A stretch of 61,255 nt of DNA, the filler included, from Sphacelaria rigidula (taxonomy: Eukaryota), in NCBI GenBank assembly GCA_964200075.2. It is 10 parts of 10 records of this genome, joined end to end, with 100 filler letters (N's around TTAATTAATTAA, not from the genome) between each part and the next. Parts side by side here need not be neighbours in the genome. Positions count along the whole stretch, not along the records: positions 18,409 to 24,444 come from CAXNAA020022651.1; 9 more parts are not named here. One strand, 5' to 3'. Shown here in pieces: positions 1 to 61,255 of the stretch. Each line of letters begins with the position of its first letter. Position 1 is the stretch's first letter. A program made the position numbers and the translations under genes. The notes under the pieces are model-generated. The model was given only the letters and a program-made list of their open reading frames with translations, did no database searches and was not told where the DNA came from.

Positions 1-270
1 CCCCCCCTCAAAGTAAAGGAAAAAAATGATGCCCGATGTCGTCAGTTACCCCAGGAATCCAGCATTTTTCCAGCACACGCTTGTACCCTCCATTGTCCCC
101 CCCCCTTCCCAACATTCGTCTTCCCCGTAGCTTTTCCTACGTACCTGACGCTCCGTACCAGGCGCTTCCCCTCGTCCCTCGACGAAGCCCTGAGTCCGTA
201 CTGCCGAGAAGCGGAATGCGACTTGTACCAGTAAACAACGTCGACGGGAATCAGGAGGGATAGGGGGGGT

Positions 271-315
271 GTACTCATGATCATGCATGCCATCGTCATA
301 AGACCATTGACCTCG
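271..315 (-). mobile_element. 5'-truncated 3' end of the C-tailed retroelement (partner type)
   Basis: G run followed by GTACTCATGATCATGCATGCCATCGTCATAAGACCATTGACCTCG, matching the start of 59182-59484. Confidence 0.8.
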
Positions 316-2571
316 TGTGTATCGGAGGGGACGTATAAAGACAGCAATGTTTCTTTGGTGATCAGGAAAGAAAAAAAAAAACATATTTTTCGTGTCACTT
401 GTTCGTTGAACTCGTACTTGTGATACATGAGGAAATTGCATGGATAAAACCGCGGGATCCCACCGTGAAAGCCACGCCTCAAAAACAAATCTACTGACTT
501 CATGGCCATGAGATTTTCATCAACACACCCATTTCCTCCACGCCCCACGGTACATACAGAAAGTCGGACCCTTCCTTACTTTGATGTTTCAATCATGGTA
601 CTCTTGTGCCTACCTATCCACGGTATCCATTATTCCTATAAATGGGGAAAGGGGGGGGGGGTTGTCCCGGCCGTGAGTTGGGCGACCAGAGAAGATGATA
701 AGAGCGATGTTTAATGTCTGGTCTGGGGGGATGTATCGTAGCACAAACTTGACCTCGTACTTAGTGAAAGAATTGAATATGCATAAAAACAAAGCGCAAG
801 GACGTGTGTTGTCGCCGTTGATGTAAATATAAATGTGTGGCACGACAGTATGGAAGGAAAATGGACATGCTACGCTAATCACAAGAAAAAATAGTGATGA
901 AAAAAAAAATGTAACGATGAAAAATTTTGCAGTGTGTACACAGCATAATAATGACATGTACAGCATTGCTTCAAATTGTCCAGAGTGAATGGTGTCGATT
1001 GGATAAGATAACGCTCGAGGGAGGGATTTCATCACATGATAACAACGAAGAGTTTCGACGACTATAATAGAGCGACGACAGCCCATCCATCCTTGTCCCA
1101 TCTCGATGATGCTCGTGGCCAATTGCTGTTGACTGTACTGGAACTTGCACTGTGAAGGGGTACCGTTGGTTGTTGAGGTTGGTTTGGACATTATTCCTCC
1201 TCAAAGCGCATCAACGCAGTAGACGAGCCATCAACGATAGCAACACACATGAGAACATGCGTACACAGATACATCTTCTGCCTATTACGCGTAGTTTGGC
1301 TGTGTTCTATCCACGTCTTGTCCAACAACTTGATCCCCCTGGGGACCGCGAAAACTCATTTCGGAATAAAACCGCTGGGAAGCTCCCCTCCGTTTGCAAC
1401 CCCCCCCCCAAAAAAAAAAAAAACAGCATACCTACTGCGTCTTCAAACTCTGCATCTCCCTCTCTATGATTGCTTTATCTTGCTTTGTTTTTTGGAGTCT
1501 CAGAAAAACCCGCGTAAATAAGCGTTCCAACCTTCATGTGAGGAAACACTATTATAGTGACGGTATAGGAATGGCGAGCCTACGTCTGTGACAGTGGGTT
1601 CGAGAGATCGCTCGCTAATGTGCGGAAACAACAAGAATAAATTTCTGTGCGGTAGCCCCTCCTTGGCTCGTGAGTGATCAACAACCAAAGCAACAGCACG
1701 GGGGGTCCCAGCGTAGTACGGTGGGTCGCTAGCCCGGTATGACCGCACTATCCTGGAAGTCTGTTTTGCACTGGTATGGTGCAGTTGATTAACCTCATAC
1801 TACTGTTGTAGCATATCGGACTTGTGTGACAAAAATGATCTTGACCGCACTGATGCGAGATCCCGCATACTGGAGGACCGCTGTGACGGGAACCGCACTG
1901 GAGTTGCTCTTCACATTTTCTTCTCCCAGTGATCTGTCTACCCGGGATCCCGCACTACACACCGACATTCGGCACTCGAAAGGGCTGTGATCAAAACTCA
2001 CTCGTCAGCGCCCGTGCGAGAGAATTGGAGGCCCATATCACCAGACTCGCTCGAACCGCGAGCATCGCACCGTACGCCTGCTTTTGCCCCCCGGGCACTC
2101 GCGAGTACTGTCCGCCGGCCGACACTTCGGCAATTCCGCCCAACAGACTGTCTCGAGGAACGCGTACATGATGAAATCTTCATTTCATTTCGTATCGGAC
2201 GAACACGTACGGATCGGGGGGGGAGGGGGGGGGGGAGTGACTTGAAGTTGTTCCTTGATACTGTTGAGAGAGGGTTACACGATTTTTCTACAAAATTCAG
2301 GCATATTTGTCCTTCCCTCTCCTCTCCTCTCCTCTCCTCTCCTCTCCTCTCCTCTCCTTTCCCTTTATTTTTTCTCATGTTGTATTTGGAGAAAATAAGG
2401 TAGACTCTTGAACGGCACAACTTTCCAGTTTCCACAGTAAGGCACCTCAAGATAAGGACGGACGAACTGACTGTATGAGACAAGCAAGCGAAAAAGCAAA
2501 CAAACTACAAGATCGTACTCGTACACGAACGAGATGTGCACGCAGCAGCAGCAGCAGCAGCAGCAGCAGAC

Positions 2572-2771
2572 CTGCAGAACCCGTTGTCGGAGCTGTTAAA
2601 GCCCAACTTCGGACCGATGTCGCCTATCGCCACGCCCGGCAGCGGTCGGTGGTCGCTCATGCTCCTGAGCTGGATGAAGAACGGGTGCACCCCCATGGCC
2701 TTCCCGCCCAAAACCAGCTGCGCCATGAGCACACAGTGTGTTGCCGTCTTGCCCAGGCCACCAGGCCACCA
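2572..2771 (-). CDS. Internal exon of peroxisomal acyl-CoA oxidase (ACX/ACOX1-like, middle domain)
   Basis: CAG acceptor after a pyrimidine tract and GT donor bound a 200-bp exon encoding WWPGGLGKTATHCVLMAQLVLGGKAMGVHPFFIQLRSMSDHRPLPGVAIGDIGPKLGFNSSDNGFC. KWWPGGLG and GDIGPKxGxxxxDNG are acyl-CoA oxidase signatures. Confidence 0.93.
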
Positions 2772-3824
2772 CTGCATGCCAGAACGACGAGCGTATGAAA
2801 GACAAGTAGAAAGGAAGGAAGGGGAGAGCAGAGATTCTGACATCAAATTGAAGGGCTGTATGTATACATTCCTCAAACATTAACATATACACCACGCAGA
2901 CATAATAGGCTTGGCAACGAACTCAGGGTAGTTCTCCGGTATTCCAGACCAAAGTTTTGCCTACTCAATTCTGACCCAAAATCGAGAAAAATAAAATATT
3001 CCGACTGTAAATTGGGTGAGGACGCCGAAAGCGAGGTGCCTTTTTCGGTATGAACTCTTATTTCATTGGAAAATGACTGCCGGAAAAAAAAGTTCGCACC
3101 GCCAATTCGGGGTATTCAAGGCATGTAATAAACAAAGGAACCCCGGGAATCGAATCTATGCTATCGCAATAGGGGGATAATGGTGATAAGCGGCCGAATC
3201 GGGCGATGTCAGTCTTGGGCGTACACCACTTGAAGCTTTTAGCACATCGACCGACGGATCCTGCCCAATTCATTCAAATTTACAACAACCCGAGGGCTCA
3301 AGTTGCCCCGCTCGGGTGTCAGTACATTCAAACACCTCATAAAGTGTCAAAAATTAATTGCATGGCAAGTACGACTACATGGAAAGCATCTTCAAAGCAT
3401 TGATGCCTCATGTGGAGGTTGGGCCCATGGTCTTTCCAGGGATAGGAACGCAGCCGTCTCCGGGGGTGGTTTCCCCCGTTTCCTGTCCTGTGGCAAACGA
3501 GCGCTACTTCTCCTGACGATGCTCAGGAATACACAATGAGAGCGTCGATGTTTCGACGATACCTTTCATGCCGTCACGAGCATCATGTAGTTCCAAACGG
3601 TCAACACTTAAATAACACCCCCCAGGTTGGGGGGTTTGGGGGGGGGGAGTTGTGTTCATCTCATGGTCGGGGGAGAAGGAGAAGGGTGGTTTCGAATCAG
3701 AAGGGACGGTGCATACGTTCCACTGACCACTTGCGTGTTCAGGGGCCTCGTCATTTGCCTTTAGCAAGCCCTGACGATAAACCATGATCTCAGCGCCTAC
3801 TTAGGAAGAGGGGGGGGAGGGGTC

Positions 3825-3888
3825 GTACTCATTTGTTGCTTGCCTCATAACAGTCGCTCAACCATTGGCCATGCATCCCTTCCGAGAC
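3825..3888 (-). mobile_element. 5'-truncated 3' end of the C-tailed LINE
   Basis: G run then GTACTCATTTGTTGCTTGCC...CATTGGCCATGCATCCCTTCCGAGAC, homologous to the LINE end at 18607-18670. Flanks are loosely duplicated (CTTAGGAAGAGG / CTTGGGAAGGAG). Confidence 0.75.
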
Positions 3889-5000
3889 ATTCTTGGGAAG
3901 GAGATAAAAACAATATATTCCCCGGGTTGTATGCAATCCTGCTAAGTAAAACAAAAGGTGATACTACTGAGGTTGAGTTTCATTGGTACCAGTCACGCGT
4001 TTGGATTAATCCTTTGTCCAGCCGCAAATGGCTCAAACGTCGGATAACACCCCCTTTGCGCTGAGATTGCTCAAGGAGGGCATGCAGTGATTTCATCCGC
4101 AGGAAAGGGGATGAGGGGAGAGGGCGGTCACAAGGGAATGATTTGTGGTAGATACGCTCTAACGATACCCCCCTCTGTTCGGGGGCATCGATTTCATGTG
4201 TAAATGCTGATGTATCTGGCGAAACCGCAGATAAACACCCTTCACCATGTCTGGGCAGAGGATGGGGCGATTTCATCTCCGGGTGGAAAGAAACGGAGGG
4301 GAGGGATGGTTTGTTGTTTACACGTTTTATCGATGCGTTTTTGTGTTCAGGCACATCGTCGTTAATGTGAAACAGGCCAAAACGGTAGATACCACCCGTA
4401 TGACAATCGATTATTGGGGGGGATGCGTCTATAACACCCCTGGATAGGGAAATATTTCATTCTTCACTATTTTCGTATTTTACGTACCATTCGCACGGCA
4501 TAGGCCAATACGGTGGATACCTCCCCACAATTTACGAAAGGAAACACCCCCGGGGACAGCTATTTCCTCGGTCTCCTGCGCTACCATGCACCCTTCCCCC
4601 ACATGTAACTTCACCGATGTTTTTTTTCATATACCGTCACATTTTGACATTTTGACATATTTTGGGCTCTTGACGAGTTCCCTAGTGTATTAAACTCGCG
4701 AAACAAAAAACGTGGCCTGGAATAGCAGAGAATTATCCTATACAGTACGAACCGTGAAGCTTCTCCGCACAGCGAGCACCATACCAAGTCGGTATCAACA
4801 GGCCTTACTAGGTACCCTCTCCCTCCCCCCCTCCCTCCCTCCCCCATCCCTTCCCCGCGCGCGCCTGCTTCCCCAATAAGCACTGACTACGTCAGCCAGC
4901 AAAGAAAACACCCGTATAACCCTCAAAGAGGAAGGGAAAGAACCGACGGTTGTTGCAATTGTCGACGGGTTATTTAATTTATATAAAGTAGAGGGGGGGG

Positions 5001-5121
5001 TACCCACTTGTTACCTGCCTTCGTCGTTTGACCATTGACCACGCATCCCTTTCCAGACGGAGCACATATAAAGGAGGGGAGAGTGTACCCATGATCATGC
5101 ATGCCATTATCATGAGACCAT
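5001..5121 (-). mobile_element. Two adjacent 5'-truncated C-tailed retroelement ends (5001-5063 LINE type, 5085-5121 partner type)
   Basis: Each begins after a G-rich run. The flank motif TAAAG(G/T)AG.GG appears three times (about 4983, 5069, 5122), as expected for serial TSDs. Confidence 0.78.
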
Positions 5122-6036
5122 TAAAGGAGGGAGGGGGGGGGGGGCAAGAGATTAAACTATGCGAAAAGAAGTAAACGAACAGAAGTTTCCAACGTAACAT
5201 TAAGGTGGATCGTACAACTAACTAACTAACCAACTAACTGACTAACTAGCTAACGAACAAACTGCAAGCTGGGTTCTTGCCTGAATGCAAAGCGTCGTGC
5301 TGATCGATTATTTCCCCCCTTCAGGATACCTGGCTAATATCAGGTATACTTGTATTTCAATAGTGACTACCCGGGATACTGTAACACTGAACATTTAAAT
5401 AGACAAAATCTGCAGAGACGTGTGCACATCAAGACTTTCTTTTTTCCGTGAGAGATTGAACGAATGTGCGGAAATACTAATAATAATAATTAATAAAATC
5501 CCCTTCAGGTGAGTCACGTCAACTCATCGCAAAATTTACATGAGCAAGCGAGCAAACACCAGGCGGGGCAACGCTTCTGCTTCGAAGTACTTGATGTTTT
5601 GCTTCACATGAAAGAAAAACCTCACGATTATGTTATTTCGACGACAACAGCCAAAAGTTCAAGTTAGAAAATAGAGGTCGACAAATGTTTTGTCGCACTT
5701 CAGGATCAGGACGGGAGGGGAAAAAAGCCAGCAGCGGCACAAATTCACATCCTGGACAGAAGAAAATACAGTATTAGAAAATGTACTGCGTACAGTATCG
5801 ACTACTGCGTCTATTGCGATATACAATATATTATATACTGTACGCAGTACACTTTCAGACAATGTAATCCGTTGTCCAGGGTGTGCACAAATTCATCCTG
5901 AAGTCCGAGGTTTCGTGTCAGAACTCAGGATGGAACGAACAGGAATCACCAACACCCTTACCACCACTGTCACATCCAGTTCAAAATCAAATTACTTTTT
6001 TTTTCCCCTCACACTTTGAACCCCTCCCCTTCCTCG

Positions 6037-6136
6037 NNNNNNNNNNNNNNNNNNNNNNNNNNNNNNNNNNNNNNNNNNNNTTAATTAATTAANNNNNNNN
6101 NNNNNNNNNNNNNNNNNNNNNNNNNNNNNNNNNNNN
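6037..6136. other. Artificial scaffold linker (first of nine)
   Basis: 44 N + TTAATTAATTAA (stops in all six frames) + 44 N. Identical linkers at 12173-12272, 18309-18408, 24445-24544, 30581-30680, 36716-36815, 42851-42950, 48986-49085 and 55121-55220. The pieces between are 6036 bp (first five) and 6035 bp (last five), i.e. size-sorted unrelated scaffolds. Confidence 0.98.
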
Positions 6137-6509
6137 TGCCGCCGCGGCTGAACAACCCTAACTAATGACAGTAGCAGACGCGATAACAACGCGTCACGGA
6201 ATCCAGGGTCTACGAGTAGAACCGCACAGCGTATATCTTGCAACGCCTCTGAGCTTCATCACAGAGGAGCTTCCTCTCTGTCGTTGCTTCTCTCTCTGGT
6301 GATATCGTCATCGACACGCGTGCACACCGCATTCGTTAGGTGTACCTAGCCACAGCTGTTAAAGTGCTGCGGATATTCGGGAGAGAAGATGGCTTCGCTC
6401 GGTCGTAAGTGTTTCACGTGATTCCTGCAAAAAAGAAATGCCGCTTCAACCTCATTTTTGGGATGGACTCCATTTTTCAGGATCCGCTGTTATTTGTCGG
6501 TTAGCGATT

Positions 6510-7940
6510 CATCGTCGTTAGCGATTTATCGTCTTCGTCTTGCGTATGAAGTGGTACGAGAACAGAACCAAATAAATTTGGCCAAGGTGGCCAGGACGAA
6601 CTCGGTGTTGGATGATGCGGTACATAACCGCCCGGTGTGGAAGGTAGGCCAATGGGCATGGGTATATGACGGTGTGAAGACCATCAATCAAGGGGTTAGG
6701 TCAAAAACATCCTCTTTGAACAAAGTGCTGAAAGCGAAACTTTTCTTCAATTGGACTGGTCCTTGGGGAATTTTTGCTGTTGGCCCAAGCGCTCCCGTAC
6801 CCGACAGAAGTCCGGTGGGAGCGAAACTTTTGTGTTTAGGTTTTCCCACGGATGAATCTGGCTTGAAACCGAAAAATCAAGTCTCGATGCTACGATGCAA
6901 ACCGTGTATTCCCCCTCATGACTCCTCGGACATGCCCAAACGATTGCCGCCGGGGCTTAGCCAGTATGTAACAATGATTTCGTGAGATTGAGAGCAGAAG
7001 ATACGATTGAGAGTGAGAAACGGCCAATTAGTGAATCAATCGTTTCAGTCCCGAAATACCCCTTCACGAGACCCAATATGCTTCCTGTAATAGCTCGCCA
7101 CTGAGGCCCTTGATACCTCTGAGTAGGATGTCGACGTGTAGCTGTAAGCACACGCTAGTGGTGGAGGCAAAGAAAAGCAAACACGGAATTAAAAAATGGC
7201 CAACTCGAAGCGAATAACCGAAGCCACTCTCAATCAGCGCTCTACTCTCAATCTCACGAAAACGTTGTTATGTTTTGACCACGTATGCGATCAAAACTCC
7301 TTCGTATCATATGACGGTCGAGGATGCGGACGTACCCTTGGAACGTGTTGCGGTAGATCAGACTTCGGGCCATCAACTGGTCCGCGGCCGTGGTGGTAAG
7401 ATAGCGGTGATGTAGCGAACACATTGGAAGGGTACCATGCGCGTTAGATGGGAACGTGAAGTTGACTTGTGTCATTTTCGTCGGGAAATATTGCCGTACT
7501 GGGTATGAGATGCCGTCCAACACCGCCCGTTGAATAAGAGATATAGGTCGATGCGCAAGGGAGCTGCCGCTCGGGAACTGGCACGTGAGTACCCAGTACG
7601 GTTTGTCGAAGCAGGATATAGCCTTCTTTCGCGTTCACAATACACGCATTCTTTTCACGGACAACGTTTGCCGAAGGGGGCGTATTTTTGGTATCAGGCT
7701 TTGGATTCACTGTGGTGGTTGGGTAAGATTCATTTGGTCGATCCTGCATCTGACAACTCCTACTTTATCCGTTTTCTCGATGACCCGAGCCCCATTAAGC
7801 TTCCCTTGGATGATGCCTACTACACCGAGGTGCCGACCTCTCGCCGGGGATCCTGGTGCCTTCAACGTCACGACCAAGGTGGTCTCGACACAGCCGTTTT
7901 TCGCAACACGGACACCGCTTGGGATGCAGAAGACTCATGA
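6510..7940 (+). pseudogene. Degenerate Ty3/gypsy pol C-terminus: integrase GPY/F region, chromodomain-like and Tudor/PWWP-like modules
   Basis: RLRLAYEVVRE...WKVGQWAWVY...KLFFNWTGPW (GPY/F-like), then GHQLVRGRGGKIAVM*RTHWKG..WEREVDL (chromo-like, in-frame stops), then YFWYQALDSLWWLGKI...YFIRFLDDP. Interrupted by a MITE at 6970-7269. Confidence 0.82.
6970..7269. mobile_element. 300-bp MITE with AACA...TGTT termini and 4-bp TSD ATGT
   Basis: TIRs AACAATGATTTCGTGAGATTGAGAG / CTCTCAATCTCACGAAAACGTTGTT. ATGT at 6966-6969 and 7270-7273. Removing it restores the gypsy frame QYVLTTYAIKTPSYH. Confidence 0.88.
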
Positions 7941-10339
7941 TGCCGCATGAGAGTCTGCTTCCTCATTCACCTTGCGTGTTCCATGTTCGAGTCGCTTGTC
8001 TTGCGCCGTAGCGTCGTCGGAAAGCCATATGCCCCCCCCCTCCCCCCCTTCATTTTTTTTCCCGTACTACTGTAGCCCCATTCCTCTAGTGGTTGTATTT
8101 TGTATTTTGTATTTGTTTGTTTGGCTTTGAACCCTGTCTTCGTGTTTTGTGTTTGTCTTTTTGTTCTTCTTCTTTTTGTTTTTTTTTCGTCACGTGTTTT
8201 GTTTTTTTATTTTTGTTTTTGATATATATGTGTGTGTGTTTATTTCTGGATTCATATGTCGGAGTATTACATGACGACCGTTCCACGAAAATTCCTGACC
8301 CCAAGTCTGGAACACTTGAACCTTCGCCCTCCGCCCCGTAAACTCGCGACTATCCCGTATACTGGAACAGTTGTCATGAGTTGTTTTCTTCTCCTTCTTC
8401 GTTGTGAGCACTTTTTCGTCTTGTTTTTTCTATTATGCTGTTTCTTTTCTTTGTTTGTCTTATCGGTCGAGAGTTTCTGGAGCGAGTGCTAGACATACCT
8501 GACCCCCCCGTCTCGAATATTTCTTTTTTGTCCAATCGCTCCGTACACGAATACCGCCTTCGTCTTCGGGATCGGTTGAAAGGTGTCTTCTTTTGTGTGT
8601 GTTCCACGTTGGGTTGTATATTACCGTGGGTGGTAGTATCCGAATTCGAGAGCCCGATGTTTTTTCACCTTCTTAGCTGAAATACTCTACCCCATTGCTT
8701 CGTACACGCGACAACCGCTTCCGTTTACAGGGACGGTCGCCACGTGTTCTTTTTCTGCTTCATTTTACGGTTATTTTGTCTTCGCTGTTGCCAAGCGTAC
8801 TCCTGATTTTGTGTTTGCTTTGTTTTTGGTTTTTGCGTTTATATTTTGGGAATTTCGCAATGAGTGTTCCAACGTTTCCAACCCTCGAGTCTAGAACATT
8901 TGGCCTACTTTTCTGCGAGTCCTGTACACGTGCGACCGACCTCGTTTATAGGGTCACGTGTAATGCAACGCAACGAATGATTTACACTTTGGTGATTGGT
9001 AAGATACAACGTGGTCACAGCTGACCGCGTCGTACGTTATGATGTTGAGGAATTGTCATTGAAGTCGTGGTAAAATTTGTTGCAAACGTTTCCTCATACA
9101 GGATCATTTCGTATCATTCTAGGATAGATTACTCTTCCGGAACCGACCGTACCGCTATGTCGATGTTTCGACCATTGGTACAGCCTACAGGCTCAGAGTC
9201 CTCCACTTGCTGTTGTCTTATCACTGCCTAAGTCAATTATTGCGTACGGTTACCCGCCTCTGAAATCGGTGTGGTGGTGTTTTGTTTTTATGAGGGGTTG
9301 TTGAGTGACGATACGACGTGACGGTAAGCCCGGCTGGGGGTTTTCCTTCAGTTGGAGCCAGCGAACCAGATCGTCTTCGTCCGAACGGGCAAGTACCGTG
9401 AGAAGTGGACTGCGTTGGCCCTCTCTCTCCGTGTAATTGTCGTGGTTCAGAAACGTGTTGGGCGATCCGCTTCGGATTTATCTCTGATGGTTGTGCATAA
9501 TCCAATTGCGTTTTTTTCACGTGAACGAATAATCGACCCTCAAACCGGCCGACTGTCTTCGTGTATCGTTTGTTTGAAAAAAACAAAACTGTACGACTGG
9601 ATCCTCAACCAGACGTATTTAGCGACGCGTTGCACTTTCATACCCATGTACCGACAATTATCTCACGATGATCGAGTTACCTTGTCCGTATCATGCGTAT
9701 TTCATTTTTTTTTTAACGTGTGGTTCTGGCGGGAAACTTTCTGTTCCGCGACGAATCAGGTATACGTTGTTGATTTTGCTGGTTGACTGAGACGAGTGAC
9801 TAGCATATACTGGTTATTGTAGTGAGATAATGCCTTGACGGGCTCGCTCGTTTTTTTACCAATGAAACTGAATAATCCGGAATTCCAGAAAAGAGTAACC
9901 TTTTCTGAATATGATATAGTTGTGGCGGGGTATGATGATCGTTTCGATGATTGGCCTCTGATTTCCCATGATTCTCCCTGAAATGCTCCAGCATTTGAGG
10001 ACACTGCATCTTTCGGTTAATCACTTTGTTTGTTTGTTTTTTCTCATCTTTTTATCCTTGATTTCCCATGATTGCCCCTGAAATACGCACGGAAATTGAG
10101 GACACTGCATTCTTGTATATCGTTTCGAGTTTTTTCAACACTGCATTCTGTATATCGGTTAGAATATTTCTTCCTTTGCCTTGTTTTTGTGTTTGTGTGT
10201 GTTTTGTGTTGGTCGTACCTTGTCGTTCCCCGAAGACTCCTTGAACTTTAAGATTAGTCTCAGTTTTCTGTGGTGTGGGAGTGGTGTGGGAGTGGTGTGT
10301 CTCGATACACTTTCGTTCCTTCGAAAAAGGAACTGCACT

Positions 10340-10800
10340 TGTCACGAGCCGGGATGGGTTAATGTGATGTTATATGACCGCGTGCGAGAGTTAAACTAGC
10401 ACCGTGGGGTATAACGATCATTTTCACAAACGACCGGCGAGTAAGAGAAGAGGATCCTAGTCGAATGTGTGTTTGTGTAAAATAGAAATTGGATTATTGC
10501 GTGGTTGATTTGGCGTTTTGAGTCTGTGCAGGATCGGTCATATAGGGCACACTCCTGCCAACGCTTGATTGGCTGGAGGCACGCGCCAGCTGATTTTTGT
10601 AATATTGCAGCTGTATGCGTGGCCACGAAACTTGTTTTTGCCGTGGTCGTCGCTTCTCCCCCCCTGCTTACTTGTGCTCACGGACCCAACAGCTGATATC
10701 TTTTGGATATATACGAAGAGCCTTCAAGCATCGCCTGCCCCGCTGATCTCTCCAACCATATTGGGTCTTCAAGTCCACGGCCAACCGACGTAAGTTTGTG
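10340..10800 (+). mobile_element. Possible 3' LTR start of the upstream gypsy element (right boundary unknown)
   Basis: TGTCACG after a weak purine tract (GAAAAAGGAA), downstream of pol and a long T-rich 3' region. No second LTR in this scaffold to confirm it. Confidence 0.3.
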
Positions 10801-11228
10801 AAGCTGTGTTTGTACTATAATCCCCCTTCCTTCGCCTCATCAACCGATTGTAATTATCTGAAGGCTTGGTGTGGAACTCCCCAAAACAGCAGCTATTTGG
10901 GTGCCTAAGCAGAGAGCCTCCGGCCGCGTATCACGAGTTGAACACAGCACTAGCTTGTCTACATCCCTTCCTTGGGGAGCGGCTTGTTGTGCTACTGCTA
11001 ATACTCTAGCAGGCTCTCATTCTGCGAGTAGTCCCCCATCTGTCCAACCCCCCCCCCGCCGCCGCCGCCACCGCCCCGAGGCCACCCTCGGATGTTCCTG
11101 CACTGTCAGCTTGTGAAATAGTTTTGAGGCGACGCTCGCTGTCGCAGGGTTAAGACCATCTTTTATGGCAAACAACGATCTCGATGTCTACGCAGATGGG
11201 GGGGGGGAATTCAGGGAAGGCATTTTAT

Positions 11229-11853
11229 TAGAGTTGTGAACTGGCTGCTAGCTTAACTGGTCAGTTACAGTTAGCTGGTACAACTGGTTAACTGACCGGT
11301 TTCGTAACCAGTTGAACCAATTGTTTCACTCGACACATGTGTCATACTCCCAAAGCGTTTTGTGTAAACGTGTCATTCTCATATCAACATTTCCGAAGTA
11401 TTGCCGCACTACAATGACCGTGGGGATGCTGTTACAAGGGCGACGACATGACCGCGCGGCGCTTATACCTAGACGCTATGTATGGTGCACTACTGTCTCA
11501 CCGCTTCGCTTTTATAATTCACGTCGAGAGGTTCAGTGATATATGTATATTTTCCCATGCATGTATGCTTTTGTGCACTGATTACGTGCTCGAATTGCTG
11601 GCGCTAGGGAGCTAGATAATTTACCGCGATTTTGAAGAGATGTGAAGCCAAATGGCTTAATTTTTATATCTACGGCGGCCCCTTACCAGCCGGGGGGGGG
11701 GGTTAGGCGATTTCGCCGCTTTACCTTACCAGGCAACGCTGGCGGAGTCGCGAGGCGGCTTCACCGCCAGTTATCCAGTTTCAAGTGGTACCTATAACTG
11801 GTTGCATTTTTCTACAACCAGCTGACTGATTAGCCAAACCAGTTCCCAACTGT
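11229..11853. mobile_element. Degenerate hAT-like MITE
   Basis: Ends TAGAGTTGTGAACTGG / CCAGTTCCCAACTGT. 8-bp flanks CATTTTAT (11221-11228) and CATTATAT (11854-11861) match 7/8. Subterminal AACTGG/CCAGTT repeats. Confidence 0.65.
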
Positions 11854-14800
11854 CATTATATGAACCCCGATTTGGGAAAAAACCATGGTGCCATGATTTC
11901 AGAACAATTTCACCCGATTATATCTGGGGAAAAGTGAGGTCACCCCGATTTCGAGGAGGTGAAGTACGTGCACTGTGACGAAAAATGATAGAGTGCGAGG
12001 CGTTCGATATTTTTGCAACCGCAGCAGAAGAAAGTCTGTCTCGTGACAGGACGTACCTGCCCGCGCCAGCTGTTGCAGCAGCTTCACGGGCTTTGACGAG
12101 TGGATAATAAGCATTGAACAGGGTTGCCAGGAAAATGAGAAGGTATTTTGAAATGAGAATCCACCGCTCCCCNNNNNNNNNNNNNNNNNNNNNNNNNNNN
12201 NNNNNNNNNNNNNNNNTTAATTAATTAANNNNNNNNNNNNNNNNNNNNNNNNNNNNNNNNNNNNNNNNNNNNAGCGTAGGGGAGACATGTTGTATCCGCG
12301 CGTCGGCTTAGGTTCTTGTGGAGGCTGGTGCGACTGCGCTCAGCGCAATCTCCAGATGGGAGCCAACGGTCGGATACGTGAGGAGTCACACTGTTTTTGA
12401 ACGGGTGATTCATGAGGTTTTACCTACCCACCCCCCACAAGCTGGGTTGGGGGCGGGAGTGCATAATGTGACAAAATTCGAAAGCAACTGCACAAAGAAC
12501 CATTTTACCATTTAATTGCATTTCGGCCCCGGGGTCCGGGAGATAGCACCGGTCGGGGATATGGCACCGGGGTGTGCAAAAAAATCCGAGAAAAAAACAT
12601 TTAACAGTGTTGCGCCGATAAAAAAAAAAAAGGAAGCAGCTCGCATACAAGAATCGTTGTACACGACATGAGCTAGCACCAGCTACAAAGTAGTCGTACG
12701 TCGCACGGGTGGCAAGCCCTACGCGAAGGAGCACATGTCCAACAGGCGATACCGGTGGAAAGCTTTGTTCAAGGCGGAGTGTCGGTGCCAGTTGTCAGGT
12801 GAGAAGATGATTCGTTCCCCCGTTGGCCAGTCTGAACGGCGTTGCTCTGTATGGATTCCTCCTAGTCGGAAGGTCGTGTGATGGGACGCAGAGTGGTGAC
12901 AATCACGCTAGGAGTCGGGAGGCTGCATAGTGTGCATGGGGTAGTCTATGATGCATAGAATCTATCTGCAAAGAAAACTGTTCAGATTCGTGTGTGGGAC
13001 ATCACTCAAGAGGCGATTGACTGCAAGCATGTCTGGTGGTAGGCGGGCTGCAAATTGTATATAAAATCCAGTATAAAAGTTCATGGTTCACCACACAGCC
13101 CTGTCACCATGCGTGCTGTACTGAGATCTTGGGCAAATCGAAGATGTACCGGGACAGAATCTGCTTAGTTAAATTAGCGGGCGAAGCCCGCATCACGAGC
13201 CGAACCTCCCACACATAGATTACGGTAACCCAGAGTGAATTTACAGAAGCGCGACTGTAGCCGAGTGTTCAAACTCGGCACTGGCCCAAAATTGAAGACC
13301 TATCCACGATCAGACGGGGGACTAAAACATGGAACACGTCCTGTTTCACTGCTGTACCGCAGCAAAAACACTCAAGCCTTCCCTCATGTGTGGGAGCTTC
13401 CAATGTCTGTTGTGTTGTGGTTTGTTCACGTATTGCGAAGACGGTGTGGATTGCATGAGCTGCGATATTGTCGTTGTNNNNNNNNNCAGAAAACAATGTT
13501 AGTCGGCACGCAGTGCTGGCTGCACACTGTTGAAAGCTTCATGGGTGATTTGACTCTTTCGTCTTCGGTAAGACGAACAACGCGCTGTCCGTTGCTGCGA
13601 CACCTCTGCAGGTGCCGTGCGTTGAGCGCCTGTACTGTAACGTACTGTTGTACTGTGTTCGGTGTACAATACTGTATTATCTATGATACCGTATTTGTCT
13701 GAAATGCGCTACGAGCTGGACCGCACAACAGTTGGTTTTAGACTACTCCCCTGCCGATTCCCAAGCAAAATGGAGCGATATGATTGGTGAGTTATCGAGC
13801 GATCTGTCCCGCTCCAAATGCAGTCTGCCAGATCTTACAACAGTATTGCATACAGTAACGTGCCGCAAAATACTACACGCCTAGTCCACGGTCTAGTACG
13901 GGATGTTATGGTATGGCGACGCAAAGGTCACTGTTGCGTGCTGGGCTGTGCTGTTGTGTTGGTACTCGAGTGTCATGTTGCCACCGTCATGTAATGTACT
14001 GAACAGTGAACTGCACGTTCCGGCAGTGTTGGACGACAGACGGTACTTAACACGCTTTGCTGCGGAGCGGTCTTCCGTCGTGTGCTGCACTGGACTGTAT
14101 CGTGAAGTGCTGTCCTGTACTGATGAGGGTGCTCCGCGATGACGTGCGGGGTCGTGTGCAAGGACCACAAATAACACGCCGCGGAGTGCTGCCCGACAGT
14201 GTCGTGTGTAGTACTCAACTGTAATCCACTCCGGTGTGATGTACTGAAAACGATCGCGAAGCGTGCGCTACGGAGCTGCCCTCTGTTATTCTCTAAGGCA
14301 CCGGACTGCTTTCTACTTCGCTGCCCCGTTCTGTAAGGGGGCGTGCACCTTCCACTATCACGTGCTGTTCGGTATCACCACGTGCACCTGTATCCTGTGC
14401 TGCACTGTATAGTGTTTTCCGTTACATTACTGTCCTGTAGTGTACGATATGGCCGGGCTCCAGAAGAAGGCACTCCTGTGTGTTGGCCATTGCCGTGGTG
14501 AACGCATCGGTAGACGGCCCTGACTGTTGGAAGCTTCGTGGCGCCCGTCCTCACCCACTGGTGTTCACAATTTACCTCCAGGTCTGTCAACATGAACACG
14601 CCCTGCGAGGAATCTCGCCGGATACGGCAGCGGTCACCCGAAGACGAAGTAGATGGCGCTGCCACCCCGGTGAGAGACACCCCCCTCTTGACATGCACAA
14701 GATACCTTTCATGATCTCCCGCCGCATTCGATATTGTGCCGAAAAGGGGGCACACCGGAGTCGCTGCAGTATTTCCTCCAACATCATGGGGTCTTACGCC

Positions 14801-14956
14801 ATATGTCGGCAACTATGCAGTAGTGGGCGCCTGAAGTGTTTGGAGTTTTTTGGGGGGTTTTGTAGCATGATGCTCTTCGATATAACTGTTGAGTTCCGGC
14901 GTCGGTATATGTTGATAAATTGAAAAGATCGTCCTCAAAACGCAGTGCCCAAATAG

Positions 14957-15257
14957 AACAGCGTTTGCGTGATATCGAAGTGGAGGGCACGATTGAGAAT
15001 GATGAGCGGTAATTTACTGAATGGACAGCCTCAGTTCCGAAATGCCCCGCCATGGGGCCCAATATGCCACCTGCAGTTTCTTACGACCGAAGCCCTTGAT
15101 ATCCTTGGGTACGACATCGATGTGTTGCTGTAAGCACACGCCAGTTTTACAGGCGAAGAAAAGCACACACATAACGAGAATTTGGTCAAGTTGAAGCGAA
15201 TGATCGAACCTACTCTCAATCGAGGCTCTACTTTCAAAGTAACGAAAACTTGAGGTT
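14957..15257. mobile_element. Diverged copy of the 300-bp AACA MITE
   Basis: Colinear with 6970-7269 (CCGAAAT.CCCC, GCCCTTGATA, GCTGTAAGCACACGC, ACTCTCAATC). Starts AACAGCGTTTGCGTGA; right end decayed, TSD not clear. Confidence 0.7.
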
Positions 15258-17416
15258 AGTGTGGTATGGTGGAATGGGGCAATACGACTAAAAATCCCGT
15301 TACTCTGGAGGGTGTTACTGACCGTGAAGCACAGCTGTTCGGCTGTGGTGCGATGAGTACGCACAAATTCTAATTAACAAATCCGTGCATTGCTTCATAC
15401 ATTGCTTCACAAATACGATCGGAACAGGCTCGATCAACCGAAAACACCACAGTGTCAACACCTCGGCTGCAACGTGGCGTATTTTCCCCAACAACTGGAC
15501 GATTTTCGCGGCGACTGAAAAAAATCAGTATCCGGTCAAAAGCAAAACTGGGCGTCGAAATAATCGCAAAAGTGCGCTGGAATCCTCGTGAAACGTGTAG
15601 CAAATGTTTCATAGGAGGCCAAATCCGCCAAGGCCCGTATTCCGCCTGTAATCCGTGACGAAGGGTTCAAAAGGGCAGTTCTCAGACAGATTTATTTTTC
15701 AGTCTAGAAGAAGTGGCCTTAGATTGCCAAGCTCTACTCCTTGACGCGGTTTCACGATGTATAGGTGTTCAGCGATGGGCTTTATTTTTCTTGGTGCACA
15801 AGCATACATTTCTGTCGAAGTACTATCACGAACATTCCAATGTAGAAAATATCGCCATTTTTTTGTAGTCTTTACCGTCTGTGGACCAGACAGCTGGTTT
15901 CGTAAAAAAAAAAATGCTGCCACCGGAGGACGCTTCTCCGTGGTGAAACCCCCAACACGAGGCGAGGATCTCATTCCGACATGTAAGACTTCGCCTCCTT
16001 TAGGGGCGTCAACCGCCGAAGAAGGACCGCAAAAACATTCATCCATATCTTTCTCTTTGATTCTACAACGAGCACCGTCAGCTGCGCCACGGAAAAACAA
16101 AGAAGGCCGCGCAAACTTATCGGATCCACTCAAAAGTGCAGACATCGTCTGTGTCACCTTTCTCGTGATACGTAATACTTCGCTGTTACGCTTTTCTCCA
16201 TCTGTAGCGTCTGTGCTTACAACGATGGATCCGAATAGAGAATACACCTCACGTACTTCGGTATATTGGTGGTATGCTCCTTGCACTCTGTCACCACGGG
16301 TTCGAGAGATCGAGCTAATGTGATGGATATGATGATAATAATAATAATATAACTTCACACTCGATGCGAGTGAAGAACGGATCGCGCCGAGGGGAGGAAA
16401 ACACAATCAGTTGCGTCGTTTGAAGGAGTCGTTGGAGGGGGGCTCCAGCGTCATTTCGCTGTTGCAGCCATGCAGACACTGGCCATGTCAGTACCATCCT
16501 CTCGTGTAACACCCGTGATGCATAATTTCAACACGAGACGACACTTGTTCCATCGTCCGACTGCATTGCCCCGTGCTTGCCGTCGGTCGCGCCTTTTCCA
16601 TCAGGTTACCGCAGGGATTAGCGCCGAGGGGTGTCGCGGATGATGTACATGAGCTCAGAATGGCGCCAGGCTGGATACGGTGTGCGTTCCTACCTATGCT
16701 CAGCGAATTGGTCACCCGTGTTTGAAGCGTTGGTTAGGCATTTGATTTATATTCCTGCGGCTTTTGTGACGGAGTCGGTTGCAGGTGCATGCAATAGCCC
16801 GCTATCGATCGACGCCGGAGCGGAGTCCGTCCTGGCGCCACCACTTGAAATGCAGGTCGCAGTTGTTTTTGTCATGGCAACGGTTTGAGGGCTATGTGAA
16901 GATAAGTTGGAGAGTCAGGTCCTTGCTGACGACAGTGAAGGCAGCACATAGGGTTGACTTCTTCTGGAAGTGCTCTGTGGGGTATATCGTCTTCCTTCAT
17001 GGTGCTTCCGAAGAAGAAAAAAGAAAACACCGGTAAATTCCCTTCTGAACCAAAGCTGGCGTGAGCGGAGCGCGCTTCCATGCTCCGACAGACGACCAGA
17101 CTGGAATGTTAGAAAACAAAAACGTGCAGTCGTTGACGTCGTGTCAGTCGACAAAATATCCCCAGACACCCCACGGGGCAACGTGAAAACAAATTCTGGA
17201 CACGTAGGCCCCAAGATCGAAATTTCGACATTTTGATGGGGGGGGGGGGCGACCCCAGCCGTTCGTCGCCTGGTTTGTTGCCGAAGCTTTGGCGGATGCG
17301 GTCAGCCGCTGTCAACAGAGGTGCTTGGGACGGGGACCTGATGCCGTCGGGACAGAACGGGCAAGGAGCAGAAGCAATTATATTACCCCCGAAAAGCCTC
17401 GTGAATTTTGTGTTTA

Positions 17417-18190
17417 TGTCAGTGTTCATTGATCAATCTCTTGCAATAAAATGAAAGAGAAAAAATATATCAGGAGATTTTTCGAAAAGATGCCCTCTGG
17501 CATCTGAGGTCATCGGGATAGAGGGGGCAAGGAGCAGGAGCAGGTAAACAAACCTCGCAAAGCCCACCAGACTCATCGGTTTTGCCAGCGTTTATTAATC
17601 AGTTTCCTGCAACAAAATTAAAGAGGAAAATAATATATCAGGAGATTTTTCGAAAAGATGCCCTCCGGCATCTGAGGTCATCGGGACACAGGGAGCAAGG
17701 AGCAGGAGCAGATAAACAAACCTCGCGAAGACCACCAAACTTTTCGGCTTTGTCAGCGTTCATTGACACATTTCTTGTAACAAAGTTAACGGGGGGAAAA
17801 AATATCAGGAGAGTTTCGAAAAGATGTCATCTGAGGCCACCGGGACAGAGGGGGCAAGGAGCAGGAGCAGATACACAAACCTCGCAAAGCCCACCAGACT
17901 TTTCAGACAAACAAACCCCGCAAAGCCCACCAGACTTTTCGGTTTGTCAGCATTTATTGATCAATTTCTTGCAACAAAGGTGACGACAGAAATGAAGATC
18001 AGGGCAATTTTCGAAAATTTGCCCTCCGGCATCTGAGATCACCAGGACAGAGGGGGCAAGGAGCAAGAGCAGATAAACAAACCCCGCAAAGCCCACCAGA
18101 CTTTTCGGTTTTGTCAGCATTTATTGATCAACTTCTTGCAACAAAGTTGACGACAAAAATGAAGAAAATCATGAACTTTTTCGGAAAATT
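17417..18190. repeat. ~167-bp tandem repeat, about 4.5 units
   Basis: Unit starts at 17417, 17583, 17751, 17945 and 18112. Shared core GCCCTCCGGCATCTGAGGTCATCGGGACAGAGGGGGCAAGGAGCAGGAGCAGATAAACAAACC. Confidence 0.9.
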
Positions 18191-18408
18191 GCTCTCCGGG
18201 GGAGGGGGGGGGGGCGGGGGGGGGGGCGGGGGGGGGGGATAAGTGTCCCGCAAATTTCCCTGGGCCCCCCCCCCGCCCCTCCCCCCCCCCGTTCCCCCCC
18301 AGCTCTCCNNNNNNNNNNNNNNNNNNNNNNNNNNNNNNNNNNNNNNNNNNNNTTAATTAATTAANNNNNNNNNNNNNNNNNNNNNNNNNNNNNNNNNNNN
18401 NNNNNNNN

Positions 18409-18459
18409 GTTTTACAGGTATCTCACCACGAGACCCCAACCTCCATGTGGATTTGACAT
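18409..18459 (-). mobile_element. 5' head of a second C-tailed LINE copy, cut by the scaffold edge
   Basis: Near-identical to 23064-23114 (GGTATCTCACCACGAGACCCCAACCTC.ATGTG.ATTT.ACAT followed by a G run). Confidence 0.75.
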
Positions 18460-18516
18460 GGAGGGGGACGATAGGGGGACGGATCATGTGGGGAGGGGGG
18501 GGGAAGGGGGGGGTTC

Positions 18517-18581
18517 GTACTCATTTGTTACTTGCCTTAGTTGTTGTACCATTGTTCAAGCATCCCTTTCGAGACGGAGCA
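18517..18581 (-). mobile_element. 5'-truncated 3' end of the C-tailed LINE
   Basis: Direct repeat of 18607-18671, bounded by CATG-G-run sequences on both sides. Confidence 0.85.
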
Positions 18582-18606
18582 TGGGGGAAGGGCGGGAGGA
18601 GGGGGG

Positions 18607-21600
18607 CGTGCTCATTTGTTCCTTGCCTTAGTCGTTTGATCATTGACCACGCACCCCGTTCGAGACGGAGCGCCGTTCCTACTCCCAATAGAGACACCTC
18701 CAACATTCCGGCGCTCATTACGTTTTCTCCATACATTACAAAAAACATTTTACATATCTTATCTCCGTCCTGTTTCGCCGTCTGTGGCCACCATCTATCT
18801 CCTAGTCTAGCCATCGCTTCTCGCTACTGTCTAATGCATCAAAGGGTTTCATGCCACCTTCGTTCACGTCCCGCATTTCCCCCTCTAGCGCGTCGCGTTC
18901 CTCATTGTACACTTCACATTCTGCCACTATATGACTTGTGCTCTCTATGCTTTGCCACAGTGGCAATTCTGTTTATCTACTTCCTCCTCCTTTCGATGAC
19001 TGGTGTCTTTCTTCTTTCTGGCAGGTCTAGGTCCCCAACCCGAACTCACCGTTTCTTATTTTACGCAGCGTCCATTGGTCCATGCAAACATGCTTTCATT
19101 CGGATCCCCTCTCTCAACCGCCCGTATATCTCCAGGTGTTCTTCCTCGTCTACCTTGCGTCTGCGTGCTCATTTTCCCCTTATTTCCATCATATTATCAT
19201 ATCTCTTACTTTTGCCTTGTACCCCGCGTCTTCATCTATGGACAGCATTTCGTCTTGGTTTCCTCCCGTCGCATCCATAGTTCCACGACTTCTTGATCCC
19301 ACCTTATTCCAGCGTTCCCTGTCGTACTTTTCTGAGATACAGCCTTATCAACTATAGCGGGTAATATGTTTTCTCTGCATGTTCTTTACGCTATATTGCC
19401 ACCTCGATTTCCTCATGTCTCTGTTTGAAGTGAGTACATTCCCAACTGTGCTCTCAGCTGTATTACTCGTCGTTTTCGAGAACCCAAGTATCTTCTTAGC
19501 TGCCGCCGTCTGTACTGTTTCCAACTTCTCCACCAACTTCGCGTTCCCCTGCAATACTTCTCCTGTATATTCCAGCTTTGGTACGATCACGTTCATCAGG
19601 ATACATCTCTTGATTCTCGTGTCAAGGTGCGGGTCTCTAAGGATCACGTCCACCCTACCTATCTATGCCTTTCCCTTTTCTATTACTGTTTTTATGTGTG
19701 CATCCCAAGAACAAATCCTTGGGATCTCTACGCCGAGGTACGTATACTGGTTGGTCTACGATCGGCAGTTCCTCTTTTCCTCACTTCTATTTGAAGTCTA
19801 TCGTCTGATCCCAGCTTTTCACGGCTTTTTCCACAACCCATTCCTCCATACTGTGTCATAAGCCTGTTTCACGTCCAGGAAGAAATAGTACTTTTGTCAG
19901 CCCGGTGTATTTCCTACCCTGAAGAACCTTACTTGGTATGTACACATAGTCTACGCAGCTACGGTTTGGTCTACATCCTGATTGTCCCTCGCTGATTTTG
20001 TCTTCCTTTTCTAGCACCGTTCCTACTCTATCGTTCAGAATCTTACAGAATGCTTTCCCGACCGTGCTCAGTAGCGTTACCCCTCCATAGTTTCCTGGGT
20101 CAGCCTTGTCTCCTTTTTGAAAAGGTTGGCAACTACTCCTTCTCTCCGTCTCTCGGATGTACTCGTTGTCCCAGATCCAATTGTACAGCATCACCATCAT
20201 GGTATTCACTCCCTCTCCCCCGTACTTCAGAAATTCATTCACTTTTTTGTCTACCCCTGCTGCGTTTTTGTTCTTGAGTTTAGCTACGCACTCATTTACT
20301 TCATCTCTGATGAACTCTCTCTGTGCTTCTTTCGAGCCTCTATCCTCCCATTTTGACTTCTCTACATTATTTGCCGCTGCCCATGCGTTGATTGATTTTT
20401 CGAATTCCATGTCGAATTTCGTGGTTGTTTCTGGTGTTCCTAGTTTTCGGTAATGCTCGACTAGCACTTCTCTCCTTCCCTTCGAACTACTGACCATTTT
20501 ACCGTTCTGCGCCCGGAGTATAGCTATCCCCTTGTCCATCTTTCCTGCATGGTTTCTCGTTATCCCCTTTATCCCTGCCCACATTCATTTCATTCCGCCG
20601 TCGAAATCTTTTTTTGTTTTATTCGTTACACTTTCCCATACTTCCTTCTTTTCTGTTGTACCATACTTTTTACTTCCTTTCGAGCTTTAGTATACTCATC
20701 CCATCCTGCCGTAGTTTCACTCGATATCTATCTCGCGTGGGCCTCCCTCCTTCCTCTTACGGCGTCTTTCACTTCCTCATCCCACTATTTTCCTGCTCTG
20801 TTGCATATGATCAGTTTCCTCTCTATGACTCTACTCGCTGTGTTCTTGACCAGCTGCTCCCATACTTCTAGGATCTTCTCTCCTGCCCGATTTCTTTCCA
20901 TTTCGGTATCGACTTCTCCTACGCGTTCCAACAGCTCGGACAATTTCACCGCATATTTGGCCATCTCTTCTTCGAAGTCTCGCTGGGTTTTTTTTCATAT
21001 CTAGTTTATCGATTATCCAGTTGTACAACTTGCTACCCCGCCTATTTCTTTGAGATCTCGTTTGTTGGCTTTCTGTCCATATTAAGCAATGATCTGTAAA
21101 TCATTCGTCCTCCGCTCACACATGCACTTTTCTTTACCAATCCCATGCTCTACCACTATATAGTCAAGAAGGGGGCGCTCTATCTCGTTTGTGTATTCTC
21201 TAGTCCATGTCCATTGCGCCTGTGGCTTTTGTGCTCTATCATTCAGCGTCTTCATCTCGATATGGTCGAGCAGCTTGCGCATTTTCCACATTCGTGTTCT
21301 ACTTATCTTCCCCGTATTGCCGAATGATATCATCCGGTTGACCTGCTCTTCCTACTCTTGCATTCAAATCTCCACCAACATTACTTCTCCTTGCCTTTTG
21401 TACTTATGTACATCTGCTGCTGTCTCTCCAAACCTCCGTTGTATACCGCTTACCTTACTCTTCGATTCTGGGGGCATGTAGATGTTACCTACGAAGAAGT
21501 GCTTCGTTCTCCGCTCTCCTGGTACTCTTAGCTATATGCTCTCGTCAAATTTCGCGTCGTCGATCACTTCTATACTACCAGATAGATATTCCTTGACTAA

Positions 21601-23114
21601 GAATCCTGCCCCCGCCGCTCCCCTGCTCTTGAACTTCTAACCCTTTTGCGTTTTCCCTATCCATGCGTACTCTTCAACTTTGGATCCCATTTCCGCCCCC
21701 TCTTTCTCCTATGACTCTGGGATTCCTACTATATCCAGGTCGTGTTAACTCACTTGTCACGCTATCTCTTCTCCTTTGCGCTTGTCTGTGGCAAATCGCC
21801 ACACTTTCCACGACCCTGTTCTTAACTTCCTTTTCGAATCATCATCCACTCTCGTGTTGTCTACTGTTCTCTCTCCGTCGCTTTTAATTATATTTCCCTT
21901 CTTTGGTTGTTTTTCCTGTTTCTACGCTGGCCTTTGTCTATTCGCTTCGGGCCGCTATATCCTCTGCCTTTCCCCTTCCGGGCACTCGCCTGCTCCTGCC
22001 TTCCTCCCCCTCCGTTTAACCGTGGACTACGCCCTAGGTTTGTTGTTCCATTTAGCTATGCATACTCTCCACCCTACCCTTCTAACCCATGCCGACACCC
22101 TACTTGTCTCTACCCTTTCCGACTCCTTGCTCGCGATCTGTTTTAGTGTGACTTGAAAGTGTTCTCCCTCCCGTCCTACTTTTCCTCCTGCCAAACACCA
22201 CAATCTAATCCCACTGCATCTCATTTGAAACCCTATCCTCGCCATATCGCTACGGACTCCGAATACCAGCACTACTAGTACTCTCCGCGTCCACTCTCTA
22301 CTTCTCCATTCGCCCTTTCCTTACCCTCTCTCTCTCTCTCGATCTCTTTCGACAGAATCTCCCGCGTAATCGTTACGAGTGTATTGGTGGGATGTACCCA
22401 ACGTACTTGGACATCCCAATCCTTGTACATGTTGTGGGGGGTCTGGTGCCTTTCAGTTCTTTTGCTGGCTTACCGACACTAAATGATGCCTCCAACACGT
22501 GCTCGTAGCCTAAAGCCAAGTTCAACACCTTCAACACAAGTATACCCGAAGTTTCCGCCAGGCGATCTTTATGGTAAACCATCCAGACGTCCCACGATCG
22601 TATCGTCCATCTTCTTGTCCCTCTGCTCGACTGGTTACTTTCCTCCAGGAAGGTCATTTTTACCGTGCAAGGTTCAAGGACGGTTTGCATAACACAAGGT
22701 CTCGTTCACATCGGGATCTCCCGTACATGACTTTTCCCACTCCGTGTACGGTTCACTATGAAACGCTACTTCACTAATACTTCCGAGTATACCTTCGCCG
22801 CCGGAAGCTTGGTCAACGGTTCCCCCACACTTTGTACTAGCCTCTATTTTTCAAGATCTCAAGAAGCCTACGTACTGCTCGGTGCTCTTTCTCGTAGGTC
22901 ATGTGGTTGGTCGTTGGTAAAGCGTGTGTTCCATTAATGCAGTATGTCTTGACGTTTATAGCATGCGTTGTCCACCCCTTCCCTCATTAGGCGCCTTACC
23001 TAATGTCGGAAATTTGAGGAAAAAGGCTGACCAGATTTCCACCGCCTGCTGAAAAGCTGTTAGGTTTAACGGGTATCTCACCACGAGACCCCAACCTCAA
23101 TGTGAATTTCACAT
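18607..23114 (-). mobile_element. Near full-length degenerate non-LTR retrotransposon (APE endonuclease + RT + CCHC finger; RTE/RTEX-like, clade unresolved)
   Basis: APE motifs (DLDIVGI.ES, GAGFLVK, FVGNIYMPP, LLDYIVV) at about 21750-21080. RT motifs (KLKNKNAAGVD, EFLKYGGE, KGDKADPGNYGGVTLLSTVGK, QSGCRPNRSC, YDTVWRNGL, YTYLGV) at about 20300-19700. C-terminal CHCG...SHIVAEC. ORF ends at TGA followed by a C run. The QG/FADD core is deleted in this copy, with many frameshifts. Inclusion of 22370-23114 is inferred from the matching head at 18409-18459. Confidence 0.9.
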
Positions 23115-23274
23115 GGGGGAAGTAGTGATGACCCTACCCTTTCCGTACTTGTTATGTGTTATGTATTTTTTGTATTCTCGATTGGCATGTAAGGTGGTCA
23201 GCCTTAACGCTATTACTTACTCTGCCCAGGTTTGCTTTTATTCTTGTTTATCTTTGTTATGACATGGAGGGAAG

Positions 23275-23478
23275 TGTAACGCGTGAGAGGACCGCGTGCT
23301 TAGAGGACCGCGCCGAAGTACAAAACACCTCAGGATCGACGTTTTTCAAAACCAACCGGGCCAGTCCCTGCATATACTACGCCCTTGACCATGACCCCGA
23401 CACTAACCCTAACCCTAACCATAGGGATATTCAAATTCCGATGCGATCCTCTAAGCACGCGTCCTCTCACGCATTACA
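23275..23478. mobile_element. 204-bp MITE with TGT...ACA termini and 5-bp TSD GGAAG (Ginger2/TDD-like)
   Basis: ~37-bp TIR TGTAA(C/T)GCGTGAGAGGACCGCGTGCTTAGAGGA. GGAAG at 23270-23274 and 23479-23483. Internal CTAACCCTAACCCTAACC. Confidence 0.88.
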
Positions 23479-23519
23479 GGAAGAATGTCGGCTACTTCCC
23501 GTCTTTACATAGGAAAGTA

Positions 23520-24075
23520 TATCTGTTTTTATCGCTATTTGACGTCTACATCCGGGCTGTGTTATGGTAAGTTGAAGAAAATGGGAGCTTAGCTTCGTCA
23601 TTCGATGTCTATGTCCGGGCTGAGTTATGGTAGGTCAAAGAAAAAGCAGGGTTAGCTTTTCCATTTCATGTCTATGTCGGGGCTGTGCTGTGGTAGGTGC
23701 AAAAAAGAGGAGGGTTATCTTTTCTATTTCATGTCTGTATCCGGGCTGTGTTCTGGTAGGTTGAAGAAAATGCAAGGTTAGCTTCTCTATTTCATGTCAA
23801 TGTCCAGGCTGTGTTATGGTAGGCTGAAAGAAAAAGGAGGGCCAGCTTCTACTTTTCATGTCTATATCCGGGCTGTGTTCTGGTGAGTCAGAGAAGAAGT
23901 GGGGTTAGCTTTTTTATTTCATGTCTTTGTCCGGGCTGTGTTCTGGTAGGTTGAAGAAAACGACGGTTAGCTTCTCCATTCCATGTTATGTCCGGGCTGT
24001 GTTATGGTAGGTTACAGAAAAACGATGGTCAGCTTCTCCATTCCATGTCTATGTCCGGGTTGTGTTATGGTAGAA
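23520..24075. repeat. ~63-bp minisatellite, 9 units
   Basis: Variants of the core CCGGGCTGTGTTATGGTAGG recur at 23552, 23615, 23678, 23741, 23804, 23868, 23931, 23992 and 24055. Confidence 0.92.
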
Positions 24076-24334
24076 AGAAAACAAACCATTGGTATATCAT
24101 GTCTATAACCATATTGTGTTATTATGGAGGGAAACCAAATTGGTTATTTAATTTTTTGCATATCTTTTGTGTTTGTCGGTCCGGGACTTTTTTTTTATTA
24201 GTGGCGATTTTTGGTACAGGTACGGTGACAAACTGTACATTTTGTGTCTGGGTTCTGGTGGCTTGTTTTTTACAGCGTCGTTACCACTCGACGCCACCCC
24301 AAGAGTCTAGCGGTGAGGGAGGGGGGGGGGGGGG

Positions 24335-24360
24335 CGTACTCATTTGTTGCTTGCAATGGT
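24335..24360 (-). mobile_element. ~26-bp insertion of the C-tailed LINE 3' end with a perfect 20-bp TSD
   Basis: CGGTGAGGGAGGGGGGGGGG at 24311-24330 and 24361-24380 flanks GGGG-CGTACTCATTTGTTGCTTGCAATGGT. Confidence 0.88.
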
Positions 24361-24600
24361 CGGTGAGGGAGGGGGGGGGGACGGAGAGGGCTTGATCTTC
24401 TGAGACTCCGGGCTCGTCCCGCGCAAGAGGGGGGGTTCAACGCANNNNNNNNNNNNNNNNNNNNNNNNNNNNNNNNNNNNNNNNNNNNTTAATTAATTAA
24501 NNNNNNNNNNNNNNNNNNNNNNNNNNNNNNNNNNNNNNNNNNNNATTTTCAGACCGTCGTGGTAACGCCCAAGCTAGGTCTGGCACTGTGAGGGAGGAGA

Positions 24601-25078
24601 TGTTGCCCCCTGCCTGAGCAGGTCCGCAGTGGTCCTTGACATAAGACACTCATCTCCTTGGCTGCGTTGTGGGGCCGCGTCTTGCTCGGCACGGCGTATA
24701 TAACTCAGGGGTATCTGCCTCTACTTCACACCAAGATCGTGCATACCTTTTGCTTCTTGAGTCGATTAGCTTGCAGAAGATCAGCACGCAATGAGCATTG
24801 CGTATAGCATGTAGGTTATCCTCGGTGAAGGGTGGGTGATGTCGCATTCAGCAGTCAACATTGGTACAGTGCAGTCGGTTATCGTGAGACGATATGACAT
24901 ATTTGCCCTCGGATTGCATCGGTTTTCGGTCTCTTTCTTTCTCTGACCTCGTGTGCGCTTGCGGGAGGTCGCGTCTTTATATGTTATAAATCGTCACTGG
25001 GCTGAAGAATGGTTCAGCAGACCCGCAATCGCATCACCCTATAGCCTTTTATTCAGGGTCATCATCCCCCCTGTAACA
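24601..25078 (-). mobile_element. Probable 3' LTR of a gypsy element
   Basis: On the minus strand, the polypurine tract GAGGGGGGA is followed directly by TGTTACA (boundary 25078), with AATAAA inside. The other end is tentatively TGTTG at 24601. Confidence 0.55.
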
Positions 25079-25559
25079 TCCCCCCTCAATAGATTTGCCA
25101 GGTGTTTTACCAGGTATAACCTATCGAGTTGGCATGAAAGGGGTAAGTCCATACACACTCCTCTATGGCTTTCCATCGAGAAAGTACCGGATAGAGGCTC
25201 GTTTCGGCTGCACCTGGATTCGGCTGCTACCAGTTTCGGCTGTTACCAGTTTTGACTGCACTCATGGGACCGGGTGACTTTCTCATCTCCTGCTGCATCT
25301 CCGAGCTTCAGTAGAAGTTTCATGCTTGTTCATTCTTCATGGGGTTCTTCACCTGTAAATCACTCACTCGGGGGGGGTGCGCGTTTGGTGGCATGGCTTC
25401 TGCTTACCTCGAGTTTGCAACCCGTTGTCGGTACGTCCTGGTTACCGCTCACTCTGAACCGCTAATTTTACGCAATTCCCCCCTGTTGAATTCCAACTAC
25501 TCGTCGTTCGGGTATCTCGCGCGCTCGTATGGATCAGAAATCATATAGCTCACCTGTCT

Positions 25560-26130
25560 CAACTCTATTGCCGACGTTCCCGAGACGTGTCTTATGATGC
25601 TTGCACTCCGTCTTTTGTTTCCCTTTTTGTCTTCTAGGACTACCCTAACCTGATCTGGTTCGTGTCAATATTTGTTTCACAAAATTCTCCAGACATAACG
25701 CGGTGTCAGTGCCGCTTATTTGTCGTCCACGCGTGTTTAGGGCAGCCGGGAGAGTACGGTTAAAGAGTATTTGAAATAAGGCATGTTGGAAGGGACGGTT
25801 GGATCTGGAAGTGGACGTTTCGTCCGACACGTTGAGTCTACGTCCCCGTCCCACTTGTCCGTACCCTCTCAACGGTACTTTGACATCCTGGGTGATTTGC
25901 GGGACGGTAGTTCATCGATACCTGAAGTCATCTACATAAATACCTCACTCATGCTGCTGCGGGTTCCCCCCTTTTTGGCTGCAAATTAGTCTAGGCATAA
26001 CGGAGGTTCAACACAGGATCAAGAATAGGATGCGGGCCGCCGGTATCGACTCTTTCGTTGGTCGGGGGTAGGCAGGATGTTTCAGTGCCCAGTCGATGAC
26101 CTGTGGTATGTATCGAATGCCGGATGTACA
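25560..26130 (-). pseudogene. Degenerate Ty3/gypsy integrase core (rve)
   Basis: Frameshifted remnants VIDWALKHPAYPRPTKES..AARIL, MPRLICSQKGG, YRPANHPGCQSTVER and FQILFNRT follow integrase motif order upstream of the PPT/LTR. Confidence 0.68.
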
Positions 26131-29100
26131 CATGCAGTGAGTGTGCTGGAAGTCGATCTCCAAATAAGGGCTACAAAAGGCAACTCTTTACCATCGTTAT
26201 AAGTTGAGACCGGCCTTTTCCCAGCGTCTACACCCGTATGATCGAGCGTACTCGAGGTAGTCTCTGTTCGTACTGTTCGGGCAGAAATGGCCCTGCAAAA
26301 TAGCATGGTGTGTGTTAATTCAATGTGCGCGTAGTTAGTGTGCATCAGTGTTGTCAGGTCACAAATCAGTTGTCGCTGGATGACTACAGTTGACATGTGG
26401 TCATCACCGGTACCCACAACAGACACCAATCATTCCTGATGTAGCACTCAGAAAAACGTTCTTCGAGTCTTCCCTCTTCGTGTATCGTTGAATAGAGCAG
26501 CTCATGTTCGGTTAAGTTGGCGACTGTTGTTTCTTTTCTCTCCCCCCCCTTTTTTTTTGCCACTAAATTTCAACGACTGCACTGGATAAATGAGGGGAAA
26601 GTGCTGATAGCGTTGGGGTTTTTTTACATGAAACTAAACGAATTCGGAGCACAAACCTCAGGTGTTCAACACTCCTGATCAATTACTGCAATAAGCGGCT
26701 ATATCTGGTTCAACACTTGCAGACATGAAACGCTATGGGGCGGATCGCTCTCAAATCATGTGAACAGTACAGTCACAGGATAACACACCTACCCAAAACC
26801 CAAGCGCATGAGCTGTAAGATAGCAACTAGAATAGCTCGGTGGATAGATCTGGGATAAATTTGCAGCAAAAGAGCACCTGAGTTGATCGTAATGTAACAA
26901 GATATTGTGCCGGATACCAGTATTTCGACGATGAGTCGTCACGATAGAGTCACGATACGGTCTTGATATACCACACAGTTCAAGAAAAGACGGTTGCCAT
27001 TCGTGAGTGTGAAGGTACAGTGAAAACAGCATAATAAAAAAAATGAAACCTAGGAGCATCCACGCTCGAGATAAACATTGCAACACCAGAGTGAAGCGTG
27101 GCACGCAACATGGACTATTGGCGGGAGCGACTGTTACGAAAGCTATTATCATAGCCCTCGGCAATATGAGATAAGATACGCAATGTTTAGTCACAACTAA
27201 CAGTTACTTCTGTTACGTAAACAAAAGGCATACAGCAATCACCCAACCGAGCGAACCACTAATCGTATTCAACGCGGACACATACCGTCCTCGATGTACC
27301 ATGCTTCCGCGTCCCGGCGTGGCCTGGTGGGGGATGAATGGTCGCCATCGCATTTAGCGCCGTTTCTCTCGTGATGACACATATACCCAGGACAAGGGTA
27401 TGGGGTAAAGGTCAACACAAGTTGGGGGCACTGAGTACATGAAGATAAGAGCATGCCCTGGTCTTGTCACTCCTGTCGCATCTCGACTCGTTCCGTGTCG
27501 AGCACTGAATTCGACACATGACTTGTCATATAAATAAGGGTACCAAAAGGGCTCCATCATCCAATGCAATAAGTACAGACATACCAGTAAGCGACGAAAT
27601 GTACGTGTGTAGAATATGTATTGCGCATAGAATCCTAAAATGCAAAAAATGCGAAAGCCATAGAATGGTGTACATCCCCGAACCAAAACGGTCACCGCTA
27701 AAATGATATCCGGTGATGCAGCACCAGCGAAAACACAATGGTGACAAACACAATCACGATCAAATATACTTAGCAAGGTTGAGCACAATATACAATGTCA
27801 CAGTTCCCCAAAAGCTAAACTATCACCGCAAGGATGAAACCCTGTGGTGTACGGGCAGCGAGAGCGTCGGCAAGGTGTGAAGCCGGACGCAGGGGTCGTC
27901 GCGGGAAAAAGCCCAAGAGCATTGTGGATGAGTGGCAATTCAGCATGTATTGTGGTCATCACATGTGCTCTCCTCCAGAGTTTCAGTGCTCGTGATCGTA
28001 GAGCTGTTGTTGCATGAGATGCAACAGTGGGAAACTGTTTTTCATCTCCCCTTTTTTATTTTTCAAATGGTCGAACAATCTTGGCACTAGGGCTTGAGGA
28101 TAAAACTGCCAGTACATGTTGCTACGATACCCTCCCGGTTCTGTTCCCCGTCTCGGCTCGTACCTGAACTGGATGATATTACCTGTGTTGCTGGACGGAC
28201 TCCTGGGTGTCTTGTTGCGTGTGTCGTGTTGTGCTCTAGGTCGCATGTATAATCGTGCTGTGGTGCGGTACCGACAATGGTATGGTTCGCGGTACTCACA
28301 GAAGGGCTCTGGGACGCTACTATAAAAAGAAAATGAATGAAGAGAAAAATATTCTTCCGATAGATGGATGGGTGGGAGCTGATCGAGTCACCCATTATTG
28401 TACCTGTCATTTGACGCCCCACCCTGAGGCAGGGTTTACCGGGTAGGGGGTAGACCTGTGGAGAGTTGGCTTGTGCATAGATTTCTTCAACTGCGTGGTG
28501 CAAAATAAATAAATCGAATGTATGGAAGTTACTCGCAGGCGAGCAGACCTGGATATATCGATTTTTCAATGCGAAAAATGAACCAATCCTTCTTCTTCTC
28601 TTCTTTTTTTTTTTTGCGGCGGCGGTGTAGTGTATTAATCGCGTGCTTCCACGGCATATTTTCACATGTGAGTAGATATTGTGTGTTGCTTGACATTTCA
28701 TGGGTGATGGTGGGGTAATCATGCATAATGTAGCGTATATTGTGAGTAAAGTACACGTCGGTTGTGTATATGAAAAAATGTTTTATCGCCGCTTTCTTGA
28801 CAATAAAAAAAAGAGAGAAGAATGAGCTCATATCCCGTATTAAACAAGCGTATACCAGTTCTATTCAACGCTGGTGAGCGACCTACTATGATGCCGACGA
28901 TTAAAATATTCCACAAAAAAAAACTGGAGGAGAAAAAAAAATAAACGAGTAACATTTCCAATCAAGTCGGTGCTTACTCAGCCGGTGATATTTAGTCTGA
29001 GTCTGAGTGTGTCGTTTACCGACGTACAACAAAATGAAGGCAGAAATCAAGAGTGAGGCTGGAACAAAATGCCAAAATAAAAAAAATGAGACGTTGCGTG

Positions 29101-31282
29101 AGGATTGCTTGCGGCAAACGACCCCGAATCATGATATATTTTGTGCGGGGCATGAGCCATTTCCTTTTTTCTCCTCCTTTTTTATTTTTTGCTGTGATAA
29201 GTGGTCTGTTGATTGCGTTCCCCGACACAGAATGTTGTCATGTTAGCTGTTGAAATTGATTGGCATTTCATGGTTGTTAATGGGATGAGAGCATCGTGTG
29301 TTACATGCCGGTTCAGAGGAGAACAATGACCTAGGTGCATGTCGTTTCATTATCGTTCATGTCCAAGAAGTTAAGAAAAATGAGGAAGGAGAAAAAAAAA
29401 GAATAAAAAAGGAACTGAGCTCATGTCTCGCATAAAAAAAACTTCATTAGTTCCGATTAGTCCCGCAAGCAATCGATGTACCCTGTTCGGGCAATATTGT
29501 GCACGGAAGAATACGTGTTGCACTGGATGTGAGTCAAGTCGATCGTTGTGTCTGTTACACTATCGTAGGAGTTATGTGGTGACTCAGTTGTATTAGACAC
29601 TTATGCGCTTATAGCCTGAAAAGGAAAACTGATTGTGGCAGTAGAACCTGGTTCGTGCCCGACACGGGTACCAGCCCTGCGATGTTGATGCTGGATAAGC
29701 AGGATGGTTAGGAAAGGTGACCCCGCCACCACTGGCAAGGTTCGTTGTATGCCTTTGTTTCCTAGGGCGATGTCGTATGTGACCACGTCCAAATCATGTG
29801 AGATAACTGGTGTGTCTACCATGATCGTAAGCCAGCAACAACAAAAATTTGCGGACCCTGTAGGGAGTGGGAAGTTTTCCTAGATTTTGATAAGCATAAA
29901 TCTGACCCTGGACCCGCACATTGTGCTGCTGTGAGGCGGACAGCTGCTACCAACAGTCACTGAGGATACAACAGCGTCGTGCTGGTTCAATCTTTTTGCC
30001 TCAACCTGCATGCACCTGCCTTACGTGTCTTCTGCGCTACAAGGAGTATACAGTAGTTACGGCAGACCGGACACAGAGCTGCAGACTCGCCACCTGACTG
30101 TTTGAAAACTTGATTCTGCCGCATTTTGACCCCACCCAGGTTTTGTGCGGACGGAAACAGGGCATGCAGTAGTGCAATTGCTCACGCACTCTCAAGCGCG
30201 CATCGCGCCGAGGTCGCCGTAGAGATTTTAGATGCACTACAGCGCAACGGCGACTACAATATACGAAAGACGGGTTGCGGCAGCGGGTTGTGCATTTGAC
30301 CCGGGGTGCAACCTCTTGTACACCATCATGGTTGAGGGGTTGTGACAGACAGTACAAAACAAACTCCACTTCACTGCGGGCCGGGCTGCGGTCTACATTT
30401 CATCCGGCGAACCGCACGCTGAGTGCGTGCATTTGTCTCTCCTGCTCTCTCGGTTGGACACCATGTCGCAGAAGCAAATTAGGCATTGGTTAGGTGTGCA
30501 AGGTAGCCTCTACATGGGTCGCATTGGGTACGCAAGGCATCCTGGGACCCCGTATTACAGTGTAAAACGGCAATACGAACNNNNNNNNNNNNNNNNNNNN
30601 NNNNNNNNNNNNNNNNNNNNNNNNTTAATTAATTAANNNNNNNNNNNNNNNNNNNNNNNNNNNNNNNNNNNNNNNNNNNNGAGACGATAGATACCCTCAC
30701 CTTCACCTAACTCGTCATCTATCCCGAGATATGGCGCACATGATAAAATCGATGTATTACGAGCAGAGGCACAAGATGCCTTAATCTGGACATTGCGTCT
30801 CATTTTTTTCAGGGTGGTTCGATAAAATTTCGTCTGGTGGACCGCTAGTGCAAAATAAAATATAATGCAACGGCTTGCTACCTTTTCTCATTTTTTTTTC
30901 TTTTCGTGTTTTTCGTGGAGTTTTGAGGGAAAATGGACGCTGCTCTTAGGCCTTATCGCACTGTTGTAGCTCAACTTCTAGAAATGTGATTTAAAAGTTA
31001 GCATGGGAAACCACAAAAGCGTGCCGAACAAAAGAAAAATGGGCCTTCATTTTTTTTTTTTTTTCATAGAGGTTCGGACGTTCTCGTAAAAATTTGGTCC
31101 TGACCATAGTAGAACGCCCTGAACCAGTGAATAAAAATGAAAAACGTCAACCTAACCCATTTGTTTTATTAATCATGCCTTAGAGAGCGCCCACACCAAA
31201 TGTCAATTCACGAATACCAAACGTGGGCCGGTAAGTGGCCCGCGAAATACTGTTCCGAATTTCTACCGACCCGGTTTTTGAT

Positions 31283-31555
31283 AGGCCCATGCTCTTTTAT
31301 ACATTTAGAGTTGGACTCTGAAATTTGGTATGGACAGTGCATAGGGCATAACAAAAAAATTACTGAAGTACCAAGAGTTTTTTTTTTTTTCATGAGTTAA
31401 GAGCATTTTAATGATACCTGAAAACCGATTATTACCCTTAACTAATGAAAAAAATACCTTTTGGTACTTCAATACTTTTTTCTGTTATGCCCTATGCACT
31501 GTCCATATACCAAATTTCAGGGCCCAACTCTAAATGTATAAAAGAGCATAGGCCT
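31283..31555. repeat. Foldback (inverted repeat, ~118-bp arms, ~36-bp spacer)
   Basis: AGGCCCATGCTCTTTTATACATTTAGAGTTGG... pairs with ...CCAACTCTAAATGTATAAAAGAGCATAGGCCT. Confidence 0.85.
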
Positions 31556-31624
31556 GCAAACTTCAAATCCGCCTCTGGGCTGGCCCAGCCCGTAGATTTC
31601 CTTCGAGTTATCTTTCGTGCACTT

Positions 31625-32070
31625 AACACGGAATCTTACAAATGGGGGATGGATCTTTTATTGGGGATGAGAAACCCTGAGAATTCAAATCTTCGTATCC
31701 ACACCAAATCTTCGAAATATTGTTCCATTTCTTCACCTACTGGTAGTTTTTGACAACTGCTACGCGCCATCGAAGTTTGGATCTCGATGACCGAAATGTT
31801 GGGGTCGTCGGTGAAAACCAGTTCCGGAACCATTTTGGCGTCCGTTCGGACACCCAGAATTCCCCACAATTGGTTTTTCACCTAGGACCCCAACATTTCG
31901 GTTACCGAGATCCAAATTTCTATTATGGTGTGTGGCAGTTGTCAATAGCTACCGGTAGGGGAAGAAATGGGACCATATTTCGAAGATTTGGTGTGGATGC
32001 GAAGATTTTAATTCTCCGGGTTTTTCATCCCCAATAAAAGATGCATCCCCAATTTGTAAGATCCCGTGTT
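31625..32070. mobile_element. Palindromic ~445-bp MITE, AACACGG...CCGTGTT, TSD ACTT
   Basis: Almost entirely an inverted repeat. ACTT at 31621-31624 and 32071-32074. Confidence 0.93.
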
Positions 32071-32185
32071 ACTTGCATTTTGCATGAGTGCCCGTATGGG
32101 CATAGTTGGAACAAAACAAAAAACGGTAGGCACGTCAGGATGTTTGCTGGCCTTTCGCGTGGTCTTGCGGCAATGCTCGTAGATA

Positions 32186-32796
32186 CTTCAGTCATCTGTT
32201 ACGCCTAGCGGTGCTCTGACTTTTCTTCTACATACTTCCTTCGGATTCTGCAGCCTCCACGCCGTCATCGGATGGTTCTTAAGTGACATTTCCACAAAAA
32301 AAAACTCTTTTTGGGCGAACCCTTCATCACCTTCATCACATGTATGTACCCGCGCGGTCATCACGCACTACGCCGTGCCTCACGCACAGGGACATATTCT
32401 CAACAACAGCTTTCAAAAACGCTGTCTTGTGTTTTATCCACCCATGACCGCCGTGCTCTCGCTTGCGATTCGGGCCGCTTCAGTCATTTGTTACGCCTAG
32501 CGGTGCTTTGACTTTTCTTCTACATACTTCCTTCGGATTCTGCAGCCTCCACGCCGTCATCGGATGGTTTTAAAGTGACATTTCCACAAAAAGAAACCCT
32601 TTTTGGGCGAACCCTTCATCACCTTCACATGTACCCGCGGGGTCATCACGCACTATGCCGTGCCTCACGCACAGGGACATATTTCCAACAACAGCTTTCA
32701 AGAACGCTGTCTTGTGTTTCATCCACCCTTGACCGCCGTGCTCTCGCTTGCGATTCGGGCCCCCGCGCCCACTGCGGGGGCCCTTCAGTGCCCTAG
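32186..32796 (+). mobile_element. Helitron 3' end with a ~292-bp internal tandem duplication
   Basis: Perfect 10-bp stem GGGCCCCCGC/GCGGGGGCCC (32757-32783), 9 nt, then CTAG (32793-32796) followed by T of a (TA)n tract. Units start at 32186 and 32478. 5' end not located. Confidence 0.8.
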
Positions 32797-32834
<38 letters not shown>

Positions 32835-33038
32835 TGCAAGCGTTTCGGCAGCTTCGCCGCCACAATCAGTGGATCGACAGCCAAGATGCATGGGCACCGG
32901 TGATAGAGTTGGGGTAAACGTGCGTGACGATTCAATTTTGAAGATGATGTCGATCCCAAAAACGAGTATTTCTGCCTCGTTTGTAGGCCGAGGAGGAACA
33001 TTCCCGTTCATAGGAACACATAGCAAGGCTTGACACCT

Positions 33039-33240
33039 TGTAATAATGCGTGAGAGGGCCGCGTGCTTAGAGGACCGCGCCGAAGTCCAAAATACCTTCA
33101 GGATCGACGTTTCTCGAAATCAATCGGGCCAGCCCTGCAGGTACCACGCCCCTGACCATAACCCCAACACCAACCCTAACCATAGGGATGTTCAAATTCC
33201 GATGCGGTCCTCTAAGCACGCGGTCCTCTCACGAATTACA
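33039..33240. mobile_element. Ginger-like MITE copy
   Basis: Same TIR and interior as 23275-23478. Further partial inverted ends start at 33663 and 35288. Confidence 0.88.
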
Positions 33241-34651
33241 ACGCGGCCCTCGGGAGGCAAAAACAAGCCTCCGGAGGCCTTCAATCTCTGGAGGAAACCA
33301 AACTCTGCCGCCCGAGAGTGCCGCGCACTTCTCCGGAAGAATCTGGGGATAGCAAAATGCCTCCGGAGGGATGCGCGGCCCTCCAGAGGAAAAAACAAGC
33401 CTGCGGGGGCGTAAATTCCCTCTGGAGGAAACCAGAGATTACTCCTCTGGAGGGCCGCGCACCCGTCCGGAGGCGTTTAATTCCTCTGGAAGCTCGAAAC
33501 ATTGACCGCCGTGGAGGAACTTTGGGGCAGCCAAATGGCCGCGTATGCATTCTTAGGACAAGAGATTAGGTTAGGTTGCGCGGCCGTCTCGGGCGATAGA
33601 GTTTGGTTTCCTCCAGAGATTGAAGGCCTCCGGAGGCTTGTTTTTGCCTCCCGTGGCCGTGCTGTAATGCGTGAGAGGACCGCGTGCTTAGAGGACCGCA
33701 TTGGAATTCGAACATCTCTATGGTTAGGGTTAGTTAGGCTGATGCCGTGATAACCCCCCCCCCCCCCGCCCCAGAATATACTGGCTGGTTTGAGGAGGCA
33801 GAATCTACCTGTGAGTCAAAATAACAAAAGCCAATCACACCGAGCAGCTGGCAACTCCCGCACTTGGAATCGTCGTCGCCTATATCGCCCATAGAAGCCG
33901 CTTCATACAGTCTGGAACCAACTGTCATTCGGGATAGGGACATTTTATTCGTGGCGGTTGTGGGGCTGGCTTCTCGGGGGGGAGGGGGGAGGGCTATCGC
34001 GGCATTGCTCTTCACGGGTTCTCAGTTACAGTAGCTTGCCTCCCCTACTCTTCGGTCAAGCCAGGCGTCATGGATATGACTGATCAAATATTTTATATAG
34101 AAGTTAATATACCCGCTCCCTCCTGAAGGGCCGCAAATGAAAAAAAGAGGGGTGTCGGTTGGGAGGTTCCATATCGACGCACCGATGGAACGCATCATAT
34201 TTTTCGTTCCAGTATTACAAGAGATAGATAGACAGAGAAAGGGAGACATAGAGCGCTGGTCCTGCCACAGCTAAACGTAAAGACCCAAAGAGTATTCTAC
34301 GGCATCGCTGTCGCAGACGCTTGCACCGTCCATTGTTTCATGCCCCCTACAAAATAGCGAGGAAAATCGAGGTTGCCCTCCTCCCTTCGGTCGATTTCCA
34401 CGCCCAATCAACCCTTTTCTTGCATCGGTTTAGAGGTGGCTCATCGCGTCCCCTGCTCTTGAATCAGGTAAGCTCCCTCAGGTAATCTAGAATCAAATAA
34501 CTTGGTTCACTTATACGTACCCTTGTTCACGCAACTTACCTTACCTAGTCCAAACGACTTGGTTCACCCACACTGAGGAATTCACCTTCCCTGCTCTTAA
34601 ATCGAGTAGCCTCCATCCCAGCTTGTATAGTGTCAAGTGAATTTGTTCACC

Positions 34652-35172
34652 CACGAACGCAGCCATTTGGCTACCCCCCAAAATGCCTCCAGAGGGATAC
34701 GCGTGTAATGCGTGAGAGGACCGCGTGCTTAGAGGACCGCGCCGAAGTCCAAAATACCTCCAGGATCGACGTCTCGCGAAATCAATCGGGCCAGCCCTGC
34801 AGGTACCACGCCCCTGACCATAACCCCAACACTCCTTTGAGCACGCGGTCCTCTCACGAATTACAACGCGGCCCTCGGGAGGCAAAAACAAGCCTCCGGA
34901 GGCCTTCAATCTCTGGAGGAAACCAAACTCTACCGCCCGAGAGTGCCGCGCACTCCTCCGGAAGAATCTGGGGATAGCAAAATGCCTCCGGAGGGATGCG
35001 CGGCCCTCCAGAGGAAAAAACAAGCCTGCGGGGGCGTAAATTCCCTCTGGAGGAAACCAGAGATTACTCCTCTGGAGGGCCGCGCACCCGTCCGGAGGCG
35101 TTTAATTCCTCTGGAAGCTCGAAACATTGACCGCCGTGGAGGAACTTTGGGGCAGCCAAATGGCCGCGTATG
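34652..35172. mobile_element. CACTA/CMC-like MITE carrying a nested Ginger-like MITE (34704-34865, TSD ACGCG)
   Basis: Ends resemble CACACGCGGCCATTTGGCT. ACGCG at 34699-34703 and 34866-34870. Interior matches 45962-46294. Confidence 0.78.
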
Positions 35173-36509
35173 CATTCTTAGGACAAGAGATTAGGTTAGG
35201 TTGCGCGGCCGTCTCGGGCGATAGAGTTTGGTTTCCTCCAGAGATTGAAGGCCTCCGGAGGCTTGTTTTTGCCTCCCGTGGCCGTGCTGTAATGCGTGAG
35301 AGGACCGCGTGCTTAGAGGACCGCATTGGAATTCGAACATCTCTATGGTTAGGGTTAGTTAGGCTGATGCCGTGATAACCCCCCCCCCCCCCGCCCCAGA
35401 ATATACTGGGTGGTGTGAGGAGGCAGAATCTACATGTGAGTCAAAATAACAAAAGCCAATCACACCGAGCAGCTGGCAACTCCCGCACTTGGAATCGTCG
35501 TCGCCTATATCGCCCATAGAAGCCGCTTCATACAGTCTGGAACCAGCTGTCATTCGGGATAGGGACATTTTATTCGTGGCGGTTGTGGGGCTGGCTTCTC
35601 GGGGGGGAGGGGGGAGGGCTATCGTGGCATTGCTCTTCACGGGTTCTCAGTTACAGTAGCTTGCCTCCCCTACTCTTCGGTCAAGCCAGGCGTCATGGAT
35701 ATGACTGATCAAATATTTTATATAGAAGTTAATATACCCGCTCCCTCCTGAAGGGCCGCAAATGAAAAAAAGAGGGGTGTCGGTTGGGAGGTTCCATATC
35801 GACGCACCGATGGAACGCATCATATTTTTCGTTCCAGTATTACAAGAGATAGATAGACAGAGAAAGGGAGACAGAGAGCGCTGGTCCTGTCACAACTAAA
35901 CGTAAGGACCCAAAGAGTATTCTACGGCATCGCTGTCGCAGACGCTTGCACCGTCCACTGTTTCATGCCCCCTACAAAATAGCGAGGAAAATCGAGGTTG
36001 CCCTCCTCCCTTCGGTTGATTTCCACGCCCAATCAACCCTTTTCTTGCATCGGTTTAGAGGTGGCTTATCGGGAGGACAGCCACCTCGTGGCACCTTGCG
36101 ATTAGTATGACATATCACTCACCGCGCACGTCCAAAATTTTGGCTGCCTTCTTCCCCGTGTGTTGCGTTGCGGATAAATAGAGGTCTGGTGTGCCTCGCC
36201 AACTCTGTAACACCTCCCCCAAAGCGGTCTCAGCGCGATGATGGTGGAAATGTAGGTGCCGCGATGACCGACGACCAGTTCTCTACCGTTCTCTCGGTTA
36301 TGCTATAGGGAGATCAGAGGAGATAGGCGTCACCTTCCATGGTTCTCTCGATTACCGCTGTGCATCTCGAGTGTATGACCCACATGTGCCACCTGCTGAA
36401 GAGAAAGCCAGCTCCGCGGCCCATAATGAGCCGAACAGTCCACGTCTAGAAATCTTTTTATGTTCCCTTTCGCATTTTAATTAGACTTCTCCTGGCGGCG
36501 GGCCGATGG

Positions 36510-36625
36510 GTTGTTGTTGTTGTTGTTGTTGTCTTTCACATTCAAAAGTCGTTCCGGTATCTGCGCAGTGCTGTACTGAGCATCTGACTCGGACGTCTTT
36601 CGTGGTCACAGGCTACCAACTTCCA
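36510..36625 (-). mobile_element. (CAA)n-tailed non-LTR element 3' end
   Basis: (GTT)n then TTCACAT...TATCTGCGCAG...TACTG.GCATCTGA..CGGACG.CTT.CGTGGT.ACAGGCTA; homologous copy at 51614-51760. Confidence 0.65.
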
Positions 36626-36646
36626 CCCCATGTTGTGAGGGTAAAA

Positions 36647-36715
36647 AACAGCCGATCATCTATGTTGAGGATGGTCCTTTTCATTGAGGATGAGAACCCG
36701 GAGGATTAAAATCTT
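36647..36715. mobile_element. End of an AACAGCCG-terminated MITE related to the AACACGG family
   Basis: Starts AACAGCCGATCATC and shares GAGGATGAGAACCCGGAGGATTAAAATCTT with the AACACGG MITEs. The reverse complement is at 55221-55292. Confidence 0.7.
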
Positions 36716-37282
36716 NNNNNNNNNNNNNNNNNNNNNNNNNNNNNNNNNNNNNNNNNNNNTTAATTAATTAANNNNNNNNNNNNNNNNNNNNNNNNNNNNN
36801 NNNNNNNNNNNNNNNAACTTATTATACTAAAACCAAGTAATTTCCTGACGAATCATTATTTGTCCTAATCGTGAAGTATTTCAAAGAGTTTGTACGTCGG
36901 GAGTGGTTGCGGGTTGGTTGGGGCTGGATTATTATTCTTGGAAAAAGGGAACATAATATGAATACGGCAGCAGAGTAGTTGTAGGCACGCAAGTCAGAAA
37001 GAGACAACAACACCACAGCACGTTGTGAAGAAAAATAACCCCCCGGAATTCTAGGAAAGCACTTTTAAAGAGAGAACATAACATAATAAGCACGAAGAAG
37101 CACAACATAAAAGTACATGCTCGGATGAGAGCGAATAACGAGAGCAAACTGAAGATAAACCCTTGGACCGCGAACATGGTCCATCTGGGCTGTGCATAAT
37201 AATTTCAAGTGAAATTGATGCCGATTCTACAGATAAACTACTCTCGCGGTCCAAGGGTTGAGGAAGAGTAAAAGCAACTATG

Positions 37283-38072
37283 ACCCCTAGCGCTAGGATT
37301 TTTCCGCTTTTCCCGCGGGGACGCGCGGGCAGCATTCCAGCGCGTATCTGCTCTCAGCCAAATTCATCACATCTTGAGTGCGTATCAGCTCAGCTCATTC
37401 ATATATTCAGCGCACACCGAAATGATGAAGCGAGCGGTTCAGTTGTGAGGGTGTCATCACATTCTCCCGTTCTCGTCCCCGCCGACGTAAACTATCTCTG
37501 ATGTTTCTGCCATGTGGTCGATATGCGACCTCATCCGGCGGGAAACAAAAGATCTGCCGAGGTTCAAGCTCACCTCAACACATTGCACCACCAACGAGAA
37601 ACACGGATCGTGTTCTGCCCGAATTTTTCACTGTACTCAGCGTTGTCTTTTGCAAACCATCACCGTACCGTACCGTCCTCGCCTTACAGGGCCAGTCCCC
37701 TCACGCGGATACCCGCTCTATTTCAGCGTCCCCTCACGCGGACACCCCCTCTATTCCATTGGTGATGGAGGCATACACGGTACGATGTGAGAGCCGCGTT
37801 GTGCTGAATTAGGCTTGGACTCAAATTGGGGGGCGTGGGGAAGGAGCTCATCTGTAGAGTTTGTCCTCGGATCAGCGCACATCGGAATGAGCAGAGAGGG
37901 CACGGGCCGTAACGCCCAACGAATCCCCGCATTGGACCCCTAGCATTAGGATTTTTTCGCTTTTTCCGCGGGGATGCGCGGGCAGCATTTCAGCGCGTAT
38001 CTGCTCAGCGAAGTTCATCACATCTTGAGTGCGTATCTGTCCAGCTCATTCGTATATTCAGCGCACACCGAA
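37283..38072 (+). repeat. ~140-bp direct repeat pair (about 37283-37425 and 37937-38072)
   Basis: CCCTAGC..TAGGATTTT..CGCTTTT.CCGCGGGGA.GCGCGGGCAGCATT.CAGCGCGTATCTGCTC... present twice. Confidence 0.8.
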
Positions 38073-38276
38073 ACGCTGCAGCGAGCGGTCGCGAACGGAG
38101 GTGTACACCTACACAAAATGCAGCACGACTCCGCGGACCGGACCCCTAGCATTGGCATTCACCCGGACAGTCATCCCCCGACGCGGGCGTGGCGGGATCT
38201 GCACACTCATTCTATAGCATAAATCGCGTGGACGCCTTCTCAAGATAATCGCTGCACGCTCGTGCGCCCTGACGAT

Positions 38277-38316
<40 letters not shown>

Positions 38317-40259
38317 AGATTCTCTTCGGGCCTCCCGGGGGTGACGCAATTCGAAAATACACCAGTTATTCCTTTTCATATTATGGAGCCATTTGTGTCG
38401 GAGAATATGTACCTTCCAGTAGATACTCGTACTGTCACATGCCGCAGTTTCGAATGTCTCGGACCAAGAGTGGCGGGAAGAGCGGTGGACACTTCCAGCA
38501 TGAAGAGCTCGCTTCACGGACGGTGTGCGGAGGTGGAAATAACACCATCACGCACGAGACCCGTCACAGCACACATCGCAAGTGATTGCTACTGAAATAA
38601 GGTCGCGTCCCGGTAGAACACGGCAAACTTGTAGGGTTCTCTGAATGCCGGCCCGACCCTGCGCGCACGGATTTCAAATCACACTTTTATACAGTATATA
38701 TGTATGATACGGCTTGCTGTCTGTGTGTACGTGGTGTACCACCCCTCGCTCTGCCACATCTAGTACAGCGGTCGGTGTTGCAGCAAGAGTAATAGGCCGC
38801 CTCTGCCGCCATAATTCCTGCCTGTATCTTGAGCGGATGGTAACACAGCCGCTATGGCGCGCAAGCCGGCTGTAACAATTCATACCGCGTGGAGATTTCT
38901 ACAGTGTCTTGAAGTCATACTGCGTGCAGTTTCCACTTTTGCACGAGTATTGTGCGCGTCGCAGAAGGCAATAGCTTCTATACTATGCACAATACATGTT
39001 TTAAAATTGTATACTGACTGTAGAAAGCTCTTGTCTAGGGTGTTAGACATTTCCATACATATCAGGCGGTGAGATCGTGAAATAATGAAATAATCAAATA
39101 TTCCACAGCACATTGCCGAAGTGGAAGTGAGGCAATCACCGAAATATGCGCGTGCAAAGCCTGTGCGGCCGTACTCTAACTTGATAACGCTAGAAGAACA
39201 CCAGCGCAACGATCATCCCGACTCCCAGCCTGTGCACGGCCGTCCCGGTAATGTTGGGACTGTCTGTACCGGCATGTCGCCCCCAGTGCCAGGTACGCCG
39301 GCAAGGGTTCGCAGCACTACCCACTGGTCGCGCGACAGGAGCTCAATCTTCGACTGTCGAGATTTTTGGAGCGGAAATGTTCAGCTCTCAACCCTCACAT
39401 ATATAGCGGACCATAAACGATACTCACTTGCTGGGTTTCTTCGAGCGTCCGTTCATAACTGGGCGAATATTGATGATGAGGCCGGCAGGATCCGTCGCAG
39501 CCTGCGTGATCACCTATCATTGTACCCACTCTATCTAGCCGTCATCAGACAGCAGGGTGTTGAATAAACCAAATGCCACGCACCGTGGGTATCCACCGTA
39601 TCAATGCACACCGGGGCATCAGCGACTTCCCCTGGTGCAGCTGTGACTCCCTTCCTCTAATGCCACTCCACAAATTGTTGAGTGTTCTCCACGACGTTTT
39701 TTTTTGTGTGGACTGTTACTCCGCATAATTGGGGCACATATCACGCAGATATGACTGTGTTGAAGGCTTCACGTCGAAACTAACTGATGAGGGATCTCAG
39801 ATCATTCGACTCGTGTTTGCTGCTGACTAAGTCAAGGCAATGCCCAGCTGTTTTCAACTGCTTTGCTCTCATGTTATCGTGACATTCGCTGCATAACCGC
39901 TGTCTTCGTGTTCCCAAATAATCGAGAACGCAAAGAAAATCACGGTGGAAAAATACCCCGCCATGAGCGGGCTTTTGTGGCCCTTGTTTAAAGTTTTCGA
40001 CGATCTTGGAAAGGCTTTTGTGGTTCGGGATCGTCACCCCGCGAAAAAGAGCCAGTGTGGGCGACTTTCGATGACAAGAACACGCGCCACAGGTATCAGA
40101 TGACACCCAACCCTGAACTGTAATGTACCACTGACCCTCCTTCGTGCACTGCAAAAGAAAGCGCGGGCCAAGATGTCTTGCAGCCAGAGAGCACTTGGCA
40201 AAAGTGATGAAAAATACGAAGTGATACATGTACATGTATATATATATATACTTATCATG

Positions 40260-40293
<34 letters not shown>

Positions 40294-40971
40294 AATGTAT
40301 ACAGGGTGGTTCACGACGATCACCCAAAATCGCGTCACCCGCAAATGCCTTTTGCAATACCTACCCAATAGTGGCACACATGATATCATACTGATAGCCA
40401 TGGACAGCAGCTGAAGAGCGTAACATGAACCGGTTTCGTCTTCAAGTCCATAGTAGTGACGGTAAGGGCAAAAAAGCACCTTGAACAATCAGCGCCCTTC
40501 AACATGTCCTGAAATCGAAAATGCCATTCCAAGCCCAATTTTCACCCAACCTCCACATGTCTAAAATTGTAGTAATCGCCATCAGCTCGAGAATCTAACA
40601 GAAAAATTATATTTTAAAACGGTCGCTACGCGGCCGAATTACGATACACCTGAAACCGCGGTGTTAAAGTGATGTGCGGTTTTTATGTTGTCTAGTTCCC
40701 ACTGGGGAAAAGAACGAAAGACCCAGGGAGGCTCGTGACGTTTTCCCTTATATCTATCCCAGAGAAGCTCAGATTGCCCTGGAAGTCGGCAGTTCCGTAG
40801 GTATCGATGCTTCAAATGGGGGAAAAAACATGCATTTTTGACAATATTTCAAAGTTTTTTCGTTCCCCACCTGCTTCGGGGGTCGTTGGGACTGACTCAC
40901 TTGCAAGAAACGAGTTTGAATTTTTGTTGTTGTTCATTTCCACCCCCCGTATCTCATTTATTCGTGTACCA

Positions 40972-41008
<37 letters not shown>

Positions 41009-41018
41009 GCTGGCACAG

Positions 41019-41163
41019 CGCGTTGGATGCGGAGAGCGAGCACTTGGTGCAACACGCCATCGACAACATGATCTCCAGGGGAGGAATGACTGTTATCCTC
41101 ATTGCACACCGCCTCAGCACCGTTAAGAGGGCCGACAAGATTGTGGTCATTCGAGGCGGCAAG
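41019..41163 (+). CDS. Exon of an ABCB-type (MDR/TAP) ABC transporter nucleotide-binding domain, D-loop to H-loop
   Basis: CAG acceptor and GTATGT donor. Encodes (S)[48 protein letters not shown]. Confidence 0.93.
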
Positions 41164-41559
41164 GTATGTCATACGTTTCTCCCGGTGCGCTTTTGTTGAA
41201 CTAGAATTTGTCCCAGTTCGGCACCATGCTATCCGTGGTTGATATTGCTTGATTCGGATCTTCAGAGGGCGGCGGGGGGGGGGGGGGGGAGGGGAGTAAC
41301 AGTCCTCAGTGCTCCCTAGCTTGCGCAGGACACATTTTTGTCCATGTCAGCGCCTTTACAGCCGCCGATTGGAGGTCTGCGAATGCACATGTTGTCTAGG
41401 GCACCCTTTTACCCCCCCTTGCCGCGAGAGCTCTCGGTTTGCATTGGGTGAAGGTTGAGGTTGAGGTTGAGGTTACGAGCGTATTTCTAAAAAATTGTCG
41501 ACCATGGATAGAAATGGCGCAGAACTGGGACAAATCCACCTCGCCTTCCCCCCCCCCCC

Positions 41560-41700
41560 ACTCGCCGAACACACCACGGCGCTTCGCGCTTTGTGAACGA
41601 TTGCAAGCCTGATCCGGCAAAAACACGGCAGGCTTCGTCCAGGCTTTGTAGGGATACGAGGTCAACGGTCATACGATTATGGCATGGGAAATCACAAGTA
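41560..41700 (+). mobile_element. 5'-truncated partner element between C runs
   Basis: Matches 43440-43580; preceded by a long C run and followed by CACCCCACCCC. Confidence 0.8.
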
Positions 41701-42609
41701 CACCCCACCCCACCCACCCGCGCCCATGTTTCCTGGTCTTTTATTTCACGTTTGCCTTTTCCGAGGCTAGCCTGACATTTCACCTCTACTCTCATGTTGT
41801 TGAACTTTATGTCATGTCCAAGAACGGCATCCTATCATGCTAGACAGGATCTTCATATCACTATTTCTCATGCGCACTGACTGTGGTACGATAGCGCTGT
41901 GGCGTATTGACCGGTAGCTTGGGTCATCTGGATCTGCATCTGGATCGTACAGATCACTGTTGGCCTTCTAGTCAGCAGACGCTATGTCAAGTACCCGTCC
42001 GACTCTCAACGGTTGCGCTTCACATTGGAGTCGAGACTTCATCATCTATTGTTCTTTCGTTGGTTCTCTTCATCCATCAAGCGACGAGTGATGTCACACG
42101 TGCCGGTAATCATAGAAAATTGTTCCGAGAATGCACATGCACTGCGCGTGTGCACGCTGCTTCATTTTATTACAAAATATGTAATGAGTGACGAAAAATA
42201 TCCAAGATGAGGAGAATATGCTGACCGGATTTTTTACACGCGAAAACTATCGTCCGAATTTTATTCATACATATACGAGCGGGTCCAGCTGTGAGGATAA
42301 CGAAACAGCGGAAAGGGCCGGCAGGCGGTAATTCGAAGAGTTGAGCGCTGGAAATTTGACACAAAATTTTCATCACCAGTCCGGACAGGACTAGTGTCTG
42401 CACACTTGAAAAACAAATTAATAAAGAAGTTGGAGTGACTTGAAGTTTATACGAAAACAGGAAAATTGCCATAACTTTGTGTTAAATTGAGAGTAACGAA
42501 TGTACGTTCAACCAGGTGGTGGGTAATCGCGTCCCGGGCACTTCTGTAAAATTTCAGCCCATAACTCGTCGAATTGGGCCCGGACGAGCAGTTCTCGTGT
42601 GACCGGGCT

Positions 42610-42690
42610 GCGCCCCCGTGCTCCAATGGTCAAACTGGTAAATATCCGATTCCAATTGCACAGGTTACGAGTTCGAATCCCGACATGATC
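42610..42690 (+). mobile_element. tRNA-derived SINE head or tRNA pseudogene
   Basis: A-box-like TGCTCCAATGG and B-box GAGTTCGAATCCC at tRNA-like spacing; acceptor stem does not close. Confidence 0.45.
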
Positions 42691-42965
42691 ACATGATTGT
42701 TTTTTGTCTGCTTCCTGCTTAGTTCCAAAATGTCTCGACCATTTCTCGACGCCCTTGGCTCTGGCGGCAGTATAGCGCAGCCTCAGGCGGTACTCCCCCA
42801 AACTACGGATATATGTTACTCTAGGCTCGGTGGTTCTCTCCCATGATGGANNNNNNNNNNNNNNNNNNNNNNNNNNNNNNNNNNNNNNNNNNNNTTAATT
42901 AATTAANNNNNNNNNNNNNNNNNNNNNNNNNNNNNNNNNNNNNNNNNNNNGGCGCGTGGGCCTGG

Positions 42966-42998
<33 letters not shown>

Positions 42999-43203
42999 GG
43001 GGGGTCGATTCCACGAAAAGGTGCTCATGAGTGTGTCAGACGACCTATAAACAATACATTCGCAGTGCGCTTGCACTTGGATGGAAGCGACGTCAAGCAG
43101 CATGAAGGATCGCGAATGTTATTTATCGGTAACAACTGCGTTCGAGCAACTGTTGCTGCTTTCGTGGAATAAATTGCCCCAAATATCCCCCTCCCCCCCT
43201 CCA

Positions 43204-43303
43204 GAATGTTGGAGGTGTCTCTATTAGGAGTAGGAACGGCGCTCCGTCTCGAAAGGGATGCGTGGTCAATGGTCGAACGACTAAGGCAAGCAACAAATGA
43301 GTG
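43204..43303 (+). mobile_element. 5'-truncated 3' end of the C-tailed LINE
   Basis: Encodes NVGGVSIRSRNGAPSRKGCVVNGRTTKASNK*; CCCTCCCCC on both sides. Confidence 0.88.
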
Positions 43304-43312
43304 CCCTCCCCC

Positions 43313-43580
43313 TGGCTGTCTCTGGAAGTGGCGATACTAGAAAATTAAGGAAGTCATCGTACGTTGTCATCCAAACGCAAGATAATCAGTAGACTTCGGG
43401 CCGAACAATCTTAGCAAGATGTAGCTTACCTTTCATGCGACTCGCCGAACACACCACGGCCCTTCGCGCTTGGTGAATTAGTGCGAGCCTGGTCCGGCGA
43501 AAACCCGGCGTGCTCTGTCCCGGCTTTGTAGGGATGCGGGGTCAATGGTCTGATGACTATGGCATACATGATCATGAGTA
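43313..43580 (+). mobile_element. Nearly complete partner element ending ATGAGTA-C12
   Basis: Reverse-complement homologue of 59182-59450. Confidence 0.85.
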
Positions 43581-43773
43581 CCCCCCCCCCCCTCACTCCC
43601 GGGAGGTTCTCTCGAAAGAGATCGAGAGAGAGACAGTAAGGAAAGGCGGATGGAGATGTAAAGAGTGGACGGGTAAAGTTCTAGTAGTGCTGGTAATCGG
43701 AGTTCGTGGCGATATGACAAGAATAGAGTTTGAAATGAAATGCGGTGGAGTTGGACTATACTGTTTGGCAAGA

Positions 43774-44203
43774 AACACGGGATTTTACAAATTGGGGATC
43801 AATCTTTTATAGGAGATGAAAACCCGGAGGATTAAAATCTTCATATTCACACCAAATCTTCGAAGTATGCTTCCATTTCTTCCTTGCTGGTAGCTGTTGA
43901 CAACTGTTACACGCCATACGAATTTGGATTTCGACAACCGAAATGTCGGGGTCCTAGGTGAAAAAACAATTTTGGCGTCCGATCGAACACCTAAAATCCC
44001 CCCAAATTCGTTTTTCATCTAGGACTCCGACATTTTGGTTATCGAAATCCAAATTTGCATGACGTGTAGTAGTTGTCAATAGCTACCAGCAAGTGAAGAG
44101 ATGGAAGCATACTTCGAAGATTTGGTGTGGATACGAAGATTTTGATCCTCCGGGTTTCCATCCTCAATAAAAGATCCATCCCTAATTTGTAAAATCCCGT
44201 GTT
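43774..44203. mobile_element. AACACGG palindromic MITE, TSD AAGA/GAGA
   Basis: The empty site is visible in the LINE copy near 22190, where the 4 bp occur once (as AGGA). Confidence 0.9.
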
Positions 44204-45961
44204 GAGAGGGAAAGTAGAAAGAGAGGGAGAACACTTCCGAGTCACGCTAAAAGAGAGCGTGAGCAAGGAGTAGGAAAGTATAGCGACAAGTAAGGTGTCG
44301 GCATGGGTTAGAAGAGTAGGGTGGAGAGTATGCATAACTAATGGAACAGCAAACCTAGGACGTAGCCCACGGGTAAAGGGAGGGAGAGAGAGGCAGGAAC
44401 ACGTGAATACCTGGAAGGGGAAGGGGGGGGGGGCATAGCGGCCAGAAGCAACTGGACAAAGAACAACGTAGAAACGGGAAAAACAACCAAGCAAGGGAAA
44501 GTGAAGGTAACAGCGACGGAGAGAGGACGGCAGACAGCATGAGAGCAGGTAATAGTTCGGAAAGGAAGTTGAGGATAGGATCGTGGAACGTGTGTGGGTT
44601 CATCACAGACAAGCGCAAAAGAGAAGAGATTGCGCTACAAGTAAGTAAATACGACCTACATAGAGTTGAAATCTAACAGTCATGTGGGAAAGAGAGGGCT
44701 GGAATAGGATGCAAAGTTCAAGAGGACGCATGGATAGAGAAACAATGGAAGGAACAGAAGTCCAGAACCAGGGGAGCGGGGGTAGTAGGAAGAAATGGAA
44801 ATACATATATACGCAGAGGACATGGGTACCATAGATCATTGCCTAATATGGACAGAAACCCAACAGACGAAAGTTAAAAGAAATAGGCGGGGTGGGAAGT
44901 TGTACAAAAGCAGAATCGATAAACTAGAAATGGAACAAAATGGCAAGGGTTTCAAGAAGAGATGGCCAAAAATGCAGTGAAATTTTCCGAGTTATTGTAA
45001 AGCGTACGTGCTGGTGATACCGGAAAAAAGGGATCGGGCAGGAGCAAAGATTATAGAAGGGTGAGAGCAATTGGTCAAGACCACAGCAGCAAAAGCCATA
45101 TGGAAGACTCTTATCGTATGCAACAGAGCGGTAAAATGGTAGGACGAGGAAGAAAAAGAGGCTATAAGAGTATGGAGAGAGGCCCATGCGACATGGATGT
45201 CGAGCAAAAGTACGGTAGGATGGGATGAGTATACTAAAGCTCGAAAGGAAGTAAAAAATATGGTACAGCAGAAAAAGGAGGGAGTGTGGGAAGATGTAGT
45301 GAATAAAACAAACGAATATTGACTGGATTTGTGTGACGTGAGTTGACGCGGTGCGGAAGTGCTGACCCAATCCGCGAGACCAAAATGAAAGACACGTACC
45401 GGGGGAGAGATGGATTGATCCCTTGAGACCACGGACTCATCCCGGGGAAGGGGAGGATTTCAAAGTGTGAAGAAAAACAAAAAAATAGATAAGATTATTC
45501 AAGGTAGGAAATACGCCGGGCTGATAACGAATTGTTTCTCTCTGGACATGCAAGAGCCTCATGACACAGTATGGAGAAATGGGCTGTGAAAAAAGTTGTG
45601 GGAAGCTAGGATCAGAGGAAAGATGTGGAGAATGGTGAAGAATATGACAGAATGTGCCAAAAGTGCTATGATGCTAGACGGGGAAATATCGAAATATTTT
45701 GATATCTTACAAGGAGTTGCGCAAGGATGTACGTTATCAGCTACTTAATTCAAGGTATTCATTAGTGACCTGACACTAGCTGTAGGAGCAGCGAATCAAG
45801 CAGTCTAGGTGGGTGAAGATGTTATATCAGGTTTGACGTTCGCGGATGATTTTGTGGGGATTTCAGGAATGGCAGAAGGATTGCAAAAACAAATGGAAAA
45901 TGCTCTGGGATACACGAGGAAATGGAGAGTGACAGCAAGTGTCAACAAATGTGCGGTACTC

Positions 45962-46294
45962 CACTCGCGGCCACTTGGCTACACCCCAAAATGCCCCCGG
46001 AGGGATGCGCGGCCCTCCAGGGGGAAATCAAGCCTCCCGAGGTCCTCAATCCCCCTGGAGGAAACCAAACTCTACCGACCCGGAGGGCCGCGCACTCCTC
46101 CGGAGGAATTTGGGGGTATGCGCGGCCCTCCAGAGGCAAAAATAAGCCTCCGGAGACGTTCAATCCCTCTGGAGGAAACCAAAAAGTCTCCTCTGGAGGG
46201 CCGCGGACCCCTCCGGAGGCGTTCAATTCCTCTGGAGACTCGAAAAGTGTACCCACCTGGAGGAATTTTGGAGCTAGCCAAATGGCCGCGTGTG
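45962..46294. mobile_element. CACTA/CMC-like MITE, 2-bp TSD TC
   Basis: TIR CAC(T/A)CGCGGCCA(C/T)TTGGCT with many subterminal CCTCTGGAGG repeats. Excision restores the RT frame KCAVLVCNEDK. Confidence 0.82.
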
Positions 46295-46525
46295 TCGTCT
46301 GTAACGAAGATAAGAAAATTTCGGTAGAGTTCAAATGGAAGTAGGGAGAGGAGGAAATACCGATCGTAGTCCAGTATACATACCTTGGCGTAATATACTA
46401 ATAAACTGTTCTTGGGATGCACACATAAACAAGGTGATGGAAAAGGTGAAGGCACAGATAGGCAGGATGGACGTGATCCTCAGAGATTCGCATCTAGACA
46501 CTAGGATTAAGAGATGTGTCCTGAT

Positions 46526-46636
46526 TGGTTGATTGAATGATTGATTAATTGTCGAACTTTCAATGACCACCCATGGGTCTAGCCGTGATCGCATGATACA
46601 CTCACTCAAGAAAAGGAGGAACAGAAAAAAGTCGAA
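46526..46636 (-). mobile_element. Short (AATC)n-tailed retroelement fragment inserted in the LINE
   Basis: Degenerate (GATT)n at the left end; GAT duplicated at 46523-46525 and 46637-46639; absent from the other LINE copy. Confidence 0.6.
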
Positions 46637-47707
46637 GATGAAGGTGATTTTACCAAAGCTGAAATATGCGGGAGAAGCATGTTAGGGAAACGTGAAGTTG
46701 GTGGAAATTTTGGAAACAGTACAGATGGCAGCAGCTGAGAAAATACTTGAATACTCGAGAACGACGAGTAATAGGGTTTCGGGAGCAGAGTTGGGAATGT
46801 ACTCACTTAAAACAGACAGAGACATGAGGAAATTGCGACGTCAATGTAGGTTAAAAAACATGCAGAGAAAGAGATTGCCCGCTGTAGTTGATATCATGAA
46901 CTACATGTTGTACATGTTTTCTACCCGTGATTCATGCGAGATTATTCAAGTGTAAATGTTTCCCCCCTTCCGCTCATGCAGCATGAATTACTTGTACCTG
47001 TTTTCTACCCGTGATTCATGCGAGGTGATTCAAAAATCCATGTTCTCCAAATTTCCACTTATCCGGCATGATTCATGGGTACATGCTTCCTCTCTGCTGT
47101 TTGTACAGCATGAATCACAGGTATGTTTCTTCATTTTCATTCATCCAGCATGAATCACATGTACGTGCTCTCCACCTGTGCTTCATGCGAGATAGTATAT
47201 CAAGTGTACACGTTTCCCACTTTTCATTCATACGGCATGAATCAAGCTTACACATTTTCCATTCACGAGTTTGCCGGACGATTGAATCAATGTGATATTT
47301 CTTCCGCCAGTGGGTCGTACTGGAACTGTGAGTCGTACACATTTCGTAGTCTGCATTCGTATGGCGCACTGCTTGGAGTGTACACATTTCCCGTTTGTGA
47401 TTCGTGCGGTGCAACCTTGACGTACAACTTTACCATTCGCGCTTCATACGGCACGACTCTTTGGCCCATGATTCATAGCTATCATTCATCAAGAGTCAAC
47501 CCATATGAGCTCTGACTCGTCCCAACCGTGAAAGGACCCCCTTACCGTGATTTCAAGAGCCGTCATCCCGTGTCCACAGATCGAACATGTTTTAAGGAAA
47601 CACACACAAGGGTGGCCACTGATGCATGTAATACGAGACTTGTTCGACTGTATGACCCGAATTATTCTCATCACCTGACAAAAGGCGGTATGGCCAACCT
47701 AACAGGA

Positions 47708-48150
47708 AACACGGGATCTTACAAATTGGGTATGGATCTTTTATTGGCGATGAGAAACCCGGAGGATAAAAATCTTCGTATCCACACCGAATCTTCGAAA
47801 TATGGTTCCATTTCTTCACCTTCTGATAGCTATTGACAACTACTACACGTCATACAAATTTAGATCTCGATAACCGAAATGTTGAGGTCCTAGGGGGAAA
47901 ACAAATTTTGGGGAATTTCGGGCGTCCGAACGGACGCCAAAATGGTTCCGAATTTGTTTTTCACCTAGGACCCCAAAAATTAGGTGATCGAAATCCAAAT
48001 TTGTATGGCGTGTAGCAGTTGTCAATAACTCTCAGTAGGTGAAGATATGGAAGCATATTTCGAAGATTTGGTGTTGATACGAAGATTTTAATTCTCCGGG
48101 TTTCTCATCCCCAATAAAAGATCCATCCCCAGTTTGTAAGATCCCGTGTC
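47708..48150. mobile_element. AACACGG palindromic MITE, TSD AGGA
   Basis: AGGA at 47704-47707 and 48151-48154. Confidence 0.93.
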
Positions 48151-48230
48151 AGGAGCTTATGTGGCCGCATAACCCGGATTATAATCATCACTTCATTTAG
48201 GGTCACAGAATAGTGGTGGGAAACGCTACG

Positions 48231-48691
48231 AACACGGGATTTTACTAATTGTTGGGGATGGATTTTTTTATTGAGGATGAGAAACCCAGATAAATAAAAT
48301 CCTCGTATCCACACCAAATAATCTTGGATATATGGTTCCATTTCTTCACTTGCTGGTAGCTATCGACAACTACTACACGCGATAAAAAGAATGGATTTCG
48401 AGAAGCGGAATGTTGGGGTCCTAGGTGAGGAACCAATTTTGGGGAAACTCGGCGATCTGATCGGATCATCTAAAAATTCTCCACAATTAATTGTTTCTTC
48501 ACCTGAGACTCCAACCATGTCGGTTATCGGGATCCAAATTTGTATGGCGTGTAGTGATTGTCAAAAGCTACCAGCAGGTGAAGGAGTGGGACTATATTTC
48601 AACGATTTGATGTGGATACGACGATTTTTTTAATTTTCCCGCTTCTCATCCTCAATCAAAAATCGATCCCCAATTTGTAAAATTCCGTGTT
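48231..48691. mobile_element. AACACGG palindromic MITE, TSD TACG
   Basis: TACG at 48227-48230 and 48692-48695. Confidence 0.92.
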
Positions 48692-48946
48692 TACGGTAGA
48701 GACAAAAAAAACTTGTTTATGTAAATATCGCGTTAATATGGGTCACGATGAGGCGCATGACTTGGGTCAACAACCTGCTGACCAGGGTAGGGGATGGTGA
48801 TGATGTGTGAAGCGAAATGTGTACGCGCGGTAGCATGGCGTGAGCTTATTGCGACCGGACCTCGACACCATGGGAAAATGAGTTGAAATCACGCAGAGCA
48901 AGGGGCCCTACAGACTGGAAAACGGTTTATACCCCCCCCCCCCCCC

Positions 48947-48985
48947 ATGGTGAGACACCCATGAGGCAGTGTATAAGCTGTGGCT
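48947..48985 (+). mobile_element. 5' head of the partner element after a C15 run (cut by scaffold end)
   Basis: ATGGTGAGACACCCATGAGGCAGTGTATAAGCTGTGG matches the reverse complement of 59449-59484. Confidence 0.8.
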
Positions 48986-51613
48986 NNNNNNNNNNNNNNN
49001 NNNNNNNNNNNNNNNNNNNNNNNNNNNNNTTAATTAATTAANNNNNNNNNNNNNNNNNNNNNNNNNNNNNNNNNNNNNNNNNNNNGACCGTCTACGATCA
49101 AGAGCAGCGGCAGCAGCATCGGCGCCGGTTGATTCAGACCCACCCCCAGCCACGTACATTTACTGGCAACGAATATGCTGCTGATACTGCTGCTGCTGCT
49201 GCTGCTGCTGACTTGCTGCTTCTCGTGCGGACGGTCCACGGCACTTGACAGCCCCTCGCACACAAACAAGATCTAGAGGACCTTTCTGCACTGGAGCCCT
49301 GACATGAAGTAGCCGCCAGCTTTGTCTTTCTTCTTTCAATTCTCGCTCTGTAGTGTGACACTTCAAAGGATACTCGCCATGCGCATTCACTGTAGTTACG
49401 TTGGTGTGTAGCGACCACAACAGCTGCTGTTCGTGCTCTTGTCTTTTTATCTTCGCGATGACGGTAAACGTGGGGTGGCAGCTCGGGGGCGTGTGCTTCC
49501 CGACTTGTACAGACCAAGGGAGGACACTCGCTAATGCAACAAGATTGTCCATCTACTGATGTGGAGCGAGCTTTCCGGAGGAACAAAATCACCTCAACAC
49601 CGACCACTCCCAGACTTTTGAATAAATGCGCAAAAAGTACATCCACCTACGACGGGGACCCACATTTTTTTAACCAGCTGCCCGTCACGGATGTTTTCAA
49701 ACAAGGTGAAGCCTTCACGCGTAGTACCGGAGTGCAGGCAATACACAGCAGTAACACACACACAGTAAACAAAGTGAAGCCTTCACCTGTAGTACCGTAG
49801 TGCAGGCAGTAGTCAGTAGTCATATCCTCTGCATCTGCATCCACTGCCATGAAGGTGCATCTGAATGTGACCTCGAACCCTACAGTGAAGACGGTATAGT
49901 ACTGTACTGTATTGCCAAAGCACAGCTACCTACTTTGCTCGCGAGTACAGCCTGTGCTTGTAACCTGGCAGAGTACAGCCTGTACTCGGAAATGGAGTAG
50001 TACAAGATAACAAGTATAGGCTACAGCTGTGTCGTGTTTGTGAAGCATAGCCTATACTTGTAATGTCGTACTGTTCGCAGAATCCACGGCCTGTATTGTG
50101 AATACTCTTGCCTGCTGCAACACCCTGACACTTCATTGTACTACCGTTTTACCGTAAAGTCCACATCGTACAGTATGTTTTGTGCCCATCACCTCGAGAA
50201 AAAAATATCATCCAAGGCACCACCGGATGATGGAAGATCAAAGTGGGTGTTTTCTGTCGTGCTCAACATTGACTCGTGCTGGCTGGACTTCGATATTCCG
50301 TCGATCCTCTTTGTGTTTGTCTCTGCTGTATGCCGGTCACCCCGGTGGCTCAGTTCGTAACCTCGAAACCTTCTGACCTTCTATGCGTGTAGCTGTGTTC
50401 ATGTGAACTACTGTATGTGCGTGCTGTTCACCTGCCCGCTGAACGGGGTTTGTAGAGGTGGCGCTCTCAAATTCAAAAACTTGGCTCTGGTTTTGCTCGT
50501 AACCCGAACCCACTTTTTTTGAAAACATCCGTAATGGGCAGCTGATTGAAAAATTGTGGGCTCCCGAAGTAAAAAAAAAAAACACGGGATCGGTCATGAT
50601 AAAAGGTCATAAAGGTCATAGTGAAAATAAGGATCCAGCTATATAGGTGGATATACTTTTTGCGTGAATAAATGTACTAGAAATATAGTTCATTTCCGGC
50701 CGGCGTATATCTGCCTGTACCATAGAACCAGTTCCATACTACGTTTGAGCAGACCCGCCAGTATGAAAACGAGCACATTTTTTAATTCGCCCACCACCCC
50801 CAATAGTGACGAAGCATCATAATGCGAACAGACCACGACATGTTCACGCGCAGTACTACATGCACATGCCGTCGACGCAGTCGTTGGCGTTCCCCGCGAC
50901 GCGTCCGAGACTCTCTCTTTAGGCGTAGAGTACTCCTTGATCTCGGTTGTGTAACTCATCTGGGTGGGCGCCCACTACGTCACGCAGTTCCGTTTGCAGT
51001 GGAAATGGCTCAAGTACGATTGCACTACTGGGGGTGGCACTAGCGCGTTTGCCTCGTTCGATGCCCACTGGCATTCGGGGAGGCGTGTGTTGTACGTGTA
51101 CGTCAAGACGGATCTACAAGTAGTGGCCAGGGATAGATCGAGAGAACCTAGCGGGAACTTGCCGAGCGACGACTCCGGTCTCAGCTCCGCCTTCCTGCGC
51201 ACCCTTGCGCACGTGGAAGGACGTCACTCGGACTAGAACGACAATGTCTGGAATTCGCGTGGTGCGATGCGCGAAATAATTGTCGTTGTCAACCTATGGC
51301 CCTTACTTTCTTTCCGTCCCTTCTTCTGCTTGTATGCCGTTCTTGCTTTTCTTCATTGAGGGCGTCTGTCTCTTCTGTCCCTTTTCCATCCCATTTCAAA
51401 GTGAGAAAGAATAGGAAAATTGGAAGTGTGATGCGAAGCAGAGCGCTCTACAGGATCTAGGTTCGGATATGTAGCGTGGAGAACACGCAGGTTATTGATA
51501 ATTCTCGGAGGAGCGAGTTCCTCGTGAATACCAGGCAGGAAGTGGGTTGTTGGTCGTGAGAGATGGCCCTCGTGGATGTTGCCTGGGGAACCGGAAATGC
51601 AAAACGTCACGAA

Positions 51614-51760
51614 TGTTGTTGTTGTTGTTGTTGTTGCGGTGGTCGTGGTCGTCGCGGTGGTTGTGGTCATCTTCACATGAAAAACCATCCCGATATCTGC
51701 GCAGCAGTACTCTACTGGGCATCTGATGCGGACGCCTTCCGTGGTGACAGGCTAACGACC
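51614..51760 (-). mobile_element. (CAA)n-tailed non-LTR element 3' end
   Basis: Homologous to 36510-36625. Confidence 0.62.
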
Positions 51761-51829
51761 TAAAATAGGGCATAAGGAACTACACAGTGACTGAAATCGG
51801 ACTCACAAACCATCACACAACAACAGTGG

Positions 51830-54800
51830 ATAATGAAATATGAGGTCGATCTCAAAAATGAGGTTCAAGTGCCATGTCTTTTTTGCAGGGACGACGCGAA
51901 ACAGCAACACAGAGCAAAACAATATTTCCCCCCCAAACTCTGCAACTGTGAATTATCAGTTGTGGCTAAATGCACCGATAGACTGCGGTGTACACGCGTG
52001 TCGATGACGATATCACCAGAGAGAGAAGCAACGACAGAGAGGAAGCTCTTCGCCCGTGTCCTTTGTGTGCCCTCGCTGGGCGATTCCAAATCGCTCGAGG
52101 GACTGGCATCATGCATGTTACCAGCACGTACCGAATTTCTCATGTGCCCGTAGGTATCCTCAAAGAACATCGAGCTGCAGAGAAATTTCGCCTCTTCATC
52201 TCTGGAGGTCACCAATGCGAAGATCGATCTCTCTCTACCTCTCTTTTTGGACAGGACGCGCTTCTGTGCGCTGAAAAACAGGGCAATGTTCCCGTCACCG
52301 CTACTACTGTTCTCTGTCCACACACATGCCAGCAAGGACGGTGCGCCGCAGCAAAAATGACAGATGATTCAATTTGAACTTGGGGGGTGTTATTCATCGT
52401 TGCTTTTACCCGACATGACGTATCTGACCATTCCGACCGCAAGAGCCTGCCACAGGACAGTTGGGGTGTGTGTGTTTGAGAGTTCAAAAGCTTGTGGAGG
52501 CCTTCTTGACATGAGAAGTGGAAAAAGATACCTATGGTGGTGACCTAACTGTTGCTAGCGTGGTGCAGAGGGGTGCGTCAGCTGCAATCTGGAGCTTTGG
52601 TTGCAATACTCTACTGAATTTCATCTGCAGAGCGTGTGTCGAGAGGTCATACACGGTAACGACATGTTATTGTGTGCCCGAATTTGGAACAGCTACTCTA
52701 TGAAAACAAAACAGTTCGGTTTTCGAAACTACGGCCAGATCATTGAAATGGCCCTCGTTCTCCGAGAAACTGCGACTTCCTCGTCCCCCCGTCAGGCATG
52801 AAAGAAGGGCGACAGAGGTTTTGGGAGTGCATGTAACGACCACGGGGTAACACAGAGTTTCTCGTGTATGAAAATTCCCGTTTTTCTACCTGCAAACAGT
52901 TTTATGCCCATTGCTTTCTAATAAGAACTTTTTGAAACATTCGATTTATGTTCCGTAATGTACTGATTGACGGTTGCCAATGCCAGCAAATTTTGGTGGT
53001 GTTGTTCGACAGTATCTTCGAACGTGACCGGACCCAAAGCGGACACTTTCCCTCGGGTAACAAGAGCCATTTCAATGATCTGGACGTAGTTTCGAGAACC
53101 GAACTTTTTTGTTTTCGCACAGTAAACAGTGGATCCTGGAAAGTGGGATCCATCTCAAAAATGAGGTCAAAGTGGCATTTCTTTTTAGCAGAGAAGACGC
53201 GAAACACATGCGACCGAGCGAAGCCATCTTCCCCCCCAAATGTCCGCAGCAGTCGAGCAAGTGTAGCTAGGTGCACCTAACGAATGCGGTGTACACGCGT
53301 GTCAATGACGACATCACCACAGAGAGAAGCAACGACAGTGAGGAAGCTCCTCGCCGATGTCCTTTGTGTGTCCTCGCTCGGCGATTACCAAACTCTCGAC
53401 AGACTGGCATCACCGATGTTACCAGTATGTACCCAATTTTCCATGAGCCAAAACATCGAGCTGCAGAGAGACTTTCTCTCGTCTTTCAATTGCCTGTCGA
53501 GCTCACGAATGCGAAGATCGATTTTTCTCTGCCTCTCCTTTTGAACAGGACGTGCCTCTGTGCGCTGCGAAACATGTCGTTGAAAAACAGGGCAATGTTC
53601 CCGTCACCGCTACTACTGTTCTCTGTNNNNNNNNNNGGCAATAACAGATAGATCCAACTCGAACTTGGGGGTGTTATTCATCATTGATTTTACCCACATC
53701 TGACCCTCTGGATCCCGACGAGAACAACGTGCCACACGCCAGTTGAGGGGGGTGTATGAGAGATCAAACACTTGTAGAAACCTTTTTGACGTGCGGAGTG
53801 AAAAATATAGGTATGGTGGTGACCCAACTGTTGCTAGTGTGGCGCATAGGAGTCCGTCTATGCTGCAATCTAGAGCACACGCTGGTTGCGTGAACATCTA
53901 GCTCGGTACAGTACGAGTAGCTTTCCAGAATTATTCCGATGTGAGGAGGTCATGCTTTTACAAGCTGGAACGGGAGTACTCTATGATTAACTAACTTGTC
54001 GTTGCATTTGAGACCCACACCATCAACCGCCGACAGCGAAGGTCTTGTGGCTTTCACTCAACGCTGTCGGTAGTACGGCAGGCAAACCCGATCATAGCTA
54101 GCTTTCGTTGCTACNNNNNNNNNNTTCGCAACGGGTATGAAAGCTAAACAGTTGATTTTTCTCAACTTCATTCACCCAATTCAAACTACTCTCAAGACCT
54201 GAGGGAGGACGGCTTCCCTGTCCCCCAGCCAGGCATCGATGAACGAGGGAAGAATTTTACAGGTGGGTACAACACACATGGGGGCCCGGAGAAGTTTCTT
54301 TCCATCATCATCTGTGTTTTCCAAGCTGCAAAGTGTTCCACGCACATTGGTTTCTAATTCGAACGGCAACTTATCGATTTCTTTTCCGTTGTTCAAGCTC
54401 TACCTGATGCTGATCCCGGAAAAGTTTCGTATTGCTGTTCGATGGTTGCTTCGGATGTTTAACTGGACCCGAAGCGGCCACCTTCCCTCAGGTTTTGAGA
54501 ACCGCTTTAATTTTGTGGACGCAGATAAAATAAATCAAACTCTACAGCTTTCACAGATGTTGCGACTTCGGTGCATGTTGTTACCGTGACGACCTGTGAG
54601 CAGCCGGGAGGACGCGCGGTAGAGCAAGGAAATGTAGCAATGATCCGGTTTGCCTGCCGTACTGCCGACAGCGTCGCGTGAAAGCCACAAGACCCTTGCT
54701 GTCGGCGGTTGATGGCGTGGGTCTCGAATGCAACGACATGCGGTTGATCGTAGAGCACTCTCATTTCTCCTTTCGAGTTGTGATAATCTATGATCTCCTG

Positions 54801-55120
54801 ACATCGGAAAAATTATTTCCTATGGGAAGGTACTCGTGCTGTACCGAGCTGTCGATGCAACCACCGTATGTGTGCTGCAGGTTGCCTATGCGCCACGCTA
54901 GCAACAGTTAGGTCACCACCATAGGCATCTTTTTTCACTCCGCATGGCAAATAGGTTTCTACAAGTGTTTGATCTCTCATACACCCCCCTCAACTGGCGT
55001 GTGGCACGCCCTTCTGCTCGGCCACCCCGTTGGGGGAGGTCGGCGAAACTCAATGATGAATAACACCCCCTAAGTTCAAATTGGATCTATCTGTTATTGC
55101 CGCAGCACCGCCCTTGCTGG
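51830..55120. repeat. Complex direct plus inverted repeat block (foldback-type element)
   Basis: ~1.3-kb diverged direct units start near 51840 and 53140. About 53640-54110 is inverted against 54630-55100, and about 52700-52770 against 53050-53120. A related reverse copy lies at about 6270-6490. Confidence 0.8.
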
Positions 55121-55220
55121 NNNNNNNNNNNNNNNNNNNNNNNNNNNNNNNNNNNNNNNNNNNNTTAATTAATTAANNNNNNNNNNNNNNNNNNNNNNNN
55201 NNNNNNNNNNNNNNNNNNNN

Positions 55221-55292
55221 ACGAAGATTTTAATCCTCCGGGTTCTCATCCTCAATAAAAATCTCCATCCTCAACATAGATGATCGGCTGTT
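55221..55292. mobile_element. End of an AACAGCCG-terminated MITE
   Basis: Ends GATGATCGGCTGTT; reverse complement of 36647-36715. Confidence 0.7.
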
Positions 55293-56668
55293 TATTAGGA
55301 ATTCTCCGAAATGGGTACGAACAAAGCAGAGGTTGATGGAATTGTTTCTCTTATGCGAGAAGAAGAAATGGAGAGTTTCGGAAGACGTGTTTTTCAAACA
55401 ATCTTGGAGTCAGAGTGAAAGGGATAATAGCCAGTAACGGTACACTTTCCGCTATAGAGGTTTTTCCAGAGCGATGTTTTTTAGAGTGAGAGTCCCGTTT
55501 GCACCACTTCACTCTGAAACCGTTGTTCCTCAGAGTTCATAGCGGAATAGAAAAGAACCATGCCTACCTTCCCCACTCTTGTCACGTCTAGTCCAAAGAC
55601 AATACACACCAATAAGCAAAGTGGGACATTCATCATCCATCTGAACTACCATACTCATCACAATGGGCCATTCACGAAGTAGAAAAGCTTGGCATCGCAA
55701 CCAGAAGACCTCCCTGACGCCGCCATGGTATCAGCAATCCACTTGGTTGTGTTGCGTGAAAAATCTGATGCTCGACAGGTACACGTTGCGATGAGTGCAG
55801 TTCCTCATTCTTGCTAGTTTCAGCTGAAAGAAGAAGGTGGGAGCGATTCGTAGTCCACACCTGGCTATATTTCCATCACGTGAGAGATCATAACGTCTTG
55901 CACCACCGTTTTGGGTGGCATGTGGAAAACATCGCAATACGGCCGAGGTCTGCTGTTTGAAAGTGCTGCGTACCGTACGTCTGTACTACTATTTGTATCA
56001 CTGACTCTTTGTACGGTATCGCTGAACAGTATAATAGTTCACAGCATCGCAATGCCCTGTTGTAGGGATCTGTATTGCACTCTCTGCACTGCACTGTTCT
56101 CCACGCTGCACAGAACTATAGCACTGCAGCCCTCTAGTGTCCTGTAGTGCTACGTAGTGGATTGAAGTACAGCAGGTGCAGTGAAAAGGCGTAGTGTATG
56201 CGTACGGTGCCGCCGTGTATACTGTACAGTCAGTGTTGTGCCGGCCTACAGTATGCACTTTCGAAGTGGAAGCTGGTTGATCGTACACTTGGCGGGGCAA
56301 GCTGTGGCTAATCACTGCGACAAACAAAATCATGTCAAGCCATGTCATATCAGCTTCCGCTGTGAACGTTTTAACGTCCACCATGAAGTTTCGAAGCTTC
56401 CACTCTGCACTCTGACTCTATGATAGAAAAACATGTTACGCAACTCTCTAATGTGTCGACGCCAACAACAGCTGAGTCGAGGGAACAGCAAAGAATCGGT
56501 GCGGCTACCAATAACAATAAAGCTGAAGCAAACTATGAGCGAGCAACCGAGCGCAACACACAACATCGGCACGACACAACGCACATGTGCGTCATGAAAC
56601 GAAACGGTACCACCAACGACCGCACATACACAACTATTCCACGGTACACTTCGACTAGCAACGCGCAC

Positions 56669-56822
56669 CTCATCAAAGTTATGGGAGCTGACAAAATTCT
56701 GGGTGATGGCTACCGTATCGTCGAGGTTGAGCACACCGTGCGCCCACCCGGCCGGCACAAAAATCGTCTCTCCCGGGTGTTGCACCAGCACCGTCACCTC
56801 CACTTTCCCGCCCAATTCTTTC
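56669..56822 (-). CDS. Exon of a JmjC-domain 2-oxoglutarate oxygenase (JMJD6/JMJD4-like)
   Basis: CAG acceptor and GTGCG donor bound 154 bp encoding [51 protein letters not shown], including the distal Fe-binding His. Confidence 0.92.
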
Positions 56823-58040
56823 CTGTTGTACCAAACATACCAGGATAACAGGAGGCGGATGTGTGCATGGCAGAAGAGCGGGGGCCAGCGGTCAAATGTG
56901 AGGCTCAAGAATACTGGGTCAGCGCATTTCATGTGGTGTAGGGTTCAGCTGCGTCTCTTCTCTCTTCCCCTATGTCATCAAGTCTTCGGTAGCAGAGACT
57001 GAACGAGATTTCTCTGTAAGATGTAGAAACCCTAGGTGGTGAGAAGAAACAGGGTGGTCAGCCGCTGCTCGGAACAGGTTGCTGAAATGCCCCAACCCTT
57101 CCGCACGAACTCTAACGGGTGTGGACAAGATTGTTCGATGTGTAGGACGTGTACAAACCACGGTTCGCTCAGCACGACGAGAAAATCAAGTCCATGATCT
57201 ACCGTCGTTGTTGGCTTGAGGGAAGAATGGGAGTTGCAAGTGGAGAGATTGTATACTGGCGAAGAGTAACGCGTCTGCGAAGTATTATTACATTGTCCCA
57301 CATGGTTCGGTGCGTATGTGTGTCACATGTTACTTGAAACCTGTTACCTTATTGCGAACGATTTTCACACGGTACTGGAGGGCACAGGAGCAACCAATTT
57401 TGAGAGAACTATAGCGGACTATCGCTAGGCATTGGATATGGCTCATGGTGGATTCCGCATATGCGCAGTGCATGAGCCTCATTGAAGGGTTGAAGATGAA
57501 CATTCTGACTTGTGCGTTATTGACGTGGTTGGGTATCGTGAGGTATCATTGATAAATTCGGGACCGTTCCGCAGTTCATCGCTCGGGTTCGGTAGAGTGT
57601 AAGAGGCCAATCTACCGGTCATGGGTTAAACCAGCATCAGTTTCACTCTCAACACGTATGCATGACACAGATGGACGACCCTCGCGGTCTAGGGAGGGTT
57701 TTGCTTGACCATTGCGACGAGTGTAATTTTACATTGTGCGGGTCTGATTAGCGTAGATTACTCATCAGCGGTTGGCTGTAGCGGATCCAGTACCCGGTAG
57801 AGTAGACGTCCCTATTACAGAACAGTACCAATTAAGGATCCCTGTTCTTTTTATCATTCGTCACTCCGCGAAATATCGACCGTTTTCCATTTTGTTTTTC
57901 GATACGTGTGCACAAGAGCACGACGCTTTTTTTCACTACTGCACGTGCGTTTTTCATCACAAAACACCATACCACAGCACTGTGAATAAGCGCGTGTGTC
58001 TTACTCCACGATCAGCTTTTCTATCGATCGGGTGCTAAGC

Positions 58041-58554
58041 ATGCGGAGAGTCAGGGTGGACCCAGAACGTGCAGCAGAGGCTGTAGAAGCGGTACGCAGC
58101 GGTCGCATGATTTTCCACGCTGCTGCGAAGGCCTTTGGCGTCTCCGTTGGTTTGCTGCAGAAGCGTATCAGTGGCAGCGCGGGCACAGCTGGTAGGGTTG
58201 ACCCGGGTACTGTACTGTCGACGAAGGAAGAAAATTCCATCGAAGGTATGCTGAAATTTACCGCAGCTCGTCAACGGGACTGAATAAAGATGACCTGAAA
58301 CAAACGATTATGGCACTCTGCAGTGATGGCCGACCGGTGTCATACGACCCGACAGTAGGCTCAGGTCGAAAATGGCCCGGCTTATTCCTTCGGAGGCACC
58401 CACGGCTAAGTGAGCCAGCAACTGCATCTACAAGGCCGACAGGATGGTGCGGCAGACGAAGAAGATCGCATGCCGAAGCATTATGCGGCCTGTGAGGACT
58501 ACGTGGACAAGGAGAAGCCAGCAACCGACCACAGATGGAACACAGATGAGACAG
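58041..58554 (+). pseudogene. pogo/Fot1-type (Tc1-mariner) transposase N-terminal relic
   Basis: psq-like HTH (AVEAVRSGRM...AAAKAFGVS..LLQKR), CENP-B-like HTH (VLSTKEE, GRKWPGLFLRRHPRLS) and the first catalytic motif WNTDETG, with frameshifts. Possible left end TA-CAG at 57816-57820. Confidence 0.8.
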
Positions 58555-59181
58555 GTTCTTTACAGTCTGTCAAAAGCCGTTCCGTTTACGTGATGCAGCG
58601 CATGTATCTAGAGCTAGAGCCAGAAGCTGTTGCTATGGAGTGGTGTCTGTCTGCTCTCAATAATGCTGCGTTTGAAACGATATCATTCACGCCCCATTAT
58701 TCGCCGACAAATCACTTGGCGTTTGCCTGCTCATTGCTGTCTCGGCGTGTTCCGTTGATCGCACTTACTCTTCATAGAGGTACTGCCTACACTGTCTGTA
58801 GAAGTGTTGCAAGTACCGCGGTTAGAGATGGTGCCAGTACTGTGCGCACCACCCGATACTCGACGCTCTAATCTACACCGTGCCCCCCCCCCCCCCCCCC
58901 ACCCCCCCCCCCCCCCCCCCCCCCCCGCACCCCCCTTCTACACACGCCACTCGTGGGTATCTTCGCCGTAGGTTTTCCTCCACAAGGGACCAGGGCGTGG
59001 AAGATCATTGCCAAGAAAGATTAGGCGAACTTTTCACTGCTTGGTTTGCTCTTTGTCATGCTCGCTGCTGTCTGCGAGCTGCGTCTGCCGTTCTCGTCGT
59101 CATTGTCATTTCGGTGGAAAATTTGTGTGTGCGAGGTGTACTCATGATCACGCATTGTTTGTGTGCGCGTGTGTGTGGGGT

Positions 59182-59484
59182 GTACTCATGATCATGCATG
59201 CCATAGTCAGAAGACCATTGACCTCGCATCCCTACAAAGCCGGGACGGAGNNNNNNNNGTTTTCGCCGGACCAGGCTCGCACTGAAACCACCAAACGCGA
59301 AGCGCCGTAGTGTGTTCGGCGACTCGCATGAAGGGTGAGCTACATCCTGAGAAGATTGTTCGACCCGAAGCCTACTGATTATCTTGCATATGGATGACAG
59401 CCTCCAATTACTTGCTATATTATCTGGCATCACCACTTCCAGAGATAACCACGGCTTATACACTGCCTCATGGGTGTCTCACCA
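59182..59484 (-). mobile_element. Complete ~300-bp partner element of the C-tailed LINE
   Basis: Flanked by GTGTG...GTGTGGGG on both sides (TSD-like). A further ~15-bp stub of the same end lies at 59138-59152. Confidence 0.85.
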
Positions 59485-59629
59485 GGTGTGTGTGTGTGGG
59501 GGGGGGGGGCAGCACATGTATTCCATTGTAACTCGGTCACATCCGTCGAACACGAAATTTGCGAGAATTGTGTCGAAGCTAATTCCACTTGATTGGGTAG
59601 CTCTAAACAGACAGAAAGCATGGAGCTCT

Positions 59630-60340
59630 ACGAACGTGTTCGTTGAGTTCGGCGTTGCCAAACACGGAGAGGGATGCTCAAATCTGTTGAAAAAATATGG
59701 GGACATGTCAATTTATCCCCGAGTTGACTCCATTCCTTCTTTGGTGCAGAAAAGTGATGCATTGCGATGCGTAAAGACTTTTCCTGAAGGAAAACATCTG
59801 GAATGTCCAAGCTCAAGGTGGAAAATATCTGGAATGTCCCAGCTCAAGGTGTTTCATTTTCGTAGTCACACCCAACGTGCGTCGTAGTACCTGAATCGTG
59901 ACCCATGAACACCAAATTTGGGGAAATTCCCTATCACAACGTATTCCGATGGGTTTATAAAGGAGAGGAAAAAAACGTTTCGTCGAGTACGGCGTTGCCA
60001 AACACAGACTTTATGGTTAAATGTATTCCGAAAACTAGGGGATAGGCCATTTTCATCCCCGCATGATCATGTTTTTTTGCAAAACGGTCCGCACTAGTCT
60101 CATTATCGATTTCTGGTGAAAAGTGGGTGATGAGGGGGCATGCCTCAACGTGCGTCATAGAGTACCTTAATCGTAACTGATGAACACCGAACTTTGGCAG
60201 ATTACTATCAAATGGTATTTCAATGGGTTGAAAACAAAAAATCAAAAACATAGTTTTCCTCGAGTACGCCGTTGCCAAACACCGACTTAATGGCGAAATT
60301 TGTTCCGAAAACCAGGGGGTAGGCGATCTTCATCCCTACA
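59630..60340 (+). repeat. Diverged 280-340-bp tandem units
   Basis: CGTTGCCAAACAC at 59653, 59993 and 60270, each preceded by GAGT(A/T)CG; the second and third units share extended sequence. Confidence 0.7.
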
Positions 60341-60704
60341 TGAGTGTTTTTCTTTTGTTTTCCTTCAAAACGGACTGCACTAATCTCATTAATATTTGAA
60401 CCAAAGGAGAAGGTCGGAGACGTCTAAGGTCGCGAGAAATTAACTGCTGAGTAAAGTGTACCGTAATTGAAACAGAAGATGTTTTGGCCGCATTTTTTAC
60501 GTCAATAGAGCCATCTTACACATCTACTCCTGCAACTTTTGTTTGGTTATTTTTCTATTTTGAAACGCTTGAGTGGTAAAAAATTAAATGGCCTCTTTCT
60601 GGATACTCTGGGCATTGTTTTACGTGTCGTGGCTTCCACGAACCAGTGTTTTTCCCATCAGGTGCCTTAAGCGTACCTTAAGTGGGACATTCACCTCTAT
60701 GTAC

Positions 60705-60922
60705 TGCAAAAACACGCGAGAGGACCGCGTGCTTAGGAGACCGCATGAGAGTTCAAACACCGCTATGGTTAGTGTAGGGTGAGGTTCAAGGCTAGTGTTG
60801 CGGTTAGGGTCAGCGGCGTGGTCTCTGCAGTGACTGGCCCGATTGGGTTTGAAAAACGTCGATCCTGAGGTGTTTGGAACTATGATGCGGTCTCTAAGCA
60901 CGCGATCCTCTCATGCGTTACA
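60705..60922. mobile_element. Diverged Ginger-like MITE (reverse orientation), TSD TGTAC/TGTCC
   Basis: Same TIR core GAGAGGACCGCGTGCTTAG; 5-bp flanks match 4/5. Confidence 0.8.
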
Positions 60923-61255
60923 TGTCCTTTGTTCTTCATACTGCCATCGGTATTGAGCGATGAAACCGAGGTGAGAAGGCTAGGCATCCTACATAACAAA
61001 GAACTCGATGCTGTCTCACTCATCAGCCGTCCCTAGTTTTGGGTGTTCAATATGTTGGGAGTTGGGAAATAAAAGTTCCGAATATACATACTCGAAATTA
61101 GCGGTAAAACCAGTTACGGTTCATTGTTAAAACAACGATCGTAGTAGTAACCGAAGAAGTGGAATATTCGTCGTAGAATAGAGTGATGCTACGGTAGGGG
61201 TACAGAAATAATTTCTGAGATTAGAATTGTTAGGAGCCCCTCATCTCATCCCAAA

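Follow-up and report, generated by a model that had tools for sequence, protein, structure and literature searches.

A LINE that ends in C runs, probably of RTE-X type, and its SINE-like partner in the brown alga Sphacelaria rigidula

Background

How the reverse transcriptase (RT) of a LINE locates its RNA and primer is governed by the 3′ end of the element. L1 depends on poly(A), and the old tails of L1 and Alu serve as targets for new insertions. In stringent LINE/SINE pairs, such as eel UnaL2/UnaSINE1, RTE/Bov-B, and CR1, both partners carry a common 3′ stem-loop that is followed by a short simple repeat for priming. Microsatellite-specific LINEs from the R1 and R4 clades (Kibi, Koshi, Mino, Waldo, and Dong) insert into di- to tetranucleotide repeats, which then flank both ends of the element.

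The closest described elements are found in Ectocarpus. A preliminary description of the locus studied here allowed that LINEs ending in poly(C) might already be catalogued, and the supplement of a 2025 study (PMC12477816) indeed lists RTEX-1 (5867 and 5511 bp) and RTEX-2 (5582 bp), each with a single EN-RT ORF, under “(C)n 3′” and “C-rich” target site duplications (TSDs), with the curators’ remark “(C)n termini/TSD” for RTEX-2. According to the same source, the non-autonomous partners RTEX-N1 and RTEX-N2 have their 3′ 60–100 bp in common with RTEX and occur in tandem, no repeats in Ectocarpus are more abundant than the RTEX family with its partners, and (CAA)n is entered for RTE and (CA)n for CRE in the supplement. 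The main text of PMC12477816 contains no discussion of the C tail. Among the titles and abstract openings of the literature on non-LTR retrotransposons and poly-C, we found no C-tailed LINE, and at the level of listings the RTE-X literature yielded nothing on tails; L1 3′ UTRs are described as containing internal poly-C tracts, yet end in poly(A) (PMC5381506).

Here, we investigated a LINE in a 61,255-nucleotide stretch of DNA from Sphacelaria rigidula (GCA_964200075.2), hereafter the window, in which parts of ten genome records are joined end to end. Our verdict is that the Sphacelaria element is a further member of an already catalogued kind of LINE with a (C)n 3′ end. The feature is real, yet it was curated in 2025 in Ectocarpus; beyond the catalogue lies the mechanism, with the RNA tail, the endonuclease specificity, a recognition module embedded in coding sequence, and units that consist of the tail only. 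C/G homopolymers as tail and target would be the natural equivalent of the A/T arrangement in L1, and with a C-tailed family one could ask whether pairing between primer and tail is decisive, or poly(A) in itself.

Results

Identity and extent of the LINE

The whole element measures ~5.9 kb (about 5.86 kb when one insertion and one deletion are allowed for) and is represented by the decayed copy 1 (Table 1). Copy 1 could be aligned from 23247 to 18598 with L007, a copy from another assembly with an intact single ORF of 1412 aa, at 79–81% identity, except that copy 1 lacks ~366 nt of the RT near 19800. Residues 3–840 and 965–1360 of the intact relative P0001 were matched by tblastn in six frame-shifted segments in alternating frames, while residues 841–964 have no counterpart in the window ORF, the CCHC motif of which lacks its two first Cys. 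The layout is that of a single ORF with a putative N-terminal ferredoxin/RRM-like domain, an AP-type endonuclease, an RT, and a CCHC remnant. The APE-RT-CCHC ORF of the preliminary description has the 3′ terminus given there, but it is broken. The end that it placed at 23114 has to be moved: the L007 alignment runs to 23247 and the monomer array of the 5′ UTR continues to at least 24176, so that the element certainly extends to 24176, with a probable 5′ end at ~24311.

Pfam searches of 17 stop-to-stop fragments from both window copies gave sub-threshold matches only (best RVT_1, E 0.014), and the intact relatives P0001 and P0002 contain Exo_endo_phos and RVT_1 only. In L007, no other sense-strand frame of at least 100 aa was found in the first 900 nt. 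The family accordingly has a single EN-RT ORF, with the AP-type endonuclease N-terminal to the RT, and neither RNase H nor a separate ORF1. A 242-aa RT piece from the window is 68% identical to an intact protein of 1360 aa and 57% to one of 1328 aa, both of which carry Exo_endo_phos and RVT_1. The closest named relatives are Ectocarpus proteins, and as these are only 46–71% identical (three best), the Sphacelaria family would be another family or belong to another host. By the catalogue labels and its likeness to unnamed Ectocarpus proteins, copy 1 would be an RTE-X-type non-LTR retrotransposon of brown algae. In a PDB search with the RT, L1 (the best solved-structure match, E 7e-21) and R2 (9e-20) scored about equally, favouring neither clade. 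The N-terminal domain was modelled by AlphaFold2 with a mean pLDDT of 60.5 and had no Foldseek match in the PDB at E ≤ 0.001; its best hits, all weak, are RRM or ferredoxin-like folds, including L1 ORF1p, which makes such a domain a lead only.

Table 1 Features of the LINE family and its partner in the window (R2 denotes bit scores of the covariance model of the 3′ module)
Feature	Position	Strand	Evidence and remarks
SINE-type 3′ fragment, 45 nt	271..315	−	Followed by A and C7
LINE 3′ fragment, 65 nt	3824..3888	−	R2 38.9 bits; followed by GA, C4, T, C8; candidate TSD CTTCC(C/T)AAG not significant (p = 0.14)
Tail-only LINE unit	4999..5065	−	R2 85.2 bits; TSD CCCCTC(TA)CTTTATAT, p = 0.002
SINE-type 3′ fragment, 39 nt	5085..5123	−	TSD CCCTCCTT, p = 0.036; C12 5′ of TSD
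Piece of another LINE 5′ UTR	18409..18465	−	At edge of window piece; 89% identity to 23064–23119 and to L007 109–164
Tail-only LINE unit, 67 nt	18516..18582	−	Starts at module base; C runs on both sides; R2 82.5 bits
C-rich run directly 3′ of copy 1	18583..18606	−	C6 T CC T CCC G CCC TT C5
67-nt 3′ module of copy 1	18607..18673	−	R2 85.9 bits, E 2.8e-24
Decayed full-length LINE copy 1	18608..24311	−	L007 alignment, P0001 tblastn, monomer matches; 5′ end probable
MITE-like insertion, family Y	23267..23478	.	212 bp, within copy 1 5′ UTR and not part of the LINE; inverted ends of ~37 bp; GGAAG flanks on both sides; further copies exist
Array of ~63-bp monomers, LINE 5′ UTR	23537..24176	−	Self-matches; 70–87% matches to L015 (5′ region of another copy, G001:C43)
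LINE 3′ fragment, 27 nt	24335..24361	−	19-bp duplication C10-TCCCTCACC, p = 0.002; 3′ copy has C14
5′-truncated SINE-like partner	41560..41701	+	80% identity to 43440–43591; R2 19.8 bits; C12 directly 5′, decayed C-rich run 3′
LINE 3′ fragment, 101 nt	43204..43304	+	93.5% identical to the end of L007; R2 97.4 bits; TSD CCTCCCCC, p = 0.016
SINE-like partner, about 35 nt short at 5′ end	43313..43581	+	84% identity to 59454–59177; tail R2 40.7 bits; ends ...ATGAGTAC; C run 43581–43592 (12 C, last base of element included)
LINE copy 2	43602..46893	+	5′-truncated, decayed, interrupted, without 3′ part; 76–84% identity to L007 873–4261, plus tblastn match
5′ end of a further SINE-like copy	48947..48985	+	Directly after C15; cut by end of window piece
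SINE-type 3′ fragment, 18 nt	59138..59155	−	TSD CGC(G/A)CACACAAA, no C run, p = 0.006
Full-length SINE-like partner, ~305 bp	59182..59485	−	8-N gap inside; TSD CCCCACACACAC, p = 0.006

The 3′ terminus and its C run

The minus-strand frame of copy 1 ends ...AACAAATGA, with the stop codon at 18612–18614 and GCACG reaching to 18607. The C run begins 5 bases past the stop (after GTACG or GCACG), which leaves virtually no 3′ UTR, and the C-rich run 3′ of copy 1 represents tail and/or target duplication. At ten of the 12 termini in the window, a C run of at least 4 starts within 5 nt (background 2.0% of 120,102 positions; binomial 7e-16). Runs of at least 6 were found at six termini (background 0.53%; 2e-11) and at least 8 C in the next 12 nt at ten (background 0.94%); 5085, where C4 starts at nt 6, and 59138, with only CC, are the exceptions. 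In L007, L008, and L014, which are intact or near-intact and belong to other assemblies, the end ...AACAAATGAGTACG is followed by C10, C8, and C13, respectively, and no A run was present at any of the 12 window ends or in these three external copies. At 10 of 12 window termini and in all three external copies, the end is as reported, with a C run and no poly(A). That copies elsewhere carry C runs is confirmed by four sequencing runs, in which ACG followed by C is the consensus after ...AACAAATGAGT in 110, 97, 517, and 697 contigs, respectively. MAG G001 has only one module copy, and a pattern scan of viral contigs with the last 17 nt gave six chance matches on phage-like contigs, none of them with a C run after it.

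Of the twelve places that had been listed as ends, ten are 3′ ends (271, 3825, 5001, 5085, 18517, 18607, 24335, 43304/43313, 59138, and 59182), and two (41560 and 43204) proved to be 5′ junctions adjoining C runs. Two further 3′ ends, at 41701 and 43581, belong to the elements that start at 41560 and 43313. The 3′ ends sit in five of the ten window pieces, in agreement with the reported spread over five scaffolds. Their fixed position is also borne out; the 5′ ends, described as variable, do vary (truncation leaves from 18 nt up to full length), with the base of a 67-nt module as a strong hot spot.

A 3′ module common to the LINE and a SINE-like partner

In copy 1, this module spans the last 20 codons, the stop, and GCACG (GTACG elsewhere), and is predicted to fold into a closing stem with two hairpins. 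Our covariance model (R2) detected 11 modules in 83,940 bases. Standard pairs make up 92.5% of the pair cells in the sequences from which the structure was itself derived, and covariation is weak: two pairs change on both sides, which was equalled by 88 of 500 shuffles. The C-terminal G-C-V-V-N-G motif is kept in relatives at ~40% identity, and its codons form the GGTCAATGGTC core, which is also kept in the non-coding SINE-like element. No Rfam family reached its gathering score in the window, and none was found at E ≤ 1 on the end of L007. PMC12477816 makes no mention of the 67-nt module, of the way it overlaps the last codons, or of tail-only units.

The “partner” of the LINE end mentioned in the preliminary description is real, and is more precisely a SINE-like non-autonomous element of ~305 bp with the common 67-nt 3′ module. 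Similarity between the two is confined to about 50 nt at the 3′ end (the last 52 nt of the SINE-like element; E 1.6e-5); the stems of the module are kept, and its loops vary in both length and sequence. A true SINE would have a head from tRNA, 5S, or 7SL RNA and a Pol III promoter. ARAGORN detected no tRNA in the window and a search of the SINE-like element (59100–59540) against Rfam gave nothing at E ≤ 1; because no such head was found, we use the label “SINE-like”, a view that the Ectocarpus curators also reached for RTEX-N1 (PMC12477816, supplement). An origin of the head from the LINE 5′ UTR was rejected, as only 13–14 nt matched (E 1.3–4.4).

Target site duplications

After removal of copy 1, for which a wrong 5′ end had been used, 11 copies were usable for TSD analysis, and six of these have TSDs of 8–19 bp at p < 0.05; the other five are not significant because their flanks are of low complexity. 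The earlier TSD of copy 1, CTTCCC(T)CCATG with a “17-nt tail”, is withdrawn, since it is internal to the LINE and lies beside the flanking repeat of the MITE; the present candidate has p = 0.13. All six significant TSDs start with C, and five of them with a C-rich stretch, so that the nicked bottom strand would end in G at the 3′ end of the element.

In the window copies, the C run is usually readable as part of the TSD. Extra C is present on the 3′ side of 24335 (+4) and 5001 (+3), and also of 3825 and 271, the TSDs of which are not significant; a 16-nt C-rich stretch precedes the candidate TSD of 3825. A C tail is not needed for most copies, because the C run is longer on the 5′ side in 59182 and 5085, and 59138 has a TSD without C run and only CC after its end. 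Most copies have C-rich flanks on both sides; 59138 (TSD CGCACACACAAA) is an exception, as 3825 and 271 probably are. Units also lie next to one another (18517 beside 18607, 5085 beside 5001), contig joints show tandem units, and the 24335 fragment lies inside the C run where copy 1 probably has its 5′ end.

Discussion

Set beside RTEX-1 and RTEX-2 of Ectocarpus (Ec32) by the curators’ descriptions and protein identity, the Sphacelaria LINE is alike in its single EN-RT ORF, its length of ~5.5–5.9 kb, its (C)n 3′ end, and its C-rich TSDs (PMC12477816, supplement). The same source describes the RTEX-N1 and RTEX-N2 partners in terms that also fit the SINE-like element: heads of unknown origin, only the last 60–100 bp in common, and a tandem arrangement, at a length of 607 and 188 bp versus ~305 bp here. 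The LINE appears to be of the stringent type, in that a specific 3′ module is common to it and its SINE-like partner; in contrast to the known stringent pairs, the repeat unit is a single C and the recognition module lies inside the coding sequence. As in the microsatellite-specific LINEs, most insertions lie inside a simple repeat that flanks both ends, but here it is a homopolymer, and 59138, and probably 3825, lie outside a C tract.

The parallel with L1 is one of geometry. Each has a homopolymer after its 3′ end and a TSD that opens with the base of that homopolymer, and the primer strand would therefore end in the complementary run, as it does in L1. Unlike L1, to which the element does not belong, the run is C instead of A, and neither a 3′ UTR nor a separate ORF1 is present. 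As far as sequence can tell, the TSDs and the geometry fit target-primed reverse transcription at G/C runs. The earlier proposal of a mirror image of L1, primed by a nicked G run, is supported by the fixed 3′ end, the 5′ truncation, the TSDs, and the C-start geometry, whereas the C run, read there as the mark of a C-tailed RNA, is usually readable as part of the TSD.

We consider it probable that copy 1 and its relatives represent an old, broken RTE-X-type LINE that, together with a SINE-like partner, inserted by target-primed reverse transcription at G/C runs, with an RNA that likely carried an inherited (C)n. The endonuclease would nick the bottom strand where a G-rich run has its 3′ edge, the primer, ending in G, would be extended on an RNA that the RT picks by its 3′ module, and a second nick 8–19 bp away would give a duplication starting with C; the LINE and its partner would both spread in this way. 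Most likely, the RNA would have a short (C)n after GTACG, read through from the C run flanking the donor, that pairs with the G-ended primer. Each insertion would leave C runs on both sides and hence new targets, and it may be because such runs become targets that tandem and nested copies and an excess of long C/G runs are found.

An RNA that ends in GTAC(G/A) without any C tail, combined with an endonuclease specific for (G)n/(C)n, would turn the adjacent C into duplicated target. We hold such pure target specificity to be unlikely, even though the C run falls within the TSD in 24335, 59182, 5001, 43204, and 5085, C runs flank full-length or long copies on the 5′ side (C12 at 41548, C15 at 48932, C12 at 59498), hundreds of tail-only units have poly(C) 5′ of them, and the curators’ own wording for RTEX-2 names termini and TSD together (PMC12477816, supplement). 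The 3′ run exceeds the 5′ run in 24335 (14 versus 10) and in 5001, however, and 3825 and 271 have a C run of 7–12 before their candidate TSDs (not significant) without a 5′ counterpart; moreover, 59138 has a CA-rich TSD, and a C tract can therefore not be obligatory. There is only a slim chance that the run is present in neither RNA nor target and is made at integration, by addition of untemplated G to the primer or by slippage of the RT. The count of extra C, which varies from 0 to about 12, and the C8, C10, C13, and C14 at otherwise near-identical ends would suit such an origin, but drift of homopolymer length accounts equally well for variable lengths, and the C runs on the 5′ side and the C-start TSDs (six of six significant) would be left unexplained.

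Two-colour chemistries produce poly(G) read ends, which, together with the untrustworthy homopolymer lengths of short-read assemblies, could raise the suspicion that the G/C homopolymers stem from sequencing chemistry or assembly. We give this practically no credence, as the runs are internal with unique flanks and TSDs, are tied to a single sequence, GTACG, in four sequencing runs and in four assemblies that differ in origin, and were also curated by hand in Ectocarpus (PMC12477816, supplement).

Returning to target-primed reverse transcription from a C-tailed RNA, we tentatively put forward an extension that is rather doubtful at present, namely that the 67-nt module with its (C)n is a self-sufficient template for a variant of target-primed reverse transcription with poly(C)/poly(G) priming. 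The RT would hold the module, which is at once the last 20 codons of its own gene, and would begin on a primer whose G run is paired to C. Very often it would leave or switch template precisely where the closing stem has its base (alternatively, the RNA would be cut at this point, similar to a tRNA precursor), which would give rise to hundreds of tail-only 67-nt retroposons in poly(C) and make this family the main source of the long C/G excess. A higher depth ratio of tail to body in two sequencing runs was considered as RNA evidence and set aside, given that the RNA origin of these runs was guessed and that they consist of contigs only. The homopolymer landscape of brown-alga genomes is probably shaped by this family and its partners; it includes G tracts, which pose problems for replication and sequencing alike. 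A more distant relative, at 29% identity, ends in (TC)n.

Fixed 3′ ends and adjoining C runs

On the minus strand, the decayed LINE copy 1 ends in ...AACAAATGA, followed by GCACG and, from 18607 downwards, by C6-T-CC-T-CCC.... LINE-type ends, mostly ...AACAAATGAGTACG, also lie at 3825, 5001, 18517, 24335, and 43304, and a second end type, ...ATGATCATGAGTAC(A), lies at 271, 5085, 41701, 43581, 59138, and 59182. A run of at least 4 C begins no more than 5 nt after 10 of these 12 ends (all except 5085 and 59138), compared with a background of 2.0% of 120,102 positions (binomial 7e-16). Runs of at least 6 C follow 6 of the 12 (background 0.53%), and at least 8 C occur within the next 12 nt at 10 (background 0.94%). 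The preliminary description of a fixed 3′ end abutting C runs is thus confirmed on ends spread over five of the ten window pieces, and the feature is real and statistically overwhelming.

The same arrangement is found in other assemblies, where the relatives at loci L007 and L008 end in ...AACAAATGAGTACG followed by C10 and C8, respectively, and the one at L014, an algal contig in a metagenome-assembled genome (MAG) labelled as a bacterium, is followed by C13. The stop codon is separated from the C run by 5 nt in all three; there is virtually no 3′ UTR and no A run, as described for the window.

Homopolymers of at least 10 nt in the window are C/G in 27 cases and A/T in 10 (60.4 kb, 48% GC), long C/G runs including 42967-42997 (G31), 58883-58926 (C18 A C25), 18204-18300, 41274 (G16), and 17238 (G12). 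Elements identified here are in contact with only about 7 of the 27, and the remaining runs may mark old targets or belong to other families as their tails.

Target-site duplications and the origin of the C run

For 11 copies, excluding the full-length one, 30 nt of 5′ flank was aligned with 45 nt of 3′ flank and the score compared with 500 shuffles. Target-site duplications (TSDs) were significant (p < 0.05) in six copies (see table) and not in the other five (3825, 18517, 271, 41560, and 43313), mostly because these are plainly C-rich on both flanks. All six significant TSDs have C as their first base and five have a C-rich start, which places a priming strand ending in G directly at the 3′ end of the element, as in the geometry of target-primed reverse transcription. 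The few sites suggest that the nicked strand carries A or T just after a G run. The primer of L1 ends in T and that of the LINE described here would end in G, which agrees in geometry with the suggested G/C mirror image of L1 priming.

Whether the C run is tail or target is a separate matter. The target is clearly C-rich in the window, and a C tail distinct from it is weakly indicated there. In the significant cases, 0-6 nt separate GTAC from the TSD. At 24335, the 3′ C run is 4 C longer than the 5′ run, and at 5001 it is 3 C longer. At 3825 and 271, a stretch of 7-12 C precedes a candidate, non-significant TSD that lacks a C run in its 5′ copy; 59182 and 5085 have their longer C run 5′ of the element. 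The RNA nevertheless likely includes a C stretch, because a C run follows every donor copy and would be part of read-through transcripts from these copies. Old flanks are also reused as new targets: a 27-nt fragment at 24335 lies inside the C run flanking copy 1, 18517 lies beside 18607, and 5085 beside 5001.

Positions of features in the window (dup., duplication)
Feature	Position	Strand	Details
Target-site dup.	5001		CCCCTC(TA)CTTTATAT; p < 0.05
Target-site dup.	24335		19 bp, C10-TCCCTCACC; p < 0.05
Target-site dup.	43204		CCTCCCCC; p < 0.05
Target-site dup.	5085		CCCTCCTT; p < 0.05
Target-site dup.	59182		CCCCACACACAC; p < 0.05
Target-site dup.	59138		CGC(G/A)CACACAAA; p < 0.05
Tail-only unit	4999-5065		67 nt
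Tail-only unit	18516-18582		67 nt
SINE-like partner	59182-59485
SINE-like partner	43313-43581
SINE-like partner	41560-41701		truncated
SINE-like partner, 5′ end	48947		directly after C15
Tandem array, LINE 5′ UTR	23537-24176	−	~63-bp monomers; independent copy in MAG G001, contig C43
LINE copy 2	43602-46893	+	5′-truncated, interrupted
MITE-like family	33044-33240
MITE-like family	33662-33733
MITE-like family	34703-34833
MITE-like family	35287-35358
MITE-like family	60715-60922

Tail-only units across the genome

All in-genome evidence comes from the ten window pieces of ~6 kb, which N spacers join, and from public sequencing runs. None of the ten runs listed is on record as RNA. Contigs of four of them (X8, 6423; X9, 6758; X2, 54715; X1, 84718 contigs) were aligned to window positions 43100-43700 at 85% likeness. 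After ...AACAAATGAGT, the consensus of the unmatched continuation is ACG and then C up to letter 30 (agreement 0.53-0.58), in 110, 97, 517, and 697 contigs of X8, X9, X2, and X1, respectively, among the matches listed. A long C run and then GT form the consensus upstream of the G of GCTCCGTCTCG (43241), in 79, 86, 405, and 457 contigs in the same order, again among the matches listed, and the LINE body carries on at 43201-43205 in other contigs (X2, 520; X1, 927; among the matches listed). Tandem units, in which 43301/2 is joined back to 43241, are also present.

Since these junction consensuses recur in the contigs of all four runs, the fixed end with its C run holds genome-wide and many copies consist of the tail alone. 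Tail-only units are a large share of copies and have one fixed start base set in poly(C): in hundreds of contigs, the 5′ end coincides with the base that opens the closing stem of the 3′ module (the equivalent of 43239), with poly(C) upstream. In addition, CCCCCGTGCTCCAATGGTCAAAC at 42610-42640, with a C run before it, looks like the tail module minus its first hairpin.

The 3′ module and a SINE-like partner

The terminal 67 nt of the LINE, from GTGCTCC... to ...GAGTACG, have a predicted fold with two hairpins and a closing stem that pairs GUGCUC with GAGUAC (-19.9 kcal/mol, z = -2.5 against mononucleotide shuffles for the L007 module). The second end type belongs to an element of ~305 bp that resembles the LINE only in its last 52 nt (E 1.6e-5), where the same stems with different loops are predicted. 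Searches with its head gave no tRNA match and no Rfam family; the element is a SINE-like, non-autonomous partner. With R2, a covariance model derived from six LINE units, 11 modules were found in 83,940 bases, SINE tails among them, and standard pairs occupy 92.5% of pair cells in the derived alignment. Two-sided changes affect only two pairs, a number reached in 88 of 500 shuffles, so that the predicted fold is both conserved and plausible, although covariation does not prove it.

The C-terminal motif G-C-V-V-N-G is kept in relatives of only ~40% identity, and it is encoded by the GGTCAATGGTC core, which is also kept in the non-coding partner. The motif is probably an RNA-level constraint of the module read as protein. 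These kept codons, together with the start of tail-only units at the closing-stem base, speak for an RNA-level role of the module. In relatives' proteins P0154, P0156, P0158-P0168, and P0178 (~40% identity), the order ...G-C-V-V-N-G...A-M-A-A-stop follows a variable low-complexity linker.

Known relatives

The closest named proteins are each an "unnamed protein product" of Ectocarpus sp. CCAP 1310/34 (the three best at 57%, 71%, and 46% identity). A study of the Ectocarpus transposable element landscape (PMC12477816, Genome Biol 2025) reports seven RTE-X families with 16,418 copies, the most abundant Ectocarpus family being a non-autonomous element of ~600 bp. Its curated notes describe RTEX-1 (5867, 5511 bp) as "single EN-RT ORF; (C)n 3'" with a "C-rich" TSD and RTEX-2 (5582 bp) as having "(C)n termini/TSD", and they list the non-autonomous RTEX-N1 (607 bp; head unknown, "60 bp 3' end 83%" to RTEX-1/2, "can be present in tandem") and RTEX-N2 (188 bp). 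Going by these descriptions, the present LINE is of a kind already catalogued by curators in a related alga, a possibility that had been raised beforehand. In the main text of that study, "C-rich" does not appear and the tail is not discussed; further literature searches yielded no paper on a C-tailed LINE.

A more distant relative from another metagenome (L010, contig SPJJ01018345.1, 29% identity) ends in ...TGATGAG followed by (TC)n and no C run (L010 2480-2530), and the curated Ectocarpus notes give (CAA)n tails for RTE and (CA)n tails for CRE (PMC12477816). On these entries, simple-repeat tails are the norm in this neighbourhood, with the repeat of a single base as the limiting case.

Structure of the LINE copies

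The preliminary description had assigned an APE-RT-CCHC ORF to copy 1. On the minus strand, this copy has short stop-to-stop frames. The window ORF is therefore broken, and its C-terminal C-x-C...H...C motif has lost the first two cysteines. The longest fragment (242 aa, RT) matches proteins of 1360 and 1328 aa (68% and 57% identity), which contain Exo_endo_phos and RVT_1 domains without RNase H and share the C terminus ...TKASNK with the window frame. Scanning metagenome contigs with an alignment of these two proteins gave seven loci, and the ORF in L007 is intact (1412 aa), with 79-81% identity to window 23247..18598. In tblastn with the protein P0001 of an intact relative, six segments with shifting frame cover copy 1, and residues 841-964 are absent.

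A beta-alpha-beta-beta-alpha-beta order is predicted for an N-terminal domain of ~80 aa (L007 889-1320, ORF residues ~46-190; window ~22317-21900), with a core pLDDT of 84-91 from a three-sequence alignment. Pfam gave no hit for it and Foldseek nothing significant; the weak Foldseek rows are RRMs, L1 ORF1p among them.

Copy 1 extends beyond the limit of 23114 originally given. Upstream of the common 5′ UTR, locus L015 on contig C43 of MAG G001 carries ~60 bp monomers (L015 2200-2492) that match the window array on the same strand at 70-87%. A 212-bp element with inverted ends (23267-23478, GGAAG on both sides) separates the monomers from the rest of the LINE, so copy 1 reaches at least 24176. 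Its 5′ end is probably at ~24311, where C14-TCCCTCACC starts; the candidate TSD (C run + TCC...) is not significant (p = 0.13). Reckoned from that end, the whole element would measure ~5.86 kb (5704 bp, minus 212, plus ~366 deleted). The array is reminiscent of the monomeric 5′ UTRs of rodent L1.

Contig G001:C43 (CBRFFM010000043.1), which also holds L014, is almost wholly this algal LINE inside a bin labelled "uncultured bacterium" and is eukaryotic contamination of that bin. The 212-bp insertion, which lies within the 5′ UTR of the LINE, belongs to a MITE-like family whose inverted ends measure ~37 bp (TGTAAYGCGTGAGAGG...). The RT region of copy 2 contains a proline-rich tandem repeat of ~330 bp (45962-46294) that is absent from L007, and a ~430 bp repeat interrupts this copy at 43778-44204 and recurs, with similar translations, near 47700-47900 and 48200-48400 in the same piece.
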